In this document: in pieces, positions 1 through 47,750 of the stretch
Layout of the letters: the number at the start of each line of letters is the position of its first letter
How positions within the stretch are numbered: position 1 is the stretch's first letter
Virus genome (UHGV): UHGV-1789659
Source of the DNA: a virus
Reading direction: 5' to 3' (one strand)
Length of the DNA stretch: 47,750 nt
The notes under the pieces: generated by a model
Database searches by the model: none
Told to the model about the DNA's origin: nothing
Seen by the model: the letters and a program-made list of their open reading frames with translations, nothing else
Translations under genes and position numbers: made by a program

Positions 1-3
1 CTA

Positions 4-570
4 TTAATCATTCAATAATCTATATTTTCTTTTGATTAAATCTTCACCTTTTTTGGTGAACACAAAACCAAATTGCGATTTTTTGTTTAGACGAAGGACT
101 CTGTTATCCAACGCATCGGTTGATGGAATCAATGTTTGATCATCTATCCAATTAAGTAGCGTAAGAAAGTTCAGCAGCCTCAACGTTGTTGTGCGAAGCT
201 CTTTCGATATATTTTCAATGCTGGCAATTCGTCTTTCTTTTTTCTCAGGTGGTACAGATAATTGTTCTTGAGGTTTCGTGGATAGATAATCAATTTCGTT
301 TGCTGCATCGAATGATATGTGTGGCGTAATTTTGCTAAAAAAGCCTTTCGCTGACTCACTTGATAATAAACCAGACCTATTCATATCGTTTGTTATTCTG
401 TACAGGAGTGGACTGTGTTTCATTTCAGGATAACGTTGATAAAAGTTAAGCAATTCAAAAGCAGCATTAGCACCAACAAGAAAATCAGAAGGATCGCTGA
501 CTTTCCAGAAAGAATGATTTTTCTTAGCGCCAGTGGTGTCAACAAATGATAATTCTTTTAACCAACTCAT
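4..570 (-). CDS. hypothetical protein; start moved to the ATG at 570, which follows a GGAG-type RBS (ORF track opens at 603)
   Basis: Long minus-strand ORF; RBS (plus-strand CTCCTTTC at 577-584) lies upstream of the internal Met (MSWLKEL...). No recognisable motif. Confidence 0.45.
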   Translation of the reverse strand: MSWLKELSFVDTTGAKKNHSFWKVSDPSDFLVGANAAFELLNFYQRYPEMKHSPLLYRITNDMNRSGLLSSESAKGFFSKITPHISFDAANEIDYLSTKPQEQLSVPPEKKERRIASIENISKELRTTTLRLLNFLTLLNWIDDQTLIPSTDALDNRVLRLNKKSQFGFVFTKKGEDLIKRKYRLLND

Positions 571-635
571 GATGTGCTCCTTTCTAACAAGTGAGCACAT
601 CATAGAATTAGTTGATAGGGGGTAAATATGAAATG

Positions 636-914
636 TTACGGCAACCTGCTCAGTATTTCCTCTAGATCTTTTTTTGTCATATTGGAGTTTTCATAGATGC
701 GCATGATTTTCTCACGCGTCTTAGCGGAAACCCCAACGGCAGATGTGACTTTGTCAAATTCAGCCATAGTCATCGTCTCCAGAATGGCATTGATAACTTC
801 AGCCTTAGACATCTTGATTTTTTTCTCTTTGAGTTTTATTTGGAATTTTCCAAGTTTTTCATTGGCCTTATCAGACAATGCCACTTGGCAATAAGTTGTT
901 TTCTTTTCGCTCAT
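636..914 (-). CDS. hypothetical small lysine-rich protein
   Basis: 92-aa ORF with ATG start, immediately downstream of the helicase gene on the same strand. Confidence 0.4.
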   Translation of the reverse strand: MSEKKTTYCQVALSDKANEKLGKFQIKLKEKKIKMSKAEVINAILETMTMAEFDKVTSAVGVSAKTREKIMRIYENSNMTKKDLEEILSRLP

Positions 915-916
915 AA

Positions 917-2476
917 CTAATCTCGTTTCAGAACTCCAAAATCGAATGCGCCATCAATAGGCAATACACCTTCTGCAAAGCCAGGTGTGGTGTCGATGAT
1001 GTGTTTTCGCTCATAAGAGTGAGACAACAGGTATTTGTTGCTAATGTCAATGAAATCAGTGATAAAACACACGTTTGCCTGATTCTTCTTGGCTCGTAAG
1101 CCACGACCGACACGTTGTCTCATTTCAACTTCTGCTTTCCCGCCACCAGCAAGAATGACCGCACCAACGCTTGGCACATCAACACCGACATCCAGAATAG
1201 TCGAGCCTATTAAAACATCTATTTCACCAGACGCTAAACTGTTCAGCTTTGCTTGCCTTGTCGCCTGGTTCGATTCCCCATAGATGAAGTCAACTCTAAG
1301 ACCGGACTCCTTCATCATCTCCATCAGGATTTGCCCGTGGCGTTTAAGACGAACCAGAGTCATGCAGTTGAGAGAGTGTTGCTTATAGAGCAATGCTTCG
1401 CGCACAATGGCCTCGTTACGTCCCAAATTATACACGATCCCCAACTGATAAGCCTTTTGGTAGGCAGTGCTCATACCAACTCTAAAATTGAGGTGTTTGT
1501 TAGCAAGTTCTGCCTTGATTCTGACCTCGTCCGGTTTGTAGGCAACTTTATGATAAAGGAAGTATGGCTTTGCCAGAATGCCTTTATCAATCAGGTACTT
1601 TTCCGTGACTTTTATTTCAATTCGCCCGGCCACAGCCATCAGACGCATGTTGGCTTCCGTAGAATCCTTCATGAACGGCGTTGCCGTAAGCGCCAGGCGA
1701 TAGTCTGCGTTCGCACATAATCTGGCAATGTCATAGAAATTAGAGCCTGAAGACTCATGCGCCTCTTCCAGAATAAGAAGAGAGACACTTGAAAGGAAGC
1801 GTTTCACCAACTCCCGACGTTTGAGGTGGTAGCTTTTCTTATCTGGTGTTGCATCGCGTGGTGGTTCTTCGAGGAAACTTGCAAGAGTTTGAACTGTAGC
1901 AACGTTGATATGTCGCGATACCTGGAACTCACCCGAGCCAATTACTCCAACCTTTTGGTCTTTTAACCACGGTTCGCCATTTTCGGCGCGGTAGTCGATG
2001 GATCTCTGGAAGTTTTCGGCCATCTGAAACATCAGAACAGAGCGGGTTGTTAAAAATAATGTCATTCGACCGATACGTGCAGCTGCTTTGCAGGCAACAT
2101 TAGATTTCCCGCCACCAGTAGCGATCTGCGCAATCATCATTCCCTCGCGAACTAGCGTTTCCACAGTCTGATCCTGATACGCATAATCAGGATTGTATGG
2201 GAATGGGTTAACCGCCGGATTTGGCTTTCCAAGCGCCGGGGCTTTGTCTTTGCGGATATGAACACATTTGATGCCCGCCTTGTTCAAGTTCGTCGCTACA
2301 GGCTTGGCAAAGCCAGCAGGGAACGAGTTTTTACTCCAGTTGAACATCGTGCTTGTGCCTTTCCAGTCGCCAGTCTCGACTTCGTAGCTCAACATCTGTT
2401 GCACCAGTTGCTTTACCTTGTCATCTGCGCCAGAAATAAGCGCATTTACTGCGTTAGATACAATCCGAACAGTCAT
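917..2476 (-). CDS. SF2 DEAH-box helicase
   Basis: Motif I ATGGGKS, motif II LILEEAHE (DEAH variant), motif III LTATP, motif VI RQRVGRGLR in the translation; strong RBS (AAGGAAAGAGG) upstream of the ATG at 2476. Confidence 0.8.
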   Translation of the reverse strand: MTVRIVSNAVNALISGADDKVKQLVQQMLSYEVETGDWKGTSTMFNWSKNSFPAGFAKPVATNLNKAGIKCVHIRKDKAPALGKPNPAVNPFPYNPDYAYQDQTVETLVREGMMIAQIATGGGKSNVACKAAARIGRMTLFLTTRSVLMFQMAENFQRSIDYRAENGEPWLKDQKVGVIGSGEFQVSRHINVATVQTLASFLEEPPRDATPDKKSYHLKRRELVKRFLSSVSLLILEEAHESSGSNFYDIARLCANADYRLALTATPFMKDSTEANMRLMAVAGRIEIKVTEKYLIDKGILAKPYFLYHKVAYKPDEVRIKAELANKHLNFRVGMSTAYQKAYQLGIVYNLGRNEAIVREALLYKQHSLNCMTLVRLKRHGQILMEMMKESGLRVDFIYGESNQATRQAKLNSLASGEIDVLIGSTILDVGVDVPSVGAVILAGGGKAEVEMRQRVGRGLRAKKNQANVCFITDFIDISNKYLLSHSYERKHIIDTTPGFAEGVLPIDGAFDFGVLKRD

Positions 2477-2540
2477 AAACCTCTTTCCTTAGTGCCTTTT
2501 GTATGTTATTTGGCTATTATAATAAGTAAGTAATTACTTA

Positions 2541-3239
2541 GTGGATTGTAGCAATAAAATGGATGTAAAAATCACGATTTTGCAGGTTGATGTTGCCAAC
2601 CTTCGCCCGAATACCTGGAACACCAATTCGGTTGGTGCGCAGAATTTTGAAAAACTGAAAGGTTCTATCGAAAAATTGGGCTTTTTTAAGCCAATTTTGG
2701 CTCGTGAACTTGAAGATGGATTTTTTGAAATCCTCGGCGGCGAACATCGCTGGCGTGCTGCTATTGAGCAAGGAATTTCAACGGTTCCGGTGCTTTCTGT
2801 GGGCAAAATTAGCGATGTCGTAGCTAAACAGATGTCACTAGTGGACAACGAGCGATACGGTGAAGACGACCAAATCGCATTGCAACGCTTCATTGAAGAA
2901 ATTCAGTCAGAACTTGACTATCAACTGTCTGAAATCGCCCCGTATGACGACGAAATCTCGATGGTTTTAGCAAAAGAGGCGGCAATCGACCTTGAAGCAC
3001 TGGAGGCGTTGTCTCGTGGTAGTGATGAGCCTGTCGATACCGACAAACGAGAGAAAACCGAACGTGTGGGTGCGGAACATCAGACCATGCGCTTCAAAGT
3101 AACTTTCGATGCGTCAGATCGTGTTGCAGAAACCATAAAAAACATCATCAAAGAGCAGGCTATTAACACCGGTAATGAAATGGAGAACGCTGGTGAGGCT
3201 CTGGTGTGGCTGGTCGACTACTACAAGGAGCGTATGTAA
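2541..3239 (+). CDS. ParB/sulfiredoxin-like N-terminal domain protein with acidic C-terminus
   Basis: ILGGEHRWRAAIEQGISTVPV matches the ParB N-domain GxxRxxA box; stop overlaps the next start (TAATG). Confidence 0.7.
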   Translation: MDCSNKMDVKITILQVDVANLRPNTWNTNSVGAQNFEKLKGSIEKLGFFKPILARELEDGFFEILGGEHRWRAAIEQGISTVPVLSVGKISDVVAKQMSLVDNERYGEDDQIALQRFIEEIQSELDYQLSEIAPYDDEISMVLAKEAAIDLEALEALSRGSDEPVDTDKREKTERVGAEHQTMRFKVTFDASDRVAETIKNIIKEQAINTGNEMENAGEALVWLVDYYKERM

Positions 3240-3907
3240 TGACCAAAAAGTTTGAAATCGTATATCGCGACCCGGCAGATCTTATTCCCTATGAGATGAA
3301 TGCCAAAAAGCATGATGAACAGCAGATCCGAGATCTGGCCGCAGCCATTAAAAAGCGCGGATTTGACCAGCCAATTACGGTCGATAAGAACGACGTAATT
3401 ATTACTGGCCACGGCCGCCGTGAGGCTGCAATTTTTGCTGGACTTGAGCGCGTACCGGTTATTGTTCGCGATGATCTCAGTGATGACGAGGTTCGTGCGA
3501 AGCGCCTTGAAGATAACCGACTTGCCAGCATTGATTACGATGCAATTAAGCTACAGAAAGAGCTTGAGTCGCTTGTTCTGGACGATATCGAGGTTTTCGG
3601 CTTTGAAGAGCGGGAGTTGAATGTTCTCGTTGGCAGCATGACAGAAGAAATGGACACCGACTCGCTAGTTATCGATCTGGGCGAAGAAACTAAACGACAG
3701 AAGGATGAACACACCGAGATCAGTCGTGAAGTTGCAGCGGAAGAAGTACGTGTTGTCGACGTATTGGGCTTTAAAACGCTCCCTGCTGGCTCTGCCATTG
3801 TTGTTGGTGATTTGCTTGCCCACATGGAAGAAATGACGGGAGAAAGCGGGGTAGACGCATTTGTGGCATATGCGGAGAAGATCTCTTCCGGGGAGATGGC
3901 TGCATGA
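3239..3907 (+). CDS. second ParB-like N-terminal domain protein (start set at ATG 3239 with AAGGAG RBS)
   Basis: ITGHGRREAAIFAGLERVPVIV ParB-type box; acidic C-terminal half; translationally coupled on both sides. Confidence 0.7.
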   Translation: MTKKFEIVYRDPADLIPYEMNAKKHDEQQIRDLAAAIKKRGFDQPITVDKNDVIITGHGRREAAIFAGLERVPVIVRDDLSDDEVRAKRLEDNRLASIDYDAIKLQKELESLVLDDIEVFGFEERELNVLVGSMTEEMDTDSLVIDLGEETKRQKDEHTEISREVAAEEVRVVDVLGFKTLPAGSAIVVGDLLAHMEEMTGESGVDAFVAYAEKISSGEMAA

Positions 3908-4569
3908 GCAAATACATCATCAACGTATCGTTTCAGACTCGCGTAAATAAAACCACGCGCACGTTAGAAATCGCCGAATCGTTCGGGCTTGGTCTGGACG
4001 AAAAAGAGTGGACGCTTTACGACAATCTGGAGCTGGAAGTTAGGCAGGGCGATGTGGTGTACATCACCGGCCAATCCGGTTCAGGTAAATCCGTTGTGCT
4101 GCGCGAGCTGCAACGCCAGATGAAGGATGAAGGGCTTTCTGTAGCTTCTATTGATGACTTTACCTTCGATAATGAGGTTAACGTCATTGACCAACTGGGC
4201 AAAACTACCAGTGATGCGCTTGGGTTGTTATCTATGGCAGGTCTGAACGATGCATATCTGTTTGTTCGCAAGCCTTCTGAAATGTCAGACGGTCAGAAAT
4301 ATCGTCTCAAGATTGCCAAACTGATTGAGTCAGGCGCTAAAGTGTGGGCTGCTGACGAGTTCGGTGCTGTTCTCGACCGTGTAACCGCTCAGGTTGTGGC
4401 ATCTAATCTCCAGCGTGCCGCTCGAAAGGTTGGTGCGACGGTAATGGTGGCGACGACTCACGAAGACCTGAAGAACGCGCTGCGCCCGGATATGCAGATC
4501 ACCAAGCACTACAAAGAACGCGTGAAGGTGGAATATCACAATGGTAGTCATGATGAGGTCCATTCATGA
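3904..4569 (+). CDS. small ABC-type ATPase (Walker A/B, signature-like motif, H-loop)
   Basis: Walker A GQSGSGKS, signature-like SDGQKYRL, Walker B VWAADEFG, H-loop ATTHED; ATGA overlap with flanking genes. Confidence 0.65.
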   Translation: MSKYIINVSFQTRVNKTTRTLEIAESFGLGLDEKEWTLYDNLELEVRQGDVVYITGQSGSGKSVVLRELQRQMKDEGLSVASIDDFTFDNEVNVIDQLGKTTSDALGLLSMAGLNDAYLFVRKPSEMSDGQKYRLKIAKLIESGAKVWAADEFGAVLDRVTAQVVASNLQRAARKVGATVMVATTHEDLKNALRPDMQITKHYKERVKVEYHNGSHDEVHS

Positions 4570-5456
4570 CGGACATCATCATTAAACGCTACCGCACTGA
4601 AGAGTTTCCGCGTCATCTGGACTTTCTGGAGCGAATGACTGTTACAAAGGGAACTGTAGAGGACTGGCACGCTCTTAAGTCGCTTCACTACAAAACAGAC
4701 GGCAAACCTTTCGCGCCAACTTACTATCGCTGCGAACTTGATGACCGTCTGGTGGGCGTCGTGGTTATGGCTTACCCGAAACTACTGTTGGCACCTCGCC
4801 ACCGCATGTTTCCTAAGTTGAAACCAACCACTAATACCACCGTGGCTAACCAGTACTGGGGTCGGTACGTGAATAACAACTTTGCGGTGATTAGTCGCTC
4901 AGTTGTGGATACTCAGTATCGTGGCGTAGGCGTCTCTTATCGAATGATTAACCTGGTTAGCAGGATGCATGACCGGCCAATCATTGAGATCCAGTCCTCG
5001 ATGAGCAAATACAATCCCTTCGCCATGAAAGCAGGGTTTAAGTTCATCCGCCCTGAGCGACCGAAGAGCTATGAAAGTGCACTGCGTGTTTTCCAGCGTC
5101 ATTTTCGTTCCGACCCGGGTGATAACGAGGCGATCGTCAAAGAGTTGTTCGCAATGAGCGAGTCACGTCGTCGCCGTGCACTGCGTGATCTGGTGGCGGA
5201 CTACCACAAGAACAGTTCCCTGGCAAAAGCTGGGCGGAATCGCGGCACGACGATTCAGGACATTGCCGACAGTCTGGTGGACGAGGCCAGTATTGTGAAG
5301 CTGCTCAAGGACATTCACAACCTTAGCTTTACGTCTCCGTTGTATGGTGTGTATCGAAACCCTGACTTTGGTCGTCGACTGCCTGACACGCTGCCACTGC
5401 TGGCATTCGACAAACAACCTTTGGATAAACCGTTAGAAATTGCTTTACCGGCATAA
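4566..5456 (+). CDS. hypothetical protein with GNAT-like motif A
   Basis: 296-aa ORF; QYRGVGVSYRMINLV resembles the acetyl-CoA-binding motif A (Q/RxxGxG/A) of GNAT folds; coupled start (ATGA). Confidence 0.5.
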   Translation: MTDIIIKRYRTEEFPRHLDFLERMTVTKGTVEDWHALKSLHYKTDGKPFAPTYYRCELDDRLVGVVVMAYPKLLLAPRHRMFPKLKPTTNTTVANQYWGRYVNNNFAVISRSVVDTQYRGVGVSYRMINLVSRMHDRPIIEIQSSMSKYNPFAMKAGFKFIRPERPKSYESALRVFQRHFRSDPGDNEAIVKELFAMSESRRRRALRDLVADYHKNSSLAKAGRNRGTTIQDIADSLVDEASIVKLLKDIHNLSFTSPLYGVYRNPDFGRRLPDTLPLLAFDKQPLDKPLEIALPA

Positions 5457-5465
5457 GGATTTGCC

Positions 5466-5732
5466 ATGACGTTAACCGACAAACAAAAGGACATCATCAA
5501 AACGCTCAATCTCGGTTATGAGCGAGGTCATCTACTTGATCTGGACGAATTGCTTGAAGTTTTGCCGTACAAGACAACAAAGCAAAGTATCCAGTTCTCA
5601 ATTCGCGCTCTGATAAAAAAGGGGCTGGTGGAGAAAGGGCATACGCGCCAACGCAGTGACAATCGCTATCACCGCCGGACTCTTGGGTTAACCACTTTAG
5701 GTCGAGCCAAAGCGAAGTTACTGGTGATGTAA
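5466..5732 (+). CDS. small basic protein, possible winged-helix DNA binder
   Basis: 88-aa ORF with AAGGA RBS, last gene of the five-gene operon; basic C-terminus. Confidence 0.45.
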   Translation: MTLTDKQKDIIKTLNLGYERGHLLDLDELLEVLPYKTTKQSIQFSIRALIKKGLVEKGHTRQRSDNRYHRRTLGLTTLGRAKAKLLVM

Positions 5733-5756
5733 TCGGTCTGGGACGTTATTTAAAGA

Positions 5757-5811
5757 CCTGCTTCTGTATATATAAATAATAAGTAACTTATTAAATATAT
5801 ACGGAAGCAGG
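5757..5811. repeat. 55-bp near-perfect palindrome (copy 1) with AT-rich core containing AATAAGTAACTTATT
   Basis: Arms CCTGCTTCTGTATAT / ATATACGGAAGCAGG read directly; a second copy lies at 36597-36645. Confidence 0.8.
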
Positions 5812-5875
5812 CTTAGTAAGACATGCCCAGACCTAATTAGACACACCAGAAAACAAGTTGGTTAGCAGATGCAGT

Positions 5876-5890
5876 AAACAAGTTGTTTTA
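5876..5890. promoter_or_regulatory. AAACAAGTTGTTT operator-like inverted repeat upstream of the terminase operon
   Basis: Near-palindrome; a related GAAAACAAGTTGG lies at 5847-5860; similar sites upstream of parA and the dnaB-like gene. Confidence 0.35.
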
Positions 5891-5928
5891 GAGCGCATGG
5901 ACGCGCTCTGTGTGTTTTAGAGGGATCT

Positions 5929-6561
5929 ATGACTGTCGAAAAAGACGAGGTAAAAACTCGCCTGACACCAGCGGAGTGGGCCGAAGCTGAAGCCAAATGG
6001 ACGTCAGGCGAATATACACTCTCAAAGCTGGAGGAAGAGTACGGCATTCGTCGTGAAACACTCTCCAGACATTTCAAAAAGCGAGGATTAGAGAAAGGCG
6101 CGGACTCTGTTGGGAAGATGGTTCGTGAGTCTCTTAAATCTGACGCAGAGCTTCGCGCTAAAGCCCGTGCGGAAAAGATAGAAGAACGTCGTACACGTTA
6201 TGACGGCTGGGCGTATGCGTTGGGGCAGATGGTGATGGTCGAAGTCACTACGGCCAAACGTGAGGGTAAGCCTTTAGGGGCGATTGAGGGTTCTCTCAAG
6301 AGCTTACAGAGAGCCAGTAATACCCTTGCAAAATGCTTTGAAGTTTCGTCCAAAGCATTGGGCATGGATCATGCGGAAAATGACGAGGAAGAAATTCCGA
6401 ACCTGGTATTTGGTGAGCTTACGCCTTCCCAGGTGGCGAAATTACGTCAGGAAGACGACGAGCCTGAAATCATCGATGACGAATTGCTTGAGACGTTGGA
6501 AGAAGAAGCTCTAAGCGAATTTGATGCGACAGATGATGGAAGTGAAGGGGAGGACGAATAA
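5929..6561 (+). CDS. putative terminase small subunit
   Basis: 210-aa ORF directly upstream of and coupled to the large terminase (TAATG); acidic C-terminal tail; GAGGGA RBS. Assignment is by position only. Confidence 0.45.
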   Translation: MTVEKDEVKTRLTPAEWAEAEAKWTSGEYTLSKLEEEYGIRRETLSRHFKKRGLEKGADSVGKMVRESLKSDAELRAKARAEKIEERRTRYDGWAYALGQMVMVEVTTAKREGKPLGAIEGSLKSLQRASNTLAKCFEVSSKALGMDHAENDEEEIPNLVFGELTPSQVAKLRQEDDEPEIIDDELLETLEEEALSEFDATDDGSEGEDE

Positions 6562-7817
6562 TGGTAATCCCGTCCTCGCTCAGTCTTGTGCAACTGCATT
6601 CTGGACAGATGAAAGTCTTCCAGTCTCCGCATCGATTTAAAGTTGTTTGTGCTGGTCGACGCTGGGGAAAATCCCGGTTGTCGATCTCCACTATTATTCG
6701 TGCGGCGGCAAAGGAAAAAAAGCAAAGGGTCTGGTATGTCGCTCCTACTTACCAGATGGCTCGCCAGATTTTGTGGGACGATCTACAGGAAGTTCTGCCC
6801 CGTAAGTGGGTTAGGAAAAAGAACGACACCACGATGACAATCGTGTTGAAGAACGGTTCGGAGATCGCCCTCAAAGGTGCTGATAAACCTGACACTCTGC
6901 GCGGCGTAGCGTTGCATTTTGTAGTGCTTGATGAATTTCAGGATATGAAGGCTGACACCTGGTACAAGGTGTTACGACCTACTCTTTCATCGACACGCGG
7001 CGGTGCACTGATTATTGGTACGCCAAAAGGCTTCTCGGAATTTCACAAACTGTGGACTATAGGCCAGAACGTAGAGCTGCAAAGAAAGGGACAGTGGAAG
7101 AGCTGGCAGTTTGTAACTGCTGATTCGCCGTTTGTGCCTACGGCGGAAATTGAAGCTGCTAAGAACGATATGGACCCTAAATCGTTCGCTCAGGAGTACC
7201 TGGCCAGCTTTGAAAATATGTCCGGGCGCGTTTACTACCCGTTCGATCGAAACGTGCATGTTAAACCGCTTCAGTTCAACCCTCGGTTGCCTATATGGGT
7301 AGGACAGGACTTCAACATTGACCCGATGTCTTCCGTAATTTTGCAACCTCAGCCAAATGGTGAGCTATGGGCAATTGATGAATTGGTGCTCTTTTCCTCT
7401 AACACGGCAGAGGTTTGTGATGAGCTTGAGAGGCGCTTCTGGCGCTGGAAATCACAGATAACGGTATTTCCAGATCCGGCAGGTGCTTATCGCCAACATG
7501 CTCGCGGGGAGTCTGACGTAGACATATTCAAAGAGAAGGGATTCTTACGTGTCGATTATTCGAAAAAGCACCCGCCAATTGCGGATCGTGTTAATGCTGT
7601 TAACCGAATGCTGATGACCGCATCTGGAGATATCCGGCTGTATATCGATCCGAAGTGCAAGCATTTGATTGATTCACTGGAAAAGGTCATCTACAAGCCT
7701 GGAACACGAGATATGGATAAGACAGGTGGCATTGAGCATAGTGCAGACGCATTGGGCTATCCAGTACATCGTAGGTATCCAGTCAAAAACCGTGTTATTC
7801 TTGGTGGTTCTCGATAG
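6561..7817 (+). CDS. terminase large subunit
   Basis: Walker A-like VVCAGRRWGKS and Walker B HFVVLDEFQD in the N-terminal ATPase region; C-terminal nuclease-sized domain; GAGG RBS. Confidence 0.85.
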   Translation: MVIPSSLSLVQLHSGQMKVFQSPHRFKVVCAGRRWGKSRLSISTIIRAAAKEKKQRVWYVAPTYQMARQILWDDLQEVLPRKWVRKKNDTTMTIVLKNGSEIALKGADKPDTLRGVALHFVVLDEFQDMKADTWYKVLRPTLSSTRGGALIIGTPKGFSEFHKLWTIGQNVELQRKGQWKSWQFVTADSPFVPTAEIEAAKNDMDPKSFAQEYLASFENMSGRVYYPFDRNVHVKPLQFNPRLPIWVGQDFNIDPMSSVILQPQPNGELWAIDELVLFSSNTAEVCDELERRFWRWKSQITVFPDPAGAYRQHARGESDVDIFKEKGFLRVDYSKKHPPIADRVNAVNRMLMTASGDIRLYIDPKCKHLIDSLEKVIYKPGTRDMDKTGGIEHSADALGYPVHRRYPVKNRVILGGSR

Positions 7818-7832
7818 GTAAGTAATTATCTA
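7813..7832 (+). promoter_or_regulatory. GATAGGTAAGTAATTATCTA conserved intergenic motif
   Basis: Member of the GATA(A/G)GTA(A/G)GT palindromic family, immediately upstream of the portal gene. Confidence 0.4.
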
Positions 7833-7843
7833 AGGTTATTCAA

Positions 7844-9418
7844 ATGGAATTGAACGACAAACAAATTAAGGATCTGGTGGCGCGACGCCACCCGGAATAC
7901 GAAAAGAAAAAAGAACATTGGGACTTCCTCGCCAGCACTTACGCTGGCGGGCGTGGTTGGTTTACAGACAATATCTTTCGTTACTTTAAAGAGGGAGATC
8001 AGGAGTTTAAGGAGCGAGTTGAGCGTGCTTATCGCTTCAACCACACTCGTGAGGTGGTAAACCTCATCAACAAATATCTCTTTAAAGAAGACATTCATAG
8101 AAATATCGAAGAGGCACCAGAGCAGATCCGCAATTTCTGGAAACGTGCGACCCGCCAGAATGCCTCTATTGACTCATTTATGGCCGCTATTGATTTGCAG
8201 TCGTCTATTTACGGTCGCATATGGGTTGTTGTCGATAGCACGATGAGTGGTGATGTTGAGTCAGTAGCTGACGAGAAAAAGAAAGATGCTCGCGCCTACG
8301 CCTACTGGATTTCACCTCAGCAAATGCTGGATGTGGCATGGGACGACGACGGGAATATGTTGTGGGCGTTAATTGTGGAAGTCGCTCGTGATGACGCAGA
8401 TCCTTTTACTTCTACAGGTCAGGAATACCAACGTTATCGTCTGTGGACACAAAACGAGTGGTATCTGTTTCGTGAGGAAGTGAAGAAGGGCGCTGGTGGA
8501 GCAGGTCGCCGTCAGGCAAAAGTTATTTTAGAGGATAGCGGTGCGCATAATCTCGGCGTAGTTCCTGTGTTTCCTGTTGATTGTATTGGAGAAAGTGAAT
8601 CACCGTATTTCAGCCCATCGTTGATCGATGATATCGCTTATCTTGATCGTGCGGTTGCAAACTATCTGTCAAACCTTGATGCCATTATTCAGGATCAGAC
8701 ATTTAGCCAGTTGGCTATACCGGTACAGTCGCTTTTACCTGGTGATGAAAACCACACTAAAGTGCTTGAAATGGGCACAAAGCGAGTCTTCACCTACGAT
8801 TCTGAAGGTGGAAACCAGCCGTTTTATCTGTCACCAGACCCGAAACAAGCTCAGATGATCATCACTACGATTAAGACGGTGATTAACGAAATCTACCATT
8901 CAGTTGGTGTAGCTGGTGAGCGAACGAAGCAGGACAACGCACAGGGAATCGATAACTCATCTGGTGCCGCAAAAATGTATGACTTCCAGCGTGTAAATAG
9001 CTTGCTTGTCACAAAAGCAGAGCGTCTGGAAAGGGCTGAACGCCAAATCATGCTACTGGTTGCGAAATGGATGGGGGTAGATCTGGACGAAGACCACTCT
9101 TTAATTGCGTATCCAGAAAGTTTCGATATTCGTGGCCTTACTGATGAATTTTCTGTTGCCGAGAAACTGTCGTTACTTCAGGCACCGGACTCTGTACGTC
9201 GTCACCAGATGGAAATGCTGATTGAGAAGATTTTCCCGAACATCACTGAGGCGATGAAGAAGGAATTTGATAAAGATCTCTTGAATTTTCCGCCAAAAAA
9301 TGATCTAAATACCCTTGAAAATAAGTCAGTACTTACTTATGATCAAGACGCAGCCCAAGAAAGCGGGCAAGATCAACCCCGAGGGAATGGGGACTCATCT
9401 ACTCAAGAGAACGAGTGA
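7844..9418 (+). CDS. portal protein (by size and position)
   Basis: 524-aa ORF between large terminase and scaffold; acidic C-terminus. Confidence 0.65.
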   Translation: MELNDKQIKDLVARRHPEYEKKKEHWDFLASTYAGGRGWFTDNIFRYFKEGDQEFKERVERAYRFNHTREVVNLINKYLFKEDIHRNIEEAPEQIRNFWKRATRQNASIDSFMAAIDLQSSIYGRIWVVVDSTMSGDVESVADEKKKDARAYAYWISPQQMLDVAWDDDGNMLWALIVEVARDDADPFTSTGQEYQRYRLWTQNEWYLFREEVKKGAGGAGRRQAKVILEDSGAHNLGVVPVFPVDCIGESESPYFSPSLIDDIAYLDRAVANYLSNLDAIIQDQTFSQLAIPVQSLLPGDENHTKVLEMGTKRVFTYDSEGGNQPFYLSPDPKQAQMIITTIKTVINEIYHSVGVAGERTKQDNAQGIDNSSGAAKMYDFQRVNSLLVTKAERLERAERQIMLLVAKWMGVDLDEDHSLIAYPESFDIRGLTDEFSVAEKLSLLQAPDSVRRHQMEMLIEKIFPNITEAMKKEFDKDLLNFPPKNDLNTLENKSVLTYDQDAAQESGQDQPRGNGDSSTQENE

Positions 9419-9439
9419 TAAGTAACAAAGGGAATTTTT

Positions 9440-10327
9440 ATGAAACTGTGGCAAATGCTTTTGGCCCGTCGTGGTCTGATGGATGTTGCTGAAGCGTATG
9501 AGCGTGGAGGCGCTGGCGGTGTAGCTGCTGATAATGAGCAGAGTACACAAGATCCTGACAAACAGGGTGAACAAAAAGAGCAGCCGAAGGGTGATGACGA
9601 ATACGCTGGCATGACTCATGAAGAGTTACTGGCCGAACTTCGCAAAACCAAGAAAGCTGGTGCTGAACTGCTGAAAGAGAACATGAAGCGCAAAGAGAAA
9701 GAGCGCACATTGGCCGATCAGCTTGCTCAGTACGGTGATATCGACCCGGCGCGTGCTCGCCAGCTTTTAGAAGCTGAACAGGCCGCAGAAAATGCACGTC
9801 GTGAGGCGGAGCAAGCTGAACTGGAGCGTCGTGGTGAGTTCGATGCTGTTAAAAAACAGATGATCGAAGCACACCAGGCAGAGCTGGCACAGCGTGACGA
9901 ACGTTATACAGCACTGGAAAGTGAAAACGCATCACTGAAATCTCAATTAGTCGAGATGACCGTGGGCGCTTCCTTCAGTAACTCTCTCTTCCTACGTGAC
10001 AAAGTTCTGATGACTCCGGCAAAAGCCCGCGTGATCTACGGTTCTCATTTTGAAGTGGGTGAAGACGGTAGCGTAGTGGGTTATGACAAACCGGCAGGTC
10101 ATAAAGAACGAGCTGTTCTGGTTGACGGTGAAGGTAAGCCGTTGCCGTTTGAATCCGCGATTGAACGCATTGTGCGGGCAGATCCGGAAGCTGACGCATT
10201 GATGCGTAGCGAAGCCAAGCAGGGTGTAGGCTCACATTCTAAATCGACCTACACAATATCCCAACCGAAGAACAAGTCGACTATGGATAAGTTGGCCTCC
10301 GGTCTGGGGAAAATTGGACTTAAGTAA
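9440..10327 (+). CDS. scaffolding protein
   Basis: Charged, Ala/Glu/Arg-rich helical sequence (AELERRGEFDAVKKQMIEAHQAELAQRDERY) between portal and capsid genes; AAGGGA RBS. Confidence 0.6.
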   Translation: MKLWQMLLARRGLMDVAEAYERGGAGGVAADNEQSTQDPDKQGEQKEQPKGDDEYAGMTHEELLAELRKTKKAGAELLKENMKRKEKERTLADQLAQYGDIDPARARQLLEAEQAAENARREAEQAELERRGEFDAVKKQMIEAHQAELAQRDERYTALESENASLKSQLVEMTVGASFSNSLFLRDKVLMTPAKARVIYGSHFEVGEDGSVVGYDKPAGHKERAVLVDGEGKPLPFESAIERIVRADPEADALMRSEAKQGVGSHSKSTYTISQPKNKSTMDKLASGLGKIGLK

Positions 10328-10352
10328 CATCTAAATCAAAGGGAATTGATAG

Positions 10353-11228
10353 ATGCCATTACTGCGTGAAGAAGCTGAAAAGCTGTCTAACAACGAACTC
10401 GAACAGGGTGTGATCGAAACTATCATTGATCGCGATGACCTGTTTGCCATCCTGCCTTTTATGAAAATTAATTCAAAGGCATATCTGTACAATCGTGAAA
10501 AAACGCTGAGTGAAGCTACCTTCATCGACGTTAATGACACCATCCCGGAAGGTGCAGCAACCTTCGAAGAATGCGTTGCGAAACTGCGTATTCTGGCTGG
10601 TGACGTAGACGTTGATAAATTCCTGGCAACCACTATGGCCGACACCAATAACCAGTTGGCTATTCAGGTTCGTCAGAAAGTTAAAGGTCTGGCTCGTGCG
10701 TTCCGTCGCAATCTGATTTTGGGTGACTCCAGCACCAACAACAAAGCGTTTGACGGCATTCCACGCCTGATGCACGCAGATCAGAAGATCGATATCGCCG
10801 GTGCATCTATGACTTTCTCTATGTTCGACGAACTGGTCGATGCGGTGAAAGATCTTGGTGCTGACTGCATCATGATGCGTTCAGAGCACCTGCGTGCTTA
10901 CCGTGCGCTGCTGCGTACAGTAAACGTAGGCCCGTCTGAAATCATGATGGAGAACTTCGGTCGTCCGATGCTGTGTCATAACGGCGTTCCGTTCATCATC
11001 AACGACTTCATCCCGACCGATGCTGGCAAAGCAAGCATCTACTGCCTGCATCTGTCAGAAGAGAACGGCGTTACTGGTCTGTATGGCGGCGACAACGCAG
11101 GTATCGTTGTTGAAAACATTGGTACTGTACAGAACAAAGACGCAGTACGTACCCGTGTGAAGTGGTACTGCTCTCTGGCGAATAAGCACGATAAGGCTAT
11201 CGCTGCACTGACCAATGTAAAAATTTAA
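10353..11228 (+). CDS. major capsid protein (by position)
   Basis: 291-aa ORF after the scaffold gene, followed by a strong hairpin terminator. Confidence 0.6.
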   Translation: MPLLREEAEKLSNNELEQGVIETIIDRDDLFAILPFMKINSKAYLYNREKTLSEATFIDVNDTIPEGAATFEECVAKLRILAGDVDVDKFLATTMADTNNQLAIQVRQKVKGLARAFRRNLILGDSSTNNKAFDGIPRLMHADQKIDIAGASMTFSMFDELVDAVKDLGADCIMMRSEHLRAYRALLRTVNVGPSEIMMENFGRPMLCHNGVPFIINDFIPTDAGKASIYCLHLSEENGVTGLYGGDNAGIVVENIGTVQNKDAVRTRVKWYCSLANKHDKAIAALTNVKI

Positions 11229-11237
11229 TCAGTGTGG

Positions 11238-11255
11238 TAGATAAGTAATTATCTA
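11238..11255 (+). promoter_or_regulatory. TAGATAAGTAATTATCTA conserved intergenic palindrome
   Basis: GATAAGTA-family motif between the capsid stop and the hairpin. Confidence 0.4.
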
Positions 11256-11262
11256 TGTTTAA

Positions 11263-11288
11263 GGGTGGGCTATACGCCCACCCTTTTT
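11263..11288 (+). terminator. rho-independent terminator after the capsid gene
   Basis: GGGTGGGC-TATAC-GCCCACCC stem-loop followed by TTTTT. Confidence 0.65.
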
Positions 11289-11301
11289 GTAGGAGCAAGA
11301 A

Positions 11302-12222
11302 ATGCCAGAACAAAAGATGAAGATTACGGAAGAGGCATTTTCGGATTTTACGGGGCATATGTGCCGCGCCGGATTTACCAATTCTATCTCCGATGAACCT
11401 TTAACCGAGCGGCAACAAAGTCAGCTATCTGCTTGTTTGCAGGCGGTTCCCTTCTCCCAATCCGTAAACATAACTCCGGCTTCACCATCAGTTTTGGTTG
11501 GGAAAACTGTTCAACTTAGTGCAGGTATTAGTATGGGTAAGAGTGCCAGTTCATTCACCTGGAAGTCAGCCAATGATCAAATTGCAACCGTTAACGGCAC
11601 TGGATTAGTAACTGGCGTAGCCCCAGGCAAAGTAAAAATTACTGCAACTGATCAGGAAACCCAGCTTTCCGCTTCAGTGGAAGTCACCGTAAATCCGGTA
11701 GCCGTTCAATCCGTAACGGTAACGCCAGACTCAACCTCTGTTGAGAAAGGAAAATCAGTCAGTCTGAAAGCGAATGTTCAGCCGTCAAATGCGACGAATA
11801 AGGCTGTTACCTGGTCTTCCAAAAATGAAGATAAGGCAACGGTAGACCAGAGCGGGAACGTAACTGGTGTAGAAGTTGGCACTGCGACGATTGAGATCGT
11901 TTCCCAAGATGGTAGCAAAAAGGCAACTGCAACGGTGGAAGTAACTGCGCCTGTTGTGGCTGTTACAGGCGTCGAAATCGACCCAAATAGCACAACCGTT
12001 GAGGCAAACAAAACTGTTCAGCTGACCGCAAATGTCGAGCCGGTAGGAGCCACAAATAAAACCGTTACTTGGGAATCCAAAAATACCGAGTTTGCAACGG
12101 TGGACAGCGAAACCGGTGTTGTAACTGGTGTTGCGGCTGGCACTGCCACAATCGAGGTTACTACCCAAGATGGTAGCCACAAAGCGACAGCGACCGTAGA
12201 GGTCACTGCCGCACAGGAATAA
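11302..12222 (+). CDS. Big_2 (bacterial Ig-like) domain protein, likely capsid decoration
   Basis: Three tandem roughly 85-aa Ig-like repeats (VTVTPDSTSVEKGKSVSLKANVQP...ATATVEVTA pattern); AGGAG RBS. Confidence 0.75.
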   Translation: MPEQKMKITEEAFSDFTGHMCRAGFTNSISDEPLTERQQSQLSACLQAVPFSQSVNITPASPSVLVGKTVQLSAGISMGKSASSFTWKSANDQIATVNGTGLVTGVAPGKVKITATDQETQLSASVEVTVNPVAVQSVTVTPDSTSVEKGKSVSLKANVQPSNATNKAVTWSSKNEDKATVDQSGNVTGVEVGTATIEIVSQDGSKKATATVEVTAPVVAVTGVEIDPNSTTVEANKTVQLTANVEPVGATNKTVTWESKNTEFATVDSETGVVTGVAAGTATIEVTTQDGSHKATATVEVTAAQE

Positions 12223-12266
12223 CCGATATTGGGCGGCGAAAGCCGCCCAAGTGGAGAGAAAGCGTT

Positions 12267-12701
12267 ATGAAACCAGCAAAAATTGTTTTATTAGAACCGC
12301 AATTTTCCGGTTATTCGGGAATGCTGTGCGGCGTTCAGTTCGAGAACGGGGTATCCGTAGCGGAGTTGCCTTTTATCGATCAGCAGAGGATTTGTGCTTC
12401 AATGCGAGCGTCAACAGTAGAGGGCAAAAATGTCTCTCCGTCTGCCGCATACAGTGATCGTGGTGAATTGACAGCAGACCTGATTACCGAGCCAGCAGCG
12501 CCTGACATTGTGCCAATGAAACGTGGAACACCAGATGAACCGGCCAAACAGATCCAGGCTTTCACACGAGAAGAGCTGGAGTCCATTGCAGACAACGAAG
12601 GTATTGCCGGTCTACGAGTTATTGGTAATCAGGTTGGTGTCAAAGCGAAAGGAATTGTCGAGATGATTGAAGGCATCCTGAAAGCACAAGGCGGTGAGTA
12701 A
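12267..12701 (+). CDS. hypothetical head/connector-region protein
   Basis: 144-aa ORF in the structural operon. Confidence 0.45.
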   Translation: MKPAKIVLLEPQFSGYSGMLCGVQFENGVSVAELPFIDQQRICASMRASTVEGKNVSPSAAYSDRGELTADLITEPAAPDIVPMKRGTPDEPAKQIQAFTREELESIADNEGIAGLRVIGNQVGVKAKGIVEMIEGILKAQGGE

Positions 12702-13534
12702 TGGCGCAGATCGACTCGTATCGTAGCGGTGAAGCTGTTTCTCTTTCATTTGCCTTCAACGTGCTGGATATCGAATCTGCCACCTACACAGTAAAGGACA
12801 GCACCGGGGCTATTCTCGTTGATGGCGAGCCGCTAGAAATTACCAGCGGGCAAATGTCGATTCCGGTTGTCGTGTCGGCTGAATATAACCAGCTCTCTGA
12901 GAAAGAACGCGATCTGCGGTACGTCATTGTGAAGGCTGTTGCATCGGGTCTGACGCATGAAGAGCGGCAAATGTATGTTCTGCTGAATAGTTTTGAACTG
13001 TCGATACCAGAACAGTCGTTTGCAACTGTCGCTGATGCTCAAATGCAGGCGATTGATATGCTGAATGGGGACACTTTGCTGTCGGATGGTGAAGGCTTAA
13101 TGCGCAAGCGTCTCATTGAGGCTACCAGACGAATTAAAACTTTACCGTTCTCAATCCGCAAAATTCTACGTATCGACTTTGACCGATACGATCGCCCTCA
13201 AAATATGCTGAATGTGTATGACATTCCGTGGGGAGCAGATGGAGCGTACCGGCATGATTTAGTCGATTGGGAAAAGATGACGCAGGAGAAGTTTGAAGAG
13301 TTCCCTGACTACTTCAAAGAAGCGTTGATGCTTGCCGTTGTCAACGAAGCGTGTGAGATCGCAAATGGCAATGATGTTGCCGCAGCACGAGAAGATGGCA
13401 TTTTGTCAGAGTCCATCGGTGAAACAACCAACATGTACCGTACCGGTAAAGCTGCAAACGTGCATGTGGCTCGCAGTACCTGGCGCTTGCTGGTCAGTTA
13501 CATTAACAACCGTATGATTGTTCGCCGTGCGTAA
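12701..13534 (+). CDS. hypothetical structural protein
   Basis: 277-aa ORF, coupled to the previous gene (TAATG). Confidence 0.5.
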   Translation: MAQIDSYRSGEAVSLSFAFNVLDIESATYTVKDSTGAILVDGEPLEITSGQMSIPVVVSAEYNQLSEKERDLRYVIVKAVASGLTHEERQMYVLLNSFELSIPEQSFATVADAQMQAIDMLNGDTLLSDGEGLMRKRLIEATRRIKTLPFSIRKILRIDFDRYDRPQNMLNVYDIPWGADGAYRHDLVDWEKMTQEKFEEFPDYFKEALMLAVVNEACEIANGNDVAAAREDGILSESIGETTNMYRTGKAANVHVARSTWRLLVSYINNRMIVRRA

Positions 13535-13613
13535 CGCTAGTCGCATTATTTACTTTTGGTCGAAATGGTTTTTGGCCAGTAATGAGAGCGACCGACAACA
13601 ACAGGGAGAGAGC

Positions 13614-13958
13614 ATGAATATTTCATGGCAAACAGAAATTGCGATCTACCGCTTTGGCGCAAAGAACGTTTACGGCGAGGCGCAATTGCAATTCGTCAGG
13701 AAGACGAATGTCGGCGTGGTTAAGTTCGAACAGAGTAATGAGAAATCGTCAGTTCGTGCTGATAGCTCTGGTAGCCGTGGTAAGGCGAGTCTGGAGCTGT
13801 TTGATGCTGTGTTAGTTGTCCCTTTAGAAGCGGCTGTACAACTTGATGATGTGCTGATCCTTGAAGGTCAAAAATTAAAGGTGTCCAGTGTTCATCGCCG
13901 CTGGGGGCTACGAGGAAGACCTGGGCATCTTGAAGTGGGGGCGAATATATGGGTCTGA
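13614..13958 (+). CDS. putative head-tail joining protein (start set at ATG 13614 after GGAGAGAG)
   Basis: ORF track begins at 13518 overlapping the previous gene; the in-frame ATG at 13614 has an RBS. Confidence 0.4.
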   Translation: MNISWQTEIAIYRFGAKNVYGEAQLQFVRKTNVGVVKFEQSNEKSSVRADSSGSRGKASLELFDAVLVVPLEAAVQLDDVLILEGQKLKVSSVHRRWGLRGRPGHLEVGANIWV

Positions 13959-14422
13959 AATACGATGCGCATCAGTTCAAACGTGCGGGGAATAGACTCA
14001 ACAACAGCCAGAAAGCATTTAAGCGATATCTTATTCGGGACATGGAAAAGCTGGCGCGTTTGGTTGAGCGTCTCAGCCGTGCAATGGCTCCGCTGGAAAC
14101 CGGATCTCTGGAGACAGCTATCTTTGCCAGGGTGATTAAAGAAGGTTATTCAGGGCTGCGCATTGAGCTTTCTGTGTCTGGAGCAAAACCACGTCAGGGG
14201 CATCCGGGCGTAGAAGTAGGTGACTATGCTAAGTACATGGAGCTGGGTAAATATCGACTCGGTTATCTTTCTCGAATGAAGAACGTGACAAACCCACCAA
14301 TTGCCGGTGTTAAACCTCGTGTTGGGCCACACTTTCTGGAAAGAGCGGTGGAAATTAGCGAGAAGCAGTGCTCAGAAGCGATTCTTGAGGCTGCCAGAAA
14401 AGCCGGTTTTACGAGAGGTTAA
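13949..14422 (+). CDS. putative tail completion protein (by position)
   Basis: 157-aa ORF in the head-tail joining block. Confidence 0.45.
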   Translation: MGLKYDAHQFKRAGNRLNNSQKAFKRYLIRDMEKLARLVERLSRAMAPLETGSLETAIFARVIKEGYSGLRIELSVSGAKPRQGHPGVEVGDYAKYMELGKYRLGYLSRMKNVTNPPIAGVKPRVGPHFLERAVEISEKQCSEAILEAARKAGFTRG

Positions 14423-14423
14423 T

Positions 14424-14807
14424 GTGTTTATCGAAGCGTTTGCAAGTTTGATGCAGAAGGCAAAGATTGGCACGGTCGGGACTGACATTTTCTGTCACTA
14501 CTTGCCTGCCAATGTGAAATCTGGCGTCCTGCTTATTAACCCAAATACCGGCATCAGCATCGATCATGAGCTACAGGGCTTTTATCACGAATCATTCACA
14601 ATCATTGTGCGTGGTTCGTCAATTACTACGACGGTTGATAAAGCCAATAAAATCATTGAGATGTTTCCAGTAGAGGAAACGGAATCTGGTGGTGTTTATT
14701 TTCGACTTGTACGACCGATGGCGATGCCAATCATTTATCCCAAAAATGATGGGGCATTAATAGAAGCAGGCATTCCTGTTGAATTTGCTGGCTATTTATT
14801 GAATTAA
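14424..14807 (+). CDS. putative tail terminator (U-like by position); GTG start after GAGAGG
   Basis: ORF track opens at a TTG (14301) overlapping the previous gene by 120 nt; the in-frame GTG at 14424 has a 5-nt spacer to the RBS. Confidence 0.4.
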   Translation: MFIEAFASLMQKAKIGTVGTDIFCHYLPANVKSGVLLINPNTGISIDHELQGFYHESFTIIVRGSSITTTVDKANKIIEMFPVEETESGGVYFRLVRPMAMPIIYPKNDGALIEAGIPVEFAGYLLN

Positions 14808-14814
14808 GTTAATC

Positions 14815-14832
14815 GGTAAGTATATACTTACC
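14815..14832 (+). promoter_or_regulatory. GGTAAGTATATACTTACC perfect 18-bp palindrome
   Basis: GATAAGTA-family motif upstream of the major tail gene. Confidence 0.4.
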
Positions 14833-14881
14833 ATTAGCGCAATGAATGCGTAGAATTAACGGAAAAAGGAGTTTTCCATCA

Positions 14882-15628
14882 ATGTCTAATACCCATGTAA
14901 AAAACATCAAACTTGGTGCCTGTAAGGTGTCGTTTGGTGGTGTGGATTTGGGTTACACCAAAGGTGGTGTTCAGGTTGAAGTAGCCACTGAAACGCAGAA
15001 AATCACCGTTGACCAGAGAGGTCAAACCGTAGTCTCAGAAGTAGTTATGGGGCGTAACATTACCATTACCGCACCTCTGGCCGAATCTGTGCTCCGAAAC
15101 ATGGTTGACCTGATGCCCGGTTCTACTCTGAGCGAAGATGACAACTCTGTCACGATCACATCTGCTCAGGGCGTAAACCTGATGGATGTAGCGAAGGAGC
15201 TGGTTCTGACTCCGCAGGACACCACCGACTATGTGTTGACCATTCCGAAAGCGGCAACCGCGGGCAACTTCACTATGACCTACCAGTCTGATGATGTTCG
15301 TGTGTTCTCTGTTCAGTTCAGCGCATACCCGGATGATGAAGGCGTTCTGGGCAAAATGAGCGGTCCCAAACCGGTAAAAACTGTGACGATCACACCGGAA
15401 TCTCCAACCGTAAAAGCTGGAGAAACTGTGCAACTGACAGCCGAAATCACTCCAGCTGATGCCGCAGACAAAACCGGTGTTTGGGAATCTGAAGACCAGG
15501 AAAAGGCCACGGTAGATCAAACGGGTCTTGTGCGTGGTGTGGTGCAGGGTACTGCAAACATCTCCTTCACCAGCAATAGCGGTGCTAAGAAGGCAACTAA
15601 GTCAGTAACGATTAACTCCGCAGATTAA
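14882..15628 (+). CDS. major tail protein with C-terminal Big_2 Ig-like domain
   Basis: ATG at 14882 after AAAAGGAG; C-terminal 80 aa carry the Big_2 pattern; sits immediately before the chaperone and tape-measure genes. Confidence 0.7.
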   Translation: MSNTHVKNIKLGACKVSFGGVDLGYTKGGVQVEVATETQKITVDQRGQTVVSEVVMGRNITITAPLAESVLRNMVDLMPGSTLSEDDNSVTITSAQGVNLMDVAKELVLTPQDTTDYVLTIPKAATAGNFTMTYQSDDVRVFSVQFSAYPDDEGVLGKMSGPKPVKTVTITPESPTVKAGETVQLTAEITPADAADKTGVWESEDQEKATVDQTGLVRGVVQGTANISFTSNSGAKKATKSVTINSAD

Positions 15629-15641
15629 TCAGTAATTAAGC

Positions 15642-15668
15642 AGAGGCTCAGGATGAGCCTCTCTTTTA
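15642..15668 (+). terminator. stem-loop terminator after the major tail gene
   Basis: AGAGGCTCA-GGA-TGAGCCTCT followed by CTTTTAAAA. Confidence 0.5.
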
Positions 15669-15683
15669 AAAGGATTTTAACCA

Positions 15684-16001
15684 ATGACCAAATTACTCGA
15701 TCTCGATTCCATTCTGCCTCCGAAGAAAAGTATCAAATTTGGCGGTCAGGAATATCCCATCGTTGAAATGACGGTAGGTCTGTTCGTTTCCATCAAGCAG
15801 ATGGAAGGTAAAGATCTCATGAACATGTCTCCTGTTGAGCAAGTGACAGCTTATGCAGATCTGGTTCGTAAGGTTATCCCTTCAGTACCTGACGAAGTTC
15901 TTGAAAAACTGACTGTTCCGCAACTCCAGCAGATCTTCACCTTCGCTATGGAAGTGATTGATGAAGAAAACGAAAAAGCGGCTGGCGAAGGGGCAAAGTA
16001 A
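15684..16001 (+). CDS. tail assembly chaperone (G-like)
   Basis: 105-aa acidic protein directly upstream of the tape measure; a -1 frame ORF overlaps its 3-prime end. Confidence 0.6.
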   Translation: MTKLLDLDSILPPKKSIKFGGQEYPIVEMTVGLFVSIKQMEGKDLMNMSPVEQVTAYADLVRKVIPSVPDEVLEKLTVPQLQQIFTFAMEVIDEENEKAAGEGAK

Positions 16002-16351
16002 TTTCCCGCGATGAATCCGGGACAAGGACCGTTTCAATAGATCTCGGATTCTATTTCAGTCGTGTAGTTGCTCACTACGCTGTGTCGCCATTAGAGCTAT
16101 TGAACATCCCTCTCACGATGTTCTGGATGCTCAGTCGCAATATAGACCGTCTGCGTGCGGAAGAGGATGTCCGCAACTTACAAGTCGCTCGTGCGTCCCA
16201 GGCGGATGGCGAGGCTGTGAAGGCGTTCATGGAGGGTTTGCAACTCAGGATTGGAAGACCAGTCGTAACAGATAAAGTCTACGATCCAAGCCAGGATAAG
16301 GCAGACCCTGACGCCAAAGAGCAACTGATGCAAATATTTGGCAGAGGATGA
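15965..16351 (+). other. -1 frame ORF overlapping the chaperone 3-prime end; putative G-T frameshift extension
   Basis: The -1 frame is open from 15965 to the stop at 16351, overlapping frame 0 for 34 nt; an A5 run (GAAAAAG, 15972-15978) lies in the overlap. Confidence 0.5.
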
Positions 16352-16358
16352 CAAGGGA

Positions 16359-19300
16359 ATGTCACAAAACGTAGAGTTTATCCTGTCGCTGGAAGACAAA
16401 CAGTTTACAGCGTCAATCGATCGTGCGGGGAAACTGCTTACTCGATTTGGTGAGCAGGTAACAAAGCCTGCTCAAAAAATCCAAACCTTTGAACGCTCTT
16501 TGGGTTCGGTCGCCCGTATCATTGGCGTTCTGGAAAGCAAGCTCGATTCTACGGCAGATAAACTACAGGATGTAGCTGCCGGTTTTGAGCTTGCTTCAGA
16601 TGCTACGCGTAAAATGCGTGGCAACATCACCAGCCTCAATTCTGGTCTTAAAGCCCTGATTGAGCGCGTCGATACGACAACTTCTTCAGTAGATAAACTC
16701 ACCGCGTCATTACGTAAAGTGCAATCAGAGCTAAATGATTTCTCTGATTGGGCGACCTATGCAAGCAAAAGCGCAAGCCGCTTTGGTACGGAGGTCAAAG
16801 AAGCCTCTGCGTCCGTGAGTGGCATGAATACGCGCCTTAATACCACGACGAAGCGACTCAGTAATTGGGGTGTCACAACGAGTCAGGCTGCCGAGGGACT
16901 GAAAAAGGTTCGTGAGCAGATGGACGAAGTTATCGGACGTCAGCAACTGATTAGCAAGCCGGTACGCGTTCGTACATCTGGAAGTGGCGATGGTGGTAGC
17001 GGGCAGCGTAGCGGCAGTTCTGGTCACAGCGGTAAAAATAACGAAGGAGGTATGTTCTCTGGCCTTCGTGGCAACATTTTCCTGCTTGGCGAGATCGGAG
17101 ATGCAGCCAGAACGGTTACTGACATCATGTTTGGGTGGCAGAAGCCTATTGTTGAAGCTGCGGCCGAAATGGAGCGTATGCGGGTGATGCTTCGAGGGTT
17201 GAATAAGGAGAAGTCCAACCCTGGCCAGGCTGCCGCTGATGATATGAAGTACATCGTAGACATGGCTCAAAATGCGCCGTTCGCGATGCAGGCGTTAACA
17301 GATTCCTTCGTGAAGTTTCGTTCTGCTGGCTTAGATCCAACCGATGGTTCTCTGAAGGCGCTGGTGGACTCCGTTGCTCGTTTTGGTGGTGATAGTGAGC
17401 TGTTGAAACGTGCGGCTGTGGCCGTTCAGCAGATGTCCGGTAAGGGCGTCGTGTCAATGGAAGAGCTACGTCAGCAATTAGGTGAAGCCGTTCCTAACGC
17501 GATGCAGGCAATGGCAGACGCCGCAGGCATCACTATGGGGGAACTGACTAAAGCCGTTGCCAGCGGTACGGTTGAGGCAAAACAGGCGTTGTCTCTGATG
17601 TTTGTTGGTCTGCGTGCGGAGAATGAGAACGCAGCGAAAGACATGATGCAAACCTACACAGGTGCGCTGGCGCAACTTCAGACGTCATTCACGTTATTTG
17701 CTGATCGGGTTGGTCAGGCCGGATATCTGGATTCTCTATCGAAGGGGATGAAAGAACTGGTTTCAATCATGAATAGCGCCGAAGGGATTTCGTTTGCCAA
17801 TTCTTTAGGCTCGGGGTTAACGACGGCAATCGATGGGTTGCGTCAGCTTGCTCAATGGTTAGCAAAGAACCAAGAGCTGGTAATTAATCTCGGTAAGGTC
17901 GTGGCCGCGATGGTTGCGTTCAAACTGATGCGAGCAGGGATCATGGGGGTAGTTGGCGCTGGCAGCCAGATGGTTAGCACCTTTGCCACGATGGCGACCG
18001 CCATACAGACTCCATTTAACCTCGGCGCTACAGCAGTAACTCGATTCAATCGTGCGGCACGTATGGGGCTGGCTCCGATCCCCTCTCTTATTTTCGCCAT
18101 CCGTGGGGCGATTACGGGGCTTAAAGGCGCTTTTGCTGGCTTGACTGCGTTTATTGCGGCGAATCCGATAGGTTTTGTTTTCACTGCTGCAATGACCGCT
18201 GTTGCTGGCTTAATCACGTATATGACCATGCTTCGTAGCGAAACTTCAAAGGTCGTTGACGAGATTAGGAAAATACCAGAAGCGATGACGGCGGCCAAAC
18301 GTGCACAGATGGCGGAGTATAAAGCGCGTCTCGAGCAACAAATCACGCAAAAGGAACAACAGTTAAAATCTGGCGAAAAGGTGGTTTATGGGCCGGGTAT
18401 GGCCGGAACCACAGTAAAGATTGATCAGGATGAACGGAAGCGAATAGAAACTGGGCTAAATGATCTTCGTAAGGAACTCGATAAAACTACTGGGGCTATT
18501 GAACGTGGAGACACAGCTGTTGCAAAACGTCTTGCAAAAGATGCGGCAGAATCACAGATAGAGAAAATACTCGAAGAGAATAAAGACTTTGCGGCAACAT
18601 TCGTTAAATCTCGTCAGGAGGCTCTGGAGAAGATTCAGAAAATCAAGGATGACGGTTCACTTTCAGATGACGAAAAGAACAAGCTATTGGCACCGTTACG
18701 TGAAACGGTAAACAAAAGCTATCTGAAACCAGCGCAAGAATTGATTGATTCACTTTCTTCTCGTAAGAATGCTGTCGAGGGGCAAATAGCCACTCTTAAT
18801 GATCAGCTTGAAAAAGCGAAAAGGGAAGGAAACACCGAGCAGATCAAGAAACTGCAAGGCAGTATTCGTGGTTATCAGGAGAATTTGGAAGTCGTCGCTC
18901 AGGAACTGACTCAGGCAGAGTTTAAGAGGGATAACGCGGCCAAAAGTGGTAATGGCTTAGTGTCAATCAATGGAGATGTTCTGGGGTTAGGTACAACTGA
19001 TAAAGCTGCTCAGAAGGCGCTGGCGCAATATATGCGAAACCAGATGGATTCTGCGACTTATCAGCGTACTTTGCCTGACGGCACTCCGATGATGGACTTC
19101 GAAGGTAAGCCGATTATTGGGCCTAAACAACTCAAGACGCAGCTTAATTTGCAGAAAGCATCCAGTGCCAGCTCTCTGGAGAAAATGAGCGATGAAGAGC
19201 GTGCCGCAGCCATTGCTGCACTGACTAAAGCTCGTGAACAGGATGCAGCAGCAGCCGAGAAAGCAGCCCAACGATCAGCTAACGCCTCGCAGCGTGCGGC

Positions 19301-20918
19301 CAAGAAGGAACAGGCAGCGCAACAGAAACTGGCAGCCGGATACCAGAAGGCTCTGGACAAAGCCGATCAGCTTATGGGGCAAATGGGTGAAAGCTCTAAG
19401 GCTACGGTATCGTTTGATCAGTCTCTTCGCGATACAACGAAATCGCTGACAGATTTGGCTAATGCGGTTCCTAACGAGTTCATCACTCAAGAGATGATCG
19501 ACAAGGCGAAAAAACGTCTTGAGGACCTCAAAAATGCGACACCTGAATATCGCGAGATGTTTAATCGCCGCAATGTTGAGCAGATGATCTCCACTTGGGC
19601 ACCGGAGGCGGATTCCATTATTAGTGCTGGCTATACGCCGTCTCGTGAAGAGAAAGTTGCTGATTTCGAAGACACTTACAACCGCAATCTCAAAGCGTTG
19701 ATAGAACTTCGTGATAAGGCGTCTGATCCTAAAGTTGTGGCGCTTTATACAAAGAAAATCAATCAACTTATTGCTGCTGGCAATACCGCGCTTATTAAAG
19801 AGACGGGGACCGCGACGCAGAAGTTGGCACTGGAATACGAAAACCTGGCAGAGCAGATCGAAAGCACCTGGACTGATTTGTTTAGTGGCTTAACGGATGT
19901 TCTGACTGATTTCGTTATTAACGGAAAGATGAGCTTCTCCAGCCTGTCTCAGTCCATTTTGAAAGATATCACCAATATGGTCGTGAAGTCGCAGATCACG
20001 CTGCCTCTAATGAACATGTTGGGGATGGGAACCACCGCAGCTGGTAGTTCACAGAGTGGTAATTTGCTGACCGGGGTTGCTTCCGCCGTTGCCAATCAAG
20101 GGGTACGAATGGGCAACACTGTTAACGGCGACAAGTCGGTAGGAGAAGCCACGAAGGAGACGTCCAGTTCGGTAACTGGATTGGGGCAAACAACACAGCA
20201 GACCACCAGCGCAATTGGCACTGCAACAAATGCGATTGGTAGCTGGGTATCAGGGCTATTTGATAGCACTGAAGCCAAAGATGCCGAGACAAAAGCCGTG
20301 AAGGACTCCATCTTCTCGATGCAGAACCTCAGCTCTGTTACCGGCGCGTTGTCTGCCGCGTTTGCAATGCTTGGAGCTAATGCTTCCGGCTCTGGTAATA
20401 AGTGGTTGAGTTTTGGAGCAACGGTTGCATCTGGTCTTGTTTCAGCTTGGGCTGGCGGTGGTTTCGACAGCGTGACATCAAGCTCTGCTAAAACCGCAAC
20501 CAGCAGTGTGGCTGACGGAACTAAAGGCATTCCTGCAATCCCGAAGTTTGCAAATGGAGGAATATTCGGAAAAGACGGCGTGATCCCGCTCCGGGCATAC
20601 CAGAAAGGCGGTATTGCTAACTCACCTCAATTGGCGTTGTTTGGGGAAGGTTCTATGAATGAGGCGTATGTTCCATTGCCTGATGGCCGAACAATCCCTG
20701 TAACGCTCAGTACCGATGGTATGAGTGGAGGAGGAAATGTTCTTTCTCCGGTATCAATTGAGATCAACGTCCATAGTGACGGTAGCACAACTGAATCCGG
20801 CGATACAGAAAGCATATGGAACAATGCCGCTCAACGGATGAAAGCAATCGCGCTTGAGACTATCGCGCAAGAGAAACGCCCTGGCGGATCACTCAACCCA
20901 AACACTCAACGTAACTAA
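16359..20918 (+). CDS. tail tape measure protein
   Basis: About 1520 aa, Ala/Gln/Lys-rich helical sequence with hydrophobic segments; ATG at 16359 after AAGGGA (ORF track opens at an upstream TTG). Confidence 0.85.
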   Translation: MSQNVEFILSLEDKQFTASIDRAGKLLTRFGEQVTKPAQKIQTFERSLGSVARIIGVLESKLDSTADKLQDVAAGFELASDATRKMRGNITSLNSGLKALIERVDTTTSSVDKLTASLRKVQSELNDFSDWATYASKSASRFGTEVKEASASVSGMNTRLNTTTKRLSNWGVTTSQAAEGLKKVREQMDEVIGRQQLISKPVRVRTSGSGDGGSGQRSGSSGHSGKNNEGGMFSGLRGNIFLLGEIGDAARTVTDIMFGWQKPIVEAAAEMERMRVMLRGLNKEKSNPGQAAADDMKYIVDMAQNAPFAMQALTDSFVKFRSAGLDPTDGSLKALVDSVARFGGDSELLKRAAVAVQQMSGKGVVSMEELRQQLGEAVPNAMQAMADAAGITMGELTKAVASGTVEAKQALSLMFVGLRAENENAAKDMMQTYTGALAQLQTSFTLFADRVGQAGYLDSLSKGMKELVSIMNSAEGISFANSLGSGLTTAIDGLRQLAQWLAKNQELVINLGKVVAAMVAFKLMRAGIMGVVGAGSQMVSTFATMATAIQTPFNLGATAVTRFNRAARMGLAPIPSLIFAIRGAITGLKGAFAGLTAFIAANPIGFVFTAAMTAVAGLITYMTMLRSETSKVVDEIRKIPEAMTAAKRAQMAEYKARLEQQITQKEQQLKSGEKVVYGPGMAGTTVKIDQDERKRIETGLNDLRKELDKTTGAIERGDTAVAKRLAKDAAESQIEKILEENKDFAATFVKSRQEALEKIQKIKDDGSLSDDEKNKLLAPLRETVNKSYLKPAQELIDSLSSRKNAVEGQIATLNDQLEKAKREGNTEQIKKLQGSIRGYQENLEVVAQELTQAEFKRDNAAKSGNGLVSINGDVLGLGTTDKAAQKALAQYMRNQMDSATYQRTLPDGTPMMDFEGKPIIGPKQLKTQLNLQKASSASSLEKMSDEERAAAIAALTKAREQDAAAAEKAAQRSANASQRAAKKEQAAQQKLAAGYQKALDKADQLMGQMGESSKATVSFDQSLRDTTKSLTDLANAVPNEFITQEMIDKAKKRLEDLKNATPEYREMFNRRNVEQMISTWAPEADSIISAGYTPSREEKVADFEDTYNRNLKALIELRDKASDPKVVALYTKKINQLIAAGNTALIKETGTATQKLALEYENLAEQIESTWTDLFSGLTDVLTDFVINGKMSFSSLSQSILKDITNMVVKSQITLPLMNMLGMGTTAAGSSQSGNLLTGVASAVANQGVRMGNTVNGDKSVGEATKETSSSVTGLGQTTQQTTSAIGTATNAIGSWVSGLFDSTEAKDAETKAVKDSIFSMQNLSSVTGALSAAFAMLGANASGSGNKWLSFGATVASGLVSAWAGGGFDSVTSSSAKTATSSVADGTKGIPAIPKFANGGIFGKDGVIPLRAYQKGGIANSPQLALFGEGSMNEAYVPLPDGRTIPVTLSTDGMSGGGNVLSPVSIEINVHSDGSTTESGDTESIWNNAAQRMKAIALETIAQEKRPGGSLNPNTQRN

Positions 20919-20960
20919 CTATCGACTGCCCCGACCGGGGCAGTCTCACAAGGATGTGAG

Positions 20961-21296
20961 ATGGAAAGACAAACGTTTAATTGGTATCCAGATTACGAAT
21001 CTGAAAAAAGCGTAAAACCGAATGTAACGGTACTTAATTTTGGTGATGACTACGAGCAGCGACAGGCTCAAGGTCTTAATCGTATTAAAGAAGAATGGTC
21101 GTTAACCTTTACCAGATCATACAACGAAATTAATGCAATCGATGACTTCCTGACTGAGCGATCAGGCGTTGAATCGTTCTATTGGGTTAATCCAAGAGGC
21201 AAGCAGATTGTAGTTGTATGTGACAGTCATACGGTCAAGCGATATCAGGGGTACTGTGTCTTAACAGCTACATTCAGACAAGTATTTGAGGCTTAA
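20961..21296 (+). CDS. minor tail protein M-like
   Basis: 111-aa ORF that shares a residue pattern with lambda M as recalled from memory (FGDxYxQR...GLN...FL.E..G...F.W); first gene after the tape measure. Confidence 0.6.
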   Translation: MERQTFNWYPDYESEKSVKPNVTVLNFGDDYEQRQAQGLNRIKEEWSLTFTRSYNEINAIDDFLTERSGVESFYWVNPRGKQIVVVCDSHTVKRYQGYCVLTATFRQVFEA

Positions 21297-21303
21297 GCAT
21301 CTG

Positions 21304-21325
21304 GATAAGTAAGTGCTAATTTACT
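21304..21325 (+). promoter_or_regulatory. GATAAGTAAGTGCTAATTTACT conserved motif
   Basis: GATAAGTA-family motif, followed by the GGCGCT...AGCGCC hairpin (21343-21365), upstream of the L-like gene. Confidence 0.4.
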
Positions 21326-21378
21326 ATCATTGTGGCGCTGACAGGATGTTAGCGCCTACTTATTTCAAGGATGAAACA

Positions 21379-22077
21379 ATGGGAATTAAAGCTGATATTC
21401 AGAGCTTATCTCCCTCTGCACTCATTGAGTTGTTCGTACTGGATATGTCGAACACAACTTCAGGGGGGAAGCTATTCTTCCACGCCGGAACAAACGAACT
21501 GATGCAACCGGTCGTCTGGCAAGGAGTGACATACGAGCCGTGGCCAATCAAAGCATCAGGCTTTGACAAAACGGGCCAGGGAACGTTGCCACGTCCAAAA
21601 ATTCAGGTATCGAACTTTGCCGGAACTGTCTCTGCGGAAGTTCAGGCAAACGACGATCTTGTTGGCTGCCGCATTATTCGCAAGATGACGCTGGCTCGCT
21701 TCCTCGATGCCGTTAATTTTAAAGACGGCAACCCAACAGCAGATCCAAACCAACATTTCCCGGATGAAATGTGGTTTATCGAACAGAAAACTCTCGAAAC
21801 TCATCAGGTTGTCGAGTTTGAATTGTCCAGTGTGTTCGATTTGATGGGGGTGCAACTGCCGTATCGTCAGATCATTAAAAATACCTGCCCGTGGAAATAC
21901 CGAGGGCCAGAATGCGGCTATACCGGTCCATATTTCGACAAAAATAACCAGCAGACGTCTATGTCTGGTGCGGATTACTGCACAAAACGTTATGACGCCT
22001 GTAATGCGCGTCGAAATTATTTTGCCGACGGTGTGATCCATTTTGGCGGATTTATTGGAGCTACGCGGTATGGGTAA
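21379..22077 (+). CDS. minor tail protein L-like
   Basis: 232 aa from ATG 21379; shares with lambda L (recalled) VWQG..Y.P.PI...GF, ARFLDAVNF and the Cys cluster CxWxYRGxECGY. Confidence 0.8.
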   Translation: MGIKADIQSLSPSALIELFVLDMSNTTSGGKLFFHAGTNELMQPVVWQGVTYEPWPIKASGFDKTGQGTLPRPKIQVSNFAGTVSAEVQANDDLVGCRIIRKMTLARFLDAVNFKDGNPTADPNQHFPDEMWFIEQKTLETHQVVEFELSSVFDLMGVQLPYRQIIKNTCPWKYRGPECGYTGPYFDKNNQQTSMSGADYCTKRYDACNARRNYFADGVIHFGGFIGATRYG

Positions 22078-22867
22078 TAAAGCAATCCCTGAGCTTGGCT
22101 CTGACGTTATGCAGCAAATCTATCTCTGCGCCATAAATCGCTACCCTAATGAAGCGTGTGGCTTTCTGGTTAGAACTAATGGCGACAAATATCGCTTTAT
22201 GGAAGCGCGGAATGTTTCGGAGAACCCGCAGAACACTTTTGTAATGCACGTTGACGACATTATGGCGGCAGAGGATGCGGGTGATGTTATCGCAATCTGG
22301 CATTCACATACTGATGAATCAGCAGAAGCATCTGATGCCGATCGTGCAGGCTGCGAAGCGACGGAAGTTCCGTGGATGATTCTGGCTATTCGCAAGAATG
22401 TTGAGGGAGATGCCCCTTTCCATTTTAGCGAGATGAATGTGATCACACCTGATGGTTTCGAAATGCCATACCTGGGCAGACCGTATGTATTTGGCGTATT
22501 CGATTGCTGGATGTTGTGTCGGGACTATTTGAAGCGTGAGTTTAACGTCGAACTAAACCCGAACGCACACCTGCATATTCCATCGTGGTACACCGGCGAT
22601 AACGACATTCTCGATCAGAACTACCGTAACGAGGGATTGGTGCGTCTTGCGCCCGGAACAGAGCCTCAACGTGGGGACATCTTCTTTATCCAATACGGGA
22701 AAATGCCTGACCACTGCGCGGTTTATATCGGCGATGGAATGATTCTTCATCACCAGATCGACCGCCTTAGTTGTCGTGCTTATTACGGCGGAATGTATCA
22801 GAAACATACGACGCATCACTTGCGTCACAGAGACTTGCTCAAGGGAGATGAGACGTGTCTGAGTTAG
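22070..22867 (+). CDS. tail assembly protein K-like (JAB/MPN plus NlpC/P60-type domains)
   Basis: JAMM-like WHSHTDESAEASDAD motif and a downstream Cys/His region (DCWMLCRDY...HH); start overlaps the L stop. Confidence 0.75.
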   Translation: MGNKAIPELGSDVMQQIYLCAINRYPNEACGFLVRTNGDKYRFMEARNVSENPQNTFVMHVDDIMAAEDAGDVIAIWHSHTDESAEASDADRAGCEATEVPWMILAIRKNVEGDAPFHFSEMNVITPDGFEMPYLGRPYVFGVFDCWMLCRDYLKREFNVELNPNAHLHIPSWYTGDNDILDQNYRNEGLVRLAPGTEPQRGDIFFIQYGKMPDHCAVYIGDGMILHHQIDRLSCRAYYGGMYQKHTTHHLRHRDLLKGDETCLS

Positions 22868-23448
22868 TTCATGTGCAGCTTGGCGGCTCTATGGCCAAAC
22901 ATTTTGGCCGCCACTGGCATCTAAAGGTGCGCAATACAAAACAGGCTCTGGATTTAATTGAGGCCAACAAGCCTGGGTTTAAAGCATGGATGAAGCGCAA
23001 CATCAAAACCTATGACAGATACCACATCCAGATCACCAATAAACAGGGCCACAAGTGGTCTGTGGACGAGAGTGAATATCAGATGATGGGGCAGTCTGAC
23101 AACATTGCCAAAATCCGCATTACCCCTGTTCCGCGAGGAAGCGGCGGTTCTGCTTTTGGGTGGTTTCAGACGGTAGTAGGAGCCGCTTTGTTGGTTGTAT
23201 CGGCGGTAATGATGCCTGCTTTAGCACCTCTCGGTTTGTCACTAATGATGGGCGGCATATCACAAATCATATCGCCGCAAGCCACTAACGAAAGTGTGAG
23301 GCAGGCGGATAACTCGAACTCTTATTATTTCGACGGCCCTCAAAATACAGAAAACCAGGGCAACCCAGTACAACTTATCTATGGTGAGGAAATTCTGGTT
23401 GGCTCACAGGTTGTGAGTTCTTCAATCACGATTGACCAGCTAATGTAA
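22855..23448 (+). CDS. tail assembly protein I-like
   Basis: 197-aa ORF between K-like and J-like genes with a hydrophobic C-terminal segment; GTG start as called by the ORF track. Confidence 0.6.
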   Translation: MSELVHVQLGGSMAKHFGRHWHLKVRNTKQALDLIEANKPGFKAWMKRNIKTYDRYHIQITNKQGHKWSVDESEYQMMGQSDNIAKIRITPVPRGSGGSAFGWFQTVVGAALLVVSAVMMPALAPLGLSLMMGGISQIISPQATNESVRQADNSNSYYFDGPQNTENQGNPVQLIYGEEILVGSQVVSSSITIDQLM

Positions 23449-23465
23449 ACAAGGATTTTTTGAAC

Positions 23466-26400
23466 ATGGAACAGTTCAAGAAGAAAAAGTTACCGCTGTT
23501 TATTGCAGGTGCGGGTGGTAAAAAAAGCAGCAAAAGCTCCAGCCGTACACCGGTTGAAGCCGACGATACCGTAAATTCTCGTGCAATGGCCGCTATCCTC
23601 GATCTTCTTGGGGAAGGTGTAATTGGCGGCTTGGTAAATGGCGCAAGATCTATTTTTATCGACGATCTGCCGATTGTAAATGAAGACGGTTCCTCCAACT
23701 TCAGCGGAATCACATGGGATTTTCGCGACGGTTCGCAAGACCAGACTCCAATGTCTGGCTTTGATTTCGTTGAAACGCCTAAATCCGTCAATATCCAGTT
23801 AAAAAAAACACATTATGTAACGGTTTCAATCGATAACGATGAAGCTGATCGGGTTCGTGTCATCATGAAGTTTCCTTCTTTGCGAAGCATAGATAAAAAA
23901 ACTGGTGACACGAACGGCACAACCGTTGAGTACAAGTTCCAGATAGCAAATGGCGACTCAACATTTGTAGATGTGGGCGCAGAAGGTGAAAAAAGCGTTG
24001 GCATTAAGCTAACAGCAAAAAAGACAGGTGTTTATTACCGTAGCTATGAGCTGAAGCTGCCTAAGCCTGGACGCGCGTACAAGGTTCGTGTAGTCCGTAT
24101 TACCGATGATAACAGCAGCCAGTATCTCTATAACGATACATGGGTGGACTCAATAGGTGAGATTGTAGATACACCGATGAACTACCCAAACTCTGTGCTG
24201 GTGGGTCTGAAGGTTAATTCTGAGCAGTTTGGTAGCACCATGCCATCTCGTTCGTATTTGGTACGTGGATTAAAAATTCGCGTGCCGTCAAACTACAACG
24301 AGGCCAGCAACACTTATGATGGTGTATGGGATGGCACTTTTAAGCTGTTGTCTTCTTCAAACCCCGCGTGGATTCTCTTTGATTTGCTTACCAATGCTCG
24401 ATATGGCCTTGGTCAGTATGTGTCGGAATCTATGATTGACCTCGGCCAGCTATACCAGATCGGTCGATATTGTGACGAAGAGGTTGATGATGGCTTTGGT
24501 GGTAAAGAGAAACGCTTTGCAATCAATACGCAGATCACCAGTCGACAGGACGCATACCGATTAATTCAGGATATTGCCGGTGCATTCCGCGGTATGGTGT
24601 TTTGGGCTGGTGGCATGGTTAACATCATGCAGGATAGCCCATCAGATCCGGTAATGATGTTTACCAACTCCAACGTCAAAGATGGATTGTTTACCTATAA
24701 AGGTTCTGCGCGTAAAGATCGCCCATCCGTTGCGCTCGTAACCTACAACAACAAGGAGGACGGTTATAAGCAAAACATCGAGTACGTTGAAGATCAGGAC
24801 GCAATGCGCCGTTATGGTGAGCGTAAAACAGAAGTCGTAGCATTTGGATGTACAAGCCGAGGCCAGGCTCACCGAGTTGGTTTGTGGCTTTTGTATACCG
24901 CCAGAATGGAGTCGGATGTAATTACATTTACTGCCGGCTTAGACGCCTCATTTCTGATGCCCGGTGAAACCGTTCTGATTCAGAACAAATATCGTGCAGG
25001 TAAACGTAACTCCGGTCGAATTGTGGAGTTTACCAAAAACAGCATCACTCTCGATGCGCCTGTGTCGTTAGCTAAAAGCGGCAGCTTTATTCGGATATTG
25101 AATCAGGAAGGCAAAATCGTTGAACGCGATGTTCTTGAAACTGGCGAAAACGTAACAAAGGTTACGTTTTCAAAAGCTCTGTCGTCAGCGGAAACGCCTG
25201 TTTTGAACGGTGTCTGGACAATTACAGAACCAGATCTCGAACCTATGCGCGTTCGCATCGTTAACATCGCGCAGGGGGAAACGCCGGGTAGCTTTGACAT
25301 CACCGCTGTTGAAAACAATCCGTCTAAATATGAGGCGATCGACAATGGTGCAACGCTTATCCCGCAGAATACGACGGTATTGGACCCGACTTACTCCAAG
25401 CCGTCTAATTTGCAAATCACTGAAGGGACTTACCTCTCAAGCCCGGGCAACCTGTCGGTAAAACTGACTGCAACATGGGAAGGGAAATCTCCAGAGTATT
25501 GGATCAGTTGGCGACGTTCTGATGAAAACAATGTATCGAACTGGCAATCGGCGCGTGTAACCGAAGAGCAATACGAAATCGTTAATGTCGCGGAGAATGG
25601 ACGCTACGACTTCCAGCTGTATGCGGTTTCATTCAACGGTAAAAAAACAGAGATTATCAGTACCGTTTATCAGGTGTTGGGCACAATGACACCGCCGGAT
25701 GCCCCAACGTCATTAACGGCCGTTGGAGACTATCGTAATGTGATACTGAATTGGGTTAATCCAGATTCGGTAGACCTTGATCACATTAATGTTTACGCAT
25801 CCCAGACCAACAATCTGGATACGGCGAAACTGATCGCAGAGTCTGCAAGCACCACCTTGACACATGCTGGTCTTGGGGATAGCGAAACGTGGTATTACTG
25901 GGTTCGAGCATCGAACAAGCGCGGCATGTTAAGTCCTCCGAACTCAAACTTGGGTACAGAGGCGACAACTCGCGATGTACTGTCGTTCCTGACTGGCAAA
26001 ATTACATCTTCCGAGCTTGGTCAGGCTCTGCTTGAGGACATCAACAGCAAAGCCTCTCAAGAAGCAGTTGACGAGTTAAATGAGCATATTAACCAGAGCG
26101 TCGAATCTTTGGAGGGGGCGGTAAACGACGTTAAGGAAGATATAGCTGAATTAGATAAGCAGTTCAGCGATAACCTCGCGGATTTTGAAATAAAATTCAA
26201 CGAGCGTAGCGATGCTTTGGAGAGCGCGCAAACCGAGCTTAAAGGTGAGGTTTCGGCAACGATCGACAAGGTCAATGAAGCGTTTGAAAAAATTGATGCT
26301 ACTGATGCTGCAATTGTTGAAATCGAAAACACCGTATCTGAACACGATAAAGCTCTCGCTAATACAGTCGAGGCAATAAAGGCTGCAAGAGACGAAGCGG

Positions 26401-28193
26401 CGGCTCTTATTGCTAAGGAAAGCGAGGCTCGTGTTGAAGGCGATGCTGCAAACGCTAAACAACTGGAAGTGTTGCAGTCAATGGTAGAGGAAAGCTCCGC
26501 TGCCGTTGAAGAAATGAAAAAGACGGTTGCAGAGGTCGATCGTGCAAGTGCAGAGCTGACTACGAACATTGAGGCGTTGGCCAAAACAAATATTGACCTG
26601 GCTCTTCGTCAAGATGAAGACCAGCACAAGCAGATGGTCAATAACGCGAAGATCGCAACAACACAGAAAACCTTTGCTGATGATATGTCTGCAATGGCCA
26701 CGAAGGTTGAGGAAATTCGCGTAGAAATTGGCGAAGACATTAAGGCCAGTATTCTGGAAGAGTCCACCGCTCGTGCCGATGGCGATGAAGCGTTGGCAAA
26801 GCGTGTCACTCAGCTGCAATCTAAGTTTGAAGGAGATATCAGCGCGGCGATTAGTACAGAGCAGGAGGCTCGTACATCTGCCGATGAAGCTCTGACGACA
26901 CAGATCACTCAGCTTGAGTCGAAAGTAAGCAACGATATCGTCGCAGCTATTAAGGAAGAGCAAGAAGCCCGAGCAACGGAAGATTCGGCTCTGGCAAGCC
27001 AGATCACCCAACTTCAGGCAAAGGTTGATGATGATATTTCTGCTGCAATACGTAGTGAGCAGGAGGCTCGAGCAAGCGGGGACTCTGCGTTAGCCAAACA
27101 AATAAACCAGCTTCAGTCAAAGGTTGACGGTGATATATCCGCTGCCATCACTCAGGAGCAGGAGGCCAGGGCAAGTGCTGACCAGGCTCTCTCACGAGAA
27201 ATTAACAGCCTGCGAGCACAGACCGGAACTGATATTGCCGCAGCGGTTGCTGTAGAGACAAAGGCAAGGACTGATGCCGATAGTGCATTGTCCACTCAGA
27301 TTACGTCTCTTACAGCAAAAGCTAATGATCTCGAGGCATCTCTTGCCAGAGAAACAACGGCTCGTGCAGATGGTGATACCGCTTTAACAAAAGAGGTTTC
27401 AAGTTTAAAAGCACAGACTGCGAAAGATATTAGTGCGGCCGTTGCAGTTGAAACGAAGGCTCGAACTGATGCTGACTCGGCGTTGTCATCTCAGATCACC
27501 AAGCTGACCTCTCAATATAAAGAGGATATTAAAGCGGCTGTAGCAACCGAAACGAAAACGCGTACAGAGCAAGATGCGGCACTGGCGACTCAAATCACAA
27601 ACTTAGAGTCTCAAACAGCAGCCAACATTTCTGCGGCGGTCGCAACTGAAACGACAGCGAGAACGCAGGCAGATAATGCTCTAAGTGGGCGAATCGATAC
27701 TCTGAAAGCAGAGGTGGATGGAAATACCGCGACAATTCAACAGCAGGCAACAGCCATTGCTGACACCAACAAAAAAGTCTCAACCGCGTGGACGTTGAAA
27801 ATGGAGACTTCAACGAGCGGAGGGCAGAAGTATGTTGCTGGTATTGCGCTTGGTATCGACACCACTGGCCTTTCTCAGTTTTTGGTGCAGGCGGACAGAT
27901 TTGGTTTGGTCAACTCTGTTAACGGGAAGATCACCACACCATTTGTTATCGAAAACAGCATCGCCTATATGAATGGTGCGTATATCAAGGATGGCACAAT
28001 CACCAATGCAAAGGTAGGCGATCTGCAATCGACCAATTTTGTTAGCGGTAGATCTGGATGGCGATTCGGCAAAAATGGAACGCTTGAGATCAACGGTAAT
28101 AGCGGCGGCAATGGGCGATTGGTCATAAATGGTCAGCGGATTGACGTTTATGACGATAACAACGTCCTCCGAGTGAGAATTGGCCTTCTGTGA
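23466..28193 (+). CDS. central tail fibre / host specificity protein J-like, with a long coiled-coil repeat insertion
   Basis: N-terminal 600 aa align by eye to lambda J (YPNSVLVGLKVNSEQFGS..., RVPSNYN...WDGTF, FGCTSRGQAHRVGLWLL); FN3-like segment; about ten tandem 33-aa repeats; ATG at 23466. Confidence 0.85.
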   Translation: MEQFKKKKLPLFIAGAGGKKSSKSSSRTPVEADDTVNSRAMAAILDLLGEGVIGGLVNGARSIFIDDLPIVNEDGSSNFSGITWDFRDGSQDQTPMSGFDFVETPKSVNIQLKKTHYVTVSIDNDEADRVRVIMKFPSLRSIDKKTGDTNGTTVEYKFQIANGDSTFVDVGAEGEKSVGIKLTAKKTGVYYRSYELKLPKPGRAYKVRVVRITDDNSSQYLYNDTWVDSIGEIVDTPMNYPNSVLVGLKVNSEQFGSTMPSRSYLVRGLKIRVPSNYNEASNTYDGVWDGTFKLLSSSNPAWILFDLLTNARYGLGQYVSESMIDLGQLYQIGRYCDEEVDDGFGGKEKRFAINTQITSRQDAYRLIQDIAGAFRGMVFWAGGMVNIMQDSPSDPVMMFTNSNVKDGLFTYKGSARKDRPSVALVTYNNKEDGYKQNIEYVEDQDAMRRYGERKTEVVAFGCTSRGQAHRVGLWLLYTARMESDVITFTAGLDASFLMPGETVLIQNKYRAGKRNSGRIVEFTKNSITLDAPVSLAKSGSFIRILNQEGKIVERDVLETGENVTKVTFSKALSSAETPVLNGVWTITEPDLEPMRVRIVNIAQGETPGSFDITAVENNPSKYEAIDNGATLIPQNTTVLDPTYSKPSNLQITEGTYLSSPGNLSVKLTATWEGKSPEYWISWRRSDENNVSNWQSARVTEEQYEIVNVAENGRYDFQLYAVSFNGKKTEIISTVYQVLGTMTPPDAPTSLTAVGDYRNVILNWVNPDSVDLDHINVYASQTNNLDTAKLIAESASTTLTHAGLGDSETWYYWVRASNKRGMLSPPNSNLGTEATTRDVLSFLTGKITSSELGQALLEDINSKASQEAVDELNEHINQSVESLEGAVNDVKEDIAELDKQFSDNLADFEIKFNERSDALESAQTELKGEVSATIDKVNEAFEKIDATDAAIVEIENTVSEHDKALANTVEAIKAARDEAAALIAKESEARVEGDAANAKQLEVLQSMVEESSAAVEEMKKTVAEVDRASAELTTNIEALAKTNIDLALRQDEDQHKQMVNNAKIATTQKTFADDMSAMATKVEEIRVEIGEDIKASILEESTARADGDEALAKRVTQLQSKFEGDISAAISTEQEARTSADEALTTQITQLESKVSNDIVAAIKEEQEARATEDSALASQITQLQAKVDDDISAAIRSEQEARASGDSALAKQINQLQSKVDGDISAAITQEQEARASADQALSREINSLRAQTGTDIAAAVAVETKARTDADSALSTQITSLTAKANDLEASLARETTARADGDTALTKEVSSLKAQTAKDISAAVAVETKARTDADSALSSQITKLTSQYKEDIKAAVATETKTRTEQDAALATQITNLESQTAANISAAVATETTARTQADNALSGRIDTLKAEVDGNTATIQQQATAIADTNKKVSTAWTLKMETSTSGGQKYVAGIALGIDTTGLSQFLVQADRFGLVNSVNGKITTPFVIENSIAYMNGAYIKDGTITNAKVGDLQSTNFVSGRSGWRFGKNGTLEINGNSGGNGRLVINGQRIDVYDDNNVLRVRIGLL

Positions 28194-28222
28194 TGTAGAA
28201 AAAAATATTTACATCGGTAAAA

Positions 28223-28240
28223 ATAAGTAGGTACTTACTT
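28223..28240 (+). promoter_or_regulatory. ATAAGTAGGTACTTACTT conserved motif followed by GGTGGGC hairpin
   Basis: GATAAGTA-family motif, then GTGGTGGGC-AAGGATA-GCCCACCA hairpin (28244-28268), upstream of the side fibre gene. Confidence 0.4.
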
Positions 28241-28285
28241 TGTGGTGGGCAAGGATAGCCCACCAAATCAAGGAGCATATTCAAC

Positions 28286-31200
28286 ATGTGGTACAGGGAA
28301 GGTACTATCACATTTACACAGGGTAGCAATACTCTGGTTGGTGTTGGAACAGCCTGGAACGTAACAGCTAATGGTGTGTTGCCGGGCATGATCGTCATTG
28401 GTCCCGACAATAAGCTGTATGAGATCAAGCGCGTAACAAGCGATACGAATATTGTTCTCTCAGAACCTTATACCGGCGAAACTCAGTCTGAAGTTCCGTG
28501 CCGAATCATTACGACCTATGAAGGCGACTTAACACAGTTTAGCGCGCGCTTTACTGCGCTAATGTCGCGTATGTCGGCTGATTCCAAGTCCATGCGCAGT
28601 TGGTTGACTGCTCTGGATGAGGTGACAATCGAGCGTGAAGACGGTACAGAAGTGACCGTTAAGCCGCTAATGCAGATCGTCAACGAGCACAACGAAAACG
28701 TTGAGTGGTATAAAAATAACACCGACGCGATAGACGCTGCTGGCGACAAAGCTCGTGAGGCGGCGGCCAGTGCTGCCGCAGCAGCAGAAAGCGCCAATAC
28801 CGCTGGAGAAAAAGCCTCTCAAGCGTCTCAAAGTGCATCCGCTGCGGCTTCCTCACAAAGTGCTGCAAGTGCGAGTGCAACTGCTGCGAAAAAATCTGAA
28901 ACGAACGCAGAAGCCGCAAAAGAAGCGGCAGCAGAATCAGCGTCTGTAGCATCGACCAAAGCATCGGAGGCTGCAACATCTGCGTCCAGTGCCTCTGCAT
29001 CTAAGGATGCAGCCAAAGCATCAGAGACTAACGCTTCATCGAGTGCAAACGCGGCGGCATCATCGGCAACAGAAGCTGCAAATTCGTCTAAGGCAGCAAA
29101 AACGTCAGAGACAAACGCAAAAGCATCTGAAAAGGCAGCCGAACAGAGTGCATCGTCTGCAAACAGTTCGAAATCTGCGGCAGAAGCGTCAGCCAGCGCA
29201 GCCTCAGCAAGTGCGGATAGTGCTTCATCGAGTGCAACTGCGGCAGGAAGAGCTGCGGAAAGCGCGTCTTCATCCGCGACAACAGCTACCACAAAAGCGA
29301 CAGAGGCGACGAGTCAGGCTACAGCTGCTAAAAATTCAGCATCGGCAGCAAAAACCTCTGAAACAAATGCAAAGGCCTCAGAAGACAATGCTGCTTCCTC
29401 TAAGGCGGCAGCTGCTGAATCTGCAAGTTCTGCGTCTGCATCAGCCACCTCGGCATCCGCTTCAAAAGATGAGGCGACCAAGCAGGCATCAGCAGCGAAG
29501 GGTAGTGCTTCAACGGCATCCACAAAGGCAACAGAGGCGGCAGGCAGTGCGACGGCTGCATCTCAGAGCAAAACTGCTGCCGAATCTGCTGCGACTCGTG
29601 CAGAAGCTGCTGCTGATCGTGCTGAAGAGATTGCCGGTGCAGTTGCGATGGAAGACGCAAGCCTTACAACTAAAGGTGTTGTGAAACTTAGTAGTGCGAC
29701 AGATAGCACCAGTGAATCACTGGCTGCAACTCCAAAGGCAGTTAAAGCTGCGAATGACAATGCGAATAGCCGATTGGCGAAGAACCAGAATGGTGCTGAT
29801 ATACCAGGTAAGGATACCTTCACGAAAAATATTGGCGCTGGTCGAGCATTTGGAGGCTCTGTAAGCACAACAGCAGGAAACTGGACTACGGCACAGTTTG
29901 TCGAATGGTTGGACTCTCAAGGGGCCTTTAATCATCCGTACTGGATGTGTAAAGGCTCATGGTCGTATGGCAACAACAAAATCATTACTGATACTGGTTG
30001 TGGCGATATTCATCTTGCCGGGGCAGTAATTGAGGTAATGGGGATAAAGTCCGCAATGACGATCCGCGTTACCACACCAACAACATCTAGCGGTGGTGGT
30101 ACTGCTAACGCTCAATTTACTTATATTAACCACGGGACAGATTATTCTCCAGGCTGGCGACGAGACTACAATACAAAATACAAACCTACGCCATCGGATA
30201 TAGGTGCATTATCAACATCAGGAGGGACGGTTTCAGGTCCGTTGTCTGTTACTGGTGGGTTAACTGGTTCATTGAATGGCAATGCGAGTACCGCCACGAA
30301 ATTGCAGACTGCAAGAACTATCGGCGGCGTGGCCTTCGATGGATCTGCGAACATAAATTTGCCTGGTGTAAACACGGCAGGTAATCAGAGCACCACTGGT
30401 AATGCCGCAACCGCTACAAAACTTCAAACGGCAAGAACGATTGGTGGCGTTTCATTTAACGGAACTGCCAACATCGACTTGCCCGGAGTTAACAAAGCTG
30501 GCAACCAAAGCACCACAGGTAATGCTGCTACAGCTACTAAATTGCAGACAGCAAGAACCATCGGTGGTGTTAGCTTCGATGGCACTGCGAATATTAATTT
30601 GCCTGGTGTTAATGCTGCCGGTAATCAGAACACTACCGGTAACGCGGCTACAGCGACCAAGTTGCAAACTGCGAGAACTATTAACGGGGTGTCGTTTAAC
30701 GGCTCTGCGAATATTTCGATACCAACAATTACGTCCAGAGGACGCGTTACTGCGCTCACAGGCACAACGCAAGGCGCTACTACTGGATTGCAGATGTACG
30801 AGGCATATAACAACGGCTATCCTTCGACTTACGGGAATGTGCTTCATCTTAAGGGGGCAACAGCCGTTGGTGAAGGCGAGTTGTTCATAGGTTGGAGCGG
30901 TACAAGTGGCGCTCATGCACCTGTACATGTACGTTCGCGACGAGATACTGATACAGCCAGTTGGTCAGAGTGGGCGCAAGTTTATACGTCCAAAGACTCA
31001 ATTCCAGGTGTCAATGCCACCGGTAATCAGAACACTACTGGCAATGCAGCATCAGCAACGAAGTTGCAAACTGCCAGAACAATTGGAGGTGTATCGTTTA
31101 ATGGTACCGCCAATATTAACTTGCCGGGCGTCAATATAGCGGGTAATCAGAATACGACTGGTAACGCTGCTTCAGCCACGAAGTTACAAACGGCTCGTAC

Positions 31201-31813
31201 TATTGGTGGTGTTAGTTTTAACGGTACAGCCAATATTAACTTACCTGGTGTGAATACGACCGGTAATCAGAACACTACTGGTAATGCTGCAACCGCCACA
31301 AAATTGCAGACAGCAAGGAAAATTGCTGGTGTGGCGTTTGATGGCTCTGCCGATATAACTTTGACTGCGGCTAACCTTAATGCTTATACGAAAACAGAGG
31401 TAACAAACCTTCTCAGTTCCTATGTGAAGAGTAGTTCTCTTCCAAGCATGACTGTGCGAACTTCCTCTGTTTCTGGTGGGGATATGGGCATGAGTTTGTC
31501 CACATTCATTAGCCACCTTAAATCAAATGGGGCATTTAGCAAAAGTTATTGGATTGGCTTTGGCGATGCTATGGGATTCAATGCTGGCAGTATCAACAAT
31601 ATAACGGGATTTGGTGCTGTAGAATTAGCAGAATCCATAATCGAAGTTTTTAATCTACCGAATGGTGATTATACAATTCGTTTAACGACGTCACACAAAG
31701 CTGACTACGGTGGGATTACAAACGCAATCCTCGTTTATCACTACCGCAGTAATAGAAACCCGACAGGTCAATGGCTTAAATTTGCCGGTACTCTTGGGGC
31801 TACAAACAACTGA
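28286..31813 (+). CDS. side tail fibre protein (Stf-like) with Ala/Ser-rich region and tail-fibre repeats
   Basis: AAKTSETNAKAS-type low-complexity region as in lambda Stf (recalled); eight copies of a roughly 40-aa repeat NQ.TTGNAATATKLQTARTIGGV.F.G.ANI.LPGVN. Confidence 0.8.
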   Translation: MWYREGTITFTQGSNTLVGVGTAWNVTANGVLPGMIVIGPDNKLYEIKRVTSDTNIVLSEPYTGETQSEVPCRIITTYEGDLTQFSARFTALMSRMSADSKSMRSWLTALDEVTIEREDGTEVTVKPLMQIVNEHNENVEWYKNNTDAIDAAGDKAREAAASAAAAAESANTAGEKASQASQSASAAASSQSAASASATAAKKSETNAEAAKEAAAESASVASTKASEAATSASSASASKDAAKASETNASSSANAAASSATEAANSSKAAKTSETNAKASEKAAEQSASSANSSKSAAEASASAASASADSASSSATAAGRAAESASSSATTATTKATEATSQATAAKNSASAAKTSETNAKASEDNAASSKAAAAESASSASASATSASASKDEATKQASAAKGSASTASTKATEAAGSATAASQSKTAAESAATRAEAAADRAEEIAGAVAMEDASLTTKGVVKLSSATDSTSESLAATPKAVKAANDNANSRLAKNQNGADIPGKDTFTKNIGAGRAFGGSVSTTAGNWTTAQFVEWLDSQGAFNHPYWMCKGSWSYGNNKIITDTGCGDIHLAGAVIEVMGIKSAMTIRVTTPTTSSGGGTANAQFTYINHGTDYSPGWRRDYNTKYKPTPSDIGALSTSGGTVSGPLSVTGGLTGSLNGNASTATKLQTARTIGGVAFDGSANINLPGVNTAGNQSTTGNAATATKLQTARTIGGVSFNGTANIDLPGVNKAGNQSTTGNAATATKLQTARTIGGVSFDGTANINLPGVNAAGNQNTTGNAATATKLQTARTINGVSFNGSANISIPTITSRGRVTALTGTTQGATTGLQMYEAYNNGYPSTYGNVLHLKGATAVGEGELFIGWSGTSGAHAPVHVRSRRDTDTASWSEWAQVYTSKDSIPGVNATGNQNTTGNAASATKLQTARTIGGVSFNGTANINLPGVNIAGNQNTTGNAASATKLQTARTIGGVSFNGTANINLPGVNTTGNQNTTGNAATATKLQTARKIAGVAFDGSADITLTAANLNAYTKTEVTNLLSSYVKSSSLPSMTVRTSSVSGGDMGMSLSTFISHLKSNGAFSKSYWIGFGDAMGFNAGSINNITGFGAVELAESIIEVFNLPNGDYTIRLTTSHKADYGGITNAILVYHYRSNRNPTGQWLKFAGTLGATNN

Positions 31814-31933
31814 TTTAGGGATTATTTATATGGCTGTGTGGTTTAAAAATGCGATCTCACAGCCGCAATCATAGGGATATATTTGTGAGTTACCTGATAC
31901 GAATATGAACAGCCGTTAAACGGTATATGTGTT

Positions 31934-31954
31934 GATAGGTAAGTGCATACCTAT
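31934..31954 (+). promoter_or_regulatory. GATAGGTAAGTGCATACCTAT conserved motif
   Basis: GATAAGTA-family imperfect palindrome upstream of the lysis cassette. Confidence 0.4.
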
Positions 31955-32016
31955 AATTGAAAGGAGAAGTGTGATATAAATCCGCCATCCCGATTTGACT
32001 TTTCACGGAGGAAAAC

Positions 32017-32340
32017 ATGTCGAACGAGATGGCGGGCGTTACAACAGAGCAAGTTGAGCGTATTGCCGCGATCGTTGCTCGGGAGGTTGTTGGCAAATTA
32101 GGTAAAGAGCTACGTGAAGAAATTGGCCAGGAGGTCAATGATCAGCTGAAAACCTACTTTGGTGATATGACCCCGGCGCAACATAGTATTCAACACTCTA
32201 ATTTGGACAAACTCCTTAATCGGTTAGATTCCATCTCCAGTGGGTTCTTTGGCGGCATTGTTTCTAAAATAACGTCGTTCATTATTACTGCACTGCTTTT
32301 GGGATTAGCCGCGTATGGCGTAAAAAATGGACTGCAATAA
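32017..32340 (+). CDS. putative holin-like membrane protein (single C-terminal TM helix)
   Basis: 107-aa ORF with strong RBS (GGAGGAAAAC) directly upstream of the lysis genes; C-terminal hydrophobic helix ITSFIITALLLGLAAYGV. Confidence 0.35.
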   Translation: MSNEMAGVTTEQVERIAAIVAREVVGKLGKELREEIGQEVNDQLKTYFGDMTPAQHSIQHSNLDKLLNRLDSISSGFFGGIVSKITSFIITALLLGLAAYGVKNGLQ

Positions 32341-32353
32341 CAGGAGATCAAGG

Positions 32354-33046
32354 ATGAAGACTCCGAGAGGCATTCGTAATAATAACCCCGGTAATCTTGA
32401 TAAAGGATCACCGTGGCAAGGTCTGGTTGCGAATCCAGACGAACCGCGCTTTTGCACGTTTAAAGACCCTGTTTGGGGGATTCGTGCGCTGGCGGTGACT
32501 CTAATTACCTACCACGACAAACGTCGCGCAAAAGACGGCTCAAGTATCGATACCATTCGTGAAGTTATTGAACGTTGGGCACCGCCGAATGAAAACAACA
32601 CTGACGCCTACATTAATGAGGTGTCTAAAGCCGTTGGTGTAACCGCAGACATGATCATCGATCTGCATGATTACGACATCCTTAGACCTTTGGTTGAGGC
32701 AATCATTCGCCACGAGAATGGTCGAGGTCCACTAAAAACGCTGAACACCTGGTATGCGGCAGAAGTTATTGAGGAAGGTCTGCGTCGAGCTGGCGTCGTT
32801 AAGCCGGTGAAAACCGTGAAGGCTGTTCCTGTAACTAAAGAAACCGCAGGCGCAACTGTCACAGCAGGTATTGGTCTGGCGCAGCTTGCCGATGTTATGC
32901 CGCAGGTTTCCGCTGCTATGGATAAAGCACAAGGTCATATCTCTAGCGGGGATACAGTACGCATCATCTTCGGTATTGCCACTATTGTTGTGGCAGGATT
33001 CATTGCCTGGTCGCAGGTAAGAAAACACCAGAAAGGGATGGTCTAA
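32354..33046 (+). CDS. putative endolysin / cell-wall-active protein with C-terminal TM anchor (function uncertain)
   Basis: 230 aa from ATG 32354 (RBS CAGGAG); position between holin-like and spanin genes; conserved-looking GIRNNNPGNL box; C-terminal hydrophobic helix. No catalytic motif recognised by eye. Confidence 0.35.
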   Translation: MKTPRGIRNNNPGNLDKGSPWQGLVANPDEPRFCTFKDPVWGIRALAVTLITYHDKRRAKDGSSIDTIREVIERWAPPNENNTDAYINEVSKAVGVTADMIIDLHDYDILRPLVEAIIRHENGRGPLKTLNTWYAAEVIEEGLRRAGVVKPVKTVKAVPVTKETAGATVTAGIGLAQLADVMPQVSAAMDKAQGHISSGDTVRIIFGIATIVVAGFIAWSQVRKHQKGMV

Positions 33047-33261
33047 TATGCTAGGCAGCCTGATGATAAAGCTAAAAGTTGCTTTATTCATTGCCTGGTC
33101 GCAGGTAAGAAAACACCAGAAAGGGATGGTCTAATATGCTAGGCAGCCTGATGATAAAGCTAAAAGTTGCTTTATTCATTGCCTGGTCGCAGGTAAGAAA
33201 ACACCAGAAAGGGATGGTCTAATATGCTAGGCAGCCTGATGACAAAGCTAAAAGTTGCTTT
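32998..33261. repeat. 88-bp tandem repeat, three copies (two identical, third slightly diverged) across the endolysin/spanin junction
   Basis: Unit ATTCATTGCCTGGTCGCAGGTAAGAAAACACCAGAAAGGGATGGTCTAATATGCTAGGCAGCCTGATGATAAAGCTAAAAGTTGCTTT repeats at 32998, 33086 and 33174. Confidence 0.9.
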
Positions 33262-33475
33262 GATTACGCTGGCTGCCGTTCTTTTCGTTCTGGTCGGCGC
33301 TTACACGATGGGTGGGAATGCAGCACGACGAGCAATGGAAGAGAAGGCAAAACAGGAAGACAGAAAACGACTTCAAAACACAGTGGAAGTGGTGAATGAG
33401 ACGAGCAATAAAATACGTCAGAAAGATGCTTCTGCCGTTCATCGTGAGTTGTATGATAAGTGGGTGCGTCATTAA
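33224..33475 (+). CDS. i-spanin (Rz-like)
   Basis: N-terminal TM helix (ALITLAAVLFVLVGAYTMGG) followed by a charged segment; an embedded lipoprotein ORF overlaps the 3-prime end. Confidence 0.65.
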   Translation: MLGSLMTKLKVALITLAAVLFVLVGAYTMGGNAARRAMEEKAKQEDRKRLQNTVEVVNETSNKIRQKDASAVHRELYDKWVRH

Positions 33476-33611
33476 ACCACAAACCGCCAGCGTATTGTTC
33501 TGCGATGGAGCTGAGCCTATCTATATCAGCAATAATGATGTGATGACCGAAGAAACCGAACGCCAAATCCTTTTTCACAATACGATGGGAGAGAGAGTTT
33601 GCGGTTGGTGA
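33426..33611 (+). CDS. o-spanin (Rz1-like lipoprotein), overlapping the i-spanin in another frame
   Basis: Signal peptide with lipobox MLLPFIVSCMISG-C; in-frame ATG at 33426 inside the ORF-track ORF 33396..33611. Confidence 0.6.
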   Translation: MLLPFIVSCMISGCVIKPQTASVLFCDGAEPIYISNNDVMTEETERQILFHNTMGERVCGW

Positions 33612-33619
33612 TGCGAAGT

Positions 33620-33637
33620 TCCCCTCACTTGAGGGGA
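33620..33637. terminator. hairpin between convergent spanin and toxin genes
   Basis: CCCCTC-ACTT-GAGGGG stem-loop; flanking T/A runs are weak. Confidence 0.4.
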
Positions 33638-33642
33638 GTACA

Positions 33643-34164
33643 TTATTCTTCGAACAATTTTTCGATAGATTTTGTAGGATAGAACAAAGAACGCTCGTTG
33701 TTACCAACCAGCTGGATAAAGCCTAAACTTTTATAAAACGCCTTGGCTTTGTCATTTAACGCCTCAACGAAAAGTCCATGAATGCCTACAGCAAGAGATG
33801 CATTGTACACAACCCGCATTGCATGTGTTACAAGCATTGAGCCAAATCCTTGACCTTGAAGGGACTTGTCCAAAGCCAGCCTACCCAAAGTAACACTTGG
33901 AACATTCCGATAAGGAACCTTCTTTTGCTGGCTTCTTGAAGGTAAGGACTCCTTTTCAAAGCAGCTGCCTGACAAAGTGTAATACCCTAACACTTTTGGT
34001 CTGTCTTCTTTAGTGCAAAGCACATAAGCGCGAAGAATTTTTCCCTCATGCTGCCTTTTTAAGTGGTTGGTTAAAAAGGCATTTAGTGATTCTTCACCGC
34101 AATCAAAACCATTCAAATCATAATCTTTCTCTCCAGAGAAAATTTCTATCTTTATATTATCCAC
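33643..34164 (-). CDS. GNAT-family acetyltransferase toxin (TacT/KacT/AtaT-type)
   Basis: GNAT motif A QGQGFGSMLV; about 170 aa; immediately downstream of a DUF1778-type antitoxin ORF on the same strand; GTG start. Confidence 0.75.
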   Translation of the reverse strand: MDNIKIEIFSGEKDYDLNGFDCGEESLNAFLTNHLKRQHEGKILRAYVLCTKEDRPKVLGYYTLSGSCFEKESLPSRSQQKKVPYRNVPSVTLGRLALDKSLQGQGFGSMLVTHAMRVVYNASLAVGIHGLFVEALNDKAKAFYKSLGFIQLVGNNERSLFYPTKSIEKLFEE

Positions 34165-34171
34165 GAGTAAA

Positions 34172-34441
34172 CTACTCCATGCTTTTCAGACGATCAGCAG
34201 CTCGTTTCAGCTTGTCGTTCGGTGCCGGAGGATTGCTTATAGCGTCCATAACCAGATTCCAGGATTCTTCATTCAGAACTAGTCTACGGTGTTGCTCTAT
34301 AACTTTCACGGCACGTTCAGATGCACTGCTAACCATAAACTGAGTAATGCTCTGGTTAGACATTGCGGCAGCTTCCTCGATGATGCTTTTATCGTCATCG
34401 GTTAATCTCAAATCGATGCGCTGCTTTTTTAGTGCTGACAT
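34172..34441 (-). CDS. DUF1778-type RHH antitoxin (TacA/KacA-like)
   Basis: Start set at MSALKKQRIDLRLTDDDKSI after an AGGAGG RBS (plus-strand CCTCCT at 34446-34451); the N-terminal RIDLRL plus helical region is typical of DUF1778 antitoxins paired with GNAT toxins. Confidence 0.7.
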   Translation of the reverse strand: MSALKKQRIDLRLTDDDKSIIEEAAAMSNQSITQFMVSSASERAVKVIEQHRRLVLNEESWNLVMDAISNPPAPNDKLKRAADRLKSME

Positions 34442-34710
34442 GTATTCCTCCTGATGGCCGTGATGTAGGAAGGCCATCAATCTCCTCTGTTCAAACTGAG
34501 TTTTCGACTCAAAAATTACTTTAAAAGGCTATAGCCCATTACGTGTGCATTATCAAATTGTGTACGGCATATCACCGTACTTGTAATATAGAGGTCATTG
34601 TTACTTTTTTCAACAGACAAATACAAGCTATGATTGCCAATTGTTAATCACAACCTACCATTTAACCTTTACACCGCAGCCGTAGGCATTTAGGCTATAT
34701 CACATATAAG

Positions 34711-34724
34711 AAAACAAGTTGTTT
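34711..34724. promoter_or_regulatory. AAAACAAGTTGTTT operator-like site upstream of parA
   Basis: Near-palindrome shared with sites at 5876 and 37512. Confidence 0.35.
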
Positions 34725-34759
34725 CAGACGATAATTATATACGCAAAGGGAACTCTCCA

Positions 34760-35428
34760 ATGACCAAGATCTTTGTGGTTGGCGGCACAAAGGGCGGGCC
34801 TGGCAAATCCACCGTTGCCCAGCAAATTGCCGTTTGCCTGAAAGTCAAAAAGAAGAAGAAGGTTTATATCACTGATATAGATATTCAGCGCACGACAACA
34901 AGCTGGTGTGAAGACCGTCGGCAGAACGAAGACCTTGAGCTGATTCCTTTTGCATACGTTCAGGATGACATCATTAAGCACCTAAAATCGCTTCAGGGTA
35001 GAGCTGAGTTTGTCGTGGTAGATGCTGGTGGCTTTGACTCCGAAATTCAGCGACAAGCGATGCTGATGGCCGACGTTATCATTATCCCGCTGCGTCCTAA
35101 GCGTCGTGATTTGAAATCTCTGCGTGACATCGATCCTATTATCGACAATGTTCGTAATGTAAACAATAAAGTGAAGGTCCGCGCTGTCATGAACCAGTGC
35201 CCGGCTTTGCCATCACAAGTGTCTCGCATTCTGGCGGCTAAAGAGATTGTTGAGACGTTTGGCATCGAGTCTGCGCCAGTCAATCTATATAACCGCAACG
35301 TCTATGATGATGCGGAAGAGTCTGGTCGTTCTATCTTTGAAATGACCGGTAGCGAGCGCGACAAAAAGGCGGAAGCCGAGTTTGAAGAATTTGTAGATTA
35401 TCTGTTGAGTCTGGAGGAAGAAGAATAA
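34760..35428 (+). CDS. parA: ParA-family partition ATPase (small, type Ib-like)
   Basis: Deviant Walker A GGTKGGPGKST at the N-terminus; 222 aa; followed by a coupled small DNA-binding protein gene. Confidence 0.85.
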   Translation: MTKIFVVGGTKGGPGKSTVAQQIAVCLKVKKKKKVYITDIDIQRTTTSWCEDRRQNEDLELIPFAYVQDDIIKHLKSLQGRAEFVVVDAGGFDSEIQRQAMLMADVIIIPLRPKRRDLKSLRDIDPIIDNVRNVNNKVKVRAVMNQCPALPSQVSRILAAKEIVETFGIESAPVNLYNRNVYDDAEESGRSIFEMTGSERDKKAEAEFEEFVDYLLSLEEEE

Positions 35429-35787
35429 TGTCCATGAAAATGGGTGACCTAGCAAAGCGCAAAGAGCCTGATGCACCGGCTAAGAACACAACTCCTTTGC
35501 GCCAACCAGTCAGACCACAGGGACGCCCGACTCGTGGCAAAGAGAAAATTAAAAGCCGCACAATGTCACTGGAGGACGAATACTTCGAACTGCTGGAGAT
35601 GATGAAGTTCATCCCTCGCTTCGAGAAATTCACCCGCTCTGATGTGATTCGTGCTGCTATTTTCCATCTTGCGGAGAAGACACCGCAGGAAATCGAGGAC
35701 ATCGTGAAACTTAACGAGGCGATCACAGCTGCCGACGTTACGATGCGTACCGATGAAATTAAACGAGAGTTGATGAAGAAAGGTTGA
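35428..35787 (+). CDS. ParG-like RHH centromere-binding protein
   Basis: 119 aa; basic flexible N-terminus and C-terminal beta-alpha-alpha pattern (RTMSLEDEYFELLE...SDVIRAAIFHLAEK); TAATG coupling to parA. Confidence 0.6.
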   Translation: MSMKMGDLAKRKEPDAPAKNTTPLRQPVRPQGRPTRGKEKIKSRTMSLEDEYFELLEMMKFIPRFEKFTRSDVIRAAIFHLAEKTPQEIEDIVKLNEAITAADVTMRTDEIKRELMKKG

Positions 35788-35788
35788 C

Positions 35789-35818
35789 AAGAGAAGGCGT
35801 GATTAGACGCCTTCTCTT
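35789..35818 (+). terminator. 12-bp-stem hairpin after the partition operon
   Basis: AAGAGAAGGCGT-GATTAG-ACGCCTTCTCTT read directly. Confidence 0.5.
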
Positions 35819-35831
35819 AAAAGGTATATTT

Positions 35832-36572
35832 ATGCTTTACAAATATGTTGGAAGTAGCGTCCCGGAAGACACAATAAATTATTTAAAGTATTACTTAGAA
35901 GATGGGAAAATTCGAGATTTCAACGATCCTGCCGAGTTTAAAGTTAATTTTGATTATGATGCTGATATAGACGCCATTAAGAAAAGATTTTTTGAGCTTT
36001 GGCCTAATCATCACAATGATGAATTTGAACGCTGGTTATTGAGTCAAACAGAACATAGTCGCAGTTTTGATAACTATATGATTAGAACGACTTTTCTGCA
36101 GCGTCGGGGAGTTATTTGTTTGACAAAAAGACCAGATAATTATCTTATGTGGTCGCATTATGCGCATTCTCACTCTGGTTTTTGCATCGGATTTGATGAT
36201 GGTTTTATAAATGCGTTTGATGATGTTTTTTTTGTTCGCGGTGAGGTCAAATATTCCTCTGATGTTCCGGTTGTAAATTTTTTTACCGACTCAGCTAAAG
36301 AGATTGCAGCGGCTCTTTGCCTAAATAAAAGCGATGTCTGGGAATATGAAGAGGAGGTTAGAATCGTAACCGAGAATTGTGGCGTGAAATTATTTGATAA
36401 ATCCTTAATTAAGGAAATAACAATAGGTTGTAAGGCTAGCAGTCAACTTCAAAATTATGTTCATCAACTATTTGATTCAGGTATCGAAATCTACAAAATG
36501 AAGTGCCCTACAGGATCGTATAAGCTGGAAAAAATAAGATTAGAGAAAGATACTGATTTTCTTGGATACTAG
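35832..36572 (+). CDS. AT-rich orphan gene; hypothetical protein (possibly DUF2971-like, unverified)
   Basis: 246 aa from ATG 35832; visibly AT-rich versus neighbours; conserved-looking core LMWSHYAHSHSGFCIGFD...WEYEEEVRIV; bounded by hairpin and palindrome. Confidence 0.5.
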   Translation: MLYKYVGSSVPEDTINYLKYYLEDGKIRDFNDPAEFKVNFDYDADIDAIKKRFFELWPNHHNDEFERWLLSQTEHSRSFDNYMIRTTFLQRRGVICLTKRPDNYLMWSHYAHSHSGFCIGFDDGFINAFDDVFFVRGEVKYSSDVPVVNFFTDSAKEIAAALCLNKSDVWEYEEEVRIVTENCGVKLFDKSLIKEITIGCKASSQLQNYVHQLFDSGIEIYKMKCPTGSYKLEKIRLEKDTDFLGY

Positions 36573-36596
36573 TATTGGTAGTATCAACAATTATGA

Positions 36597-36645
36597 CCTG
36601 CTTCCGTATATAATAAGTATCTTAGTATATATATACGGAAGCAGG
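36597..36645. repeat. 49-bp palindrome (copy 2) with AT-rich AATAAGTATCTTAGTAT core
   Basis: Arms CCTGCTTCCGTATAT / TATACGGAAGCAGG; same family as 5757-5811. Confidence 0.8.
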
Positions 36646-36728
36646 TCTTTTAAAGACACCCACCAGAACAACTCCCTTCTGTTTCCACTTCCAAAAACTG
36701 CCACCAGTCGCTATCATCCGCTCATTGT

Positions 36729-36750
36729 GATAAGTAAGTATCTACCTACC
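36729..36750 (+). promoter_or_regulatory. GATAAGTAAGTATCTACCTACC conserved motif
   Basis: GATAAGTA-family motif directly upstream of the replication-module first gene. Confidence 0.4.
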
Positions 36751-36761
36751 AGGTGAGCCAC

Positions 36762-37502
36762 ATGAGCCAAATCTTTTTCGATACCATCGACAACGACCAG
36801 TACGACTTCATGACAGAGTGGAATACCGCTGCTATGGACAAGTGGGTCGCTGAAAACATTGGTTTGTCGCGCTGTAAAGACGAGGCTGAACTCTTCGAGA
36901 CGAAGTGGTTTGATTACCGCGACATGCATCCTCTTATGGCCACCTGTCTATTTACGGAGGCATACAAACGTCAGTACTCAAATATCATGCTGACGCACGG
37001 TCGTGAACACTTTGAAACAGCTCCGTTCACCACCGGGTTAAAACGCCTGCCTTATCAGGAGTTGTCGACTGCCAATAAAACGTCGCTATGGAAAGCACGC
37101 CAGTTTGCTGATCGCTATTGCTGTTCATACGACTACTTTATCTCCACGGTTCTTTCCGCAGCTGCACGGCGTCTGTGGGACAAGTTGCCGCGCCCACAGC
37201 ATTTATGGCAGCCAGAGCTGATTGAGATATTTGAAGAGAAATTAGCCAGACGCGCAACAACCCGTCTGGATGACTCTCTGGTTAGCTTTAAGCATATGGG
37301 AGACATGCAGTTCAACCCGATTCAGGAAAGCTATTTTGAGTGGATTCTGGAGCGTTTACGCACCATCCCCCGCAGCAAGCGCATACGCGCAATTTTCTCC
37401 GCTATCTGGCTAATGGAAATTGTTCCAGAGCGCCTTATTTCCGCCCACTTTCCAGAAGAACTGGAAGAAGCACGGCGGTTTATTGATCCCCTATCTAATT
37501 AA
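36762..37502 (+). CDS. hypothetical replication-module protein (possible initiator or helicase loader, by position only)
   Basis: 246 aa from ATG 36762 (ORF track opens at GTG 36753); immediately upstream of the DnaB-like helicase. Confidence 0.45.
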   Translation: MSQIFFDTIDNDQYDFMTEWNTAAMDKWVAENIGLSRCKDEAELFETKWFDYRDMHPLMATCLFTEAYKRQYSNIMLTHGREHFETAPFTTGLKRLPYQELSTANKTSLWKARQFADRYCCSYDYFISTVLSAAARRLWDKLPRPQHLWQPELIEIFEEKLARRATTRLDDSLVSFKHMGDMQFNPIQESYFEWILERLRTIPRSKRIRAIFSAIWLMEIVPERLISAHFPEELEEARRFIDPLSN

Positions 37503-37511
37503 CTAATACTA

Positions 37512-37526
37512 GAAAACAATTTGTTT
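37512..37526. promoter_or_regulatory. GAAAACAATTTGTTT operator-like near-palindrome upstream of the helicase gene
   Basis: AACAA-T-TTGTT inverted repeat; same family as the sites at 5876 and 34711. Confidence 0.35.
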
Positions 37527-37545
37527 AAAAAACAAAGGAAAGCAC

Positions 37546-38886
37546 ATGACCGAACTTTGCCATACAGGACGCGGGCTGTCCGAAGAGTTTGATGAAGATT
37601 TCCAGAACAGACTGACGGCATATTTTTGTCGTGATCACGAGTTTCTTACTCGTGCGGGAGATCTGGTTGTGCCTAGCCAATTTGCCAATGCGGCCAATGC
37701 CATATTGGTTAATATGGTTTCGGGCTATTACCGTATGTACAAGAGCGCGCCCTCTTCATCTGCAATTCTGGATATGCTTAAGCGTGCGAAACGCGATAAG
37801 ACTATCCGTGAGGAACTATTCGCCGATGTTGTTGCTGCGTTTAAGCGCATCCTTGCAGAAAAATTGTCCGATACCTCGTACATGGTTGACCAGGTATCAA
37901 CCTTCGCAAAAAGCGTAGCGTTTGATGATGCTCTGATTAAGGCTGCTGAACTGAAAGAGAAGGGCGACTTTCAGGGGGCGATGGCAATCATGGCCAAGGT
38001 TCAGCAGATTGGATCGAACGAAGCGACCGGAATCTATGACTACTACACCTCCGCAAGTGAGCGATTGAAAGCGCGTGAATATGAGGCTTCAGAGGAGTAT
38101 GTACCAAACAGTATTACAACTGGACTCCCTCTTCTCGATAGGTTGCTGTACCAAAAAGGCTGGGCAAAGCGCGAAATGGTGCTCTTCATGGGGTTCGCTA
38201 AATCCGGGAAATCGACCGCAATGGGTGAGTTTTCCATAAACGCAACGCTTGCTGGCTACAATGTTCTGTATCTCTCGCTGGAGGTTCACACCAACATTTT
38301 GTCCGACCGCTTTGATGCAAGATTGTCGGAGACGGAAATGTCCAAGCTGGTGGAACGGCGCGATGAAGTTCATCGTAAGTTGGCAGAGTTGGGAGCCACT
38401 AAGGGGATTGGTAGTTTGTGGGTGGTTGAGCGCCCGTCAGGAAGTATGTCACCGGCAGATCTGGACCGTATGCTTAACAGCATGAAAGCCAATGGCATGG
38501 TGCCTGACATGGTTGTTGTCGACTACGCAGATTTGATGCGTGCCAGTTATGACCTTCGTGATGATCGCGCCAATATTCGTAGTATCTACACCGATTTACG
38601 TGCTCTTTATGACAAACATAACGTTGCTGGGATCACGGCATCGCAGACAAACCGTGAAGGTGGCGCGTCAGAAGTTGCCACAATGATGCACGCTGCCGAC
38701 AACATCGAAAAAGTACGTATTGCTGACCTGGTAATAACGATCAACAAAACCGAAGAAGAAGAAGCGAAAGGAGAGGCTCGTCTCTACTTTGCTGGTTCGC
38801 GTAACCAGCAGGGAGGGATCAGCATTCGCGTTAAACAAAACCTCGAACAAATGCGCTTCATTGAGCGAATCTTAGACGTTACCTAA
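37546..38886 (+). CDS. DnaB-like replicative helicase
   Basis: C-terminal RecA-like domain with Walker A GFAKSGKST, Walker B VVVDYADLM and ITASQTNREG; N-terminal helical domain; about 445 aa. Confidence 0.8.
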   Translation: MTELCHTGRGLSEEFDEDFQNRLTAYFCRDHEFLTRAGDLVVPSQFANAANAILVNMVSGYYRMYKSAPSSSAILDMLKRAKRDKTIREELFADVVAAFKRILAEKLSDTSYMVDQVSTFAKSVAFDDALIKAAELKEKGDFQGAMAIMAKVQQIGSNEATGIYDYYTSASERLKAREYEASEEYVPNSITTGLPLLDRLLYQKGWAKREMVLFMGFAKSGKSTAMGEFSINATLAGYNVLYLSLEVHTNILSDRFDARLSETEMSKLVERRDEVHRKLAELGATKGIGSLWVVERPSGSMSPADLDRMLNSMKANGMVPDMVVVDYADLMRASYDLRDDRANIRSIYTDLRALYDKHNVAGITASQTNREGGASEVATMMHAADNIEKVRIADLVITINKTEEEEAKGEARLYFAGSRNQQGGISIRVKQNLEQMRFIERILDVT

Positions 38887-38891
38887 AAAAT

Positions 38892-38916
38892 AAGCGTGGA
38901 GAACACCTCCACGCTT
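38892..38916 (+). terminator. hairpin after the helicase gene
   Basis: AAGCGTGGAG-loop-CTCCACGCTT; no strong T-run. Confidence 0.35.
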
Positions 38917-38968
38917 GATTCATTGCGTGAAACAACTTTTCTTTTGCCAAACCACAAAAGAAAAACAC

Positions 38969-40150
38969 ATGAGCCTTTATGTTATATCAACATTTAGGTT
39001 GGTCACAATATTGCCTGTTAAAAGTGGAATTATCGTGAGCGAGCTGAAAGAGCTAATTGCCGAATTAGATTTTGAACAATGGTTGGATACTGAAGGTATC
39101 GTTTATCGACGTGGAGGCGTGAGTGCTCGCGGTCGTGAAGTGAATATCAAGGAGTGTCCGGTATGCGGCAGCTCCAACTGGAAGGTATATTTCAATCTGA
39201 CCAGCGGCGTCGGTAAATGCTTCGCTGGTGATCATCCCGAAGAGATTCAGTTCAATAAGCTGGTCTTCCTCAAGCACCACAGCGGTAAATCACGACGACA
39301 GTTCGAGGAATATGTGCAGAACGCTCTTCTTTCCCAGGGGTGGGCACCAAAGAAAGAAGAGATAGTGCTTGCAAGCACAGTCGAGTTAGAGGGACCACTT
39401 GCACTCCCTCGTCATTACGAACTTCCTATAGATGGCCGTCTTCCAGACTATCTGGTTGAACGAAACATATCGCCTGAAATGGCAAAGTATTTTGACCTAC
39501 GATACTGCGTCGAAGGCAAGCACGCTTATGTTGATCCGTATACAGATCAGGTTAAAGGACAGATATTCGATATGCGAATACTGATACCGGTTTACGATCT
39601 GGATGGGGTAATGAAGACATTTCAGGGACGAGACATTACCGGTACAGCAGAACGCCGCTACCTCTTTCCTATGCAGCTTCCAGCTTCAGGTAAGTTTCTC
39701 TACAACGGCCATAATGCGGTCGGCAAACAGACTGTAGTTGTCTGTGAGGGGGCGTTCGATGTTATGGGGGTTAAACGAGCTATTTTTGATGAAGAAACAT
39801 TACGTGATTACGTGGAACCGATAGGAACGTTCGGGATGCATCTATCTGGTAACACCACTCAGGATGCAGAAGATCAGTTAGGCGCGTTCCTGACGCTCAA
39901 GGCGCGTGGATTACGTAATGTGATCATGATGTGGGATAGTGAAAAGCAAGCTATACGCAACACGATGGCCGCAGCCAGGCGACTGACCAGTATTGGTCTT
40001 AATGTCAAAGTTGCGTGTTTGGGCGAGGAAGGACTCGACCCCGGCGATGCGACACCGGGGCAGATTATCAAAGCCTACTATTGCGCAAAACCTTACTCAC
40101 GACAGCTTGAACTTTTAAGCAAGGTAAAAGGTATAGCAGCATTAGTTTGA
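38969..40150 (+). CDS. DNA primase (zinc-ribbon plus TOPRIM)
   Basis: CPVCGSSNW...CFAGDH zinc-ribbon-like N-terminus; TOPRIM VVVCEGAFDVMG. Start uncertain: ATG 38969, or GTG 39036; ORF track opens at 38915. Confidence 0.7.
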   Translation: MSLYVISTFRLVTILPVKSGIIVSELKELIAELDFEQWLDTEGIVYRRGGVSARGREVNIKECPVCGSSNWKVYFNLTSGVGKCFAGDHPEEIQFNKLVFLKHHSGKSRRQFEEYVQNALLSQGWAPKKEEIVLASTVELEGPLALPRHYELPIDGRLPDYLVERNISPEMAKYFDLRYCVEGKHAYVDPYTDQVKGQIFDMRILIPVYDLDGVMKTFQGRDITGTAERRYLFPMQLPASGKFLYNGHNAVGKQTVVVCEGAFDVMGVKRAIFDEETLRDYVEPIGTFGMHLSGNTTQDAEDQLGAFLTLKARGLRNVIMMWDSEKQAIRNTMAAARRLTSIGLNVKVACLGEEGLDPGDATPGQIIKAYYCAKPYSRQLELLSKVKGIAALV

Positions 40151-41395
40151 ACCAGTATTAGTCACGTAAACATTGACCGAAAATGATTTAACTTCTGTGT
40201 TGAAGTTGTCAGTCATTACCGCGAGGTAGGCATTCTTGGTATCTCTGAATTGCTTCAGGATGATTTGAACGTTATCGGTGCAAACAAACGAGGTAGCCAG
40301 ATTGCCTCCTTTCTCTGAAAAATCCTTCAAGAAGGTGCAGTCAACTTTGCCATCATTAGCGGTAAAGACGGCATCATCACCCTGCCAGGTAAATGTTGCG
40401 TTAACGCCTTTATCAATGGATTTAGCAATAAGTCGCTGAGTGTCAGATTTGGCATTTTGCTGTTTTGAAGGCGAACGGAACGTACCTTTTGCTTTCATTG
40501 CAGCAACGTTTTCGCAGCCCGTTTCGTCATCTTTATCGCAAGCAGCTTGGTAAAGCTCTGATGCTTTCCGATAATCCTGTTTGACGCCCAATCCCTTAAG
40601 ATACATGTAACCAAGGTGGTTCATGGCATAATCATTTCCTAAGCTGATTGCTTGTTCTAAAAGACTTCTGGCCTTCGAATAGTCTTTTTTTATACCTTCT
40701 CCATGCATCAACTTGTATCCAAGCGCGCTCATGGCGTTATTATTTCCTAATTCAGCTGCTTTCAAGTACCACTTAATTGCCTCTTTATTGTTGCGCTTAA
40801 CAGCAACACCATCGTCGTACATAGAGCCTAGCCCATACATTCCTGCGGCATTTCCACTATCCGCAGCCTTTTTATAAGATTTAAATGCTTTCTTGTAATC
40901 TTTCGGAACTCCCTTACCGTATTGATATAAATATCCCATATAGGCAAGCGAAGGTATATCACCAGCTTCTACTGCTAGTTTGTGATATTTTAAAGCAGCT
41001 TCTGGGTCCTCCTTTCCAGTCCAACCTCGTTCGTATATAACGGCAAGATTATGGTAAGCACTGCCGTTGCGAGCATTTCCTGCTAGTTTGTAGTACTCAA
41101 CGGCCTTATTTAGATCTTTATCTACTCCCTTCCCAATTGTGTACATAACCCCAAGCGCATAATATGCTACTTTATCTCCCTTTTCTGCGGCGAGATCGAT
41201 CCACTTCTTGGCCTCTACTAAATCCTCATCAAAGCCATTAGCCCCATCCAAATAATTTGTCCCTAACGCACTTTGTGCTGTGGTATCTCCTGCGGTGGCG
41301 GCGTCGATCAGCGTTTGTTTATTATCTGCGTTAACGTATCCAGGGCCGAAAAGCAAAGCTAATGCCAGCAACGATGAAGGTTTTATGAGTTTCAT
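40142..41395 (-). CDS. secreted Sel1-like repeat (SLR/TPR-like) protein
   Basis: Signal peptide MKLIKPSSLLALALLFGPGYVNA; about eight 36-aa Sel1-type repeats; C-terminal 110-aa non-repeat domain; 3-prime end overlaps the primase stop convergently. Confidence 0.75.
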   Translation of the reverse strand: MKLIKPSSLLALALLFGPGYVNADNKQTLIDAATAGDTTAQSALGTNYLDGANGFDEDLVEAKKWIDLAAEKGDKVAYYALGVMYTIGKGVDKDLNKAVEYYKLAGNARNGSAYHNLAVIYERGWTGKEDPEAALKYHKLAVEAGDIPSLAYMGYLYQYGKGVPKDYKKAFKSYKKAADSGNAAGMYGLGSMYDDGVAVKRNNKEAIKWYLKAAELGNNNAMSALGYKLMHGEGIKKDYSKARSLLEQAISLGNDYAMNHLGYMYLKGLGVKQDYRKASELYQAACDKDDETGCENVAAMKAKGTFRSPSKQQNAKSDTQRLIAKSIDKGVNATFTWQGDDAVFTANDGKVDCTFLKDFSEKGGNLATSFVCTDNVQIILKQFRDTKNAYLAVMTDNFNTEVKSFSVNVYVTNTGSN

Positions 41396-41622
41396 ATTTT
41401 ATGTTCTGTTGATATAGGATGAACAGTTTAGACGCGGCAAGCGTCAAGTGTGCGAAAAGGGTACTTAAATTTAGTTAATCTGTCAGCTTTGATAATTTAT
41501 GAACTGTAAAGTTGATGTGATATTAATCACCGATGGAAATAATGAGCTATGGAATTATTGTGACACGGCTCGTGTTTTGGTTAACTAATACCTACGATAA
41601 ATATAAATAAAGGGAAGTCAAA

Positions 41623-42036
41623 ATGAGCAAAAAGAAGTTGATTTTAACAGGTGCTTTATTGTCGTTGTTTGCATTAGTTGGGTGTAAGCCTACAGACGAG
41701 AAGGCTATTACTCTGGGCCAACAGGCAATTGCGGATGATATGAAAGATCCCACGTCGGTGATGTTTAGGAAAGATAAGTTTGTCAGGACTGATCATGATG
41801 ATGGGAGTGTGACAGGCTTTGTGTGTGGTGAATTAAACGCCAAAAATGGCTTTGGTGCATACGTGGGCTATCACTCATATGTTGTTGAACTCGAAATGAA
41901 GCCAAAGGGCATGTTTTCAAAAGGGGTGGTATACAAAATCCTATCGAAGTCGTTGGCACCTAATGATCCTCATGATTTACAGCGTTATAAGCAGGTCTAC
42001 AGAAAGATGTGCAACAGTGAGGCTGTAGCTCATTAA
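41623..42036 (+). CDS. putative lipoprotein
   Basis: Signal peptide with lipobox LVG-C (MSKKKLILTGALLSLFALVGC); RBS AAAGGGAAG. Confidence 0.6.
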   Translation: MSKKKLILTGALLSLFALVGCKPTDEKAITLGQQAIADDMKDPTSVMFRKDKFVRTDHDDGSVTGFVCGELNAKNGFGAYVGYHSYVVELEMKPKGMFSKGVVYKILSKSLAPNDPHDLQRYKQVYRKMCNSEAVAH

Positions 42037-42099
42037 AGGTGAATGCTGGGCTGAGGATATGCCCAGCATCTTAGTATAAAGAACTATTGCACCTAAAAT

Positions 42100-42118
42100 G
42101 ATAAGTAGATACATACTT
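42100..42118 (+). promoter_or_regulatory. GATAAGTAGATACATACTT conserved motif
   Basis: GATAAGTA-family motif upstream of the 42162 gene. Confidence 0.4.
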
Positions 42119-42161
42119 AAGTTTTTGTAAGAATACTTTCATCCGTTAGCTAGGAGTTGGT

Positions 42162-42944
42162 ATGAAAGAAGAAATTAAGAGATTAGCCTGCAACATCATT
42201 GATAAAACTGGTTTAGAAATCAGCGAGAGCAATCGGCTAGACATCATTGAAAAAGCCGTCAATACGGCAATGGATCATATCGCCACTCGTTTGGTCGAGA
42301 TCCCTCTACCGGGGCTACCTTATCTGAAGGTTAAGTTGTGCGTATGGGGCGAACCTGCACATGCACGACGTTCTGCATTAGTTGTTTTTGTACGCAAAGA
42401 AAACTTACGAACTCTAAAAGTGCAGGTTGGGGCGTGGTTTGATGGCAGAGTCATCTATACAGATACCATTATCTGTCCTCCAGGTGACGAACATATTGAA
42501 GCCGTTATTCGAGAATCAATTCGAGCTATGCGTAGTTTAGCTTTGCTGGAAGACAAGCAAAACTTTGAATATTACTTGCTGTCGGTAAAAGCTGAACCAA
42601 CATTGTCTCTGAAAGCCGATTTCGTCACCCCGACAAATCTGTTGGAGGTTTTGATTAATAAAGGGGCTAATGATGCTGTAAACCTAATCAGGGAGAGCGA
42701 ATATTCGACTCTTTGGGACATGTGCAAAAGCCAGTTGGATCTTGTGCATATCATTGTTGATGCGGGTAAGGCGTGTGATGGCATAATGGCGGAATTTGCT
42801 GGGAAGATGGTCAGGATTGCTAACGAATTACCGATGATAGAGCAAGAGGCCAAATCATACGCCACCAATCATGTCACAGAGCTTCTTGCCCCCTATCGCT
42901 TAGAAAGCGATCAGCGCAAGATGATTAGCTGGGGAAGTTGGTAA
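42162..42944 (+). CDS. hypothetical protein
   Basis: 260-aa ORF with AGGAG RBS; no motif recognised. Confidence 0.5.
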   Translation: MKEEIKRLACNIIDKTGLEISESNRLDIIEKAVNTAMDHIATRLVEIPLPGLPYLKVKLCVWGEPAHARRSALVVFVRKENLRTLKVQVGAWFDGRVIYTDTIICPPGDEHIEAVIRESIRAMRSLALLEDKQNFEYYLLSVKAEPTLSLKADFVTPTNLLEVLINKGANDAVNLIRESEYSTLWDMCKSQLDLVHIIVDAGKACDGIMAEFAGKMVRIANELPMIEQEAKSYATNHVTELLAPYRLESDQRKMISWGSW

Positions 42945-42976
42945 GCTCTCTGTGTGTCGTTTTTTACGCAAATAAT

Positions 42977-42995
42977 GATAGGTAAGCACAAGATT
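42977..42995 (+). promoter_or_regulatory. GATAGGTAAGCACAAGATT conserved motif
   Basis: GATAAGTA-family motif upstream of the 43012 ORF. Confidence 0.35.
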
Positions 42996-43011
42996 ATTTC
43001 TGGCGGTAATT

Positions 43012-43482
43012 GTGAAAGCTGATTTGTCAAAAATCCCTTCTATTTCAGGAAATAACGGTTATTCACTTCGTTGTGAGGAAGTAAAGATAAACGGTGAGTC
43101 GGCATATTGCAGCTACTCCGTTTGCCAGCACACCATTGTTGCCTTCAAAGAAAACCGTCTTCCTCGAACGTCTTTCCAGTCGTGCGCAACCGCTATTAAA
43201 GCAGGCAAATGCAAGGCATTAAAAATGATGGTTGAAGAGATTCGTAAAGGAGAATCTCTGTATTTCGAAGATATGACCGCACTCATTAGGGAGGTTGAAG
43301 AACGGAATAAACAAGCCAGAACTATAAAACGAAAACGTGACAGTGTAACAATTAATAGCATGGTTAAGAAGATCACCACATCACAAACAGCGATCACTGA
43401 CGTGTATGCGGCGTTGCTTGAAGAAACAACAAAAGAAACACATGAGCAAATCGATCAACATATGGAGGCAAAACAACAATGA
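43012..43482 (+). CDS. hypothetical Cys-containing protein (GTG start per ORF track)
   Basis: 156-aa ORF whose stop overlaps the ligase start (ATGA); start codon uncertain. Confidence 0.4.
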   Translation: MKADLSKIPSISGNNGYSLRCEEVKINGESAYCSYSVCQHTIVAFKENRLPRTSFQSCATAIKAGKCKALKMMVEEIRKGESLYFEDMTALIREVEERNKQARTIKRKRDSVTINSMVKKITTSQTAITDVYAALLEETTKETHEQIDQHMEAKQQ

Positions 43483-44801
43483 AAAAGTTGATCGCACTTA
43501 AGCATAAGCTGGACGAAATGAAAGCTATGGGAACCAATGCAAAAAAAGAGGCATTGGCCAACATGGATGACTTCGAGCAAAGCATGGTTTCATTGATGCT
43601 CAACCCTTTCATCCGTTTTGGGGTAAAGAAATACAAAGTGGCAGAGCCGCTTAGTGAGTCCGTCCCTAGTGACGAAAAAGCCATTGATATACTGAATAAG
43701 CTGGCCTCTCGCGAGCTAACGGGGAACGCAGCAATAGCTGCTGTTGAGTCTATCGTGGCGTCAATGTGCGCCGATGGGCAGGACGTGTTCCGTCGTTTCC
43801 TCTTAAAAGACCCGAAAGCGGGCGTTGGGATTAGCCTATGCAACAAGGTTTTTGAAAATCCCATTCCGAAATTCGAGGTGCAGCTGGCGTCGCCGTATAA
43901 AGAAAAAGGCGACAAATACCCCTTCAAGCCAAATCCTAAAGCAAAATGGCCGATGATTGGCAGCCTTAAGCTCGATGGTTTGCGAGTAATTTGCGAGGTT
44001 ATTGTTGACGAGGAAGAGGTTAACTTCCTTTCTCGTACTGGTAATCCAATCACGTCTCTCGATCACCTAAAGCCAGCCATGCTCGAATTAGGCAAACTTT
44101 CAGGCCACAAACACATCTTCTTCGATGGTGAAGGAACTGCCGGTTCATTTAACCAGTCCGTATCTGCATTGCGCAAAAAGAACGTGCAGGCAATTGGCGC
44201 TATTTATCATGTTTTCGACTTCTTCCTACCGGAATGGCGGACACAGGCTAAATCCAAAGAGTATGCAAAGACAGGTATGAAGCTGAAAGAGCGCCTGGCT
44301 ATGCTCGTGGCGTTGTTCAAAAACGATCGCAGTGAAGGCTACACACAAGACATTCACCTGCATCCGTTCTATATCATCCATAGCCACGAAGACTTCATCG
44401 AACGCTTCATGAAACGCCTGGACGATAACGAAGAAGGGGAGATGGGCAAAGATCCGAACTCTGTTTACGAGTTTAAACGTACCCGCAGCTGGTGGAAGTT
44501 AAAAGACGAAGATTCAGAAGATGGTGAAATTATCGACTTTGAGCCGGGCGACCCGGACTCTGGTTTTGCCAACACACTTGGAAAAATTGTTATTCGTCTT
44601 GAAAACGGCGTCATCGTTCGTGCGAGCGGCATTAAGCATAAATATCTGGACGAGATCTGGAACAACAAAGAGAAGTACCGTGGTCGTATTGTCGAGGTTC
44701 ATTGTCACGAGAAAACACCGGACGGCAGCTTACGCCACCCACGACTGAAATGGCCGCGTTGCTTACGCGATACAGAAGATCGAATCGGAGATAAAGAATG
44801 A
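43479..44801 (+). CDS. ATP-dependent DNA ligase
   Basis: Adenylation motif I KLDGLR (lysine in SLKLDGLRV), motif III FFDGEG, motif V WWKLK, in correct order and spacing. Confidence 0.8.
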   Translation: MKKLIALKHKLDEMKAMGTNAKKEALANMDDFEQSMVSLMLNPFIRFGVKKYKVAEPLSESVPSDEKAIDILNKLASRELTGNAAIAAVESIVASMCADGQDVFRRFLLKDPKAGVGISLCNKVFENPIPKFEVQLASPYKEKGDKYPFKPNPKAKWPMIGSLKLDGLRVICEVIVDEEEVNFLSRTGNPITSLDHLKPAMLELGKLSGHKHIFFDGEGTAGSFNQSVSALRKKNVQAIGAIYHVFDFFLPEWRTQAKSKEYAKTGMKLKERLAMLVALFKNDRSEGYTQDIHLHPFYIIHSHEDFIERFMKRLDDNEEGEMGKDPNSVYEFKRTRSWWKLKDEDSEDGEIIDFEPGDPDSGFANTLGKIVIRLENGVIVRASGIKHKYLDEIWNNKEKYRGRIVEVHCHEKTPDGSLRHPRLKWPRCLRDTEDRIGDKE

Positions 44802-44977
44802 TGCTCGGCTGGATGATTGCATTTTTAGCGGTTGGTTTTTTAATCGGTATTGTGGTGATGTCCAGTTGCATCAATGACTACATTAAAAGCGGTGTTATAG
44901 AACGACGCGGTCGTATTTATCGCATTGTAGAAATAACCCACACAGTGAAGGAGATTAAGGATGATCGTATTAAGTAA
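44798..44977 (+). CDS. small single-TM membrane protein (59 aa)
   Basis: ATGATG start overlapping the ligase stop; hydrophobic N-terminus MMLGWMIAFLAVGFLIGIVVM; falls below the ORF-track size cutoff. Confidence 0.4.
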   Translation: MMLGWMIAFLAVGFLIGIVVMSSCINDYIKSGVIERRGRIYRIVEITHTVKEIKDDRIK

Positions 44978-45176
44978 GCGGGAGAAGGAAACGCTTCATG
45001 AAATCAGTAAGTGGCCGGAGTTCCCTGAGTACTGGAGGCCTAAAACGCGGGCTAAGTTAGAGCGTTTAGGGTTGGTTGCAAACGTTTCTGAAACGAAGTG
45101 TTCGGCCAACTACCAGTTAACTGATAACGGGAAAGTATTGCTACAGCAATTAGTAGAATCAGGAGCATTAGAATGA
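44961..45176 (+). CDS. hypothetical small protein
   Basis: 71-aa ORF with GGAG-containing RBS region, overlapping the previous small ORF. Confidence 0.4.
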   Translation: MIVLSKREKETLHEISKWPEFPEYWRPKTRAKLERLGLVANVSETKCSANYQLTDNGKVLLQQLVESGALE

Positions 45177-45199
45177 TTCCATACATCTAATTAGCTTTT

Positions 45200-45325
45200 A
45201 TGGTTGGCTTCCTTATCGGCTTCGGCATCTGTCGTGATTTAATTAAGCAGGAACTTAAAACCAAAACACTGTGCATCGGAAAGCGCGTGTATCGGGTAGT
45301 TCATGAAACAAAGGTGAAAAAATGA
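45200..45325 (+). CDS. small ORF (41 aa), truncated paralogue of the 44798 membrane protein
   Basis: VGFLIG...C...IK.....G.R.YR.V..T shared with the 44798..44977 product; stop overlaps the next start (ATGA). Confidence 0.3.
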   Translation: MVGFLIGFGICRDLIKQELKTKTLCIGKRVYRVVHETKVKK

Positions 45326-45612
45326 GCAAATTAACTTCTTGGGAATGGTGGTTGGCCACCTATTTCTTAGCGGCCGGAGTCGCATTCGCCTTTTACGTAG
45401 GTCAGTTAGTCGTAAAACTGTTGCTTATTAAATTTGCTAGTCATAAACGTATCGATGATGGTCTGTGGCGTCTTGGTACCCTGGTGGAAACTCGCTACGG
45501 GCAACTTAAGGAGAACGAAACCATTACTATCCAAGCGAAACGATTCACTGCCACCATCACAAGAACACCTGATCGTAGAGTGGCCTTGATCAAAAAAGTC
45601 ACAACCGAATAA
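45322..45612 (+). CDS. small membrane protein
   Basis: 96-aa ORF with N-terminal TM helix (WWLATYFLAAGVAFAFYVGQLVV). Confidence 0.45.
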   Translation: MSKLTSWEWWLATYFLAAGVAFAFYVGQLVVKLLLIKFASHKRIDDGLWRLGTLVETRYGQLKENETITIQAKRFTATITRTPDRRVALIKKVTTE

Positions 45613-45621
45613 AAATACAAT

Positions 45622-45643
45622 GATAAGTATTTACTTACTTATC
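45622..45643. promoter_or_regulatory. GATAAGTATTTACTTACTTATC palindrome
   Basis: GATAAGTA / TACTTATC arms with 6-nt spacer at the start of the noncoding tRNA region. Confidence 0.4.
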
Positions 45644-46391
45644 TTTTATGTATAAGATGACTTTGTTTTCGTTGAGACGCGACTGTTTGAACTTAAATAC
45701 AAGTGCAAACGAAGAAGTCTATCTGGCAGTAGCCTAATAAGCCAAACACCAGCGAGGTCAGTTTCCAGCCTCGTTACCGAAATGGGACACACTGAGCGAG
45801 TGTGATTGCAGAACGCAGGAGGGAACATGAGTGTTCCCTCCGATGAAGTAACAGAATGGGCGGTCGGTATATTTTCAACTCCATATGACTCCCGGATTCT
45901 TAGCCACTGACCGCCCATCCTGTTACGTCATTTTGTTCAATTATGTCGTTTATACTGGGTTAAAAAGCGGCGACGTAGCCCGGCTGGTATGGTTAGCCAG
46001 CACACAACGTTGAGGCCATTACATTTTTATCAATTCTAAGGTTCTATTCACAGAGATACCGGCGAGCGTTGATATGTAACATGTTGGGCAAACATTCAAT
46101 CGGAGTAGTGGCCTCAACGTTGTGAAGACAGGATTGTTGTGTAGGTTTAACCACTGTTGCCATTGGTGCCTGTTTTCACAACAAATGATTCCATACATCA
46201 CATTGTATAAATTACAAAGTAGGTGCTGTCCTCAGAAACATCATCTACTTAAAGAGTTTGCCTTCTACTATTGAGCGAAGTCGAAAGCGTCTGGCACTAA
46301 CGAAAAGTGCAAGTAGCGGTGCGTTTCTTGGCAGAAACTAACACCGCCGCGATTGGCACTGTTGAGTAATAAATACTGTCAGTGCTGAATT

Positions 46392-46466
46392 GATGGTGTA
46401 GCTCAGCGGTAGAGCAGTTGGCTGTTAACCAACTGGTCGGTGGTTCGACTCCATCACTCCCCACCA
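46392..46466 (+). tRNA. tRNA-Asn(GTT)-like; acceptor stem pairs poorly, so possibly a pseudogene
   Basis: D-arm GCTC-AGCGGTA-GAGC, anticodon loop CTGTTAA, T-arm GGTGG-TTCGACT-CCATC, 3-prime ACTCCCC-A-CCA; 5-prime strand GATGGTG gives only 3 of 7 pairs. Confidence 0.5.
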
Positions 46467-46470
46467 AATT

Positions 46471-46546
46471 GCCGGTTTAGCTCAGTTGGTAGAGCAGTCG
46501 CTTTGTAAGCGAATGGCCAGCGGTTCGAGTCCGTTAACCGGCACCA
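46471..46546 (+). tRNA. tRNA-Thr(TGT)
   Basis: Acceptor GCCGGTT/AACCGGC pairs perfectly; D-arm GCTC...GAGC; anticodon loop TTTGTAA; T-arm AGCGG-TTCGAGT-CCGTT; encoded CCA. Confidence 0.8.
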
Positions 46547-47192
46547 ACATAATATTGAGAACATTGGCGTAACGGGGTCATATCCCAATCTATGAATAAA
46601 TGTTGCGTTGCCGCGTGACAACCAGTGTTCTCAACATTGTGGTGAATGCACAGGCTGATGTGCCGCAACTACAGTAGTGCGCGCTTTGCGGGGCTTGCTA
46701 CAACCCTGTGTCGGAGCTCAGCACCGACCATCACAATTTGGCTCTCTTGCAACAGCATAACGCTGGAATATGTCCAACCTGGTGCGGTCTGATCACCCGC
46801 CGTTAGCTCCACGAAACGGAGCGCACAACAGATAAGAGAACTTCCCATATGGGGCTTGTCTTAAATGCATCGAGTTCTCTTATCGCTGTGTCACAGACAA
46901 AATTCCGACAGCCCTGTTTATCATCGGACGCAACCTAAAAGGTCGAGGCAAAGCCAGGTAATAGCGGAGGGAGTGACACAGCACACAACAGGTAAGAGCA
47001 TTTTCAGAGTTCGACTCTCTGAGTTGCCATTCGTGGTGGCACGCGAGACGTGAATGCTCTTTCCGTTGTGGTGAATGTGGCTAAGCGCACGCGGGGAAAT
47101 GGTTATATTGATCATTTTATGACATCTGTGGCCCCGTTCACGGTGGATAACCAGCCAAAGGACACCGGGAGGCACCCGGCACCACAACAATT

Positions 47193-47278
47193 GGAGAGTA
47201 GGGAGCATGGTGCTCAAGCGGTCTTGAAAACCGCCCCATTGCGCAAGCGATGATGGTTCGATTCCATTACTCTCCGCC
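47193..47278 (+). tRNA. tRNA-Ser(TGA)-like with long variable arm
   Basis: Acceptor GGAGAGT/ACTCTCC, anticodon stem-loop GCGGT-CTTGAAA-ACCGC, T-loop TTCGATT, encoded CCA; D-arm spacing atypical. Confidence 0.6.
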
Positions 47279-47433
47279 AGACACAGCGTTGAGCGGTTTG
47301 GCCTTTTAATCACCCAGATTAAGACTCCGCTAACATAAACCAGACCGCTCAACGCTGTGATAGACAATTACGGCAGACGTTCTTAACCATAGCTTGCTAA
47401 CATCCTAGCAACACTTTTTTCAGCGCAAAATTC

Positions 47434-47456
47434 AAAGGGGCTTCGGCCCCTTTTTT
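47434..47456. terminator. bidirectional rho-independent terminator
   Basis: AAA-GGGGC-TTCG-GCCCC-TTTTTT between the tRNA region and a convergent minus-strand gene. Confidence 0.7.
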
Positions 47457-47458
47457 GG

Positions 47459-47750
47459 TTACTGATTATCTAAGTATGCTATTAACTCATTTTTAATGAT
47501 CAGTGAATATTCTAAAATCTCACCTAATAAATATTCTGCTTTATAAAAATACCGCCCCATATAGCCTAATTTTTTTGAAGGTCCTTCTAACAACATTATA
47601 ATATCGCTGTCTTGCTCTTTAGCAATGTATTGTCTTATTTCTATCTCCAAATTATTTCTTGTCTTTCCACTTATTGATGATTCATCCAAAACTTTAGTTA
47701 TAAACTTTTCCGTGTCGGTGAACTTTCCTGCATTATGCACAATTGTATGT
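47459..47750 (-). CDS. AT-rich hypothetical protein, N-terminus at or beyond the window edge
   Basis: 93-aa or longer minus-strand ORF ending at the terminator; the start may lie beyond 47750. Confidence 0.4.
   Translation of the reverse strand, partial: HTIVHNAGKFTDTEKFITKVLDESSISGKTRNNLEIEIRQYIAKEQDSDIIMLLEGPSKKLGYMGRYFYKAEYLLGEILEYSLIIKNELIAYLDNQ

Follow-up and report, generated by a model that had tools for sequence, protein, structure and literature searches.

A diverged array of 33-residue repeats in the predicted helical shaft of an SSU5-like phage-plasmid's central tail fibre

The J-like central tail fibre protein of UHGV virus genome UHGV-1789659 (the window, a stretch of 47,750 nt) contains ten 33-residue units that, according to structure prediction, form the distal two-thirds of a ~540-residue alpha-helical shaft, flanked on one side by the FN3 domains, which close the tail tip, and on the other by a C-terminal beta-prism (Phage_Tail_Tip). 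The most likely function of this array is probably that of a metastable helical shaft that we infer to be trimeric, and its units bear the sequence signature published for a helix-to-sheet switch in related fibres. The comparison of the units indicates that a 33-residue unit was duplicated in tandem long ago to give the array and that ten units are now held by selection in this E. coli phage-plasmid lineage.

The element and its central tail fibre gene

By its sequence the window is an SSU5-like phage-plasmid of the E. coli lineage; these E. coli phage-plasmids are widespread and carry resistance. The J-like gene (23466..28193, + strand; from the ORF list and its translation) encodes 1575 aa counted from the ATG, ahead of which an in-frame TTG stands at 23460. 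It is 98.3% identical to the J gene of Escherichia phage CMS-2020a and 96.8% identical to that of Cyrano. The gene follows K-like and I-like tail assembly genes, as in the gpJ/TipJ family: the K-like ORF (22043-22867) has NLPC_P60 and Prok-JAB domains in Pfam, and the I-like ORF (22855-23448) is the counterpart of a 'tail assembly protein' annotated in relatives. The J-like protein was assigned to PHROG 31 ('central tail fiber J') and has the Pfam domains FNIII-A_GpJ, Phage-tail_3, fn3 and Phage_Tail_Tip, with E-values of 9e-30 and 7.5e-34 for the hub domains FNIII-A_GpJ and Phage-tail_3, respectively.

The hub and FN3 part (aa 18-859; 23517..26042, + strand) is homologous to residues 2-835 of lambda J, 7-843 of the F2 pyocin fibre and 8-852 of T1 gp33, with 32% identity to lambda J over 877 columns in BLASTP (E 6e-117) and E-values of 1e-154 to 2e-124 in a PDB sequence search, the latter for 8iyk_J. 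A second BLASTP block joins aa 1420-1508 to lambda 841-931, in agreement with the first-pass annotation, which had described a protein matching lambda J at both ends with the repeats in between. Between the two blocks lambda has ~5 unaligned residues, that is, a very short shaft, whereas the present protein has ~560 aa, which contain no proline. The array, earlier regarded as an insertion, is not of foreign origin: lambda J has this alpha-helical shaft in minimal form (PMC11101478), and here it is expanded.

Towards the C-terminus, the Phage_Tail_Tip (PF09327) beta domain (27732..28136, + strand) is equivalent to the beta-sheet prism of lambda J (839-971, the central straight fibre) and matches its profile over the full length (1-138 of 139, E 1.5e-41); among its sequence matches in the PDB are 8iyk_J, 8xcj_Z and 9wca_J, and Foldseek matches are 8xcj/8xci and 7z4b_EA. 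Contrary to the earlier statement that it ends soon after the conserved SQFLV region, the protein continues for ~100 residues that complete this match. The last 18 codons and the stop (28137..28193, + strand) are the end of a C-terminal element of ~60-70 aa (...RLVINGQRIDVYDDNNVLRVRIGLL) common to T1 gp33, DEV gp56 and the SU10 fibre, and the corresponding PDB alignments extend to residue 1167 of 1172 (9l9p_S), 426 of 429 (9ze4_N) and 320 of 322 (7z4b_EA). The lambda-type C-terminal receptor-binding domain, correctly reported as lacking, was looked for by Pfam as Ig_GpJ_C (PF12421) and is absent from this protein and from SSU5 but present in lambda at 1001-1132; PF12421 marks the lambda subtype and not the whole TipJ family. 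Minus-strand ORFs over the array (26478-27011, 26057-26584 and 28123-28428) had no PHROG match and an Rfam search of 23000-32500 gave no match, and the leads to an antisense gene or an RNA were dropped on these grounds.

A protein repeat of diverged units

The periodicity of 33 aa is evident from a lag-33 amino-acid autocorrelation of 0.31 within aa 850-1440, compared with values of at most 0.08 in aa 1-850 whatever the lag. The register U1-U10 spans aa 1102-1430 (nt 26769-27755), which bears out the initial count of about ten repeats at this place. Nine units are clear (U1-U9, 26769..27656, + strand; supported by register, unit HMM, autocorrelation, AF2 and motifs), namely U1 (26769-26867), U2 (26868-26966), U3 (26967-27065), U4 (27066-27164), U5 (27165-27263), U6 (27264-27359), U7 (27360-27458), U8 (27459-27557) and U9 (27558-27656), all on the + strand and each scoring 44-60 bits with the unit HMM. 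The tenth, U10 (aa 1398-1430; 27657..27755, + strand), is degenerate, with a score of 14 bits for aa 1398-1420; it runs into the Pfam Phage_Tail_Tip domain, the first part of which it overlaps, and contains the predicted change from helix to beta; this stretch aligns with residues around 1040-1078 of the F2 pyocin fibre. Nine units are 33 aa long and U6 has 32 aa, the sole length anomaly within a unit, located in the 7-residue connector proposed below.

The units are far from near-identical, as they had been called. Pairwise identities have a mean of 47% and a maximum of 76% at the amino-acid level and range from 43 to 71% (mean 52%) at the nucleotide level, the same codon is used at just 35% of the residues conserved between units, and the longest exact direct DNA repeat in the array is 14 nt. 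A DNA repeat search of the window recovered the 99-nt spacing; Tandem Repeats Finder, run on the window with default settings and with a minimum score of 30, reported no 99-bp array, and with this negative result the framing as a DNA tandem repeat was replaced by that of a protein repeat. The dN/dS ratio is 0.078 for the array compared with 0.074 for the hub, without mosaicism inside the lineage. The amino-acid sequence of the array, beyond its mere length, is kept by purifying selection.

Structure models and related fibres

Structure prediction, which the first-pass annotation had suggested for the repeats, gave in the AF2 monomer a near-continuous helix for residues 865-1406, passing through the array, and beta structure from there to the protein end, with strands from aa 1412. 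Runs with alignments of 55 and 26 sequences both yielded helix only, a result of monomer models that neither demonstrates nor excludes a beta-prism for the array, and the confidence of the two models was moderate (mean pLDDT 74 and 70). The hydrophobic pattern of the shaft fits a coiled coil, and the array is long and acidic. The proximal shaft (aa 865-1101; 26058..26768, + strand) is non-repetitive, with an AF2 helix and a hydrophobic periodicity of 3.56 residues; in a model of aa 800-1200, two helices (865-1056 and 1064-1199) are separated by a low-confidence break (aa 1057-1063, nt 26634-26654), right behind an acidic patch, QDEDQ. Foldseek matches in the PDB were confined to the beta part (SU10 fibre, lambda gpJ), with none for the helical part.

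A close counterpart in architecture is the F-type pyocin central fibre (F7 CFP; F2/PAO1 PA0641; PDB 25vf, 9YG8-9YGD). It likewise combines a J-like hub, FN3 domains, a long alpha-helical shaft that is trimeric (a state we infer for the present protein) and a beta-prism/Phage_Tail_Tip, has no receptor-binding domain of the lambda type, shows the SxSxxMxxLxS pattern together with acid-Arg pairing at +/-4 (PMC12874032) and has separate binding proteins and side fibres encoded downstream. The match covers both halves, at E 1e-154 when the whole protein is searched; in a phmmer search with the C-terminal 726 aa, the F2 pyocin fibre 25vf_A was aligned with aa 1241-1547, through U5-U10 (E 1.1e-24; the F7 pyocin study took BLAST E < 1e-6 as its cut-off for homology, PMC12874032), T1 gp33 (9l9p_S) was matched as well, and F7 pyocin chains were not among the PDB matches listed for the C-terminal or the whole-protein search. 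The pyocin shaft, for which a trimeric coiled coil was resolved (PMC13455828; 10.64898/2026.02.24.707460), has ~163-180 residues without a described periodicity, whereas the shaft considered here has ~540 residues and ten regular 33-aa units.

Other fibres share parts of this organization. T1 gp33 (PDB 9L9P) has the same overall architecture, the Tail_Tip domain and the C-terminal ending ...RLRVQIGR, but its 1172 aa hold only about three of the 33-aa units (chain residues 889-984), compared with ten in 1575 aa, and T1 is a lytic Drexlerviridae phage and not a phage-plasmid; the C-terminal 352 residues of T1 gp33 are flexible and unresolved and were predicted to form an alpha/beta fibre of ~37 nm (PMC11945409). 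Lambda gpJ (PDB 8IYK, 8XCJ; PMC11101478) matches in gene position, hub, FN3 and beta-sheet prism and differs by ending in the Ig_GpJ_C domain that binds LamB. DEV gp56, a gpJ-like short fibre of a Pseudomonas phage (PDB 9ZE4; PMC12892993), has coiled-coil units of the ExxARxxxDxAL type and shares the Tail_Tip-like part and the last ~60 residues; unlike the present protein it is a hub-less podovirus protein of 429 aa, and the J-like gene here lacks the downstream operon of small genes. SSU5 gp20, of a Salmonella phage, is an orthologue with 79% identity across the first ~1226 aa and the same Tail_Tip and C-terminal ending, but it has 6 detectable units in 1385 aa and is accompanied by an encoded gp22 adhesin, and the J protein of Yersinia pestis pMT1-type plasmids has 7 units and an extra C-terminal extension of ~120 aa.

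Motifs of the repeat unit

The central fibre of the F7 pyocin converts from a coiled coil to a beta-prism, and SxSxxMxxLxS motifs and D/E-R pairs at +/-4, the acidic residue occupying M positions, were described for it (PMC12874032). The array contains 16 forward and 11 reverse copies of SxSxxMxxLxS, compared with means of 2.8 and 2.9 and a maximum of 8 in shuffled sequences. The forward 11-residue motif (small-x-small-x-x-M-x-x-L-x-small) occupies unit positions 8-18, the reverse copy runs from position 26 through position 3 of the following unit, and the connectors between motif copies, of 7 and 4 residues, are rich in Asp and Gly. Some units also fit the forward motif at positions 1-11, and the strand register is therefore not unique.

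Among 97 distinct units from relatives, gathered with an HMM built from this protein's own units, which inflates the apparent conservation, positions 1, 3, 8, 10, 18 and 26 are 100% A/S/T/V/G, positions I13, L16 and I28 are 100% hydrophobic, and Glu31 and Arg2 of the next unit, spaced i and i+4, are both 100% conserved. Packing in a static trimer is another way to account for the small residues beside core positions.

Proposed function

We consider a metastable trimeric coiled-coil shaft that switches fold the best explanation of the array, and one that is somewhat better than an even bet. In the virion, the array would be a three-stranded coiled coil with a periodicity of 33 = 3 x 11 and a length of ~48 nm, the whole shaft measuring ~80 nm, and this coiled coil would be metastable if it behaves like its homologue, the central fibre of F-type pyocins. 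Engagement of a receptor by binding proteins attached at the tip or the side would act as the trigger, upon which each unit could refold to contribute a single beta-hairpin to a triangular beta-prism, with the constitutive prism that starts in unit 10 as its seed. Such refolding would make the fibre about five-fold shorter and might help the tail tip to open, with reach and stroke set by the number of units. The fold switch was demonstrated experimentally for 163 residues of one pyocin (PMC12874032), whereas here it is proposed from the likeness to that fibre. More tentatively, and at rather less than even confidence, the 33-residue unit could be the quantal block, equal to a single beta-hairpin, from which a fold-switching 'spring' is built in siphovirus central fibres; gain or loss of whole units in evolution would then tune how far the fibre reaches, its stroke and the energy it stores.

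The strongest competing explanation, to which we give well below even odds, is that the trimeric coiled coil is stable and does not refold at any stage, being a static spacer or docking rod that sets the distance from the tail tip to the beta domain, may reach through the O-antigen layer and may bear side fibres as the pyocin shaft does. The helix-only AF2 monomer and the coiled-coil hydrophobic pattern suit such a rod, as does a unit number that behaves as a ruler would, constant in the lineage and different among lineages whose hosts differ. The pyocin shaft serves as a docking site for side fibres (PMC13455828), the break predicted behind the acidic patch (aa 1049-1063) could be such a site, and lambda and T5 function without a large fold switch, according to He et al. 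(PMC12874032). A plain spacer, however, leaves unexplained why six solvent-exposed or flanking positions per unit are exclusively small and why forward and reverse motifs alternate in the published fold-switch pattern; moreover, homology links the array to the pyocin segment known to switch (PMC12874032), and purifying selection acts on its amino-acid sequence and not on length alone.

Unit number among relatives

Since a word-indexed search for homologues returned proteins of at most 917 aa, mostly fragments, copy numbers were taken from contig loci instead. Exactly 10 units were present in 161 of 165 related plasmids and 9 units in the other four (two events), with more than 10 in none; the array span was identical in 56 records of a spread sample of 60 from E. 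coli, and the isolated phage Cyrano also keeps ten units. Phage-plasmids can carry decaying tail genes, an IS1 insertion seen in that sample being an example, and the 9-unit variants need not be functional. More distant SSU5-like relatives have 4-12 units, and about 21 units, in a metagenomic protein, were the most found. The idea that such repeats might be a common, invariant feature of J homologues is right as to commonness, the 33-aa repeat occurring in 1751 clusters of J-like proteins, and wrong as to number.

Copy-number variation of tandem DNA repeats by slippage or unequal recombination had been put forward as a possible switch of host range or tail geometry. Several observations are in its favour: the range of 4-12 units among relatives and three independent indels, the third in a sister lineage, that added or removed exactly one unit, in frame and in register, in genes otherwise 99-99.9% identical (natural junctions lie at CAAAGGTTGA, 27019-27028 and 27118-27127). 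In addition, the array of Xenorhabdus hominickii is a true 99-bp DNA tandem repeat (7.7 copies, 89%), in which amplification looks recent, as is that of one viral contig (6.7 copies, 79%). Variability across related genomes is thus real, but it does not extend to the lineage of the window with its nearly fixed ten units, in which no expansion was seen. Because the units here are old and diverged, as the DNA identities, the short exact repeats and the negative Tandem Repeats Finder runs attest, the DNA repeats are not slippage-prone; every change found was in frame and would have no on/off effect. Since the array is under purifying selection and the variation among 10-unit relatives sits in the distal part of the neighbouring side-fibre gene instead, such a switch is very improbable in this lineage.

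Receptor recognition and the side fibre

Downstream of the J-like gene lies a gene for a side tail fibre of 1175 aa (28286..31813, + strand; PHROG tail-fibre families), the N-terminal 149 aa of which are 82% identical to SSU5_021. Across 10-unit relatives, the side fibres keep their N-terminal ~500 aa and vary in the remainder. This gene is a candidate bearer of receptor specificity, and its product a possible partner of the shaft. The number of units showed no correlation with the downstream fibre, ten-unit genes adjoining fibres of 852-1647 aa.

The earlier suggestion that receptor recognition is delegated to other components fits published relatives with the same short C-terminus as far as other proteins are concerned: SSU5 binds the LPS core via gp22 (PMC12312913), DEV gp56 is a scaffold for gp55 and gp54, receptor-binding proteins in their own right that it recruits (PMC12892993), and the central fibres of F-pyocins bear PyoF11/F12 or PA0642 (PMC12874032; 10.64898/2026.02.24.707460). 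Homologues of PyoF11/F12 or PA0642 were not identified beside J in the window, where only the large side fibre follows, and a homologue of the SSU5 gp22 adhesin was not found in this element. The other half of the suggestion pointed to the fibrous insert. An array acting as an adhesin, bound along its length to a surface polymer and replacing the lambda-type domain, would fit the missing domain and the long, acidic, surface-exposed array, but we give this reading hardly any credence. Relatives have the array together with Ig_GpJ_C (P0016, P0018, P0024) or other C-terminal extensions, which argues that it is not a substitute for a receptor-binding domain; its low dN/dS and lack of mosaicism and the use of separate binding proteins by the published relatives speak against this role as well.

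Although repeats can mislead short-read assemblers, misassembly or collapse can practically be discounted, as the C-terminal region of 2194 nt is unbroken and of equal length in >160 complete plasmids from unrelated studies and two phage records, the units are too diverged to collapse and the intact reading frame is under purifying selection.

Implications

How non-contractile tails obtain the energy to open and to breach the envelope is an open question in the field. The array shows that a putative switching segment can be a regular series of 33-residue units, each with the published motif once in forward and once in reverse orientation. Related elements differ by whole numbers of units, whereas a given lineage keeps its number. 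Should the shaft be merely a static rod, the array would be an ordinary structural repeat. If the unit is a quantal block, the window would hold one of the longest regular springs, with ~320 switching residues and a contraction of ~40 nm, and the natural variants with 9, 10, 6 and 12 units would be a ready series for relating spring length to envelope penetration. If the preferred reading of a fold-switching shaft is correct, it would provide a simple rule to recognise and measure such shafts from sequence and a natural length series for experiments, and it would point to the side fibre, and not to J, as the site of host-range variation in these E. coli phage-plasmids.

The J-like gene and its neighbourhood

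The J-like ORF occupies 23466-28193, starts with ATG (an in-frame TTG lies at 23460) and encodes 1575 aa. At the DNA level it shares 98.3% identity with Escherichia phage CMS-2020a and 96.8% with Escherichia phage Cyrano; with Salmonella phage SSU5 and several Klebsiella phages, the match is confined to the first ~55-62% of the gene. The C-terminal 2194 nt were found in 290 plasmids of PLSDB; 209 complete E. coli genomes also have a match, in every case on a plasmid and in none on a chromosome. Since J matches phages, its C-terminal region always lies on plasmids and a ParA-like gene follows downstream, the window is an SSU5-like phage-plasmid. Genes for a K-like NlpC/P60+JAB protein and an I-like tail assembly protein lie upstream of J, and directly after it comes the side tail fibre gene (28286-31813, 1175 aa), inside which we noticed two 21-bp tandem repeats, at 29348-29388 and 29578-29627. 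In the following interval, 31814-33475, neither the SSU5 gp22 adhesin nor gp23 has a homologue; the ORFs there encode a 107-aa protein of unknown function (PHROG 5093), an endolysin- or transglycosylase-like protein (32327-33046) and an Rz-like spanin (33224-33475).

Age of the repeat array

Ten 33-aa units (U1-U10) span aa 1102-1430 of J (nt 26769-27755); U6 is one residue short, and the first residues of the Pfam Phage_Tail_Tip (Tail_Tip) domain (aa 1423-1557) lie within the degenerate U10. The first-pass annotation had described these units as near-identical. The periodicity is real, with a lag-33 amino-acid autocorrelation of 0.31 in aa 850-1440 and no value above 0.08, whatever the lag, in aa 1-850, but the units share on average 47% aa identity (maximum 76%, U3 versus U4) and 52% nt identity (maximum 71%). 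Only 35% of conserved residues share their codon between units, so synonymous sites are practically saturated. Exact direct DNA repeats in the array reach at most 14 nt, Tandem Repeats Finder detected no 99-bp array in the window, and a DNA repeat search returned only short 60-72% matches at 99-nt spacing. The array is an old protein-level repeat rather than a recent DNA tandem repeat.

Unit number among relatives

An HMM built on the unit and run on J homologues from viral and genome contigs detected 10 units in the main E. coli lineage, 6 in SSU5, Kluyvera and several viral contigs, 7 in Y. pestis and others, 4, 8 or 9 in other contigs, 11 in one viral-contig lineage (loci L070 and L071), 12 in Xenorhabdus hominickii, and 0 or 1 in distant Pseudomonas, Dyella and Stenotrophomonas homologues. 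This comparison, which had been proposed as a check, gives 4-12 units across lineages with the array and an almost fixed number of ten within the E. coli lineage. Of 60 records taken at even spacing from the 168 for E. coli, 56 had an identical span, two were 99 nt shorter, one carried an IS1 insertion and one gave a short partial match only. Misassembly of the repeats was excluded.

In plasmid NZ_CP027358, and likewise in the database proteins P0001-P0003, a U3/U4 deletion has occurred at the shared word CAAAGGTTGA. A different one-unit deletion, at the U4/U5 junction, occurs in three ~94.8-kb E. coli plasmids of one lineage (NZ_CP081707, NZ_CP081702 and NZ_CP081792), which are ~15 kb smaller than the typical ~110 kb and may have undergone partial deletion. 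Two contigs of a sister lineage differ at the corresponding position by exactly one 33-aa indel and are otherwise 99.9% identical. Whole-unit, in-register indels are therefore recurrent but rare, and no expansion beyond 10 units was seen in the E. coli lineage. As junction-specific queries found 10 units in 161 of 165 PLSDB plasmids and the DNA has diverged, a rapid copy-number switch, as envisaged earlier, is poorly supported. Unlike the window array, true 99-bp DNA tandem repeats are present in a Xenorhabdus hominickii DSM 17903 contig (L090:6877-7638, 7.7 copies, 89% match) and an IMG/VR viral contig (L070:6976-7643, 6.7 copies, 79% match), which indicates recent amplification there; both also carry a separate 42-bp tandem repeat ~600 nt upstream. 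In the E. coli AR_0104 plasmid NZ_CP020118.1, an IS1 element interrupts J within or next to the repeat region (matching window 26600-27900), so some of these phage-plasmids carry inactivated tail genes.

Distribution and constraint

U1-U9 alone, searched against 1.84 billion representatives of clusters at 50% identity, matched 1751 clusters at E <= 1e-3 and 105 at E <= 1e-30, many hits being proteins of 1200-2850 aa. Among the best 139 of the 1751 clusters, a J-type N-terminus was present in 35 and a Tail_Tip domain in 65. Unit counts peaked at 6-7 with a maximum of 22; the top hit, P0121, had 21 units, 19 of them contiguous, the longest such run. Tail proteins of this class thus commonly carry the repeat, and the window array is on the long side but not unique. 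Giant J-like ORFs of at least 2828-2996 aa, running off the fetched locus, were seen in L075, L077 and L079-L083 (IMG/VR) and in L097 (Klebsiella sp. I138 chromosome); with a Tail_Tip-type C-terminus at the ORF end (42-58% identical) and no unit detectable with the 33-aa HMM, these giant J-like proteins have a shaft of another type.

Over 23 distinct 10-unit alleles, dN/dS was 0.078 in the array, 0.074 in the hub (N-terminal part), 0.124 in the proximal shaft (the helix before U1) and 0.023 in the tip. Constraint acts on the amino acids of the array, and neither array nor tip shows the behaviour of a hypervariable specificity determinant. In contrast, the side tail fibre gene is mosaic: among the 10-unit relatives (window gene versus equivalents in L004-L072), its N-terminal ~500 aa are 84-99% identical, whereas its distal part is variable and its total length ranges over 852-1647 aa.

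Comparison with lambda J

The first-pass annotation correctly reported a match to lambda J at both ends: aa 18-859 align with lambda J 2-835 and aa 1420-1508 with lambda J 841-931. Between these two blocks ~5 lambda residues are unaligned versus ~560 in window J, and the intervening segment is therefore minimal in lambda. There it forms an alpha-helical shaft, followed by a beta-sheet prism (the central straight fibre) and the receptor-binding domain (PMC11101478). The latter corresponds to Pfam Ig_GpJ_C (lambda J 1001-1132), for which Pfam gave no match in window J, SSU5 or the Yersinia pestis homologue. The lambda-type domain is thus absent, as the first-pass annotation had noted, but window J is not truncated: its Tail_Tip match is full length, and its last ~60-70 residues are common to T1 gp33 (9L9P, to residue 1167/1172), DEV gp56 (9ZE4) and the SU10 fibre (7Z4B).

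Relatives with the same repeat units (L051-L069, L087 and L088, including Yersinia pestis NCTC5923, and proteins P0016, P0018 and P0024) have longer C-terminal extensions in place of the last ~30 residues, with 237-335 aa after the last unit; P0016, P0018 and P0024 have the lambda-type Ig_GpJ_C in the precomputed Pfam list. Because same-unit relatives carry different extensions, including Ig_GpJ_C, shaft and distal tip appear to be swapped as separate modules.

Predicted structure and a possible fold-switch motif

Monomer AF2 models of window J (mean pLDDT 70-74) predict short helices at aa 835-862, two long helices, at aa 865-1056 and aa 1064-1406, separated by a low-confidence break (aa 1057-1063) that closely follows an acidic QDEDQ patch, and beta strands from aa 1412 to the end. 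The predicted helix-to-strand boundary lies inside U10, the last unit being partly beta and its homologous neighbours helix. No proline occurs in the 560-aa stretch between the two blocks that match lambda J, the proximal shaft has a hydrophobic period of 3.56 residues, and the array has periodicity power at 3.65 and 2.06 residues, both harmonics of 33. With the textbook alpha-helix rise of 1.5 Å per residue, the array, if helical, would measure ~48 nm and the whole shaft ~80 nm. Window 26613-26654 (aa 1050-1063, DEDQHKQMVNNAKI) is the sole predicted break in a ~540-residue helix, seen in one AF2 model and missing from the other, which starts at aa 1050.

The C-terminal part of window J aligns with the F2 pyocin fibre (E 1e-24) across U5-U10. 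The F7 pyocin central fibre is a J homologue whose helical shaft converts to a beta-prism, an event that opens the tip and expels the tape measure protein (He et al., PMC12874032). Its strands follow an SxSxxMxxLxS pattern of alternating orientation, in which residues at S positions are small and buried at prism corners and an Asp or Glu at M frequently has an Arg partner four residues away; the following constitutive prism may seed the switch (PMC12874032). In the array this motif occurs 16 times forward and 11 times in reverse (shuffle means 2.8 and 2.9, maximum 8), at fixed unit positions: 8-18 for the forward copy (A8, A10, I13, L16, S18) and 26 to 3' for the reverse copy (A26, I28, E31, A1', A3'; primes denote the next unit). 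The connectors, of 7 and 4 residues, are rich in Asp and Gly, and the single-residue deletion of U6 falls inside the 7-residue one. Across 97 distinct units from relatives, the six S positions are 100% A/S/T/V/G, I13, L16 and I28 are 100% hydrophobic, and E31 and R2', four residues apart, are invariant. Given the motif layout, the connectors and the boundary in U10, each unit can be read as a single beta-hairpin in a possible prism. A period of 33 residues also corresponds to three hendecads of a coiled coil; the terms repeat, heptad and hendecad are absent from He et al. (PMC12874032), where such periodic construction is apparently undescribed.

Discussion

The first-pass annotation is partly confirmed in its observation and partly supported in its interpretation. 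Window J is an unusually long, regular case of J-like central fibres that combine a coiled-coil shaft with a Tail_Tip prism, and the array, predicted to be helical, very probably forms part of a trimeric alpha-helical shaft; the pyocin shaft has been resolved as a three-stranded coiled coil bearing side fibres (PMC13455828; 10.64898/2026.02.24.707460). Delegation of receptor binding to other proteins, as suggested earlier, is plausible by analogy with SSU5 gp22 for the LPS core, DEV gp54 for LptD and pyocin PyoF11/F12 or PA0642 (PMC12312913, PMC12892993, PMC12874032); the window has no gp22 homologue.

We hold with moderate confidence that the shaft is metastable: the coiled coil would refold into a beta-prism and shorten ~five-fold, the number of units setting the reach and stroke of the fibre. 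Its main rival is a static rod, in which the shaft only spaces the tip and may also dock side fibres; the predicted break after QDEDQ resembles the acidic kink at which side fibres dock in the F-pyocin shaft. If the unit is indeed a quantal module of a fold-switching spring, the locus gains in interest.

Follow-up and report, generated by a model that had tools for sequence, protein, structure and literature searches.

When phage fibres are engineered for use in phage therapy, tailocins or diagnostics, a frequent obstacle is that a receptor-binding tip has to be transferred along with its matching chaperone. In lambda, the side fibre gene stf follows J in the tail module, and the His-rich tip of Stf is assembled by Tfa. 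The Mu S' fibre (gp52, PDB 8JU3) contains an internal knob and continues beyond it to a tip that is assembled by the U' chaperone of the neighbouring gene. The myovirus P1 switches its fibre ends by an invertible segment, again with U/U' chaperones. A second solution is found in fibres with a C-terminal Peptidase_S74 domain (PF13884, 'chaperone of endosialidase'), which have no separate chaperone gene and for which T5 pb1 and the K1F endosialidase are the models. Fibre chaperones can also be small, unlinked and hard to detect, as T4 gp57A illustrates. The receptor-binding site of fibres is usually located in the most distal domain. Proven fibre chaperones have also been described in the DUF4376 family, with gp27 of Alteromonas phage V22 and gp9 of A5 as examples (PMC7289586, PMC10579305). 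Salmonella phage SSU5, which belongs to the same phage-plasmid family as the element analyzed here, encodes a fibre (gp21) whose tip cluster contains S74; downstream of the fibre gene come a gene for a gp38-like adhesin (gp22), two morons and cor.

We have analyzed the side fibre gene within a 47,750-nt window, the virus genome UHGV-1789659. The gene encodes an ordinary, common and already annotated mosaic tail fibre of modest interest. Its sole unusual feature is a small knob at the end without a recognisable folding chaperone, unlike the alternative tips of sister elements.

The fibre gene on an SSU5-like phage-plasmid

The window is part of an SSU5-like E. coli phage-plasmid and is collinear with Cyrano/pLF82 at 95-97% nucleotide identity from the tape-measure end to ParA. 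As SSU5-like we count elements with tail genes, fibre and lysis cassette on a plasmid of roughly 100-120 kb. In the window, collinear lambda-like tail genes (tape measure, M, L, K, I and J) lead into the fibre gene and then the lysis cassette, and full-length matches to the fibre sit on E. coli plasmids of 108-110 kb. Directly upstream of the fibre gene lies the gene for a J-type tail tip protein of 1577 aa (23460..28193, plus strand), called 'tail host specificity protein J' in Cyrano and 'phage tail tip fiber protein' by PGAP; Tandem Repeats Finder detected no DNA-level repeats in it. The fibre gene itself (28286..31813, plus strand) begins with ATG and encodes 1175 aa. It matches PHROG tail-fibre families with E = 0, is collinear with CYRAN_21 of Cyrano, and shares 98.7% nucleotide and 99.1% protein identity with a 'phage tail protein' of the sister plasmid pMRY16-002_2. 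A word-indexed protein search returned fragments only.

The lysis cassette (32017..33611, plus strand) consists of holin (32017-32340), endolysin (32327-33046) and Rz/Rz1 (33224-33611), all on the plus strand and named by collinearity with the annotated Cyrano genes CYRAN_22-25 (96-97% nucleotide identity). Between fibre and holin there is a spacer of 203 nt (31814..32016, no strand assigned) without a chaperone, adhesin or moron gene. On the fibre strand the only spacer ORF of at least 50 aa (31710-31874) overlaps the end of the fibre gene itself, and a simple scan of the spacer for promoters and terminators gave nothing better than chance. The spacer measures 191-204 nt in relatives bearing the same tip, while SSU5 and pMRY16-002_2 have extra genes between fibre and lysis genes. 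The earlier note had described an Stf-like side fibre directly followed by the lysis cassette. Both points are confirmed, the former by the position after J, the Ala/Ser-rich shaft and the Phage_fiber_2 motif described below.

Modular architecture of the fibre

The fibre is a beads-on-a-string mosaic of an SSU5-type anchor, a lambda-Stf-type shaft, a Mu S'-type knob, P1-S-type repeats with an insert, and a terminal module. The N-terminal anchor domain (aa 1-150, 28286..28735, plus strand) is specific to the SSU5 phage-plasmid family. It is 77-100% identical across 64 IMG/VR loci and belongs to no Pfam or NCBIfam family; the N-terminal 487 aa, anchor included, are 60% identical to SSU5 gp21. 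The low-complexity shaft (aa 150-450, 28733..29635, plus strand) was delimited by its composition (A 40%, S 24%, T 9%, E 8%, K 8%). A resemblance of this region to lambda Stf had been proposed, and this is correct for the shaft end and the following motif (aa 403-496), which are 71% identical to lambda Stf orf-401 over 94 aa (E 5e-22), whereas the rest of the region resembles Stf in composition only. Likewise, a match of the shaft to T5 pb1 (8hqz_d) is weak and composition-biased. The gene thus shares with stf its place after J in a lambda-like tail module and the Ala/Ser shaft, but it differs in its N-terminal anchor and distal modules, lacks the His-rich lambda tip and is not accompanied by tfa; aa 403-496 are the only part that aligns with orf-401.

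The shaft is followed by a Phage_fiber_2 motif (PF03406, E 2.4e-20; aa 459-500, 29660..29785, plus strand), the region of which matches residues 105-175 of Mu S (5yvq) and Mu S' (8ju3). The motif was recovered after splitting the protein; the full-length protein gave no Pfam match, presumably a low-complexity effect. Next comes an internal Mu S'-type knob, domain A (aa 525-635, 29858..30190, plus strand), identified by a phmmer search against the PDB, in which aa 492-668 align to residues 178-354 of 8ju3_A (whole-sequence E 9.8e-83). The knob is about 75% identical to PDB 8JU3, and its type is widespread in enterobacterial prophage fibres. NCBIfam holds no family for the joint-and-knob segment (aa 451-663), the repeat/insert segment or the tip.

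Two repeat blocks flank an inserted domain, as stated in the earlier note, which had counted four repeats of roughly 120 bp in each. Repeat block 1 (aa 664-818, 30275..30739, plus strand), delimited by Tandem Repeats Finder and unit alignment, indeed has four 40-aa 'ATKLQTAR' units, the fourth of which is degenerating. Block 2 (aa 906-1031, 31001..31378, plus strand; Tandem Repeats Finder and protein alignment) has a leading part-unit and three 40-aa units, so that 'four' is slightly generous here. With a period of 120, Tandem Repeats Finder reports arrays at 30299-30678 (3.2 copies, 72% matches) and 31007-31332 (2.7 copies, 75% matches). Between units of one block, protein identity is 65-100% and DNA identity 57-78%. 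The domain between the blocks (aa 819-905, 30740..31000, plus strand) is a non-repeat globular domain of 87 aa of the P1 S/SSU5 gp21 type: its region is 77% identical to residues 606-766 of SSU5 gp21, its DNA is 80% identical to P1 S, and it matches PHROG tail-fibre families. A comparison of the inserted domain with domain two of Mu S' gave no significant homology (E 0.5). The P1 S gene likewise matches block 1 at about 80% nucleotide identity, starting at nt 2231 of the ORF. The repeats and the insert together thus resemble P1/P7 S; unlike in P1, the ORF list gives no sign of an invertase or of an alternative end in inverted orientation beside the fibre gene. Repeats and inserted domain have no Pfam or NCBIfam family and no PDB sequence relative, and no account of the repeat motif was found in the literature. 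SSU5 gp21 has the anchor, shaft, knob, repeat and insert modules in common with the fibre of the window but in a different order.

The terminal knob and the chaperones of alternative tips

The neck 'NAYTKTEVTNLLSSY' (aa 1032-1046, 31379..31423, plus strand) is the module-swap junction, as judged by comparison of the window with the sister fibre L022. As far as residue 1046, the two proteins are 90-100% identical in each window of 30 residues; beyond it they are unrelated, L022 continuing with an S74 tip; the P0007 fibre has the same junction, again followed by an S74 tip. In the studied fibre the neck leads into a terminal knob module of 129 aa (aa 1047-1175, 31424..31810, plus strand), a diverged paralogue of the Mu S'-type knob without S74. 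It is 34% identical to the internal knob of the same protein (pairwise E 1e-11) and about 30% identical to any internal copy. A phmmer search of 1.84 billion proteins returned seven close tip relatives, all with the module 0-2 residues from the C-terminal end, and, at E values as low as 2e-13, about 60 distant ones, most of them knobs in internal positions. In a structural model the terminal knob has the same fold as the Mu S'-type knob (the PDB 8JU3 domain). This model was obtained with a 39-sequence alignment (pLDDT 82), a 12-sequence alignment having given an unusable model (pLDDT 41). Because the larger alignment includes Mu S'-type knobs, the fold match restates the sequence homology and is not independent evidence. 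A figure legend was the sole mention of 8JU3 found in the literature. The earlier note had suggested a novel tip domain of about 150 aa. The tip is indeed a separate and diverged module, but it comprises 129 aa and is a terminal copy of a known knob. Other lineages also end their fibres in the same knob family, including one with a collagen-like stalk.

Selection has maintained the terminal knob as an old version of the Mu S'-type knob at the C-terminus. Purifying selection acts on it (pN 0.25, with pS saturated), and its end falls at a constant position in copies of 63-98% identity on different backbones. In Mu S' the knob lies in an internal position and the fibre end depends on U'; here the protein stops with the diverged copy, and U/U' homologues are absent. 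The tip is a common allele of SSU5-like phage-plasmids, being present in 77 of 5426 complete E. coli genomes (1.4%), always on plasmids. It is 93.8-99.2% identical across Escherichia plasmids among the matches listed, and Cyrano carries it at 94% identity. A scan of genome contigs for the tip gave no match.

Neither the window nor the whole 109-kb sister plasmid contains a match to Tfa or adhesin in tblastn searches (with lambda Tfa, Mu U/U', P1 U/U' and the SSU5 adhesin as queries) or with Tfa and adhesin profile HMMs; positive controls were recovered. The SSU5 control for the adhesin family (phrog_1121) scored E 6e-58, and the window is negative for a separate adhesin gene. DUF4376 homologues are absent from both at E <= 0.01, and the PGAP annotation of pMRY16-002_2 names no tail fibre assembly protein. 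Two extra post-fibre genes of this plasmid were considered as chaperones and rejected, as they belong to the moron families phrog_557 and phrog_425 and have no Tfa domain. Downstream of the L016 fibre gene lie a lipoprotein gene whose family is unknown and an ORF without any family, and these were rejected as well. The previous statement that no Tfa-like gene follows the fibre, where Tfa (Caudo_TAP)-dependent fibres have their cognate assembly gene, is therefore correct and extends to the whole window and the sister plasmid; an adjacent Tfa gene combined with a standard Stf tip was not found.

Other tips in sister elements travel with their own chaperone. Lambda-type tips are accompanied by lambda Tfa (3/3 loci), the Mu S-type tip by a U-like gene (1/1), and a U'-like case was also seen (1/1). 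Five sister tip clusters contain PF13884 and have no Tfa, and some S74 tips have a gp38-like adhesin gene in addition. For the studied tip, nothing lies before the holin in six of six loci plus the window, nor in any of ten loci in the tip-anchored set. The tip is found on four different fibre backbones. On a P2-H-type fibre the next gene encodes a lipoprotein, with no chaperone brought along, and on a lambda-type prophage Stf only a 33-aa stump of tfa is left downstream. In the chromosomal prophage L089 the same tip is followed by a DUF4376 ORF with overlapping stop and start; the first approximately ten native codons of this ORF are replaced and its native start is lost. The pairing of tip and DUF4376 was found only in L089 and in none of the 5426 complete genomes. 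Within these genomes the L089 query matches 405 chromosomal places, all but one of which, among the matches listed, lie under a DUF4376 gene.

Possible function of the terminal knob

We lean towards a reading in which the gene encodes the side fibre of an SSU5-like siphovirus phage-plasmid and the terminal knob is its distal head, which folds and registers by itself without a dedicated chaperone and contacts the host. The fibre would be trimeric and attached to the J-type tail tip by its family-specific anchor. Shaft and Phage_fiber_2 joint are followed by knobs (the Mu S'-type knob and the P1-S-type insert) spaced by the 40-aa fibrous repeats, and it is at repeats and neck that modules differ between relatives. 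The short neck would lead to the 129-aa knob as the distal head. This knob may fold alone and align the three chains, and as it would set the chain register, neither a Tfa-type chaperone in trans nor an S74 chaperone in cis would be needed. It would also present the host-contact surface, even though the knob fold is not known as receptor-binding, since its Mu S' homologue is internal and the U'-dependent fibre end lies beyond it. More tentatively, the knob might be a self-trimerising receptor-binding head that acts as a portable, chaperone-free cassette, recombinable onto SSU5-, lambda- and P2-type fibres at the 'NLLSSY' neck.

Alternatively, the tip could need a helper that was not recognised, be it a novel or general chaperone encoded at another place in the phage-plasmid, a factor of the host, or a DUF4376/Tfa-type protein provided in trans by a prophage. 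The T4 gp57A precedent, the L089 arrangement with an ORF from a family of proven chaperones, the frequency of DUF4376 genes in E. coli chromosomes and the many hypothetical genes of the phage-plasmid, which make up most of its annotation, are all in line with this idea. We nevertheless regard it as rather unlikely. Sister phage-plasmids on the same backbone keep a tip-specific Tfa or S74, and therefore the backbone gives no general solution. Moreover, DUF4376 is missing from window and sister plasmid, the one ORF paired with the tip has lost its native start, and the resident tfa of the lambda-type prophage was destroyed upon arrival of the tip. It also seems unlikely that the terminal knob is a mere structural cap or registration domain, with recognition left to the internal knobs, the inserted domain or J. 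The internal position of the homologous knob in Mu S' and the small variation of the tip across Escherichia plasmids fit such a role, as does the divergence of the window and Cyrano fibres between nt 29770 and 31244, with the tip common to both, which would agree with host-range variation in the central modules. However, the distal domain usually binds the receptor, and the tip is swapped as a cassette at a fixed junction, like receptor-binding modules, and has spread to four backbones.

That the fibre is truncated or decaying, with its true distal tip and the accompanying chaperone gene lost to a deletion in an element that persists mainly as a plasmid, appears improbable. The knob family is usually internal, fibre genes are broken in some relatives (L026 and L028 end inside a knob, L030 is split, and stf of CV839-06 is a pseudogene), and no report of infection by any element with the studied tip was found in the literature. 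But a knob only about 30% identical to any internal copy does not derive from a recent truncation. The constant end position, the purifying selection and the intact fibre ORF in the plasmid records listed among the 77 genomes argue in the same direction, and Cyrano makes DNA-filled particles, with siphovirus virions attributed to it (PMC9928086). Among SSU5-like elements, all with untyped tips, four of E. cloacae did not bring about lysogenic conversion after induction, and the one of E. coli was not induced (PMC9600943). Least of all do we expect the last 130-150 aa to be an intramolecular chaperone that is cleaved after trimerisation, a possibility raised in the earlier note. The module occupies the C-terminal site of S74 domains and stands in place of an S74 tip in an otherwise identical fibre. 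Yet the last 230 aa match neither PF13884 nor any other Pfam family, while five sister tips, including alternatives at the same junction, reach E values of 4.9e-7 to 1.4e-14 when scanned alongside. The module also lacks a C-terminal coiled coil, and its fold is that of a structural knob retained in the mature Mu S' fibre. Furthermore, S74 tips would keep the preceding tip domain after cleavage, and here only the neck would stay.

If the preferred reading of a self-trimerising head is right, such a head would free a long beta-structured fibre from its dedicated chaperone. The nearly isogenic natural fibres that differ only after residue 1046, one with a self-cleaving S74 tip and one with a small chaperone-less knob, offer a clean comparison for what starts fibre trimerisation. 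With the receptor of the tip known, the host range of these potentially resistance-carrying elements would be easier to predict. Resistance genes have been described in SSU5-related elements (PMC9600943), and the sister plasmid pMRY16-002_2 carries dfrA51.

The fibre gene and its setting

The window comes from an SSU5-like E. coli phage-plasmid. Full-length fibre matches sit on E. coli plasmids of 108-110 kb, and the gene is 98.7% identical in DNA and 99.1% in protein to the 'phage tail protein' of the 109-kb sister plasmid pMRY16-002_2. From the tape-measure gene to J, the tail tip gene directly upstream of the fibre (23460-28193, plus strand, 1577 aa), identity to Cyrano, the collinear phage-plasmid pLF82 of E. 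coli strain LF82, is 95-97%. The same level returns at the last fibre repeat and persists across the lysis genes, a toxin-antitoxin pair of KacT type and ParA. Induction of Cyrano with ciprofloxacin leads to DNA-filled particles; siphovirus virions matching the expected size were observed, and no indicator host was reported (PMC9928086).

The fibre ORF lies at 28286-31813 on the plus strand (1175 aa), exactly where the earlier note had placed it. As that note had also stated, the lysis cassette follows directly: past a 203-nt spacer (31814-32016) free of moron genes come holin, endolysin and Rz/Rz1, named from 96-97% collinearity with annotated Cyrano. Beyond it, the same annotation identifies a GNAT toxin of KacT/TacT type together with its antitoxin (33643-34480, minus strand) and a ParA partition ATPase (34760-35428, plus strand). 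Between the fibre and holin genes of SSU5, pMRY16-002_2 and many relatives lie three morons (36702-37805 in the retrieved locus L002; 10363-11470 in SSU5, L017), namely phrog_557 ('outer membrane protein'), phrog_425 ('membrane associated protein') and Cor, an exclusion lipoprotein. The C-terminal third of J contains an Ala/Glu/Ser/Thr-rich stretch of about 500 aa with a period of about 31 aa (EQEARxxADxALxxQITxLxxKV..DISAAI), in which Tandem Repeats Finder detected no DNA-level repeat; compared with the J of the window, that of SSU5 is about 190 aa shorter.

The whole fibre protein matched no Pfam family and no tested piece an NCBIfam model. A piecewise Pfam search identified Phage_fiber_2 (aa 459-500, E 2.4e-20) and no family in anchor, repeats, insert or C-terminal end. 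The N-terminal 487 aa are 60% identical to the SSU5 fibre. The anchor (aa 5-78, window 28286-28520) has a weak, non-significant PDB match to 'distal tail protein gp20' (23gd_B, E 0.03), which might be a clue to the way in which the fibre attaches to the tail tip. The Ala/Ser-rich region is indeed present (aa 150-450 are 40% Ala and 24% Ser). Its proposed likeness to lambda Stf reflects real homology at the shaft end and Phage_fiber_2 motif, since this stretch is 71% identical to Stf orf-401 (E 5e-22), whereas elsewhere only composition is shared. Residues 492-668 are about 75% identical to the solved Mu S' fibre (8JU3, whole-sequence E 9.8e-83), and Mu S'-type internal knobs are common in enterobacterial prophage fibres. 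Two period-120 arrays were found by Tandem Repeats Finder, at 30299-30678 (3.2 copies) and 31007-31332 (2.7 copies). Two blocks of four repeats had been described; the first (aa 664-818) does hold four units of the 40-aa repeat GNAATATKLQTARTIGGVSFDGTANINLPGVNxxGNQxTT, but the second (aa 906-1031) comprises a part-unit and three. The inserted domain between them was confirmed as 87 aa of non-repeat sequence. In DNA, repeats and insert share about 80% identity with the P1 S gene; in protein, they are 77% identical to SSU5 gp21, in which the modules are arranged in another order. In a motif map of 20 fibres, six knob kinds are joined by 1-5 copies of the 40-aa repeat in variable order.

The terminal knob

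The last 129 aa (aa 1047-1175) are 34% identical over 82 aa to the internal knob of the same fibre (pairwise E 1e-11). The novel tip domain that the earlier note had considered is thus partly right: the tip is a diverged, terminal copy of a known knob. Its use as a chaperone-less terminus appears not to have been described before. Every fibre module has relatives among known fibres, and the PDB has included the tip fold since 2024. An AlphaFold2 model from a 39-sequence alignment reached pLDDT 82 and pTM 0.79; the alignment included Mu-type knobs, so the fold match confirms homology and adds no independent evidence. Across 1.84 billion representative proteins, searched exhaustively with phmmer, there were only seven close relatives (E < 1e-30), in which the module lies 0-2 residues from the C-terminus wherever the end is intact (one is a frameshifted fragment), and about 60 distant matches (about 30-40% identity) with a mostly internal knob. 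Fibres of other lineages also end in this knob family, 1-7 residues from the C-terminus (P0087, P0084, P0063); the stalk of P0087 is collagen-like (G-x-y), and P0063 is a stand-alone protein of 163 aa.

Chaperones by tip type

We retrieved 68 IMG/VR loci via the conserved fibre anchor, extracted the complete fibres, clustered these by their last 120 aa and sorted by type the genes lying before the holin. A lambda-type Tfa comes after lambda-type tips (three of three), a U-like Tfa after one Mu S-type tip and a U'-like Tfa after one other tip. Five tip clusters carry S74 (PF13884) and lack Tfa; in one of the five, the SSU5 type, S74 is combined with a gp38-like adhesin (phrog_1121) encoded by a separate gene directly after the fibre (6001-10319 in SSU5; also L035, L046, L049, L059, L063, L065, L067, L073 and L080), two devices at one tip. 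The window tip occurs in seven survey loci besides the window, and all six that are long enough run straight into the holin, as do all ten in a tip-anchored search; in pMRY16-002_2 the three morons (phrog_557, phrog_425, cor) follow the fibre, and no chaperone. Up to residue 1046 (...NLLSSY), the fibre of locus L022 is 90-100% identical to the window fibre in each stretch of 30 residues, and from there on it has an S74-bearing tip, a clean natural tip swap; P0007 likewise has an S74 tip after this junction.

The absence of a Tfa-like gene noted earlier extends to the whole sister plasmid. Lambda Tfa, Mu U/U', P1 U/U' and the SSU5 adhesin gave no tblastn hit, and profile HMMs (9 Tfa and 13 adhesin sequences) none, in the window, pMRY16-002_2 or the 237-kb IMG/VR contig L016, with positive controls at E 1e-58 to 1e-78; the PGAP annotation of pMRY16-002_2 names no tail fibre assembly protein.

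The tip also ends other backbones. In L016 (3923-8008) it follows, at 63-67% identity, a P2-H-type N-terminus (PF12571) and the same repeat-insert-repeat arrangement; next comes a predicted 168-aa lipoprotein (phrog_9559, function not assigned) and no Tfa. An N-terminal adaptor of DUF7941 type is common to neighbouring L016 genes. In a lambda-like prophage at potB (L092 3081-5679; L090 663-2438) the Stf ends in a window-type tip and tfa is reduced to a 33-residue C-terminal stump; PGAP calls stf of this prophage in E. coli CV839-06 a pseudogene. A 160-aa chromosomal E. coli ORF, P0041, fuses a Mu S'-type knob fragment to the C-terminal half of a lambda-type Tfa and looks like the scar of a deletion spanning a fibre-tfa junction.

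Readings of the chaperone-less end

The best-supported reading, which we favour somewhat, is an ordinary mosaic side tail fibre with a self-sufficient distal knob. Such a knob would register the three chains by itself and present the host-contact surface, and it would explain why no known kind of chaperone is found. Two points are inferred here: that a fibre lacking a recognisable chaperone can do without one, and that its distal end binds the receptor. A helper that is unrecognised or supplied in trans is possible, with clearly lower probability. The main caution comes from L089 (1-1130), a Qin-like chromosomal prophage beside ydfJ/ydfI, where the tip (86% identity) is followed, stop and start overlapping, by a DUF4376 ORF (phrog_1141), since in Alteromonas phages proteins of this family have been proven to act as fibre chaperones (PMC7289586, PMC10579305). 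The first ten or so codons of phiP27-type relatives (phiP27 L57) are lost or different in this ORF, the pairing is absent from all 5426 complete E. coli genomes searched, and neither window nor sister plasmid has a DUF4376 homologue. Six SSU5-like loci (L052, L059, L062, L063, L080, L083) have one between J and fibre, about 110-680 nt before the fibre gene begins and 34% identical to the L089 ORF, whereas the J-fibre gap of the window is only 92 nt.

We consider it doubtful that the knob is a purely structural cap with specificity residing elsewhere. Decay of the fibre gene is improbable: between window and L016 copies of the knob pS is saturated (0.89) and pN is 0.25, so that the knob is old and under purifying selection rather than a recent truncation. 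Least likely, and very much so, is a cleaved intramolecular chaperone, as the earlier note had entertained for the C-terminal end; neither Peptidase_S74 nor any other Pfam domain was detected in the last 230 aa.

Overall, the gene is of modest interest. The rule that each tip type brings its own chaperone appears new for this phage-plasmid family. The fibre gene is already annotated in many plasmids, and the tip alone is present in 73 plasmids of PLSDB; of 5426 complete E. coli genomes, 77 have it, in every case on a plasmid.

Follow-up and report, generated by a model that had tools for sequence, protein, structure and literature searches.

The lysis cassette at positions 32017-33611 of the window (the whole stretch analysed, 47,750 nt of virus genome UHGV-1789659) is carried by an SSU5-like phage-plasmid; with high confidence we assign the endolysin encoded in it to the Enc34/M4Lys class and to the mechanism proposed below. 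The host element and Escherichia phage Cyrano are 97% identical. First comes a small membrane protein anchored at its C-terminus, then a protein of 230 aa, then overlapping i- and o-spanin genes (Table 1); this is the order of the original prediction (holin-like gene, 230-aa gene, overlapping spanins), and all of its elements were located. Within this translationally coupled cassette, downstream of a tail-fibre gene, the endolysin gene is flanked by the holin-like gene on one side and by the spanin genes on the other; by gene order and PHROG matches, its place directly upstream of overlapped two-component spanins is that seen in Enc34/M4Lys-type cassettes. Judged from its sequence, the 230-aa protein belongs to an unusual yet already described type of endolysin that degrades the cell wall; homology, fold, conservation of the active site and of the membrane module, and gene order were all computed here for this protein.

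Table 1. Features of the lysis cassette and its immediate surroundings, with positions in the window.
Feature	Coordinates	Strand	Basis or remarks
Holin-like tail-anchored membrane protein, 107 aa	32017..32340	+	ORF, GGAGG Shine-Dalgarno, phrog_5093 E=7e-69
Enc34/M4Lys-type endolysin, 230 aa	32354..33046	+	Shine-Dalgarno-supported start; PDB 7Q47, PHROG 873 and Chi gp38 homology
Catalytic domain, residues 1-150, PHA02564 family (CDD), lysozyme alpha-lobe-like	32354..32803	+	AF2, Foldseek, conservation
Proximal weakly hydrophobic amphipathic helix, residues ~165-190	32846..32923	+	KD19 ~1.0, 52% G/A/S/T, high hydrophobic moment
Distal TM helix, residues ~203-221	32960..33016	+	KD19 2.03; model helix 199-226; aligned with Chi gp38 TMD
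Tandem triplication	32998..33261	+	Period 88 nt, 3.0 copies; TRF score 521, 99% matches
Chimeric mini-ORF 1, 28 aa, MLGSLMIKLKVALFIAWSQVRKHQKGMV	33048..33134	+	i-spanin N-terminus joined to endolysin C-terminus; made by the repeat
Chimeric mini-ORF 2, 28 aa	33136..33222	+	Identical to mini-ORF 1
i-spanin (Rz-like), 83 aa	33224..33475	+	phrog_1026 Rz-like spanin 7.8e-25; N-terminal TM ~11-29, KD19 2.38
o-spanin (Rz1-like), 71-aa precursor	33396..33611	+	phrog_1275 Rz-like spanin 1.2e-24; signal peptide
Terminator-like hairpin	33618..33639	+	9-bp stem, then T-rich tail; ends the cassette and faces a convergent toxin gene

The endolysin and its catalytic domain

Called mechanically, the open reading frame of the endolysin runs from 32327 to 33046 and encodes 239 aa; an AGGAG Shine-Dalgarno sequence precedes the ATG at 32354, while the first ATG of the frame (32327) has none. 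Since the annotations of Cyrano and SSU5 also carry the shorter form, labelled Endolysin, we take 230 aa to be the correct length. Numbered on the 239-aa form, phmmer matched the crystallised catalytic domain of Enc34 (PDB 7Q47) to residues 10-160 (E=1.5e-54, 59% identity), and PHROG 873 'endolysin' matched residues 8-232, membrane module included (6e-89); the two matches back the assignment as endolysin that had been made by position. Chi gp38 is 59% identical over the full length with the TMD and basic tail aligned, PhiR41_1 is 100% identical, and full-length homologues labelled 'endolysin' or 'lysis protein A' occur in 182 phage records. Identity to the characterised enzymes of the Enc34 and M4Lys class is 55-59%, short of near-identity. 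Two clusters of 289-aa 'long' endolysins (P0001 and P0006), considered as a different architecture, turned out to be stop-codon-loss read-throughs into the Rz region.

The original prediction had recognised no signature motif in the protein, which was a fair statement: searched at E<=1, the catalytic part matched nothing in Pfam or NCBIfam, and at that threshold no profile of a standard endolysin family (GH24, GH19, GH23/SLT, GH25, GH108, amidase_2/3, M15, CHAP) was matched. Between an unusual membrane-tethered muralytic enzyme and a different lysis factor it had made no choice; it is the first that holds, the protein being a full-length homologue of Chi gp38 and of the M4Lys/Enc34 ORF39 class. 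The novelty that it implied is not borne out, because earlier papers already name the C-terminal anchor as characteristic of the class (PMC6498227; PMC7143992; PMC8943055), and the matches to 7Q47 and PHROG 873 essentially place the protein in a known family of anchored endolysins. The 230-aa endolysin is largely explained by published work and is not a new mechanism in itself.

Structure prediction, proposed earlier as a check, gave an AF2 model with pLDDT >85 for residues ~30-150, in which residues 39-145 are helical only, with no beta lobe. Foldseek returned 7Q47 as the top match of this model (TM(target) 0.77-0.82, E=2e-16, 59% identity), and no other meaningful match was found in the PDB. 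Three residues, E121 (in RHENG), W75 (in ERWAPP) and Y86 (in AY), show no variation in 40 homologues and line up with E131, W79 and Y95 of Enc34; Glu121, encoded by the GAG codon at 32714-32716, is the putative catalytic residue, and W75 and Y86 are putative substrate-positioning residues. The catalytic Glu of Enc34 was assigned by structural superposition, the cited portions of that account containing no mutagenesis, and the same portions describe the relation of the domain to GH73/GH23 as visible only structurally (PMC8943055). As for the GIRNNNPGNL box, noted originally as conserved-looking, six of its positions (G6, R8, N11, P12, G13 and N14) are invariant in the 40 homologues; the box as a whole is not. 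We propose that residues 1 to ~150 would act as a glycosidase cleaving peptidoglycan, in which Glu121 would serve as catalytic acid while Trp75 and Tyr86 position the glycan.

The same catalytic domain is found again in virion and ejection proteins, namely Gp29 (PDB 9vvp), PHROGs 7182, 2276 and 992, and the Kayfunavirus internal virion protein D. That the domain is shared with internal core/ejection proteins, tape measures and 'virion proteins', and that PHROG 873 has the category 'head and packaging', would suit a 230-aa protein that is primarily a virion-associated peptidoglycan hydrolase of the entry stage and not a lysis enzyme; we regard this as highly improbable, given the place of the gene in a coupled cassette, with the holin-like gene before it and the spanins after it, the small size of the protein with a membrane module specific to the lysis-cassette clade, and the fact that M4Lys lyses from within. 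It is also at odds with the annotation of Cyrano, in the first 100 kb of whose 108-kb genome no other endolysin is annotated; this check covered positions 1-100 kb of Cyrano and, in the window, the ORFs of the cassette.

The membrane module and its topology

The C-terminal ~70 residues of the endolysin comprise a PVTKE stretch, a weakly hydrophobic Gly/Ala/Thr-rich helix, a short polar loop, a TM helix, which is the C-terminal helix of the original prediction, and the basic tail RKHQKGMV. The PVTKE stretch (residues 159-163) is nearly invariant, P159, V160, T161, K162 and E163 being at least 90% conserved, and precedes the proximal helix; the AF2 model has helices at 162-170 and 176-191 in this part, with low pLDDT. 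Within the module A167, G174 and Q177 are invariant in the 40 homologues, and nine of its columns are invariant across 18 diverse sequences. No hydrophobic segment was found by KD19 in residues 1-160 (the N-terminus reads MKTPRGIRNNNPGN). A SAR endolysin of the N-terminal signal-anchor kind was considered and rejected, there being no weakly hydrophobic N-terminal domain before the catalytic domain.

A PHROG search with the module alone recovered its own family, phrog_873 (9e-11), and no similarity to holin families was detected in PHROGs or Pfam, the remaining matches being weak noise. Moreover, a profile search found neither stand-alone copies of the module nor fusions to other catalytic domains among the best 8,000 candidates, which were those scored; the 24 short matches that were checked are contig-end fragments or a frameshift-split gene, the latter in a Pasteurella prophage, where pieces of 157 aa and 77 aa make up a fused form of 234 aa. 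Modular shuffling of the membrane module finds no support in this search among the best 8,000 candidates.

The endolysin would accumulate tethered to the inner membrane. For the homologous Siskin endolysin the authors predict an N-in/C-in arrangement (PMC6498227), and for M4Lys an N-out topology was predicted (PMC7143992). We consider the N-in/C-in hairpin the most likely topology here, which would leave the catalytic domain cytoplasmic and the basic tail inside; access of the catalytic domain to the wall would then depend on the membrane module, once enough of the protein accumulates or the membrane is de-energised, the presumed triggers.

The basic tail favours C-in/N-out if a single helix spans the membrane, as the M4Lys authors also predict, and the catalytic domain could in that case be exported, held inactive by its anchor and freed on collapse of the membrane potential, brought about by the 107-aa protein in the role of a pinholin; a C-terminal SAR model of this kind has been proposed for LysAP (PMC8879335) and suggested for Enc34 in the part of its description cited here (PMC8943055). 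We think it unlikely for the present protein: according to that part of the Enc34 description, no known pathway moves an N-terminal domain of ~200 residues by means of a C-terminal signal (PMC8943055), lysis by M4Lys was not blocked by azide (PMC7143992), and the distal TM helix is strongly hydrophobic (KD 2.03), unlike SAR domains that exit the membrane.

The upstream protein, the spanins and a tandem repeat

The 107-aa protein has one hydrophobic segment, near its C-terminus (residues ~81-100, KD19 2.02), and its AF2 model (pLDDT 86) consists of helices 10-48 and 53-103, the second running into the C-terminal TM. It carries a conserved FGDMTPxQHxxQH motif; G49, H56 and H60 are invariant in 30 diverse members of phrog_5093, forming a G-x6-H-x3-H motif ahead of the C-terminal TM. 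In PHROGs the family is annotated as of function unknown, and neither the protein nor 29 relatives matched Pfam or NCBIfam. The holin-like protein noted originally is a small membrane protein encoded beside the endolysin; it matches no named holin family, and calling it a holin is positional only. Kinship with Chi gp37 or BSPM4 ORF_37 was rejected (BLASTP E=16, opposite TM placement), as was a dual-start motif, Met5 not being conserved.

Among GenBank phages, tblastn found phrog_5093 relatives only in SSU5-like records, and the gene contexts of distant members were taken from metagenome contigs. These distant members head lysis cassettes with other endolysins, an M15 peptidase (L008) or phrog_669 (L012 and L015). 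In L012 and L015 a separate 2-TM phrog_8226 'holin' stands between the phrog_5093 gene and the endolysin; in L011 an unassigned 2-TM protein takes the middle place, and in L008 the phrog_5093 gene directly precedes the M15 endolysin, with no 2-TM gene between. Because distant members often precede a separate 2-TM holin, the 107-aa protein may be a regulator and not a holin; we propose that it would set or modulate the timing of lysis, presumably in the role of a (pin)holin or of a regulator resembling an antiholin. Since this upstream partner is unrelated to those of Chi and BSPM4, lysis regulation may differ from theirs.

In M4Lys, lysis or toxicity requires the membrane domain but can do without the upstream gene and without Sec; expressed by itself the TMD is bacteriostatic, and co-expression of the upstream gene slightly delays lysis (PMC7143992). 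Holin-independent lysis in the homologues may be an over-expression artefact. These properties of M4Lys would be expected if the module were itself hole-forming, that is, if the protein were a natural endolysin-holin fusion and the 107-aa protein an antiholin or timing regulator instead of a holin. Such a fusion is possible, though we do not favour it. The separate 2-TM protein of L011, L012 and L015 has its counterpart here in a sole downstream 2-helix element fused to the endolysin, the nine invariant module columns exceed what a simple anchor needs, and the composition of the proximal helix, rich in G/A/S/T, is SAR/pinholin-like. Against it speak the lack of detectable similarity of the module to PHROGs or Pfam holin families, the lack of stand-alone modules or other catalytic fusions among the best 8,000 candidates, the arrangement in L008, and the finding that in M4Lys the catalytic domain with the proximal helix is harmless. 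Taken one step further, phrog_5093 would be an undescribed lysis-timing class spanning at least three unrelated endolysin types, and the SSU5-like endolysin a natural endolysin-holin fusion whose module replaces the 2-TM holin, with the tail-anchored protein regulating it as antiholin or co-holin; we put this forward as a rather doubtful extension.

In the reading that we prefer, with a hairpin-tethered endolysin, the overlapped i-/o-spanin pair would then fuse or disrupt the outer membrane. The two spanin genes, read in different frames, share 80 nt. In Cyrano and SSU5 the i-spanin gene carries the annotation Rz; the o-spanin has a basic n-region, a hydrophobic core and the lipobox I-S-G-C with Cys24. 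The SSU5 spanins have been catalogued, the o-spanin being grouped with those of Chi and Enc34 (Kongari 2018).

A triplication at the junction of the endolysin and Rz genes had been missed earlier. The repeat unit takes in 15 codons from the end of the endolysin, the TAATATG junction and 13 from the start of the i-spanin; all relatives have a single copy, as seen in an alignment with Cyrano and SSU5, and the gap of 177 nt between endolysin and i-spanin corresponds to two extra repeat copies. A 29-mer across the repeat junction occurs twice in the window and had no match in 5,426 E. coli genomes, PLSDB, IMG/VR or GTDB representatives. The first of the chimeric mini-ORFs produced by the repeat has the same upstream context as the i-spanin start, and no match to it was found in PHROGs.

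Distribution and comparison with known systems

Plasmids matching the cassette region were found in 215 of 5,426 complete E. coli genomes, and PLSDB had 268 of them. Clinical and animal Enterobacteriaceae commonly carry SSU5-like phage-plasmids, and in most of those plasmid records the endolysin goes by 'hypothetical protein' or 'membrane protein', since the domain has a model in neither Pfam nor NCBIfam; the tie to the Enc34/M4Lys class gives this gene a function. The class was previously thought to be confined to Chi-like phages, and the SSU5-like member extends it beyond that clade. Its second, unrelated upstream partner gene could help to explain how a C-terminally anchored catalytic domain reaches the wall.

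Among the systems compared, Gp29 of phage E1004 (PDB 9vvp) shares a homologous catalytic domain with the GIRNNNPGN box (E=6e-22); however, Gp29 and the Kayfunavirus internal virion protein D are large multi-domain structural proteins, encoded outside lysis cassettes and without the C-terminal module. The N-terminal SAR endolysins of P1 (Lyz) and phage 21 (R21), which are paired with pinholins, resemble the 230-aa protein as membrane-tethered muralytic enzymes. SAR endolysins and pinholins make lysis possible without a large-hole holin, through a Sec-mediated N-terminal signal anchor. In the 230-aa protein the anchor lies at the opposite end, and because it has no N-terminal hydrophobic segment the logic of Sec-mediated N-terminal export does not apply to it. 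LysAP of Acidovorax phage AP1 likewise combines a catalytic domain with a TM domain at the C-terminus and has a small one-TM holin adjacent; its TM domain is needed for localisation and lysis, it is reported to be Sec-dependent, and it has been called a 'C-terminal SAR endolysin' (PMC8879335). Its catalytic domain, in contrast, is by description of the GH24 T4-lysozyme type with an E/D/T triad, and M4Lys was not reported to be Sec-dependent.

Also compared were M4Lys of Salmonella phage BSPM4, Chi gp38 and the Siskin endolysin (Bai et al. 2020; O'Leary et al. 2019), which share the full architecture, TMD and basic tail included, and are 55-59% identical. M4Lys shows N-acetylglucosaminidase-type cleavage and lysis from within (PMC7143992), and by homology glucosaminidase-type activity and TMD-dependent lysis are expected to be shared by the 230-aa protein. 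The Chi partner gp37, of 112 aa and with an N-terminal TM, has no similarity to the 107-aa protein.

The class was described between 2019 and 2022 as an all-helical lysozyme-like domain with a C-terminal membrane anchor (PMC6498227; PMC7143992; PMC8943055, in the portions cited), and according to these sources the muralytic activity of the catalytic domain has been demonstrated for Enc34 and M4Lys (PMC8943055; PMC7143992). As far as the cited portions of its account go, ORF39 of Hafnia phage Enc34 (Cernooka et al. 2022, PMC8943055) is alike in PHA02564 family, with 59% identity, in predicted all-helical fold, in the Glu/Trp/Tyr residues, in the C-terminal two-helix membrane domain, in its place before overlapped spanins and in the o-spanin family, which is that of SSU5. 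The two differ in that the host here is an SSU5-like phage-plasmid of ~110 kb, whereas Enc34 is a Chi-like virulent siphovirus of ~60 kb, in small deletions in two loops of the 230-aa protein, and in the upstream partner, a phrog_5093 protein with a C-terminal TM here and an unrelated 'class IV' holin with an N-terminal TM in Enc34.

Lysis cassette and identity of the endolysin

The original prediction described a holin-like small membrane protein, a 230-aa protein and overlapping i-spanin and o-spanin genes, and all four were recovered in that order by ORFs, Shine-Dalgarno sequences and spanin PHROG matches; the spanin genes overlap by 80 nt and match Rz-like spanin PHROGs at about 1e-24. The length of 230 aa is the right one, because AGGAG precedes the second start, no Shine-Dalgarno sequence is found at the first ATG, and the annotations of Cyrano and SSU5 give the same form. 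That no catalytic signature had been recognised was a fair reading, since the catalytic part has no Pfam or NCBIfam match even at E<=1. The C-terminal anchor was also confirmed as a strongly hydrophobic helix (residues ~203-221) followed by RKHQKGMV; no hydrophobic segment was found at the N-terminus.

Features of the lysis cassette and its surroundings
Feature	Position	Strand	Remarks
Tail-fibre gene	28286-31813		1175 aa; long Ala/Ser/Thr-rich low-complexity stretch; many tandem ~33-aa GNAATATKLQTARTIGGVSFNGTANINLPGVN units; shorter than Cyrano homologue
Holin-like ORF (phrog_5093)	32017-32340	+	107 aa; strong Shine-Dalgarno; one hydrophobic segment near C-terminus
Endolysin ORF	32354-33046	+	230 aa from ATG at 32354, preceded by AGGAG; opens mechanically at 32327 (239 aa)
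Triplicated 88-nt unit	32998-33261		TRF: 3.0 copies, 99%
Two identical 28-aa chimeric ORFs	33048-33134, 33136-33222	+	MLGSLMIKLKVALFIAWSQVRKHQKGMV; made by the extra copies
i-spanin	33224-33475	+	N-terminal TM
o-spanin	33396-33611	+	lipobox ISGC
Terminator-like hairpin	33618-33639		common to lysis cassette and GNAT toxin side
Convergent GNAT (KacT-like) toxin with antitoxin, then ParA and a small partner gene	33643-34480 and 34760-35787	- and +	toxin pair directly after lysis cassette, ParA and partner gene behind it

A PDB sequence search with the endolysin returned the catalytic domain from the endolysin of Hafnia phage Enc34 (7Q47, E=1.5e-54) and an internal core protein of phage E1004 (9vvp, 6e-22), while the match to PHROG 873 ("endolysin", 6e-89) spans the whole protein including its C-terminal region. 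An AlphaFold model built from 40 homologues reached pLDDT >85 for residues ~30-150, and its only significant PDB structural match was again 7Q47 (TM 0.77-0.82, 59% identity). Glu131, Trp79 and Tyr95, assigned as the active site in the report on the Enc34 domain structure (Cernooka et al. 2022, PMC8943055), correspond here to E121 (RHENG), W75 (ERWAPP) and Y86, and none of the three varies in the alignment of 40 sequences. The conservation presumed for the GIRNNNPGNL box holds for six of its ten residues, which are invariant in the same alignment.

Chi gp38 is 59% identical from end to end, and its membrane helix and basic tail align with those found here. Using tblastn, full-length homologues annotated "endolysin" or "lysis protein A" were found in 182 phage records, from Chi-like Salmonella phages and from Serratia, Providencia, Proteus and Aeromonas phages; the catalytic domain alone occurs in about 600 more records, within virion, ejection or tape-measure proteins. 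Judged from its sequence, the 230-aa protein is thus a new member of an endolysin class that is already known and has been characterised by experiment. The original interpretation is supported in part: the unusual membrane-tethered muralytic enzyme it proposed is the correct reading, but the kind is established, the reports on Siskin, M4Lys and Enc34 having described the class. What the locus adds is a clade outside the Chi-like group, that of the SSU5-like phage-plasmids.

Two independent 289-aa versions of the endolysin, each a single-member cluster (P0001 and P0006), show 100% and 90% identity across the part in common; with the stop codon lost (TAA to TAT and TAA to TTA), translation would run into the i-spanin region, out of frame with that gene. 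Either sequencing errors or genuine loss of the stop could account for them.

Membrane module and the upstream phrog_5093 protein

Residues 156-230 are, by the alignment, far more conserved than a plain anchor would require: conservation reaches at least 90% at each of P159, V160, T161, K162 and E163, and A167, G174, Q177, A188, S198 and Q221 do not vary at all. Hydrophobicity is weak in the proximal segment (~165-190; KD ~1.0, 19-residue hydropathy), which is amphipathic and 52% Gly/Ala/Ser/Thr, and strong in the distal helix (KD 2.03). The resting state would most likely be the N-in/C-in hairpin predicted by the Siskin authors for the homologous endolysin of that phage; with the basic tail inside, the catalytic domain would be cytoplasmic and exotic export would not be needed. 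The module was not recognisable as any holin in PHROGs or Pfam. Among the top 8,000 candidates of a profile search it turned up neither by itself nor joined to a different catalytic domain, the short matches checked being fragments or a frameshift split. The latter lies in a Pasteurella multocida prophage (L016, 1531-2234), where the catalytic part (157 aa) and the membrane module (77 aa) are encoded by separate ORFs that overlap by 4 nt and are in different frames; a fused 234-aa form is present in other P. multocida genomes, and the split is probably a frameshift.

The sole match of the 107-aa protein upstream was phrog_5093 (function unknown), and a word-indexed search returned SSU5-like relatives only. 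Chi gp37, which has an N-terminal TM, was considered as a relative and is unrelated. A profile search of 1.8 billion representatives (E<1e-3) yielded 60 proteins of 100-140 aa sharing one plan: N-terminal helix, variable coiled segment, the motif FGDM(T/S)PxxHxxQHxR..L..D..S.NFWG with invariant G49, H56 and H60 (Gly and H-x3-H), and C-terminal TM. All 30 members tested matched phrog_5093 and none matched Pfam. In the predicted model two long helices span residues 10-48 and 53-103, and the latter enters the membrane.

Distant members sit at the head of lysis cassettes. In three loci (L008-L010) the gene for an M15-peptidase endolysin begins within that of the phrog_5093 protein; in two others (L012, L015) the latter precedes genes for a "holin" with two TMs (phrog_8226), an endolysin of phrog_669 and proteins resembling spanins, and in L011 genes for a 2-TM protein of 72 aa and a lipoprotein. 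This links the family to lysis, with endolysins of at least three types (M15, phrog_669 and Enc34-type). Since a separate 2-TM holin is frequently present, the 107-aa protein may be a co-holin, antiholin or timer and not the hole-former. The gene order of a handful of contigs, phrog_5093, 2-TM holin and endolysin, as against phrog_5093 and an endolysin with a two-helix module here, suggests a more speculative reading, to which we give limited credence: an endolysin-holin fusion whose module is itself hole-forming, with the phrog_5093 protein as antiholin or timing regulator. Part of the remaining value of the locus lies in this uncharacterised partner family.

Host element and the triplicated junction

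Over 31800-33800 the sequence shares 97% identity with Escherichia phage Cyrano, a 108-kb phage-plasmid of E. coli LF82, and 83% with Salmonella phage SSU5. The tail-fibre gene upstream and the GNAT toxin/antitoxin pair, ParA, helicase and primase downstream are consistent with an SSU5-like phage-plasmid. The cassette region matches plasmids in 215 of 5,426 complete E. coli genomes and 268 plasmids in PLSDB. Most records of complete E. coli plasmids list the endolysin and Rz as "hypothetical protein" or "membrane protein", and neither Pfam nor NCBIfam holds a model for the PHA02564/Enc34 catalytic domain, an annotation gap for a gene carried by hundreds of enterobacterial plasmids.

The endolysin stop and the i-spanin start are 177 nt apart, a gap taken up by two additional copies of the 88-nt unit, which consists of the final 15 codons of the endolysin, TAATATG and the opening 13 codons of the i-spanin; both genes are intact despite the triplication, and the chimeric ORFs carry the i-spanin's own translation-initiation context. 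Copies 1 and 2 have ATA, copy 3 and Cyrano ACA. Cyrano, SSU5 and all related records among the matches listed (~480 matching plasmids) have one copy of the unit, and the junction 29-mer was not found in E. coli genomes, PLSDB, IMG/VR or GTDB representatives. Either the triplication arose recently in this genome alone or it is an artefact of assembly. Should it be genuine, repeated rounds of termination and re-initiation might reduce expression of the spanins.

Relation to characterised endolysins

The 2019 Siskin genome note (PMC6498227) described an endolysin with two C-terminal TMDs and a predicted N-in/C-in topology and proposed a new endolysin class, alongside a "class IV" holin. For M4Lys, Bai et al. 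(2020, PMC7143992) reported that the catalytic domain degrades peptidoglycan with mainly N-acetylglucosaminidase-type products, and that the full-length protein alone lyses E. coli, azide not blocking it; lysis was abolished without the TMD or its last 13 residues, the TMD by itself was bacteriostatic, and the upstream ORF_37 was dispensable, delaying lysis slightly. Cernooka et al. related the Enc34 domain structurally to GH73/GH23 and measured its activity on permeabilised cells of E. coli, Pseudomonas and Hafnia; by their account the architecture "appears to be limited" to Chivirus and its relatives, and no pathway is known for export of an N-terminal domain via a C-terminal signal. The export or activation mechanism of the class is a further source of the remaining value of the locus. 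LysAP of Acidovorax phage AP1 (PMC8879335), named a "C-terminal SAR endolysin", is a separate precedent for a catalytic domain joined to a C-terminal TMD, its domain being GH24.

Follow-up and report, generated by a model that had tools for sequence, protein, structure and literature searches.

The boundary between the endolysin and spanin genes of UHGV virus genome UHGV-1789659 carries a tandem array that spans the stop codon of one lysis gene and the start codon of the next, and this raises the question whether the array is a genuine expansion or a product of assembly and, if it is genuine, how it arose and whether it matters for lysis. The whole stretch of DNA analysed here, termed the window, comprises 47,750 nucleotides. 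A previous reading of this DNA from the sequence alone had left open whether the array was a real expansion or an assembly artefact; a real expansion is now favoured, since the same junction and the same linked T allele recur in a two-copy genome and in another three-copy contig, and a further contig breaks off where a k=31 assembly of a repeat would break. The array is very probably a genuine, recent and lineage-private tandem duplication of 88 bp that spans a gene boundary in the lysis operon of a phage-plasmid and was later expanded. It is an ordinary young tandem copy-number variant (VNTR-type), not a new biological system; slightly unusual are the boundary-spanning unit, its length, which fits the frame offset of the two genes, and the two copy numbers that were caught in near-identical genomes.

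Structure of the Repeat Array

TRF reported three head-to-tail copies of an 88-bp unit at positions 32998-33261 (period 88, 3.0 copies, 99% matches, score 521), and a second repeat-finding run returned the identical three units; together with a base-by-base comparison, these results bear out the tandem triplication that the sequence-only reading had placed at 32998, 33086 and 33174. The edges are exact, with period-88 identity extending from its first base at 32998 to its last base at 33261, and the unbroken run of 245 period-88 matches excludes chance. The constant 88-bp period of near-identical head-to-tail copies is accompanied by a single mismatch in 264 nt: units 1 and 2 agree base for base, and the third copy, previously described as slightly diverged, differs by exactly one substitution, a C at 33243 where the other two units have a T (33067 and 33155). 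Each unit consists of the last 15 sense codons of the endolysin gene with its TAA, one spacer base and codons 1-13 of the i-spanin gene, matching its earlier description as containing the last codons and stop of the upstream gene and the ATG of the spanin gene. The novel junction between units has a core in which GCTTT is joined directly to ATTCATT; its long form is GTTGCTTTATTCATTGCC. The possibility that the unit represents an RNA element or the end of a mobile element was rejected; an Rfam scan of the array yielded no match at E<=1, and no inverted repeats were found in it.

Lysis Operon and Flanking Genes

The array sits within a four-gene lysis operon that consists of a holin candidate, an endolysin, an i-spanin and an overlapping o-spanin (Table 1). 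The flanking genes, an Enc34-type endolysin and an overlapped two-component spanin, are ordinary representatives of known families; the labels endolysin and spanin, already assigned on first reading, are right because of the matches to phrog_873, to PDB 7Q47 and to the Rz-like families of PHROGs (about 1e-24), and because of the overlapped spanin architecture. The coding sequences of the endolysin and the i-spanin, and the 50 nt 5' of the spanin ATG, are unaltered by the array.

Table 1. Features of the lysis operon and of the 88-bp array, in window coordinates.
Feature	Position	Strand	Description
Holin candidate, 107 aa	32017-32340	+	First operon gene; phrog_5093 (function unknown), E 7e-69; Cyrano homologue annotated as holin
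Enc34-type endolysin, 230 aa	32354-33046	+	phrog_873 (endolysin), E 3.4e-88; PDB 7Q47, E 2.6e-54
Repeat unit 1	32998-33085	+	T allele at 33067; genuine endolysin 3' end, TAA at 33044-33046; start of mini-ORF 1
Mini-ORF 1, 28 aa, MLGSLMIKLKVALFIAWSQVRKHQKGMV	33048-33134	+	In ORF list; 50 nt upstream same as those of the spanin start
Repeat unit 2	33086-33173	+	T allele at 33155; identical to unit 1; novel junction at 33085/33086
Mini-ORF 2, identical to mini-ORF 1	33136-33222	+	In ORF list
Repeat unit 3	33174-33261	+	Ancestral C allele at 33243; genuine i-spanin start; second novel junction at 33173/33174
i-spanin (Rz-like), 83 aa	33224-33475	+	phrog_1026, E 7.8e-25; N-terminal TM at residues 11-31, hydropathy 2.38
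o-spanin (Rz1-like lipoprotein)	33396-33611	+	phrog_1275, E 1.2e-24; lipobox-like MISGC
Terminator-like hairpin, end of lysis operon	33618-33639	+	

The holin candidate has a C-terminal hydrophobic segment at residues 85-102. In the endolysin, for which an alternative start at 32327 would give 239 aa, residues 3-151 match the Enc34 endolysin structure (phmmer) and form a PHA02564-type N-terminal catalytic domain; a C-terminal TM domain is present by hydropathy, as a hydrophobic helix at residues 204-220 (KD 2.07). The architecture of an N-terminal catalytic domain followed by a C-terminal TMD has already been described for Enc34-type endolysins (PDB 7Q47; PMC8943055), which the protein in the window resembles in its catalytic-domain match and its C-terminal hydrophobic helix, and the cassettes are alike as well in containing a holin, an endolysin and overlapped spanins (PMC8943055). 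In contrast to the two-helix TMD of the Enc34 endolysin, the endolysin in the window has one strongly hydrophobic segment; a second helix is weakly indicated by a weak uncharged run at residues 164-176. This difference concerns the flanking gene, not the array.

The ATG of the i-spanin gene follows one base past a TAA, as it does in single-copy relatives. The o-spanin gene starts inside the i-spanin gene, overlaps its end (33475) out of frame and runs past it, although gene callers place its start later, at 33426; an i-spanin with an N-terminal TM segment and an out-of-frame o-spanin lipoprotein gene were thus both found, in the arrangement that defines the overlapped two-component spanin class and that is known from P2-like spanins (PMC6139136). 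There is no relevant difference from these systems, and the spanin genes of the window are untouched by the array.

Phage-Plasmid Context and Single-Copy Relatives

On nucleotide identity, the window can be assigned to the E. coli phage-plasmids of the SSU5/Cyrano/pECOH89 type: over the 1.7 kb around the array, identity is 97.7% with Escherichia phage Cyrano (pLF82) and 83% with Salmonella phage SSU5, and it reaches 98.5% with many E. coli plasmids of about 110 kb. The SSU5-like phage-plasmid family has been described previously (PMC7969092; PMC3999498; PMC9928086); Cyrano, a close single-copy relative, forms virions and responds to genotoxic stress by induction, and its copy number was measured at about 5.5 per cell (PMC9928086). 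The lysis cassettes of SSU5, Cyrano/pLF82 and pECOH89 share the gene order of the window through holin, endolysin, spanins and GNAT toxin. In these described members, however, the endolysin stop and the spanin start abut (TAA-T-ATG), and the 88-bp insertions occur in the lineage of the window only; the top phage and plasmid matches all extend over about 1525 nt against 1701 nt in the query, a difference of 2 x 88 nt.

With one 88-nt unit as the query, 210 records with 210 places were found in 5,426 complete E. coli genomes, all of them plasmid-borne, and 188 records with 189 places in PLSDB. Among the records with multiple places, the one followed up was an E. albertii plasmid; its second place was rejected as a tandem copy, and the cassette there is single copy. 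The ancestral boundary, with the ancestral allele, was recovered in 39 IMG/VR contigs, and the stop/start core was present in more than one copy in none of these 39 loci (37 have one core copy, and the other two loci end short of the core). A gapped-pattern scan of IMG/VR for other tandem duplications of the stop/start overlap, with periods of 68-98 and with the 39 contigs as a positive control, found none; in all 30 contigs retrieved by exact-protein look-ups, the endolysin and spanin genes abut. Related genomes, in which the sequence-only reading had proposed to compare copy numbers, thus carry a single copy in every relative examined outside the array-bearing lineage, and the comparison points clearly to one copy (endolysin TAA, one spacer base, spanin ATG) as the ancestral state. 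The exact 230-aa endolysin is indexed in 7,654 assembly-collection blocks and the exact holin in 10,294, and the single-copy cassette is thus extremely common, whereas the array is both derived and rare; the exact i-spanin is indexed in 140.

Array-Bearing Genomes

A 50-mer across the junction gave no megablast match in phages, plasmids or complete E. coli genomes, and an exact scan for the junction in IMG/VR and in the GTDB representative genomes was likewise without result; the sole match of the junction search outside the window was one metagenome contig, CDZM01013538.1 (GCA_001408775.1, 30 kb), which carries three units in the order T,T,C and shares 14.1 kb with the window at 100% identity. 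An ENA contig (ERZ27297116 k119_50845, here L009; 86.6 kb; reported in four samples) carries two units in the order T,C and shares both the junction and the T allele with the window. Compared with the flanks in the window, those of L009 show no substitutions and one 15-nt indel, the window having lost a segment at 35915/35916; the two are therefore distinct genomes. The array-bearing contigs are all short-read-style assemblies and apparently represent one clone, nine contigs having the exact 1175-aa tail fibre in common; the samples are not necessarily independent, and the copy counts are assembly-derived. A literature search for GCA_001408775.1/CDZM01, ERZ27297116 and ERR2738909 found no mention of them, and a look-up of the window's DUF2971 allele, which has a 5-residue deletion, for further three-copy contigs found nothing on record.

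Mini-ORFs and Predicted Effects on Lysis

The spanin frame lies at +1 relative to the endolysin frame, and 88 equals 1 modulo 3, so that each extra unit reads as a 28-codon ORF. Each mini-ORF begins at an exact duplicate of the spanin RBS and ATG and terminates at a duplicated endolysin TAA, with a single base between this stop and the following ATG; judged from these features, the mini-ORF starts should be used if the spanin start is used. The two 28-aa ORFs, including their sequence, had been put forward on first reading and are present in the program-made ORF list; in their peptide, residues 1-13 of the spanin (with T7I) are followed by the 15 C-terminal residues of the endolysin. The accompanying claim, that the spanin N-terminus is fused to a C-terminal TM tail of the endolysin, holds for the existence of the chimeric ORFs but not for the TM tail: the peptide keeps three residues of the spanin helix and only four of the endolysin helix, its best 19-residue KD value is 1.41 (the cut-off applied was 1.6), it has no uncharged run of at least 10 residues, and two Lys residues break up its hydrophobic stretch, leaving it without a full TM segment. 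No PHROG or Pfam family matched the peptide, and neither its exact sequence (in the I or the T form) nor a 31-aa antisense ORF was present in a collection of about 15 billion protein sequences. A membrane-active lysis or toxin peptide (holin/antiholin-like, or type I toxin-like) was considered as the product and rejected; the peptide has no membrane-length hydrophobic segment and no homologues. Most likely, the mini-ORF peptides are by-products and serve no function themselves. As a concept, the locus illustrates that a boundary duplication can spare both genes and yet yield chimeric mini-ORFs that look translated.

A relay of stop/start junctions through the extra units would still bring ribosomes to the genuine spanin start, and the longer relay perhaps causes a modest shift in spanin dosage. 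Occlusion of the spanin RBS by the array was rejected; partition-function folding predicts accessibilities of the spanin initiation region of 0.36, 0.66 and 0.61 for one, two and three copies, with no drop in the two- or three-copy context. As the folding is a model only, no conclusion is based on it. The rarity and youth of the array and the properties of the peptide point to a probable net effect on lysis between neutral and mild.

A stronger effect would be expected if the array were an adaptive, copy-number-variable tuner of lysis, in which the relays and the additional 176 nt of spacing shift the dosage of i- and o-spanin relative to the endolysin, or in which the cationic-hydrophobic peptides act on the membrane or on lysis proteins, and in which the expansion from two to three copies was selected. 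The mini-ORFs inherit an intact and presumably functional translation-initiation region; near-identical genomes differ in copy number; the sole substitution is non-synonymous and raises the hydrophobicity of the peptide; and the C-terminal TM region of related endolysins is bacteriostatic on its own (PMC8943055), although the peptide encoded here, with its four residues of the endolysin helix, lacks a segment of TM length and has no homologues anywhere searched (PHROG, Pfam and the protein collection). The 88-bp period also retains the TAA-N-ATG relay, even though the nearest microhomology, GATT, would give 89 bp; T7I and a join one nucleotide off GATT that keeps the relay could be a hint of selection. 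Yet an 89-bp version would permit reinitiation too, with the stop 4 nt past the next ATG, and a single substitution gives no power to infer selection. Since the copies are essentially identical, the array is young and without a record of conservation, and it is limited to one clone-like lineage, against a single-copy cassette in thousands of assembly-collection blocks; adaptive tuning is accordingly considered very unlikely. Likewise very unlikely would be the birth of a small gene in progress, in which a ready-to-translate 28-codon chimera gained T7I and owes its amplification to an adjustment of spanin dosage or lysis timing by the peptide or by the lengthened relay. New insight into lysis regulation would follow from the array only on proof that lysis is altered by the mini-ORFs or by the additional stop/start relays.

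Probable Origin and Expansion of the Array

The variable position bears on the history of the array. All single-copy relatives fetched carry C; the T allele occurs in the extra units only, and in both the (T,C) and the (T,T,C) form C is confined to the final unit, which leads into the genuine spanin. Genomes that are near-identical and have the same junction differ in copy number, with two units in L009 and three in the window and in CDZM01013538.1. The 15-nt segment that is missing from the window is present in the two-copy genome and in five single-copy relatives, which makes the three-copy window the more derived form and fits an order of (T,C) before (T,T,C).

On the preferred reading, a private duplication followed by expansion, the simplest path would have three steps: one illegitimate join without microhomology that produced a (C,C) array; a C>T substitution in the upstream copy that changed it to (T,C); and an expansion to (T,T,C), either through mispairing of slipped strands or through unequal exchange between the 88-bp units. 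Tandem duplication through an illegitimate join, with later slipped-strand or unequal exchange between direct repeats, is known from gene amplification in bacteria, plasmids and phages and from minisatellite/VNTR loci, and a multicopy state favours repeat slippage and unequal exchange. The array resembles such loci in its identical head-to-tail units, the reuse of one junction, the single-copy ancestor, the occurrence of two and three copies in near-identical genomes, and the multicopy replicon. It differs from them in that the unit straddles a gene boundary, instead of comprising a whole gene or an intragenic repeat; in that its length of 1 modulo 3 fits the frame offset, which leaves the genes intact and creates chimeric mini-ORFs; and in that the founding junction is without microhomology. 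The third step is plausible on a multicopy replicon, if the 5.5 copies per cell of Cyrano (PMC9928086) are taken as a guide.

The founding join had been attributed, on first reading, to a short homology between the two genes, and a recombinational origin could take two forms, homology-driven unequal recombination between the TM-coding segments of the endolysin and the spanin, or import from a co-resident relative with the T allele. Both breakpoints do lie in coding sequence for TM helices, with superficially alike strings (GTTG...GATT...CTGG). Local alignment of the breakpoint flanks, however, scores 6 against a shuffle mean of 6.6, and 79% of the shuffles score as high or higher; the similarity is at chance level, and the claimed homology is therefore unsupported. 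In-register microhomology at the founding junction amounts to 0 nt; the 4-nt GATT match is shifted by one base relative to the junction, and a GATT-mediated join would have given an 89-bp period. A possible donor, in the form of a single-copy T allele, was found neither in the IMG/VR search nor among the single-copy relatives fetched. Recombination of either form is thus highly improbable as the source of the array.

Assembly and Copy Number

In de Bruijn simulations at k=31, the presence of at least two units is both necessary and sufficient for the left-flank unitig to halt exactly 30 nt into the array. A Logan contig, ERR2738909_303, which encodes a 1175-aa tail fibre identical to that of the window (this exact protein is common to nine contigs), ends at 33027, exactly 30 nt into unit 1, and gives the sole, indirect support for the array at the level of reads. 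A two-unit (T,C) array is unambiguous at k=119, and the uninterrupted 86.6-kb contig L009 is therefore credible; a (T,T,C) array is unresolvable below k ~159. Least probable of all the readings is a pure assembly artefact, with a single copy in the true molecule and the array created by looping through, or wrongly joining, reads during assembly. In favour of it, tandem repeats are mishandled by short-read assemblers, three copies demand the large k given above, and the array is missing from all finished genomes and plasmids. Against it, at least two assemblies, made in different ways and from distinct genomes, share the junction and the T allele; the output of a third pipeline stops at just the point expected of a repeat with two or more copies; and the two-copy form is free of ambiguity at the k noted above. 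Single-copy reads give an assembler no means of inventing the junction together with a linked private SNP, and the duplication is therefore judged to be real.

Of the numbers in this analysis, the exact count of three is the least certain; as three copies are unresolvable at smaller k, the source sample could hold three or more copies, or a mixture. More generally, short-read assemblies can break or mis-count at this cassette. In practical terms, the array offers a copy-number-variable marker, sizeable by PCR, of one sub-lineage within a very common family of E. coli phage-plasmids.

Variable regions around the lysis operon

The 1175-aa tail-fibre ORF contains two tandem-repeat blocks (30299-30678 and 31007-31332), built from a 120-nt unit (40 aa) at 72-75% identity, together with a long, low-complexity region rich in Ala and Ser. 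Since the exact protein was limited to nine contigs, it serves as a marker of the array-bearing lineage; fibre length at this position differs greatly among relatives. The toxin-antitoxin pair occupies a variable slot adjoining the lysis cassette: many relatives instead carry a pair of ORFs on the plus strand, of 127 and 250 aa or of 139 and 257 aa.

Features flanking the lysis operon in the window
Feature	Coordinates	Strand	Position
Tail-fibre ORF, 1175 aa	28286-31813	+	
GNAT-family toxin (173 aa) and TacA/DUF1778-type antitoxin	33643-34480	-	directly downstream of lysis operon
ParA-like ATPase	34760-35428		after the toxin-antitoxin pair
DUF2971-like ORF	35784-36572	+	

Within the DUF2971-like ORF, 15 nt (GCAACTCGTCCGAAT), equivalent to five in-frame codons, are missing from the window at 35915/35916. 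The deletion is derived, because the segment is retained in L009, the near-identical relative with two array units, and in five single-copy relatives (L014, L015, L045, L046, and L053); an exact-protein look-up for the version with the five-residue deletion returned no record outside the window. The metagenome contig with three array units, CDZM01013538.1, ends at window position 35880, 35 nt upstream of the deletion site; allele heterogeneity in the source sample might account for this contig end.

Endolysin and lysis cassette

Two in-frame ATG codons are available as starts for the endolysin, at 32327 (239 aa) and 32354 (230 aa). The longer form overlaps the holin stop, and just one public record calls it; almost everywhere else the shorter form is called, and the alignment to 7Q47 begins at residue 3 of this 230-aa form. 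The C-terminal transmembrane domain of the Enc34 endolysin has been described as two-helix (PMC8943055); in contrast, the only strongly hydrophobic segment of the window endolysin is the last one, at residues 204-220, whereas the earlier segment (residues 164-176) is a weak run rich in Ala, Gly, and Thr. According to PMC8943055, it is not known by what route a C-terminally anchored endolysin enters the periplasm.

The 1.7-kb lysis query matched two separate locations in NZ_CP099896.1, a 124.5-kb Escherichia albertii plasmid; since the lysis cassette at 111.6-112.9 kb of this record is single-copy, the second match location lies elsewhere in the record.

Follow-up and report, generated by a model that had tools for sequence, protein, structure and literature searches.

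Back-to-back toxin–antitoxin and partition modules in the maintenance region of a probable SSU5-supergroup phage-plasmid of Escherichia coli

The stretch of DNA analysed here (47.7 kb, referred to as the window) very probably belongs to an SSU5-supergroup phage-plasmid of E. coli, in which two mutually independent modules, arranged back to back, make up the maintenance region: an operon for a GNAT toxin and its DUF1778 antitoxin, and an operon for a ParA ATPase and a small partner protein. Over 4 kb, the block shows 97-98% identity both to phage Cyrano (pLF82) and to E. coli plasmids of ~110 kb that are circular and non-mobilizable; synteny is also seen with Salmonella phage SSU5. A scan of 5,426 complete E. 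coli genomes gave 245 matches, every one of them on a plasmid; no chromosome was matched. Membership of the supergroup follows from synteny and identity with SSU5-type elements, which combine siphovirus structural genes, lysis genes and replication genes of their own; for the circular, extrachromosomal state the evidence comes from these relatives. The initial annotation had described a phage-plasmid with a plasmid-type maintenance block in a tailed-phage genome, and the identity, synteny and plasmid matches bear this out. All four genes that it placed in the block are present as open reading frames with the outer coordinates it gave, between positions 33643 and 35787. The family matches of the toxin, the antitoxin and ParA are far beyond chance, and all four genes are under purifying selection (pN/pS 0.04-0.24).

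Published work and public annotations already cover SSU5-type phage-plasmids, their ParA gene and the present KacT-like toxin-antitoxin pair. As a discovery the block carries little weight, and the by-products of its analysis are annotation corrections and leads. These corrections and leads provide handles for studying the host retention of common, sometimes resistance-carrying elements in E. coli, Shigella, Salmonella and Klebsiella.

Cyrano is a documented virion-producing phage-plasmid maintained at ~5.5 copies per cell (PMC9928086). From the tail fibre to the ligase, the genes follow one another in the same order in the window, in Cyrano (OV696614) and in pLAO7 (NZ_OP242221), the latter two belonging to the pSLy3/SSU5 supergroup, and the toxin-antitoxin pair, ParA, its partner and a DUF2971 gene are common to all three. 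In contrast, a Sel1-repeat gene is present in the window and absent in Cyrano, and an apparent tandem repeat of three 88-bp units (32998-33261) at the endolysin/Rz junction is unique to the window in comparison with the Cyrano/pLAO7 relatives. As claimed earlier, the block is flanked by lysis genes on one side (holin, endolysin, Rz and Rz1; 32017-33611, the Rz1 stop being at 33611) and by replication genes on the other (DnaB-like helicase, primase and ligase; 37546-44801). The partner stop codon is immediately followed by a perfect hairpin with a 12-bp stem (35789..35818), an inverted repeat devoid of a T-run. Beyond it, the DUF2971 gene (35832..36572, plus strand; Pfam DUF2971, E 4e-10) is co-oriented with parAB and matches the PADLOC candidate defence family PDC-S31 (E 3e-38); it is regarded as cargo adjacent to the partition genes, and in SSU5 two extra genes stand between it and the partner gene. 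The initial annotation also reported that no integrase is seen. Among the window proteins scanned, none has an integrase domain, but tyrosine recombinases of the Phage_integrase family are encoded by Cyrano (CYRAN_44) and pLAO7 (WP_000797845) ~1-2 kb beyond the position at which the window ends on the right. The absence is therefore unusable as evidence, because the window stops before the place that the recombinase occupies in the relatives.

The assignment of the first module to the GNAT/DUF1778 families is correct, and matches to AtaT and KacA narrow it to the AtaRT/KacAT clade. The toxin gene (33643..34164, minus strand, GTG start) encodes a 173-aa protein that matches Pfam Acetyltransf_7/1 (E 5e-8) and, among PDB entries, AtaT (6gts, E 5.8e-80, 70% identity) and KacT (5xun, E 1e-74). 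The acetyl-CoA loop is kept as QGQGFG at residues 103-108, including G108 (loop consensus Q/R-x-x-G-x-G/A), and alignment to AtaT identifies Y144 as the counterpart of the catalytic tyrosine, Y144 in AtaT and Y145 in KacT. Residues that contact the tRNA are retained at F30, H34, R37, S76, S78, K81, K82, Y85 and R95; the roles of the AtaT residues, including G108, have been described (PMC7595197). In contrast to AtaT, other tRNA-contact residues are changed (R40E, K77R, K79Q), and on account of these differences the set of aminoacyl-tRNA targets may not be the same as that of AtaT. The toxin gene is under purifying selection, with a pN/pS of 0.08.

The antitoxin, an 89-aa protein of the DUF1778/TacA ribbon-helix-helix (RHH) type, is encoded directly upstream of the toxin in the same operon (34172..34441, minus strand), and 7 nt separate its stop codon from the toxin start. 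The open reading frame had been listed as 34172-34480; the true start is the ATG at 34441, served by an AGGAGG at 34447-34452, and the length of 89 aa agrees with RefSeq. It matches Pfam TacA1/DUF1778 (E 8.6e-26) and KacA (5zgn, E 6.6e-42, 80% identity), and its pN/pS is 0.04-0.13. The DNA-reading residues R8, D10 and R12, the roles of which are established in KacA (PMC6698736), are retained. The toxin-antitoxin operator, GTACGGcatatcaCCGTAC (34562..34580), consists of KacAT-type half-sites with a 7-nt spacer (GTACGG-N7-CCGTAC), and both half-sites and spacing are identical to those of the crystallised KacAT operator oligo, AAATGTACGGTTATTAACCGTACATGA (PMC6698736). This motif occurs once in the window and once in Cyrano. 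In a diverged allele, in which the toxin gene is 89.5% identical, the half-sites are kept while the spacer drifts. The predicted sigma-70-type promoter of the operon (34585..34613, minus strand; TTGAAA, 17 nt, TATATT) has 10 of 12 matches and is the top promoter-like site of the region; both hexamers are kept in the diverged allele, and the operator starts 5 nt downstream of the -10 element. The recognisable KacA-type operator makes the regulation of this operon predictable. Binding of GTACGG-N7-CCGTAC at the transcription start, by the antitoxin alone or by an antitoxin4-toxin2 complex, would repress the operon, and the antitoxin would also block the acetyl-CoA site of the toxin.

The toxin-antitoxin operon is an accessory cassette of 1.04 kb (~33612-34652). 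Its boundaries are sharp: homology with relatives free of the toxin-antitoxin pair stops at ~33593-33608 and resumes at 34653. The left edge, which is probably also a terminator, lies at a G+C-rich, terminator-like hairpin (33618..33639) between the convergent lysis operon and the toxin stop at 33643. The slot between the lysis and partition modules is prone to swapping and holds unrelated gene pairs in other lineages; such alternative pairs, of the SSU5_031/032 type, gave no match in Pfam or PADLOC. While parAB is found in 775 plasmids, the toxin-antitoxin pair is found in 145, nearly all from Escherichia.

We infer an addiction role for the pair. Should the antitoxin be lost, for instance in a daughter cell without the plasmid, charged tRNAs would be acetylated on their amino group by the GNAT toxin and translation would stop, so that toxin release in plasmid-free cells would penalise loss of the element. 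The pair could instead be mainly host-benefit or defence cargo (a “moron”), with plasmid stabilisation as a side effect, an explanation that we regard as possible though rather unlikely. It might then bring on persister-like arrest under stress, in the manner of TacT and KacT, or abort infection by competing phages. The accessory nature of the cassette, carried in a variable slot by 145 of ~775 relatives, is consistent with such cargo, as is the presence of the candidate defence gene PDC-S31 on the opposite side of parAB. Moreover, Cyrano lysogens transcribe the toxin and the antitoxin strongly, 35- and 60-fold over background, and the pair has been counted among the morons (PMC9928086); in the literature, KacAT and TacAT are tied to drug tolerance. 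However, neither toxin nor antitoxin matched a PADLOC defence model, and the same holds for ParA and its partner. A divergent type II toxin-antitoxin pair beside parAB is, in addition, the classic plasmid-stability layout, which is seen again in Yersinia pestis pMT1, where the pair is RelE/Phd and unrelated. An addiction role would also be compatible with one in stress or defence.

The second module begins with a type Ib ParA ATPase of 222 aa (34760..35428, plus strand), which has no N-terminal DNA-binding (HTH) domain. Its deviant Walker A motif, K11-GGPGK-S17, conforms to the type Ib consensus (KGGxxK[ST], in proteins of ~200-230 aa). MipZ is the top Pfam match, together with AAA_31 and CbiA, and the NCBIfam model ParA_partition is matched with E 4e-33. 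Among solved structures, ParF of TP228 is the closest (E 6e-11); the ParF and ParA_partition matches both begin at residue 9. The pN/pS of parA is 0.08-0.24. A small gene lies immediately 3' of parA, and the pair co-occurs in 726 plasmids.

This gene (35428..35787, plus strand; phrog_5111, function unassigned) encodes a presumed centromere-binding protein of 119 aa. Its ATG shares one base with the stop codon of parA (TAATG), indicating translational coupling, and its pN/pS is 0.08. At the N-terminus of the protein stands a conserved MGDLAKR; a disordered linker and a basic arm (QGRPTRGK) come next, then a putative RHH spanning roughly residues 41-82, and then two more helices at the C-terminus. 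The AlphaFold model has 47 disordered N-terminal residues followed by four helices, with no beta-strand in the monomer. An exhaustive HMMER search among 1.84 billion proteins returned 18 representatives, all of one small family; the partner is a member of this tiny orphan family, which carries weak ribbon-helix-helix signals. Weak RHH_1 matches lie in register across the family, one homologue scoring 21.1 bits (gathering cut-off, 20.5), and the partner of the window itself weakly matches the archaeal RHH family aCcr1 (E 2e-4). The partner alone has no significant match in Pfam, the PDB or fold searches, and a profile of its family gave chance matches only against PDB sequences. The small gene that had been claimed beside parA is indeed there, directly after it, and these matches support the RHH label weakly. 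The designation of the system as “ParA/ParG-like” holds in so far as the ATPase is of type Ib and the architecture resembles that of ParG. Homology to ParG (PF09274) does not hold: the partner has no Pfam match to this family, and hhalign against ParG (1P94) and a 17-member ParG alignment gave a probability of 0.1%.

Between the cassette and parA lies a non-coding core of 73 bp (34653..34725, plus strand), which forms the right edge of the toxin-antitoxin cassette and comprises the parA promoter region with a 13-bp palindrome, AAACAAGTTGTTT (34712-34724). The core is 97-99% identical in the SSU5, Citrobacter and Klebsiella relatives, as against 78-84% for parA, the synonymous sites of which are largely saturated. 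As judged from this conservation, the core is the best, and the only, candidate for the ParB operator or centromere. A repeat array of the type Ib style was not found near parAB, and comparison of k-mers of the core with the Cyrano genome gave nothing systematic. Two motifs are dispersed over the element: the palindrome AAACA-N3-TGTTT, at positions 5851, 5876, 34712 and 37514 of the window and 11 times in Cyrano, and 16-nt inverted pairs of TATATACGGAAGCAGG, at 5757/5796 and 36597/36630 of the window and as three pairs in Cyrano. A dispersed centromere, with partner sites in the manner of N15 or KorB, was considered and rejected, as both motifs persist, some of them perfectly, in Y. pestis pMT1, which does not carry this ParA and partner. 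Because the palindrome persists there without the partner, the partner is not its binder.

The parA promoter shares its palindromic operator with at least 10 further promoters of the element, including replication and packaging promoters. Since this operator is shared and is present in the partner-less pMT1, the regulation of parAB is at least partly under another factor. The parA promoter may be part of a regulon that spans the element and comprises at least 10 extended -10 promoters with AAACA-N3-TGTTT, among them the helicase and terminase promoters. If so, partition would be wired to the lysis-lysogeny circuitry of the phage instead of being purely autoregulated.

The gene after parA, annotated as a “RelE/ParE toxin” in Cyrano and as “hypothetical” in RefSeq, is most likely the centromere-binding partner. 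ParA and the 119-aa DNA-binding protein translationally coupled to it would together constitute a type Ib partition operon. The partner would bind the centromere, most likely in the conserved 73 bp upstream of parA, and ParA would be stimulated by the N-terminal tail of the partner, the ~five plasmid copies thereby being shared between both daughters. One joint reading, which we put forward tentatively and at somewhat less than even odds, is that the partner represents an unrecognised type Ib centromere-binding family restricted to SSU5-type phage-plasmids, in which MGDLAKR would be a ParA-stimulating peptide and would be combined with a GRP arm resembling an AT-hook, an RHH and a helical hairpin at the C-terminus; the centromere would then lie within the 73 bp and the parA promoter within the element-wide regulon.

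Elsewhere in its genome, Cyrano encodes a second ParA/MinD-like ATPase (CYRAN_99) and two ParB_N-domain proteins, so another system could contribute to segregation; two ParB_N genes are also present in the window (2541-3907). It is conceivable, and in our estimation improbable, that these MinD-like and ParB_N proteins carry out partition, leaving the ParA-partner pair as a regulatory or positioning module that acts as an omega- or KorB-like global repressor or a MipZ-like spatial regulator. Such a function would accord with MipZ as the top Pfam match of ParA and with a centromere that is a candidate only. On the other hand, the best NCBIfam match of ParA is a ParA partition model, and the dispersed palindrome persists without the partner. 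Furthermore, pMT1 retains both ParB_N genes and the motifs, yet where the module would stand it has a P1-type parAB of its own; this substitution argues for partition as the role of the type Ib pair. The annotation of the partner as a RelE/ParE-type toxin (CYRAN_29 of Cyrano), which would make ParA an orphan ATPase, has the depositor's label as its sole support and is effectively refuted, given that Pfam, NCBIfam, the PDB and PADLOC give no RelE/ParE match, even with the limit on E raised to 10, that the modelled disordered N-terminus and four helices differ from the alpha/beta RelE fold, that the gene is translationally coupled to parA with no antitoxin candidate nearby, and that its weak matches point to RHH families.

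Both modules can be compared with known systems. AtaR-AtaT of E. coli O157:H7 and KacA-KacT of K. pneumoniae are chromosomal, in contrast to the pair of the window, which resides on a phage-plasmid beside parAB. Like ParF of TP228, the ParA of the window is a small Walker-type protein lacking an N-terminal domain, and the gene after it encodes, as in TP228, a small partner whose N-terminal tail is disordered and which carries, in the window, a putative RHH. Nevertheless, the partner of the window is longer than ParG (119 aa against 76 aa), having in addition a basic arm with GRP and two more helices at the C-terminus, and the upstream array of tetramer boxes of ParF-ParG is not recognised at the present locus. 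Y. pestis pMT1/pFra, of the same supergroup, has its phage backbone and dispersed regulatory motifs in common with the window; a P1-type ParA/ParB and a RelE/Phd pair replace the type Ib pair and the GNAT/DUF1778 pair, as expected for interchangeable partition modules, and the type II toxin-antitoxin pair is again divergent from, and adjoins, the partition operon. The protein families of P1, with a type Ia ParA and an HTH ParB, are unrelated to those of the window. Even so, phd-doc and parABS of P1 are the textbook pairing of addiction with active partition in a phage-plasmid (PMC7969092, PMC11652158), and the window probably repeats this pairing.

Four open reading frames in the ORF listing of the window lie within 33643-35787, and together with their family matches they confirm the four-gene maintenance block assigned to this region in the initial annotation. 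On the minus strand, a GNAT toxin of 173 aa (33643-34164) carries Pfam GNAT domains and matches AtaT (E 5.8e-80) and KacT (E 1e-74). The antitoxin gene is located upstream of it on the same strand, and its product matches TacA1 in Pfam (E 8.6e-26) and KacA (E 6.6e-42), which bears out the GNAT/DUF1778 toxin-antitoxin assignment. The ORF is listed as 34172-34480; translation in fact begins at the ATG at 34441, downstream of an AGGAGG, and yields a DUF1778/TacA protein of 89 aa, as RefSeq annotates. On the plus strand, parA (34760-35428, 222 aa; ParF E 6e-11, NCBIfam ParA_partition E 4e-33) is followed by the gene of a 119-aa partner (35428-35787), whose ATG overlaps the parA stop codon (TAATG). 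Judged by these E values, the family matches of toxin, antitoxin and ParA are far above chance level. The proposed phage flanks are present as well: holin, endolysin (phrog_873, E 6e-89), Rz and Rz1 on the left, and a DUF2971 gene, a hypothetical gene, DnaB-like helicase, primase and DNA ligase on the right.

Sequence identity assigns the window to the SSU5 phage-plasmid supergroup of Pfeifer et al. (PMC7969092), because the 4 kb around the block match circular, non-mobilizable E. coli plasmids of ~110 kb (e.g. pLAO7 and pLF82) over the full length at 97-98% identity and are as close to Escherichia phage Cyrano (= pLF82), and because identity in the parA-partner segment is 86% with Salmonella phage SSU5 and ~80% with Klebsiella relatives. 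Cyrano makes siphovirus particles and is maintained at ~5.5 copies per cell, and its lysogens transcribe this toxin and antitoxin 35- and 60-fold over local background, respectively (PMC9928086). The junction between the lysis genes and the toxin-antitoxin pair was found in 245 of 5,426 complete E. coli genomes, on a plasmid in all 245 and on the chromosome in none. The near-identical plasmids, the virion-producing Cyrano and this count support the phage-plasmid reading; chromosomal integration, named beforehand as the observation that would speak against it, is not seen in the family, to which, rather than to this isolate, the count applies.

The absence of an integrase, which had been offered in favor of the same reading, holds for the window proteins scanned, none of which has an integrase domain, but is invalid as evidence, since in close relatives a gene for a tyrosine recombinase follows about 1-2 kb beyond the window's right end, the window stopping just short of it. 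This gene, annotated as integrase and adjoining an HTH ‘putative repressor’, is CYRAN_44 in Cyrano (41090-42574; Phage_integrase E 6e-10) and WP_000797845 in pLAO7 (16163-17647). Given that the element is always found as a plasmid, we infer that this enzyme more probably serves to resolve dimers.

The acetylation substrates of AtaT are Gly-, Trp-, Tyr-, Phe- and initiator Met-tRNA. With AtaT the toxin shares 70% identity across 172 residues, and it retains G108 in the acetyl-CoA loop, Y144 as catalytic residue and most tRNA-contact residues (F30, H34, R37, S76, S78, K81, K82, Y85 and R95), the roles of which are taken from PMC7595197. R40, K77 and K79 are altered, so the target preference may differ from that of AtaT. 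The antitoxin, at 80% identity to KacA, retains the operator-reading residues R8, D10 and R12. The operator found here, GTACGGcatatcaCCGTAC at 34562-34580, has the half-sites and 7-nt spacing of the 27-bp KacAT crystal operator, AAATGTACGGTTATTAACCGTACATGA. It starts 5 nt 3' of the -10 hexamer of a minus-strand promoter-like site (34613-34585; TTGAAA, 17 nt, TATATT), the best one in the region. This placement mirrors kacAT, in which the palindrome spans the transcription start. No further copy of the operator occurs in the window, and it is likewise single in Cyrano. In a comparison of alleles with toxin genes 89.5% identical, the toxin had a pN/pS of 0.08 and the antitoxin one of 0.04-0.13; the diverged allele conserves both hexamers of the promoter and the half-sites of the operator, whose spacer varies. 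The low pN/pS values and the preserved half-sites and hexamers indicate that the module is intact and under selection. We also note an inverted repeat, GATGGCC-N12-GGCCATC, in the antitoxin 5' leader immediately upstream of the Shine-Dalgarno sequence (34452-34478), and a second palindrome, GGCTATAGCC (34527-34536); both are kept in a diverged allele and may be translational or secondary operator elements.

The parA-partner pair occurs in 775 PLSDB plasmids of Klebsiella, Escherichia, Enterobacter, Salmonella and others, and the toxin-antitoxin pair in only 145, nearly all from Escherichia. In relatives lacking the latter, homology ends after Rz1 (~33600) and restarts at 34653, with an unrelated forward-strand gene pair in between that has no match in Pfam or PADLOC. 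The narrower distribution, the sharp breaks and the alternative genes identify the toxin-antitoxin pair as a cassette of 1.04 kb that occupies a variable slot, with the lysis module on one side and the partition module on the other. Neither toxin nor antitoxin matches a PADLOC defence model. Yersinia pestis pMT1 (pFra), another member of the supergroup, carries a divergent RelE/ParE-Phd/YefM pair beside its own P1-type parAB (42638-45666 of its record), the same layout built from unrelated parts, and this recurrence supports a putative stability role for the pair.

Several further features of the surroundings were observed. The DUF2971 gene (35832-36572), directly 3' of the partition operon, gives a PADLOC match to PDC-S31 (E 3e-38), a candidate defence family, and its Cyrano homologue is transcribed 6-fold over background in lysogens. 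A Sel1-repeat protein gene (40142-41395, minus strand; Pfam Sel1 E 5e-56), opposite in strand and after primase, occurs in pLAO7 but not in Cyrano, and its position is a further variable-cargo site. An 88-bp tandem repeat (32998-33261; 3.0 copies, 99% matches) covers the endolysin stop and the Rz start, adding 176 bp and two short hybrid ORFs and leaving both genes intact. The matched span is 625 bp in every listed E. coli complete-genome relative versus 801 bp in the window, 176 bp less, consistent with a single copy of the unit; the triplication reflects either a rare duplication event or an error of assembly. Within the 1175-aa tail-fibre gene, 120-bp repeats form two arrays (30299-31332; each with ~3 copies, 72-75% matches) that code for repeats of the unit ‘TARTIGGVSFNGTANI...GNQNTTGNA’. 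Three tRNA genes (Asn-GTT, Thr-TGT and Ser-TGA; 46393-47279) and a methionyl-tRNA synthetase gene elsewhere in the relatives' genomes appear notable beside a putative charged-tRNA toxin.

ParA has a deviant Walker A motif, K11-GGPGK-S17, and no N-terminal domain; these features, its size and the ParF match bear out the proposed type Ib-like assignment. The partner belongs to phrog_5111, which has no function assigned, and alone has no match in Pfam, PDB sequences or fold searches. Its family is small (25 clusters among 5.8 billion sequences; 18 representatives among 1.84 billion), and all members with a source name are enterobacterial. The ‘RelE/ParE toxin’ label of the Cyrano record finds no support among Pfam, NCBIfam, PADLOC and PDB matches. 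Homology to ParG was given a probability of 0.1% by hhalign against both ParG and the ParG family profile; hence, of the ‘ParA/ParG-like partition’ assignment, the ParA part stands and the ParG membership does not. The signs of the proposed ribbon-helix-helix (RHH) fold are weak but consistent. The family alignment conserves an N-terminal MGDLAKR followed by a variable low-complexity linker, a basic arm, PQGRPTRGK, and a segment, I-K-S-R-T-M-S-(helix)-F-T-R-S-D-V-I-R-A-A-I, that reads like an RHH strand, helix A and N-capped helix B. Cut down to the domain alone, two homologues match Pfam RHH_1 in register (P0027, 21.1 bits; P0035, 17.3 bits; gathering score 20.5 bits), and the window partner matches the archaeal RHH family aCcr1 (E 2e-4). 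AlphaFold monomer models (pLDDT 65 and 74) have a disordered N-terminus of 47 residues and helices at 48-59, 70-82, 86-97 and 101-117; a monomer model of an intertwined dimer would not be expected to show a strand.

The partner has a pN/pS of 0.08 and parA one of 0.08-0.24. In pMT1 the phage backbone is kept and P1-type parAB takes the place of the type Ib pair, as would be expected if the latter serves for partition in the other lineages. Cyrano and pMT1 both conserve two adjacent genes with a ParB N-terminal domain (2541-3239 and 3206-3907), which are located upstream of the packaging genes and beside a divergent DEAD/DEAH-box (UvsW-like) helicase gene (917-2476, minus strand); the ParB-domain products are probably not partners of the type Ib ParA.

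A repeat search found no evident array around the partition genes of the kind typical of centromeres. The best candidate for an operator or centromere of the partner is a 73-bp core at 34653-34725, which occurs once in the genome and is 97-99% identical between the window and SSU5, a Citrobacter plasmid and a Klebsiella plasmid, comparisons in which parA is 78-84% identical and, in the most distant, differs at two thirds of its synonymous sites. Its 3' part contains a 13-bp palindrome, AAACAAGTTGTTT (AAACA-N3-TGTTT), at 34712-34724, found also at 5851-5863, 5876-5888 and 37514-37526 (~0.06 exact copies expected by chance in the window) and in 11 copies in Cyrano. As a rule it precedes a start codon by 12-41 nt, and in the Cyrano promoters inspected, among them the terminase, helicase and parA promoters, it follows an extended -10 (TGnGATAAT) at a distance of ~13-14 nt. 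A 16-nt motif, TATATACGGAAGCAGG, forms inverted pairs with 17-23 nt between arms at 5757/5796 (5757-5811), upstream of the terminase operon, and at 36597/36630 (36597-36645), between the DUF2971 gene and the next gene (four copies versus 0.23 expected by chance). Three pairs occur in Cyrano, and a perfect pair lies upstream of the pMT1 terminase. A dispersed centromere for the partner is rejected for either motif because both persist in pMT1, where the partner is absent. Both look like marks of a putative element-wide regulon that includes the parA promoter, with the palindrome as candidate operator; the TATATACGGAAGCAGG pairs are possibly regulator sites, processing hairpins or packaging-related sites.

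Overall, the initial annotation's observation is confirmed and its interpretation supported, with three reservations: the integrase argument falls, the ‘ParG-like’ label fails as family membership, and the toxin-antitoxin pair is a presumed addiction module. The element and its block are already known from literature and databases. What this analysis adds is small: an operator of KacA type, boundaries for the cassette, a new reading of the wrongly annotated partner, the conservation of the core upstream of parA, and the promoter-operator architecture that promoters of the element share. All sequence-level defining features of an AtaRT/KacAT-type pair are found, as are the ATPase features and gene arrangement of type Ib ParA systems; the block is predicted to work like AtaRT/KacAT combined with a ParF/ParG-style type Ib system.

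Follow-up and report, generated by a model that had tools for sequence, protein, structure and literature searches.

Partition systems of type Ib are built around a small ParA that has no DNA-binding domain, so that the partner protein autoregulates the operon at its promoter in characterised systems, with arrays of short repeats lying beside the operon. TP228 parFGH, pB171 par2 (parC1/parC2) and pSM19035 delta/omega follow this plan, their operons being adjoined by arrays of 4 to ~18 short repeats. Dispersed sites are known from other replicons. KorB of RK2 is at once a partition protein and a global repressor, its OB site being a 13-bp palindrome with about a dozen promoter copies; the phage-plasmid N15 carries several SopB centromere sites scattered among its phage genes; and omega of pSM19035 provides the comparison case for a global repressor with a dispersed centromere. 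The repressor C1 of P1 has many operators scattered over that phage-plasmid, at replication and other lytic-cycle promoters. Toxin-antitoxin operons of the KacAT type have been characterised structurally, with residues R8, D10 and R12 of the antitoxin KacA contacting operator bases and an operator reported to span the transcription start (PMC6698736).

The locus described here lies in a window of 47,750 nucleotides, the whole stretch of viral DNA that was analysed (UHGV-1789659). Positions 33600-35800 are 97-99% identical to non-mobilizable plasmids of ~110 kb from E. coli, E. albertii and Shigella and to the phages Cyrano and CMS-2020a, and 80-86% identical to Salmonella phage SSU5 and Klebsiella phage-plasmids; because of these matches, the window is assigned to an SSU5/pHCM2-type phage-plasmid. 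Phage-plasmids of this type occur frequently in clinical E. coli, Salmonella Typhi, Shigella and Klebsiella, some of them with resistance genes. Neither their partition site, regulatory sites and regulatory circuit nor the palindromic motif reported below was found described in the literature searched. The gene order comprises lysis genes, a GNAT toxin gene and a TacA/DUF1778 antitoxin gene on the minus strand, followed on the plus strand by parA, its partner gene, a DUF2971 gene and a DnaB-like helicase gene. The features that frame the interval are as follows.

33643 to 34164, minus strand: GNAT toxin gene of the KacT/AtaT/TacT type (Pfam GNAT domains; PDB matches to AtaT 6gts, E 6e-80, and KacT 5zgn_C, E 3e-75).
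34172 to 34441, minus strand: antitoxin gene of the KacA/AtaR/TacA type, encoding 89 aa with an N-terminal ribbon-helix-helix (Pfam TacA1, E 6e-26).
34654 to 34759, plus strand: conserved parA leader block, where homology with cassette-less relatives begins (alignments, flank clustering).
34760 to 35428, plus strand: parA, encoding a small Walker-type partition ATPase of 222 aa (Pfam MipZ, AAA_31 and CbiA; NCBIfam ParA_partition).
35428 to 35787, plus strand: partner gene ('ParG-like'), encoding a presumed centromere-binding protein of 119 aa (PHROG 5111, function unknown).

The interval between the two divergent operons is, on sequence comparison, a mosaic in which two unrelated control regions stand back to back. 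The explanation that best covers the whole, and that is probably correct, places a KacAT-type operator region on the left and, on the right, a parA leader carrying an operator palindrome used across the entire element. The preliminary description had taken 34480-34759 as the divergent intergenic region; it is divergent and intergenic, but its left boundary has to be moved. The antitoxin gene starts with the ATG at 34441 (MSALKKQRIDLRL...), with AGGAGG just before it, and not with the TTG at 34480, so the intergenic region extends over 34442-34759.

Along its entire length the antitoxin aligns with KacA (5zgn_A of PDB 5ZGN, E 7e-42), with residues 5-26 identical (KKQRIDLRLTDDDKSIIEEAAA in the alignment), and it retains the KacA DNA-contact residues R8, D10 and R12. 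The gene directly downstream encodes the GNAT acetyltransferase toxin. Both genes are among the element's most expressed in the Cyrano lysogen of E. coli LF82, with values of 344 for the toxin and 592 for the antitoxin against ~6-10 for silent genes (PMC9928086 and its S1 Table).

Two features of the left control region bear on its function.

34562 to 34580, no strand assigned: antitoxin operator GTACGG-CATATCA-CCGTAC (GTACGG-N7-CCGTAC), with arms and 7-bp spacer length as in the KacAT operator.
34585 to 34613, minus strand: predicted toxin-antitoxin promoter, with a -35 TTGAAA at 34613 to 34608, a spacer of 17 nt and a -10 TATATT at 34590 to 34585.

The GTACGG-N7-CCGTAC inverted repeat, which had been noticed earlier in an interval thought to contain a possible partition site, is present exactly at 34562-34580; the window has no second copy, also when 2 mismatches are permitted. 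An inverted repeat of 6+6 bp within 280 bp is not rare in itself, and its weight comes from the match to a known operator. In the 27-bp duplex crystallised with KacAT, AAATGTACGGTTATTAACCGTACATGA, the arms are likewise GTACGG/CCGTAC and the spacer is likewise 7 bp long (PMC6698736). The arrangement also occurs upstream of ataRT in E. coli O157:H7 (GTACGGtgacataCCGTAC) and upstream of the homologue on plasmid pGF130-A (GTACGGtatttttCCGTAC). The repeat is present in 42 of 94 related loci compared; in these 42 the arms are invariant and the spacer takes six variants, the footprint to be expected if two ribbon-helix-helix dimers read the arms.

The promoter prediction fits this assignment in its geometry. 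TTGAAA-17-TATATT is the best promoter-like match of the region in a consensus scan (10/12), and the operator follows the predicted -10 after 4 nt, with the same layout of -10 and operator on pGF130-A; this position agrees with the reported location of the KacAT operator at the transcription start. The region from 34442 to about 34653 would thus comprise the promoter, operator and leader of a kacAT/ataRT-type cassette, with a minus-strand sigma-70 promoter driving the antitoxin gene. An antitoxin4-toxin2 complex, as known for KacAT, would bind the repeat at the transcription start and repress its own operon. The leader of this transcript has no unusual structure (z = -1.16).

In its likeness to KacAT, AtaRT and TacAT, the cassette combines a GNAT toxin and a DUF1778 ribbon-helix-helix antitoxin having the same DNA-contact residues with identical operator arms and a 7-bp AT-rich spacer at the predicted -10/start region. 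It differs from them in its spacer sequence (CATATCA), in a long leader of ~137 nt, and in its setting as cargo between lysis genes and a phage-plasmid parA. By every sequence criterion tested, the left operator belongs to the KacAT/AtaRT family, and the repeat is to be read as a KacA/AtaR-type antitoxin operator, not as a centromere. A false lead is thereby removed.

The comparison of related loci gives the interval its mosaic outline. SSU5, PhiR41_1 and pJN2-26 are without the toxin-antitoxin cassette, and their homology to the window starts abruptly at ~34654 and is near-perfect from there until parA. Across 84 related loci sharing the conserved parA leader, flank clustering identified at least 17 unrelated left flanks adjoining the 34654 junction. 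Of 94 related loci in which the sequence reaches 400 nt or more upstream of the palindrome, 42 have a left flank of the toxin-antitoxin type; the other 52 have no counterpart of 34480-34653 and retain the same parA, partner gene and leader. To the right of the partner gene, lineages diverge directly after the stop codon and the downstream flank is unconserved. These borders, at 34654 and 35787, therefore delimit the partition module to 34654-35787, and the DNA to the left of 34654 is exchangeable cargo, the insertion of which would have set the two control regions back to back.

This outline also bears on the short direct repeats. Several TTGT(A/T/G) repeats had been reported in the interval, and five TTGT[ATG] copies are indeed found on the plus strand, at 34558, 34581, 34598, 34641 and 34719, against ~0.9 expected per 280 bp; at least five copies occur in only 0.3% of all 280-bp segments (mononucleotide-shuffle p = 0.0016). 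The enrichment, along with the resemblance of three copies (TTGTTA, TTGTTA and TTGTTT) to an arm of the palindrome described below, is what could be expected of a parC/parS centromere formed jointly by the GTACGG and TTGT repeats and the palindrome. That composite centromere is very improbable, given that the GTACGG repeat matches a KacA-type operator, that 34480-34653 is missing from 52 of 94 loci which keep parA, the partner and the leader, and that the TTGT spacing is irregular (23, 17, 43 and 78 bp). Four of the five copies lie in DNA absent from the relatives that are without the cassette. The enrichment (p ~0.002) has no explanation beyond the fact that most copies fall in this dispensable cassette DNA.

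The right control region, 34654-34759, would be the ancestral leader of parA and its partner in SSU5-type phage-plasmids. Its features are the following.

34668 to 34696, plus strand: predicted parA promoter, with a -35 TTTACA at 34668-34673, a spacer of 17 nt and a -10 TAGGCT at 34691-34696.
34712 to 34724, no strand assigned: 13-bp palindrome AAACAA-G-TTGTTT (AAACAAGTTGTTT), at about +9 to +21 of the predicted parA transcript.

The site AAACAAGTTGTTT is located where it had first been noted, and the leader that holds it is conserved to an unusual depth. Among 80 distinct sequences, the least variable (lowest-entropy) 30 bp of the whole module are 34695-34724, falling below even the Walker-motif codons. 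Lineages whose partner protein is only 48-64% identical retain a -35-like hexamer, the 17-nt spacer with TAGGCT or TACCAT, and CATAAGA-AAACAnnTTGTTT-TCA, including the palindrome itself. The promoter hexamers are conserved in position, reading TTGTCA-17-TAGGCT, TTGACC-17-TACCAT and TTTACA-17-TAGGCT in three related loci (L088, L092 and L091, respectively). Because the hexamers and the palindrome are kept in divergent lineages, the parA promoter is predicted at TTTACA-17-TAGGCT. This -10 agrees with the consensus at 3/6 positions, below the scan threshold, and the consensus scan missed the promoter because of this weak -10; TATATC and TATAAG are nearby alternatives. The earlier expectation of promoter and operator elements for both divergent operons is thus borne out by prediction.

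The arrangement suggests a promoter followed, just past the predicted start site, by the palindrome AAACAAgTTGTTT, an operator at which a phage-plasmid-encoded dimeric DNA-binding protein would act. Here, as on the left, we infer the transcription start site and repression at it. The palindrome at 34712-34724 is accordingly put forward as a candidate operator and as the sole candidate parA-linked binding site for the partner protein. In the Cyrano lysogen, the expression values are 50 for parA and 89 for the partner gene (PMC9928086 S1 Table).

The palindrome is not confined to parA. When up to 2 mismatches are allowed, its pattern has 13 matches in the window against 2.6 expected, a number reached in 0/100 shuffles. 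Copies outside the parA leader include those listed here.

5851 to 5863, no strand assigned: palindrome copy with 1 mismatch, upstream of the small terminase gene.
5876 to 5888, no strand assigned: exact palindrome copy, upstream of the small terminase gene.
37514 to 37526, no strand assigned: palindrome copy AAACAA-T-TTGTTT, 20 nt upstream of the ATG of the dnaB-like helicase gene.

The copy at dnaB is conserved in position in all lineages examined. With no more than 1 mismatch allowed, the complete Cyrano genome has 18 sites, where 0.2 would be expected. The Klebsiella phage-plasmid CP032196, whose ParA is 69% and whose partner is 48% identical in protein sequence, has 21, where 0.3 would be expected. 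Counted against the Cyrano annotation, a start codon follows within 75 nt at 17 of the 18 sites; the genes concerned include terS, parA, dnaB, nrdB, one that is TciA-like and numerous small early genes. The palindrome is invariant across elements of Escherichia, Salmonella, Klebsiella, Enterobacter and Kluyvera. Membership of the parA palindrome in a conserved set of ~20 sites spanning the whole element is the main new result.

The sites stand in register with promoters. Ten of them align with a -10, often an extended TGnGATAAT, ~13 nt upstream and with a conserved AAGA junction; in a second arrangement the palindrome lies just upstream of the promoter, and in one case two copies, at a distance of 51 bp, flank a promoter on both sides. 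This register with promoters marks the palindrome as the probable transcriptional operator of an element-wide regulon, and the presence of the same site at ~18-21 promoters would therefore wire parA into that regulon. Most of the genes downstream of palindromes are silent in the Cyrano lysogen (terS 7, CYRAN_101 7, dnaB 21; PMC9928086 S1 Table). A parA module delimited to 34654-35787 and a regulon of ~20 palindromes that includes parA, dnaB and the terminase operon are thus brought to light.

The distribution admits a reading in which the palindrome is the operator of another phage-plasmid regulator, a counterpart of P1 C1, with parA as one of the regulated promoters and the centromere elsewhere or too short to be seen. 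That possibility has somewhat less than an even chance. It accounts for ~18-21 sites per genome at early, replication and packaging promoters in a fixed -10 register, for the silence of most downstream genes in the lysogen alongside moderate expression of parA, and it finds room among the many uncharacterised small proteins of the genome. The search for such a regulator, however, yielded no candidate as conserved as the invariant site, and no alternative centromere-like array emerged apart from the repA iterons in the Cyrano segment scanned. The likeness to P1 consists in a phage-plasmid with one operator type dispersed at many promoters; the P1 operators, in contrast, are asymmetric 17-mers where the present site is a 13-bp palindrome, and P1 parA is not controlled by C1.

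The partner protein is the other party to be considered, and its module follows the type Ib pattern in several respects. ParA has its P-loop at residues 9-17 and no N-terminal DNA-binding domain, and its closest solved structures are ParF (4dzz) and ParA (5u1g) of TP228. A small Walker ParA closest to the ParF/TP228 ParA is accordingly shared with the TP228, pB171 and pSM19035 loci. The resemblance extends to a small partner encoded downstream, which has a flexible basic N-terminus and a motif like that of ribbon-helix-helix proteins, and to a candidate site that overlaps the operon's own promoter. Unlike those loci, the present one has a single 13-bp palindrome and no array, and its partner comes from a tiny family that has no Pfam model, with 18 cluster representatives among 1.84 billion proteins in a full HMMER search. 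The pair is best described as working like type Ib, with the array of repeats lacking.

The alignment of the partner family comprises an invariant N-terminal MGDLAK, a basic tract, a strand KSRTMSxEDE and a helix TRSDVIRAAI. This pattern (strand RTMSLEDEY, helix, TRSDVIRAAI) resembles a CopG-type ribbon-helix-helix motif, and two distant members of the family have weak, sub-threshold RHH_1 matches over the motif segment (E 0.11 and 0.3); the protein also has a weak aCcr1 match. Searches of the partner gave no Pfam match, no ParB domain, no sequence match in the PDB and no fold match, and an hhalign comparison with the KacA-like antitoxin was negative. The AlphaFold monomer consists of helices only, at a pLDDT of 63. 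The conservation of the putative DNA-reading segment of the partner parallels the invariance of the palindrome.

A dedicated parC/parS, as envisaged in the preliminary description, is not visible: no array accompanies parA and its partner, and the palindrome is one of ~18-21 promoter-associated copies. No tandem or iteron-like array is found in 33000-38000, the half-sites at parA form no cluster, being limited to the two arms of the palindrome, and the coding sequences of the module contain no conserved islands beyond the Walker motifs. The scanned Cyrano segment (L006, 50001-100000) likewise has no centromere-like array other than the repA iterons. The interval contains no conventional repeat-array centromere. 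A distant homologous pair of ParA and partner, from a metagenome (L107), does show classic two-sided hexamer arrays, with three GCTTRC hexamers at a 9-bp period just upstream of the operon and seven more within 130 bp just downstream.

The borders of the module narrow the search for a partition site. The stretch 34654-34759 amounts to ~105 bp of linked non-coding DNA, in which the palindrome is the only deeply conserved element that is not part of the promoter; a cis site that travels with the module would have to be in this stretch, leaving the palindrome as the only candidate. The idea of a partition site here accordingly survives only if the partner binds the dispersed palindrome, which is a tentative proposition with rather less than an even chance. 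The sequence evidence fits about equally a palindrome that could be a minimal centromere and one that could belong to a separate global regulator.

In the former case, the palindrome would be the binding site of the partner, at once operator of parA and partition site, and the partner would be a global repressor with a dispersed centromere. This, too, has somewhat less than an even chance. Besides the narrow non-coding stretch, several observations point to the partner. Autoregulation by the partner at the promoter is the rule in characterised type Ib systems. Even where identity of the protein falls to 48%, the KSRTMSxEDE strand and the TRSDVIRAAI helix are invariant, and so is the palindrome. 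The L107 hexamer arrays directly flank their operon, because of which the family is seen to place its sites beside parA. The partner gene is expressed in lysogens. The control region of the annotated lysogeny repressor carries other repeats (GGTAAG/CTTAC), and the other annotated regulators checked are either poorly conserved between lineages or not DNA binders. Against these stand the many-subsite arrays used by characterised ribbon-helix-helix centromere binders, where parA offers two half-sites only; the strict -10 register, which points first to transcription control; and the unconfirmed ribbon-helix-helix fold of the partner. Covariation between protein and site was not found either, and it is not detectable because the partner segment and the palindrome are both nearly invariant.

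The 119-aa partner is thus named, tentatively, as the leading single candidate for binding the palindrome. A fuller proposal, in which it is a ribbon-helix-helix protein that binds all ~20 palindromes and serves as both partition protein and element-wide repressor in a dispersed, single-palindrome partition system, is rather doubtful. Its precedents are KorB, whose OB is likewise a 13-bp palindrome repeated at promoters, and SopB of N15, whose sites are likewise dispersed across the replicon; KorB and SopB, however, are ParB-family helix-turn-helix proteins, whereas the present partner has no ParB domain. If the partner is the binder, the term operator understates the palindrome, which would be the proposed centromere, and if it binds all copies, plasmid segregation would be coupled directly to control of the lytic programme. 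Identifying the binder would reveal the centromere or else a new master regulator in SSU5/pHCM2-type phage-plasmids, and either would be relevant to curing these phage-plasmids and to predicting incompatibility among them.

Other proteins of the element were considered as binders and set aside. In both lineages, the GGTAAG/CTTAC repeats are found in the control region of the lysogeny repressor CYRAN_45 itself. A 62-kb E. albertii derivative lacks the winged-helix protein beside terS and still has nine sites, which is weak evidence. CYRAN_114, annotated as a 'transcriptional regulator', is FljA-like and of an RNA-binding type, and the two ParB_N proteins of the element (window 2541-3907) show no DNA-binding domain that is recognised. 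The other proteins expressed in the lysogen received no function from PHROGs. When relatives with the dnaB palindrome and without parA and the partner were sought, only truncated contigs came up. Relatives from Xenorhabdus and a Raoultella lineage have degenerate sites together with small changes in the DNA-reading strand, a suggestive pattern drawn from data that are too thin to carry weight.

The palindrome might, finally, be read by a host protein or function within the RNA, as an element of the transcript's 5' end. Its invariance across the elements of five enterobacterial genera and its position within the predicted transcribed leader would suit such a role, and at about +9 to +21 it could in principle act at the RNA level. 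Nevertheless, this is an improbable explanation: some copies lie upstream of the promoter and so are untranscribed from it, a 6-bp stem with a 1-nt loop is unable to form, and Rfam gave no credible family match over 33500-36000. We know of no enterobacterial regulator with the consensus of the palindrome. A terminator-like hairpin is present at 5889-5910, after the palindromes upstream of terS.

Several short repeats flank the genes around parA and the small terminase gene terS, and two arrays lie beside a distant ParA/partner pair in L107, a soil/metagenome contig:

34631-34650, imperfect palindrome TGATTGCCAATTGTTAATCA at the exact right edge of the toxin-antitoxin cassette
35789-35818, perfect inverted repeat with 12-nt arms, AAGAGAAGGCGT-N6-ACGCCTTCTCTT, directly 3' of the stop codon of the partner gene
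36595-36647 and 5757-5810, and Cyrano 31160-31213, copies of a hairpin with 18-nt arms
5889-5917, GC-rich, terminator-like hairpin with a T-run, flanked by the two terS-proximal palindromes on one side and the start codon of terS on the other
L107 1979-2002 and 3001-3133, GCTTRC hexamer arrays

The imperfect palindrome lies beside the point where the cassette meets the conserved parA leader. It may be the scar of a recombination event, or it may serve as a binding site. The 12-nt-arm inverted repeat, which lacks a T-run, is present only in the window and the related phage Cyrano among the 11 loci compared. In Cyrano (OV696614), the ParA partner is CYRAN_29, corresponding to window 35428-35787; it carries the annotation 'RelE/ParE putative toxin' and is placed in the toxin list of the LF82 paper. 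Because the sequence provides no support for a RelE/ParE identity, this label looks like a misannotation.

The 18-nt-arm hairpin is perfect (GACCTGCTTCCGTATATA ... TATATACGGAAGCAGGTC) and is repeated between operons, with one copy 3' of the DUF2971 gene and one directly ahead of the terS promoter, and is probably a shared terminator-like element. The position of the terminator-like hairpin with the T-run ahead of terS suggests antitermination control of the packaging and structural operon. Further upstream, two neighbouring genes (2541-3907) encode proteins in which a ParB N-terminal (ParB/Srx) domain is the only one present, with no DNA-binding domain recognised in either. Next come ATPase genes and, directly upstream of terS, the gene for a small winged-helix-like protein.

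The annotated lysogeny repressor has its own repeats in its control region, both in Cyrano (segment L005, 42600-42800), with GGTAAGTGCTTACC and copies of GTAAG/CTTAC, and in the Klebsiella phage-plasmid CP032196 (L104, 5800-5900), with two copies of TATGTGGTTACTTACT. These repeats are different from the genome-wide palindrome. A canonical LexA box, CTGTATGTGTATACAG, lies at approximately 39275-39294 of Cyrano segment L006 (Cyrano 89275), directly upstream of CYRAN_98, a stand-alone S24-peptidase gene. Cyrano is induced by ciprofloxacin (SOS) according to the LF82 paper, and this LexA box is a likely entry point of that induction.

At the lysis genes, an 88-bp unit covering the 3' end of the endolysin gene and the 5' start of the Rz spanin gene occurs in three tandem copies (33000-33263) with 97-100% identity. 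The unit is single-copy in 45 related loci and triple in the window only; either it was triplicated recently or the extra copies are an artefact of assembly.

The hexamer arrays of L107 lie on either side of its ParA/partner pair with a 9-bp periodicity, a layout matching the textbook two-sided arrangement of type Ib centromeres.
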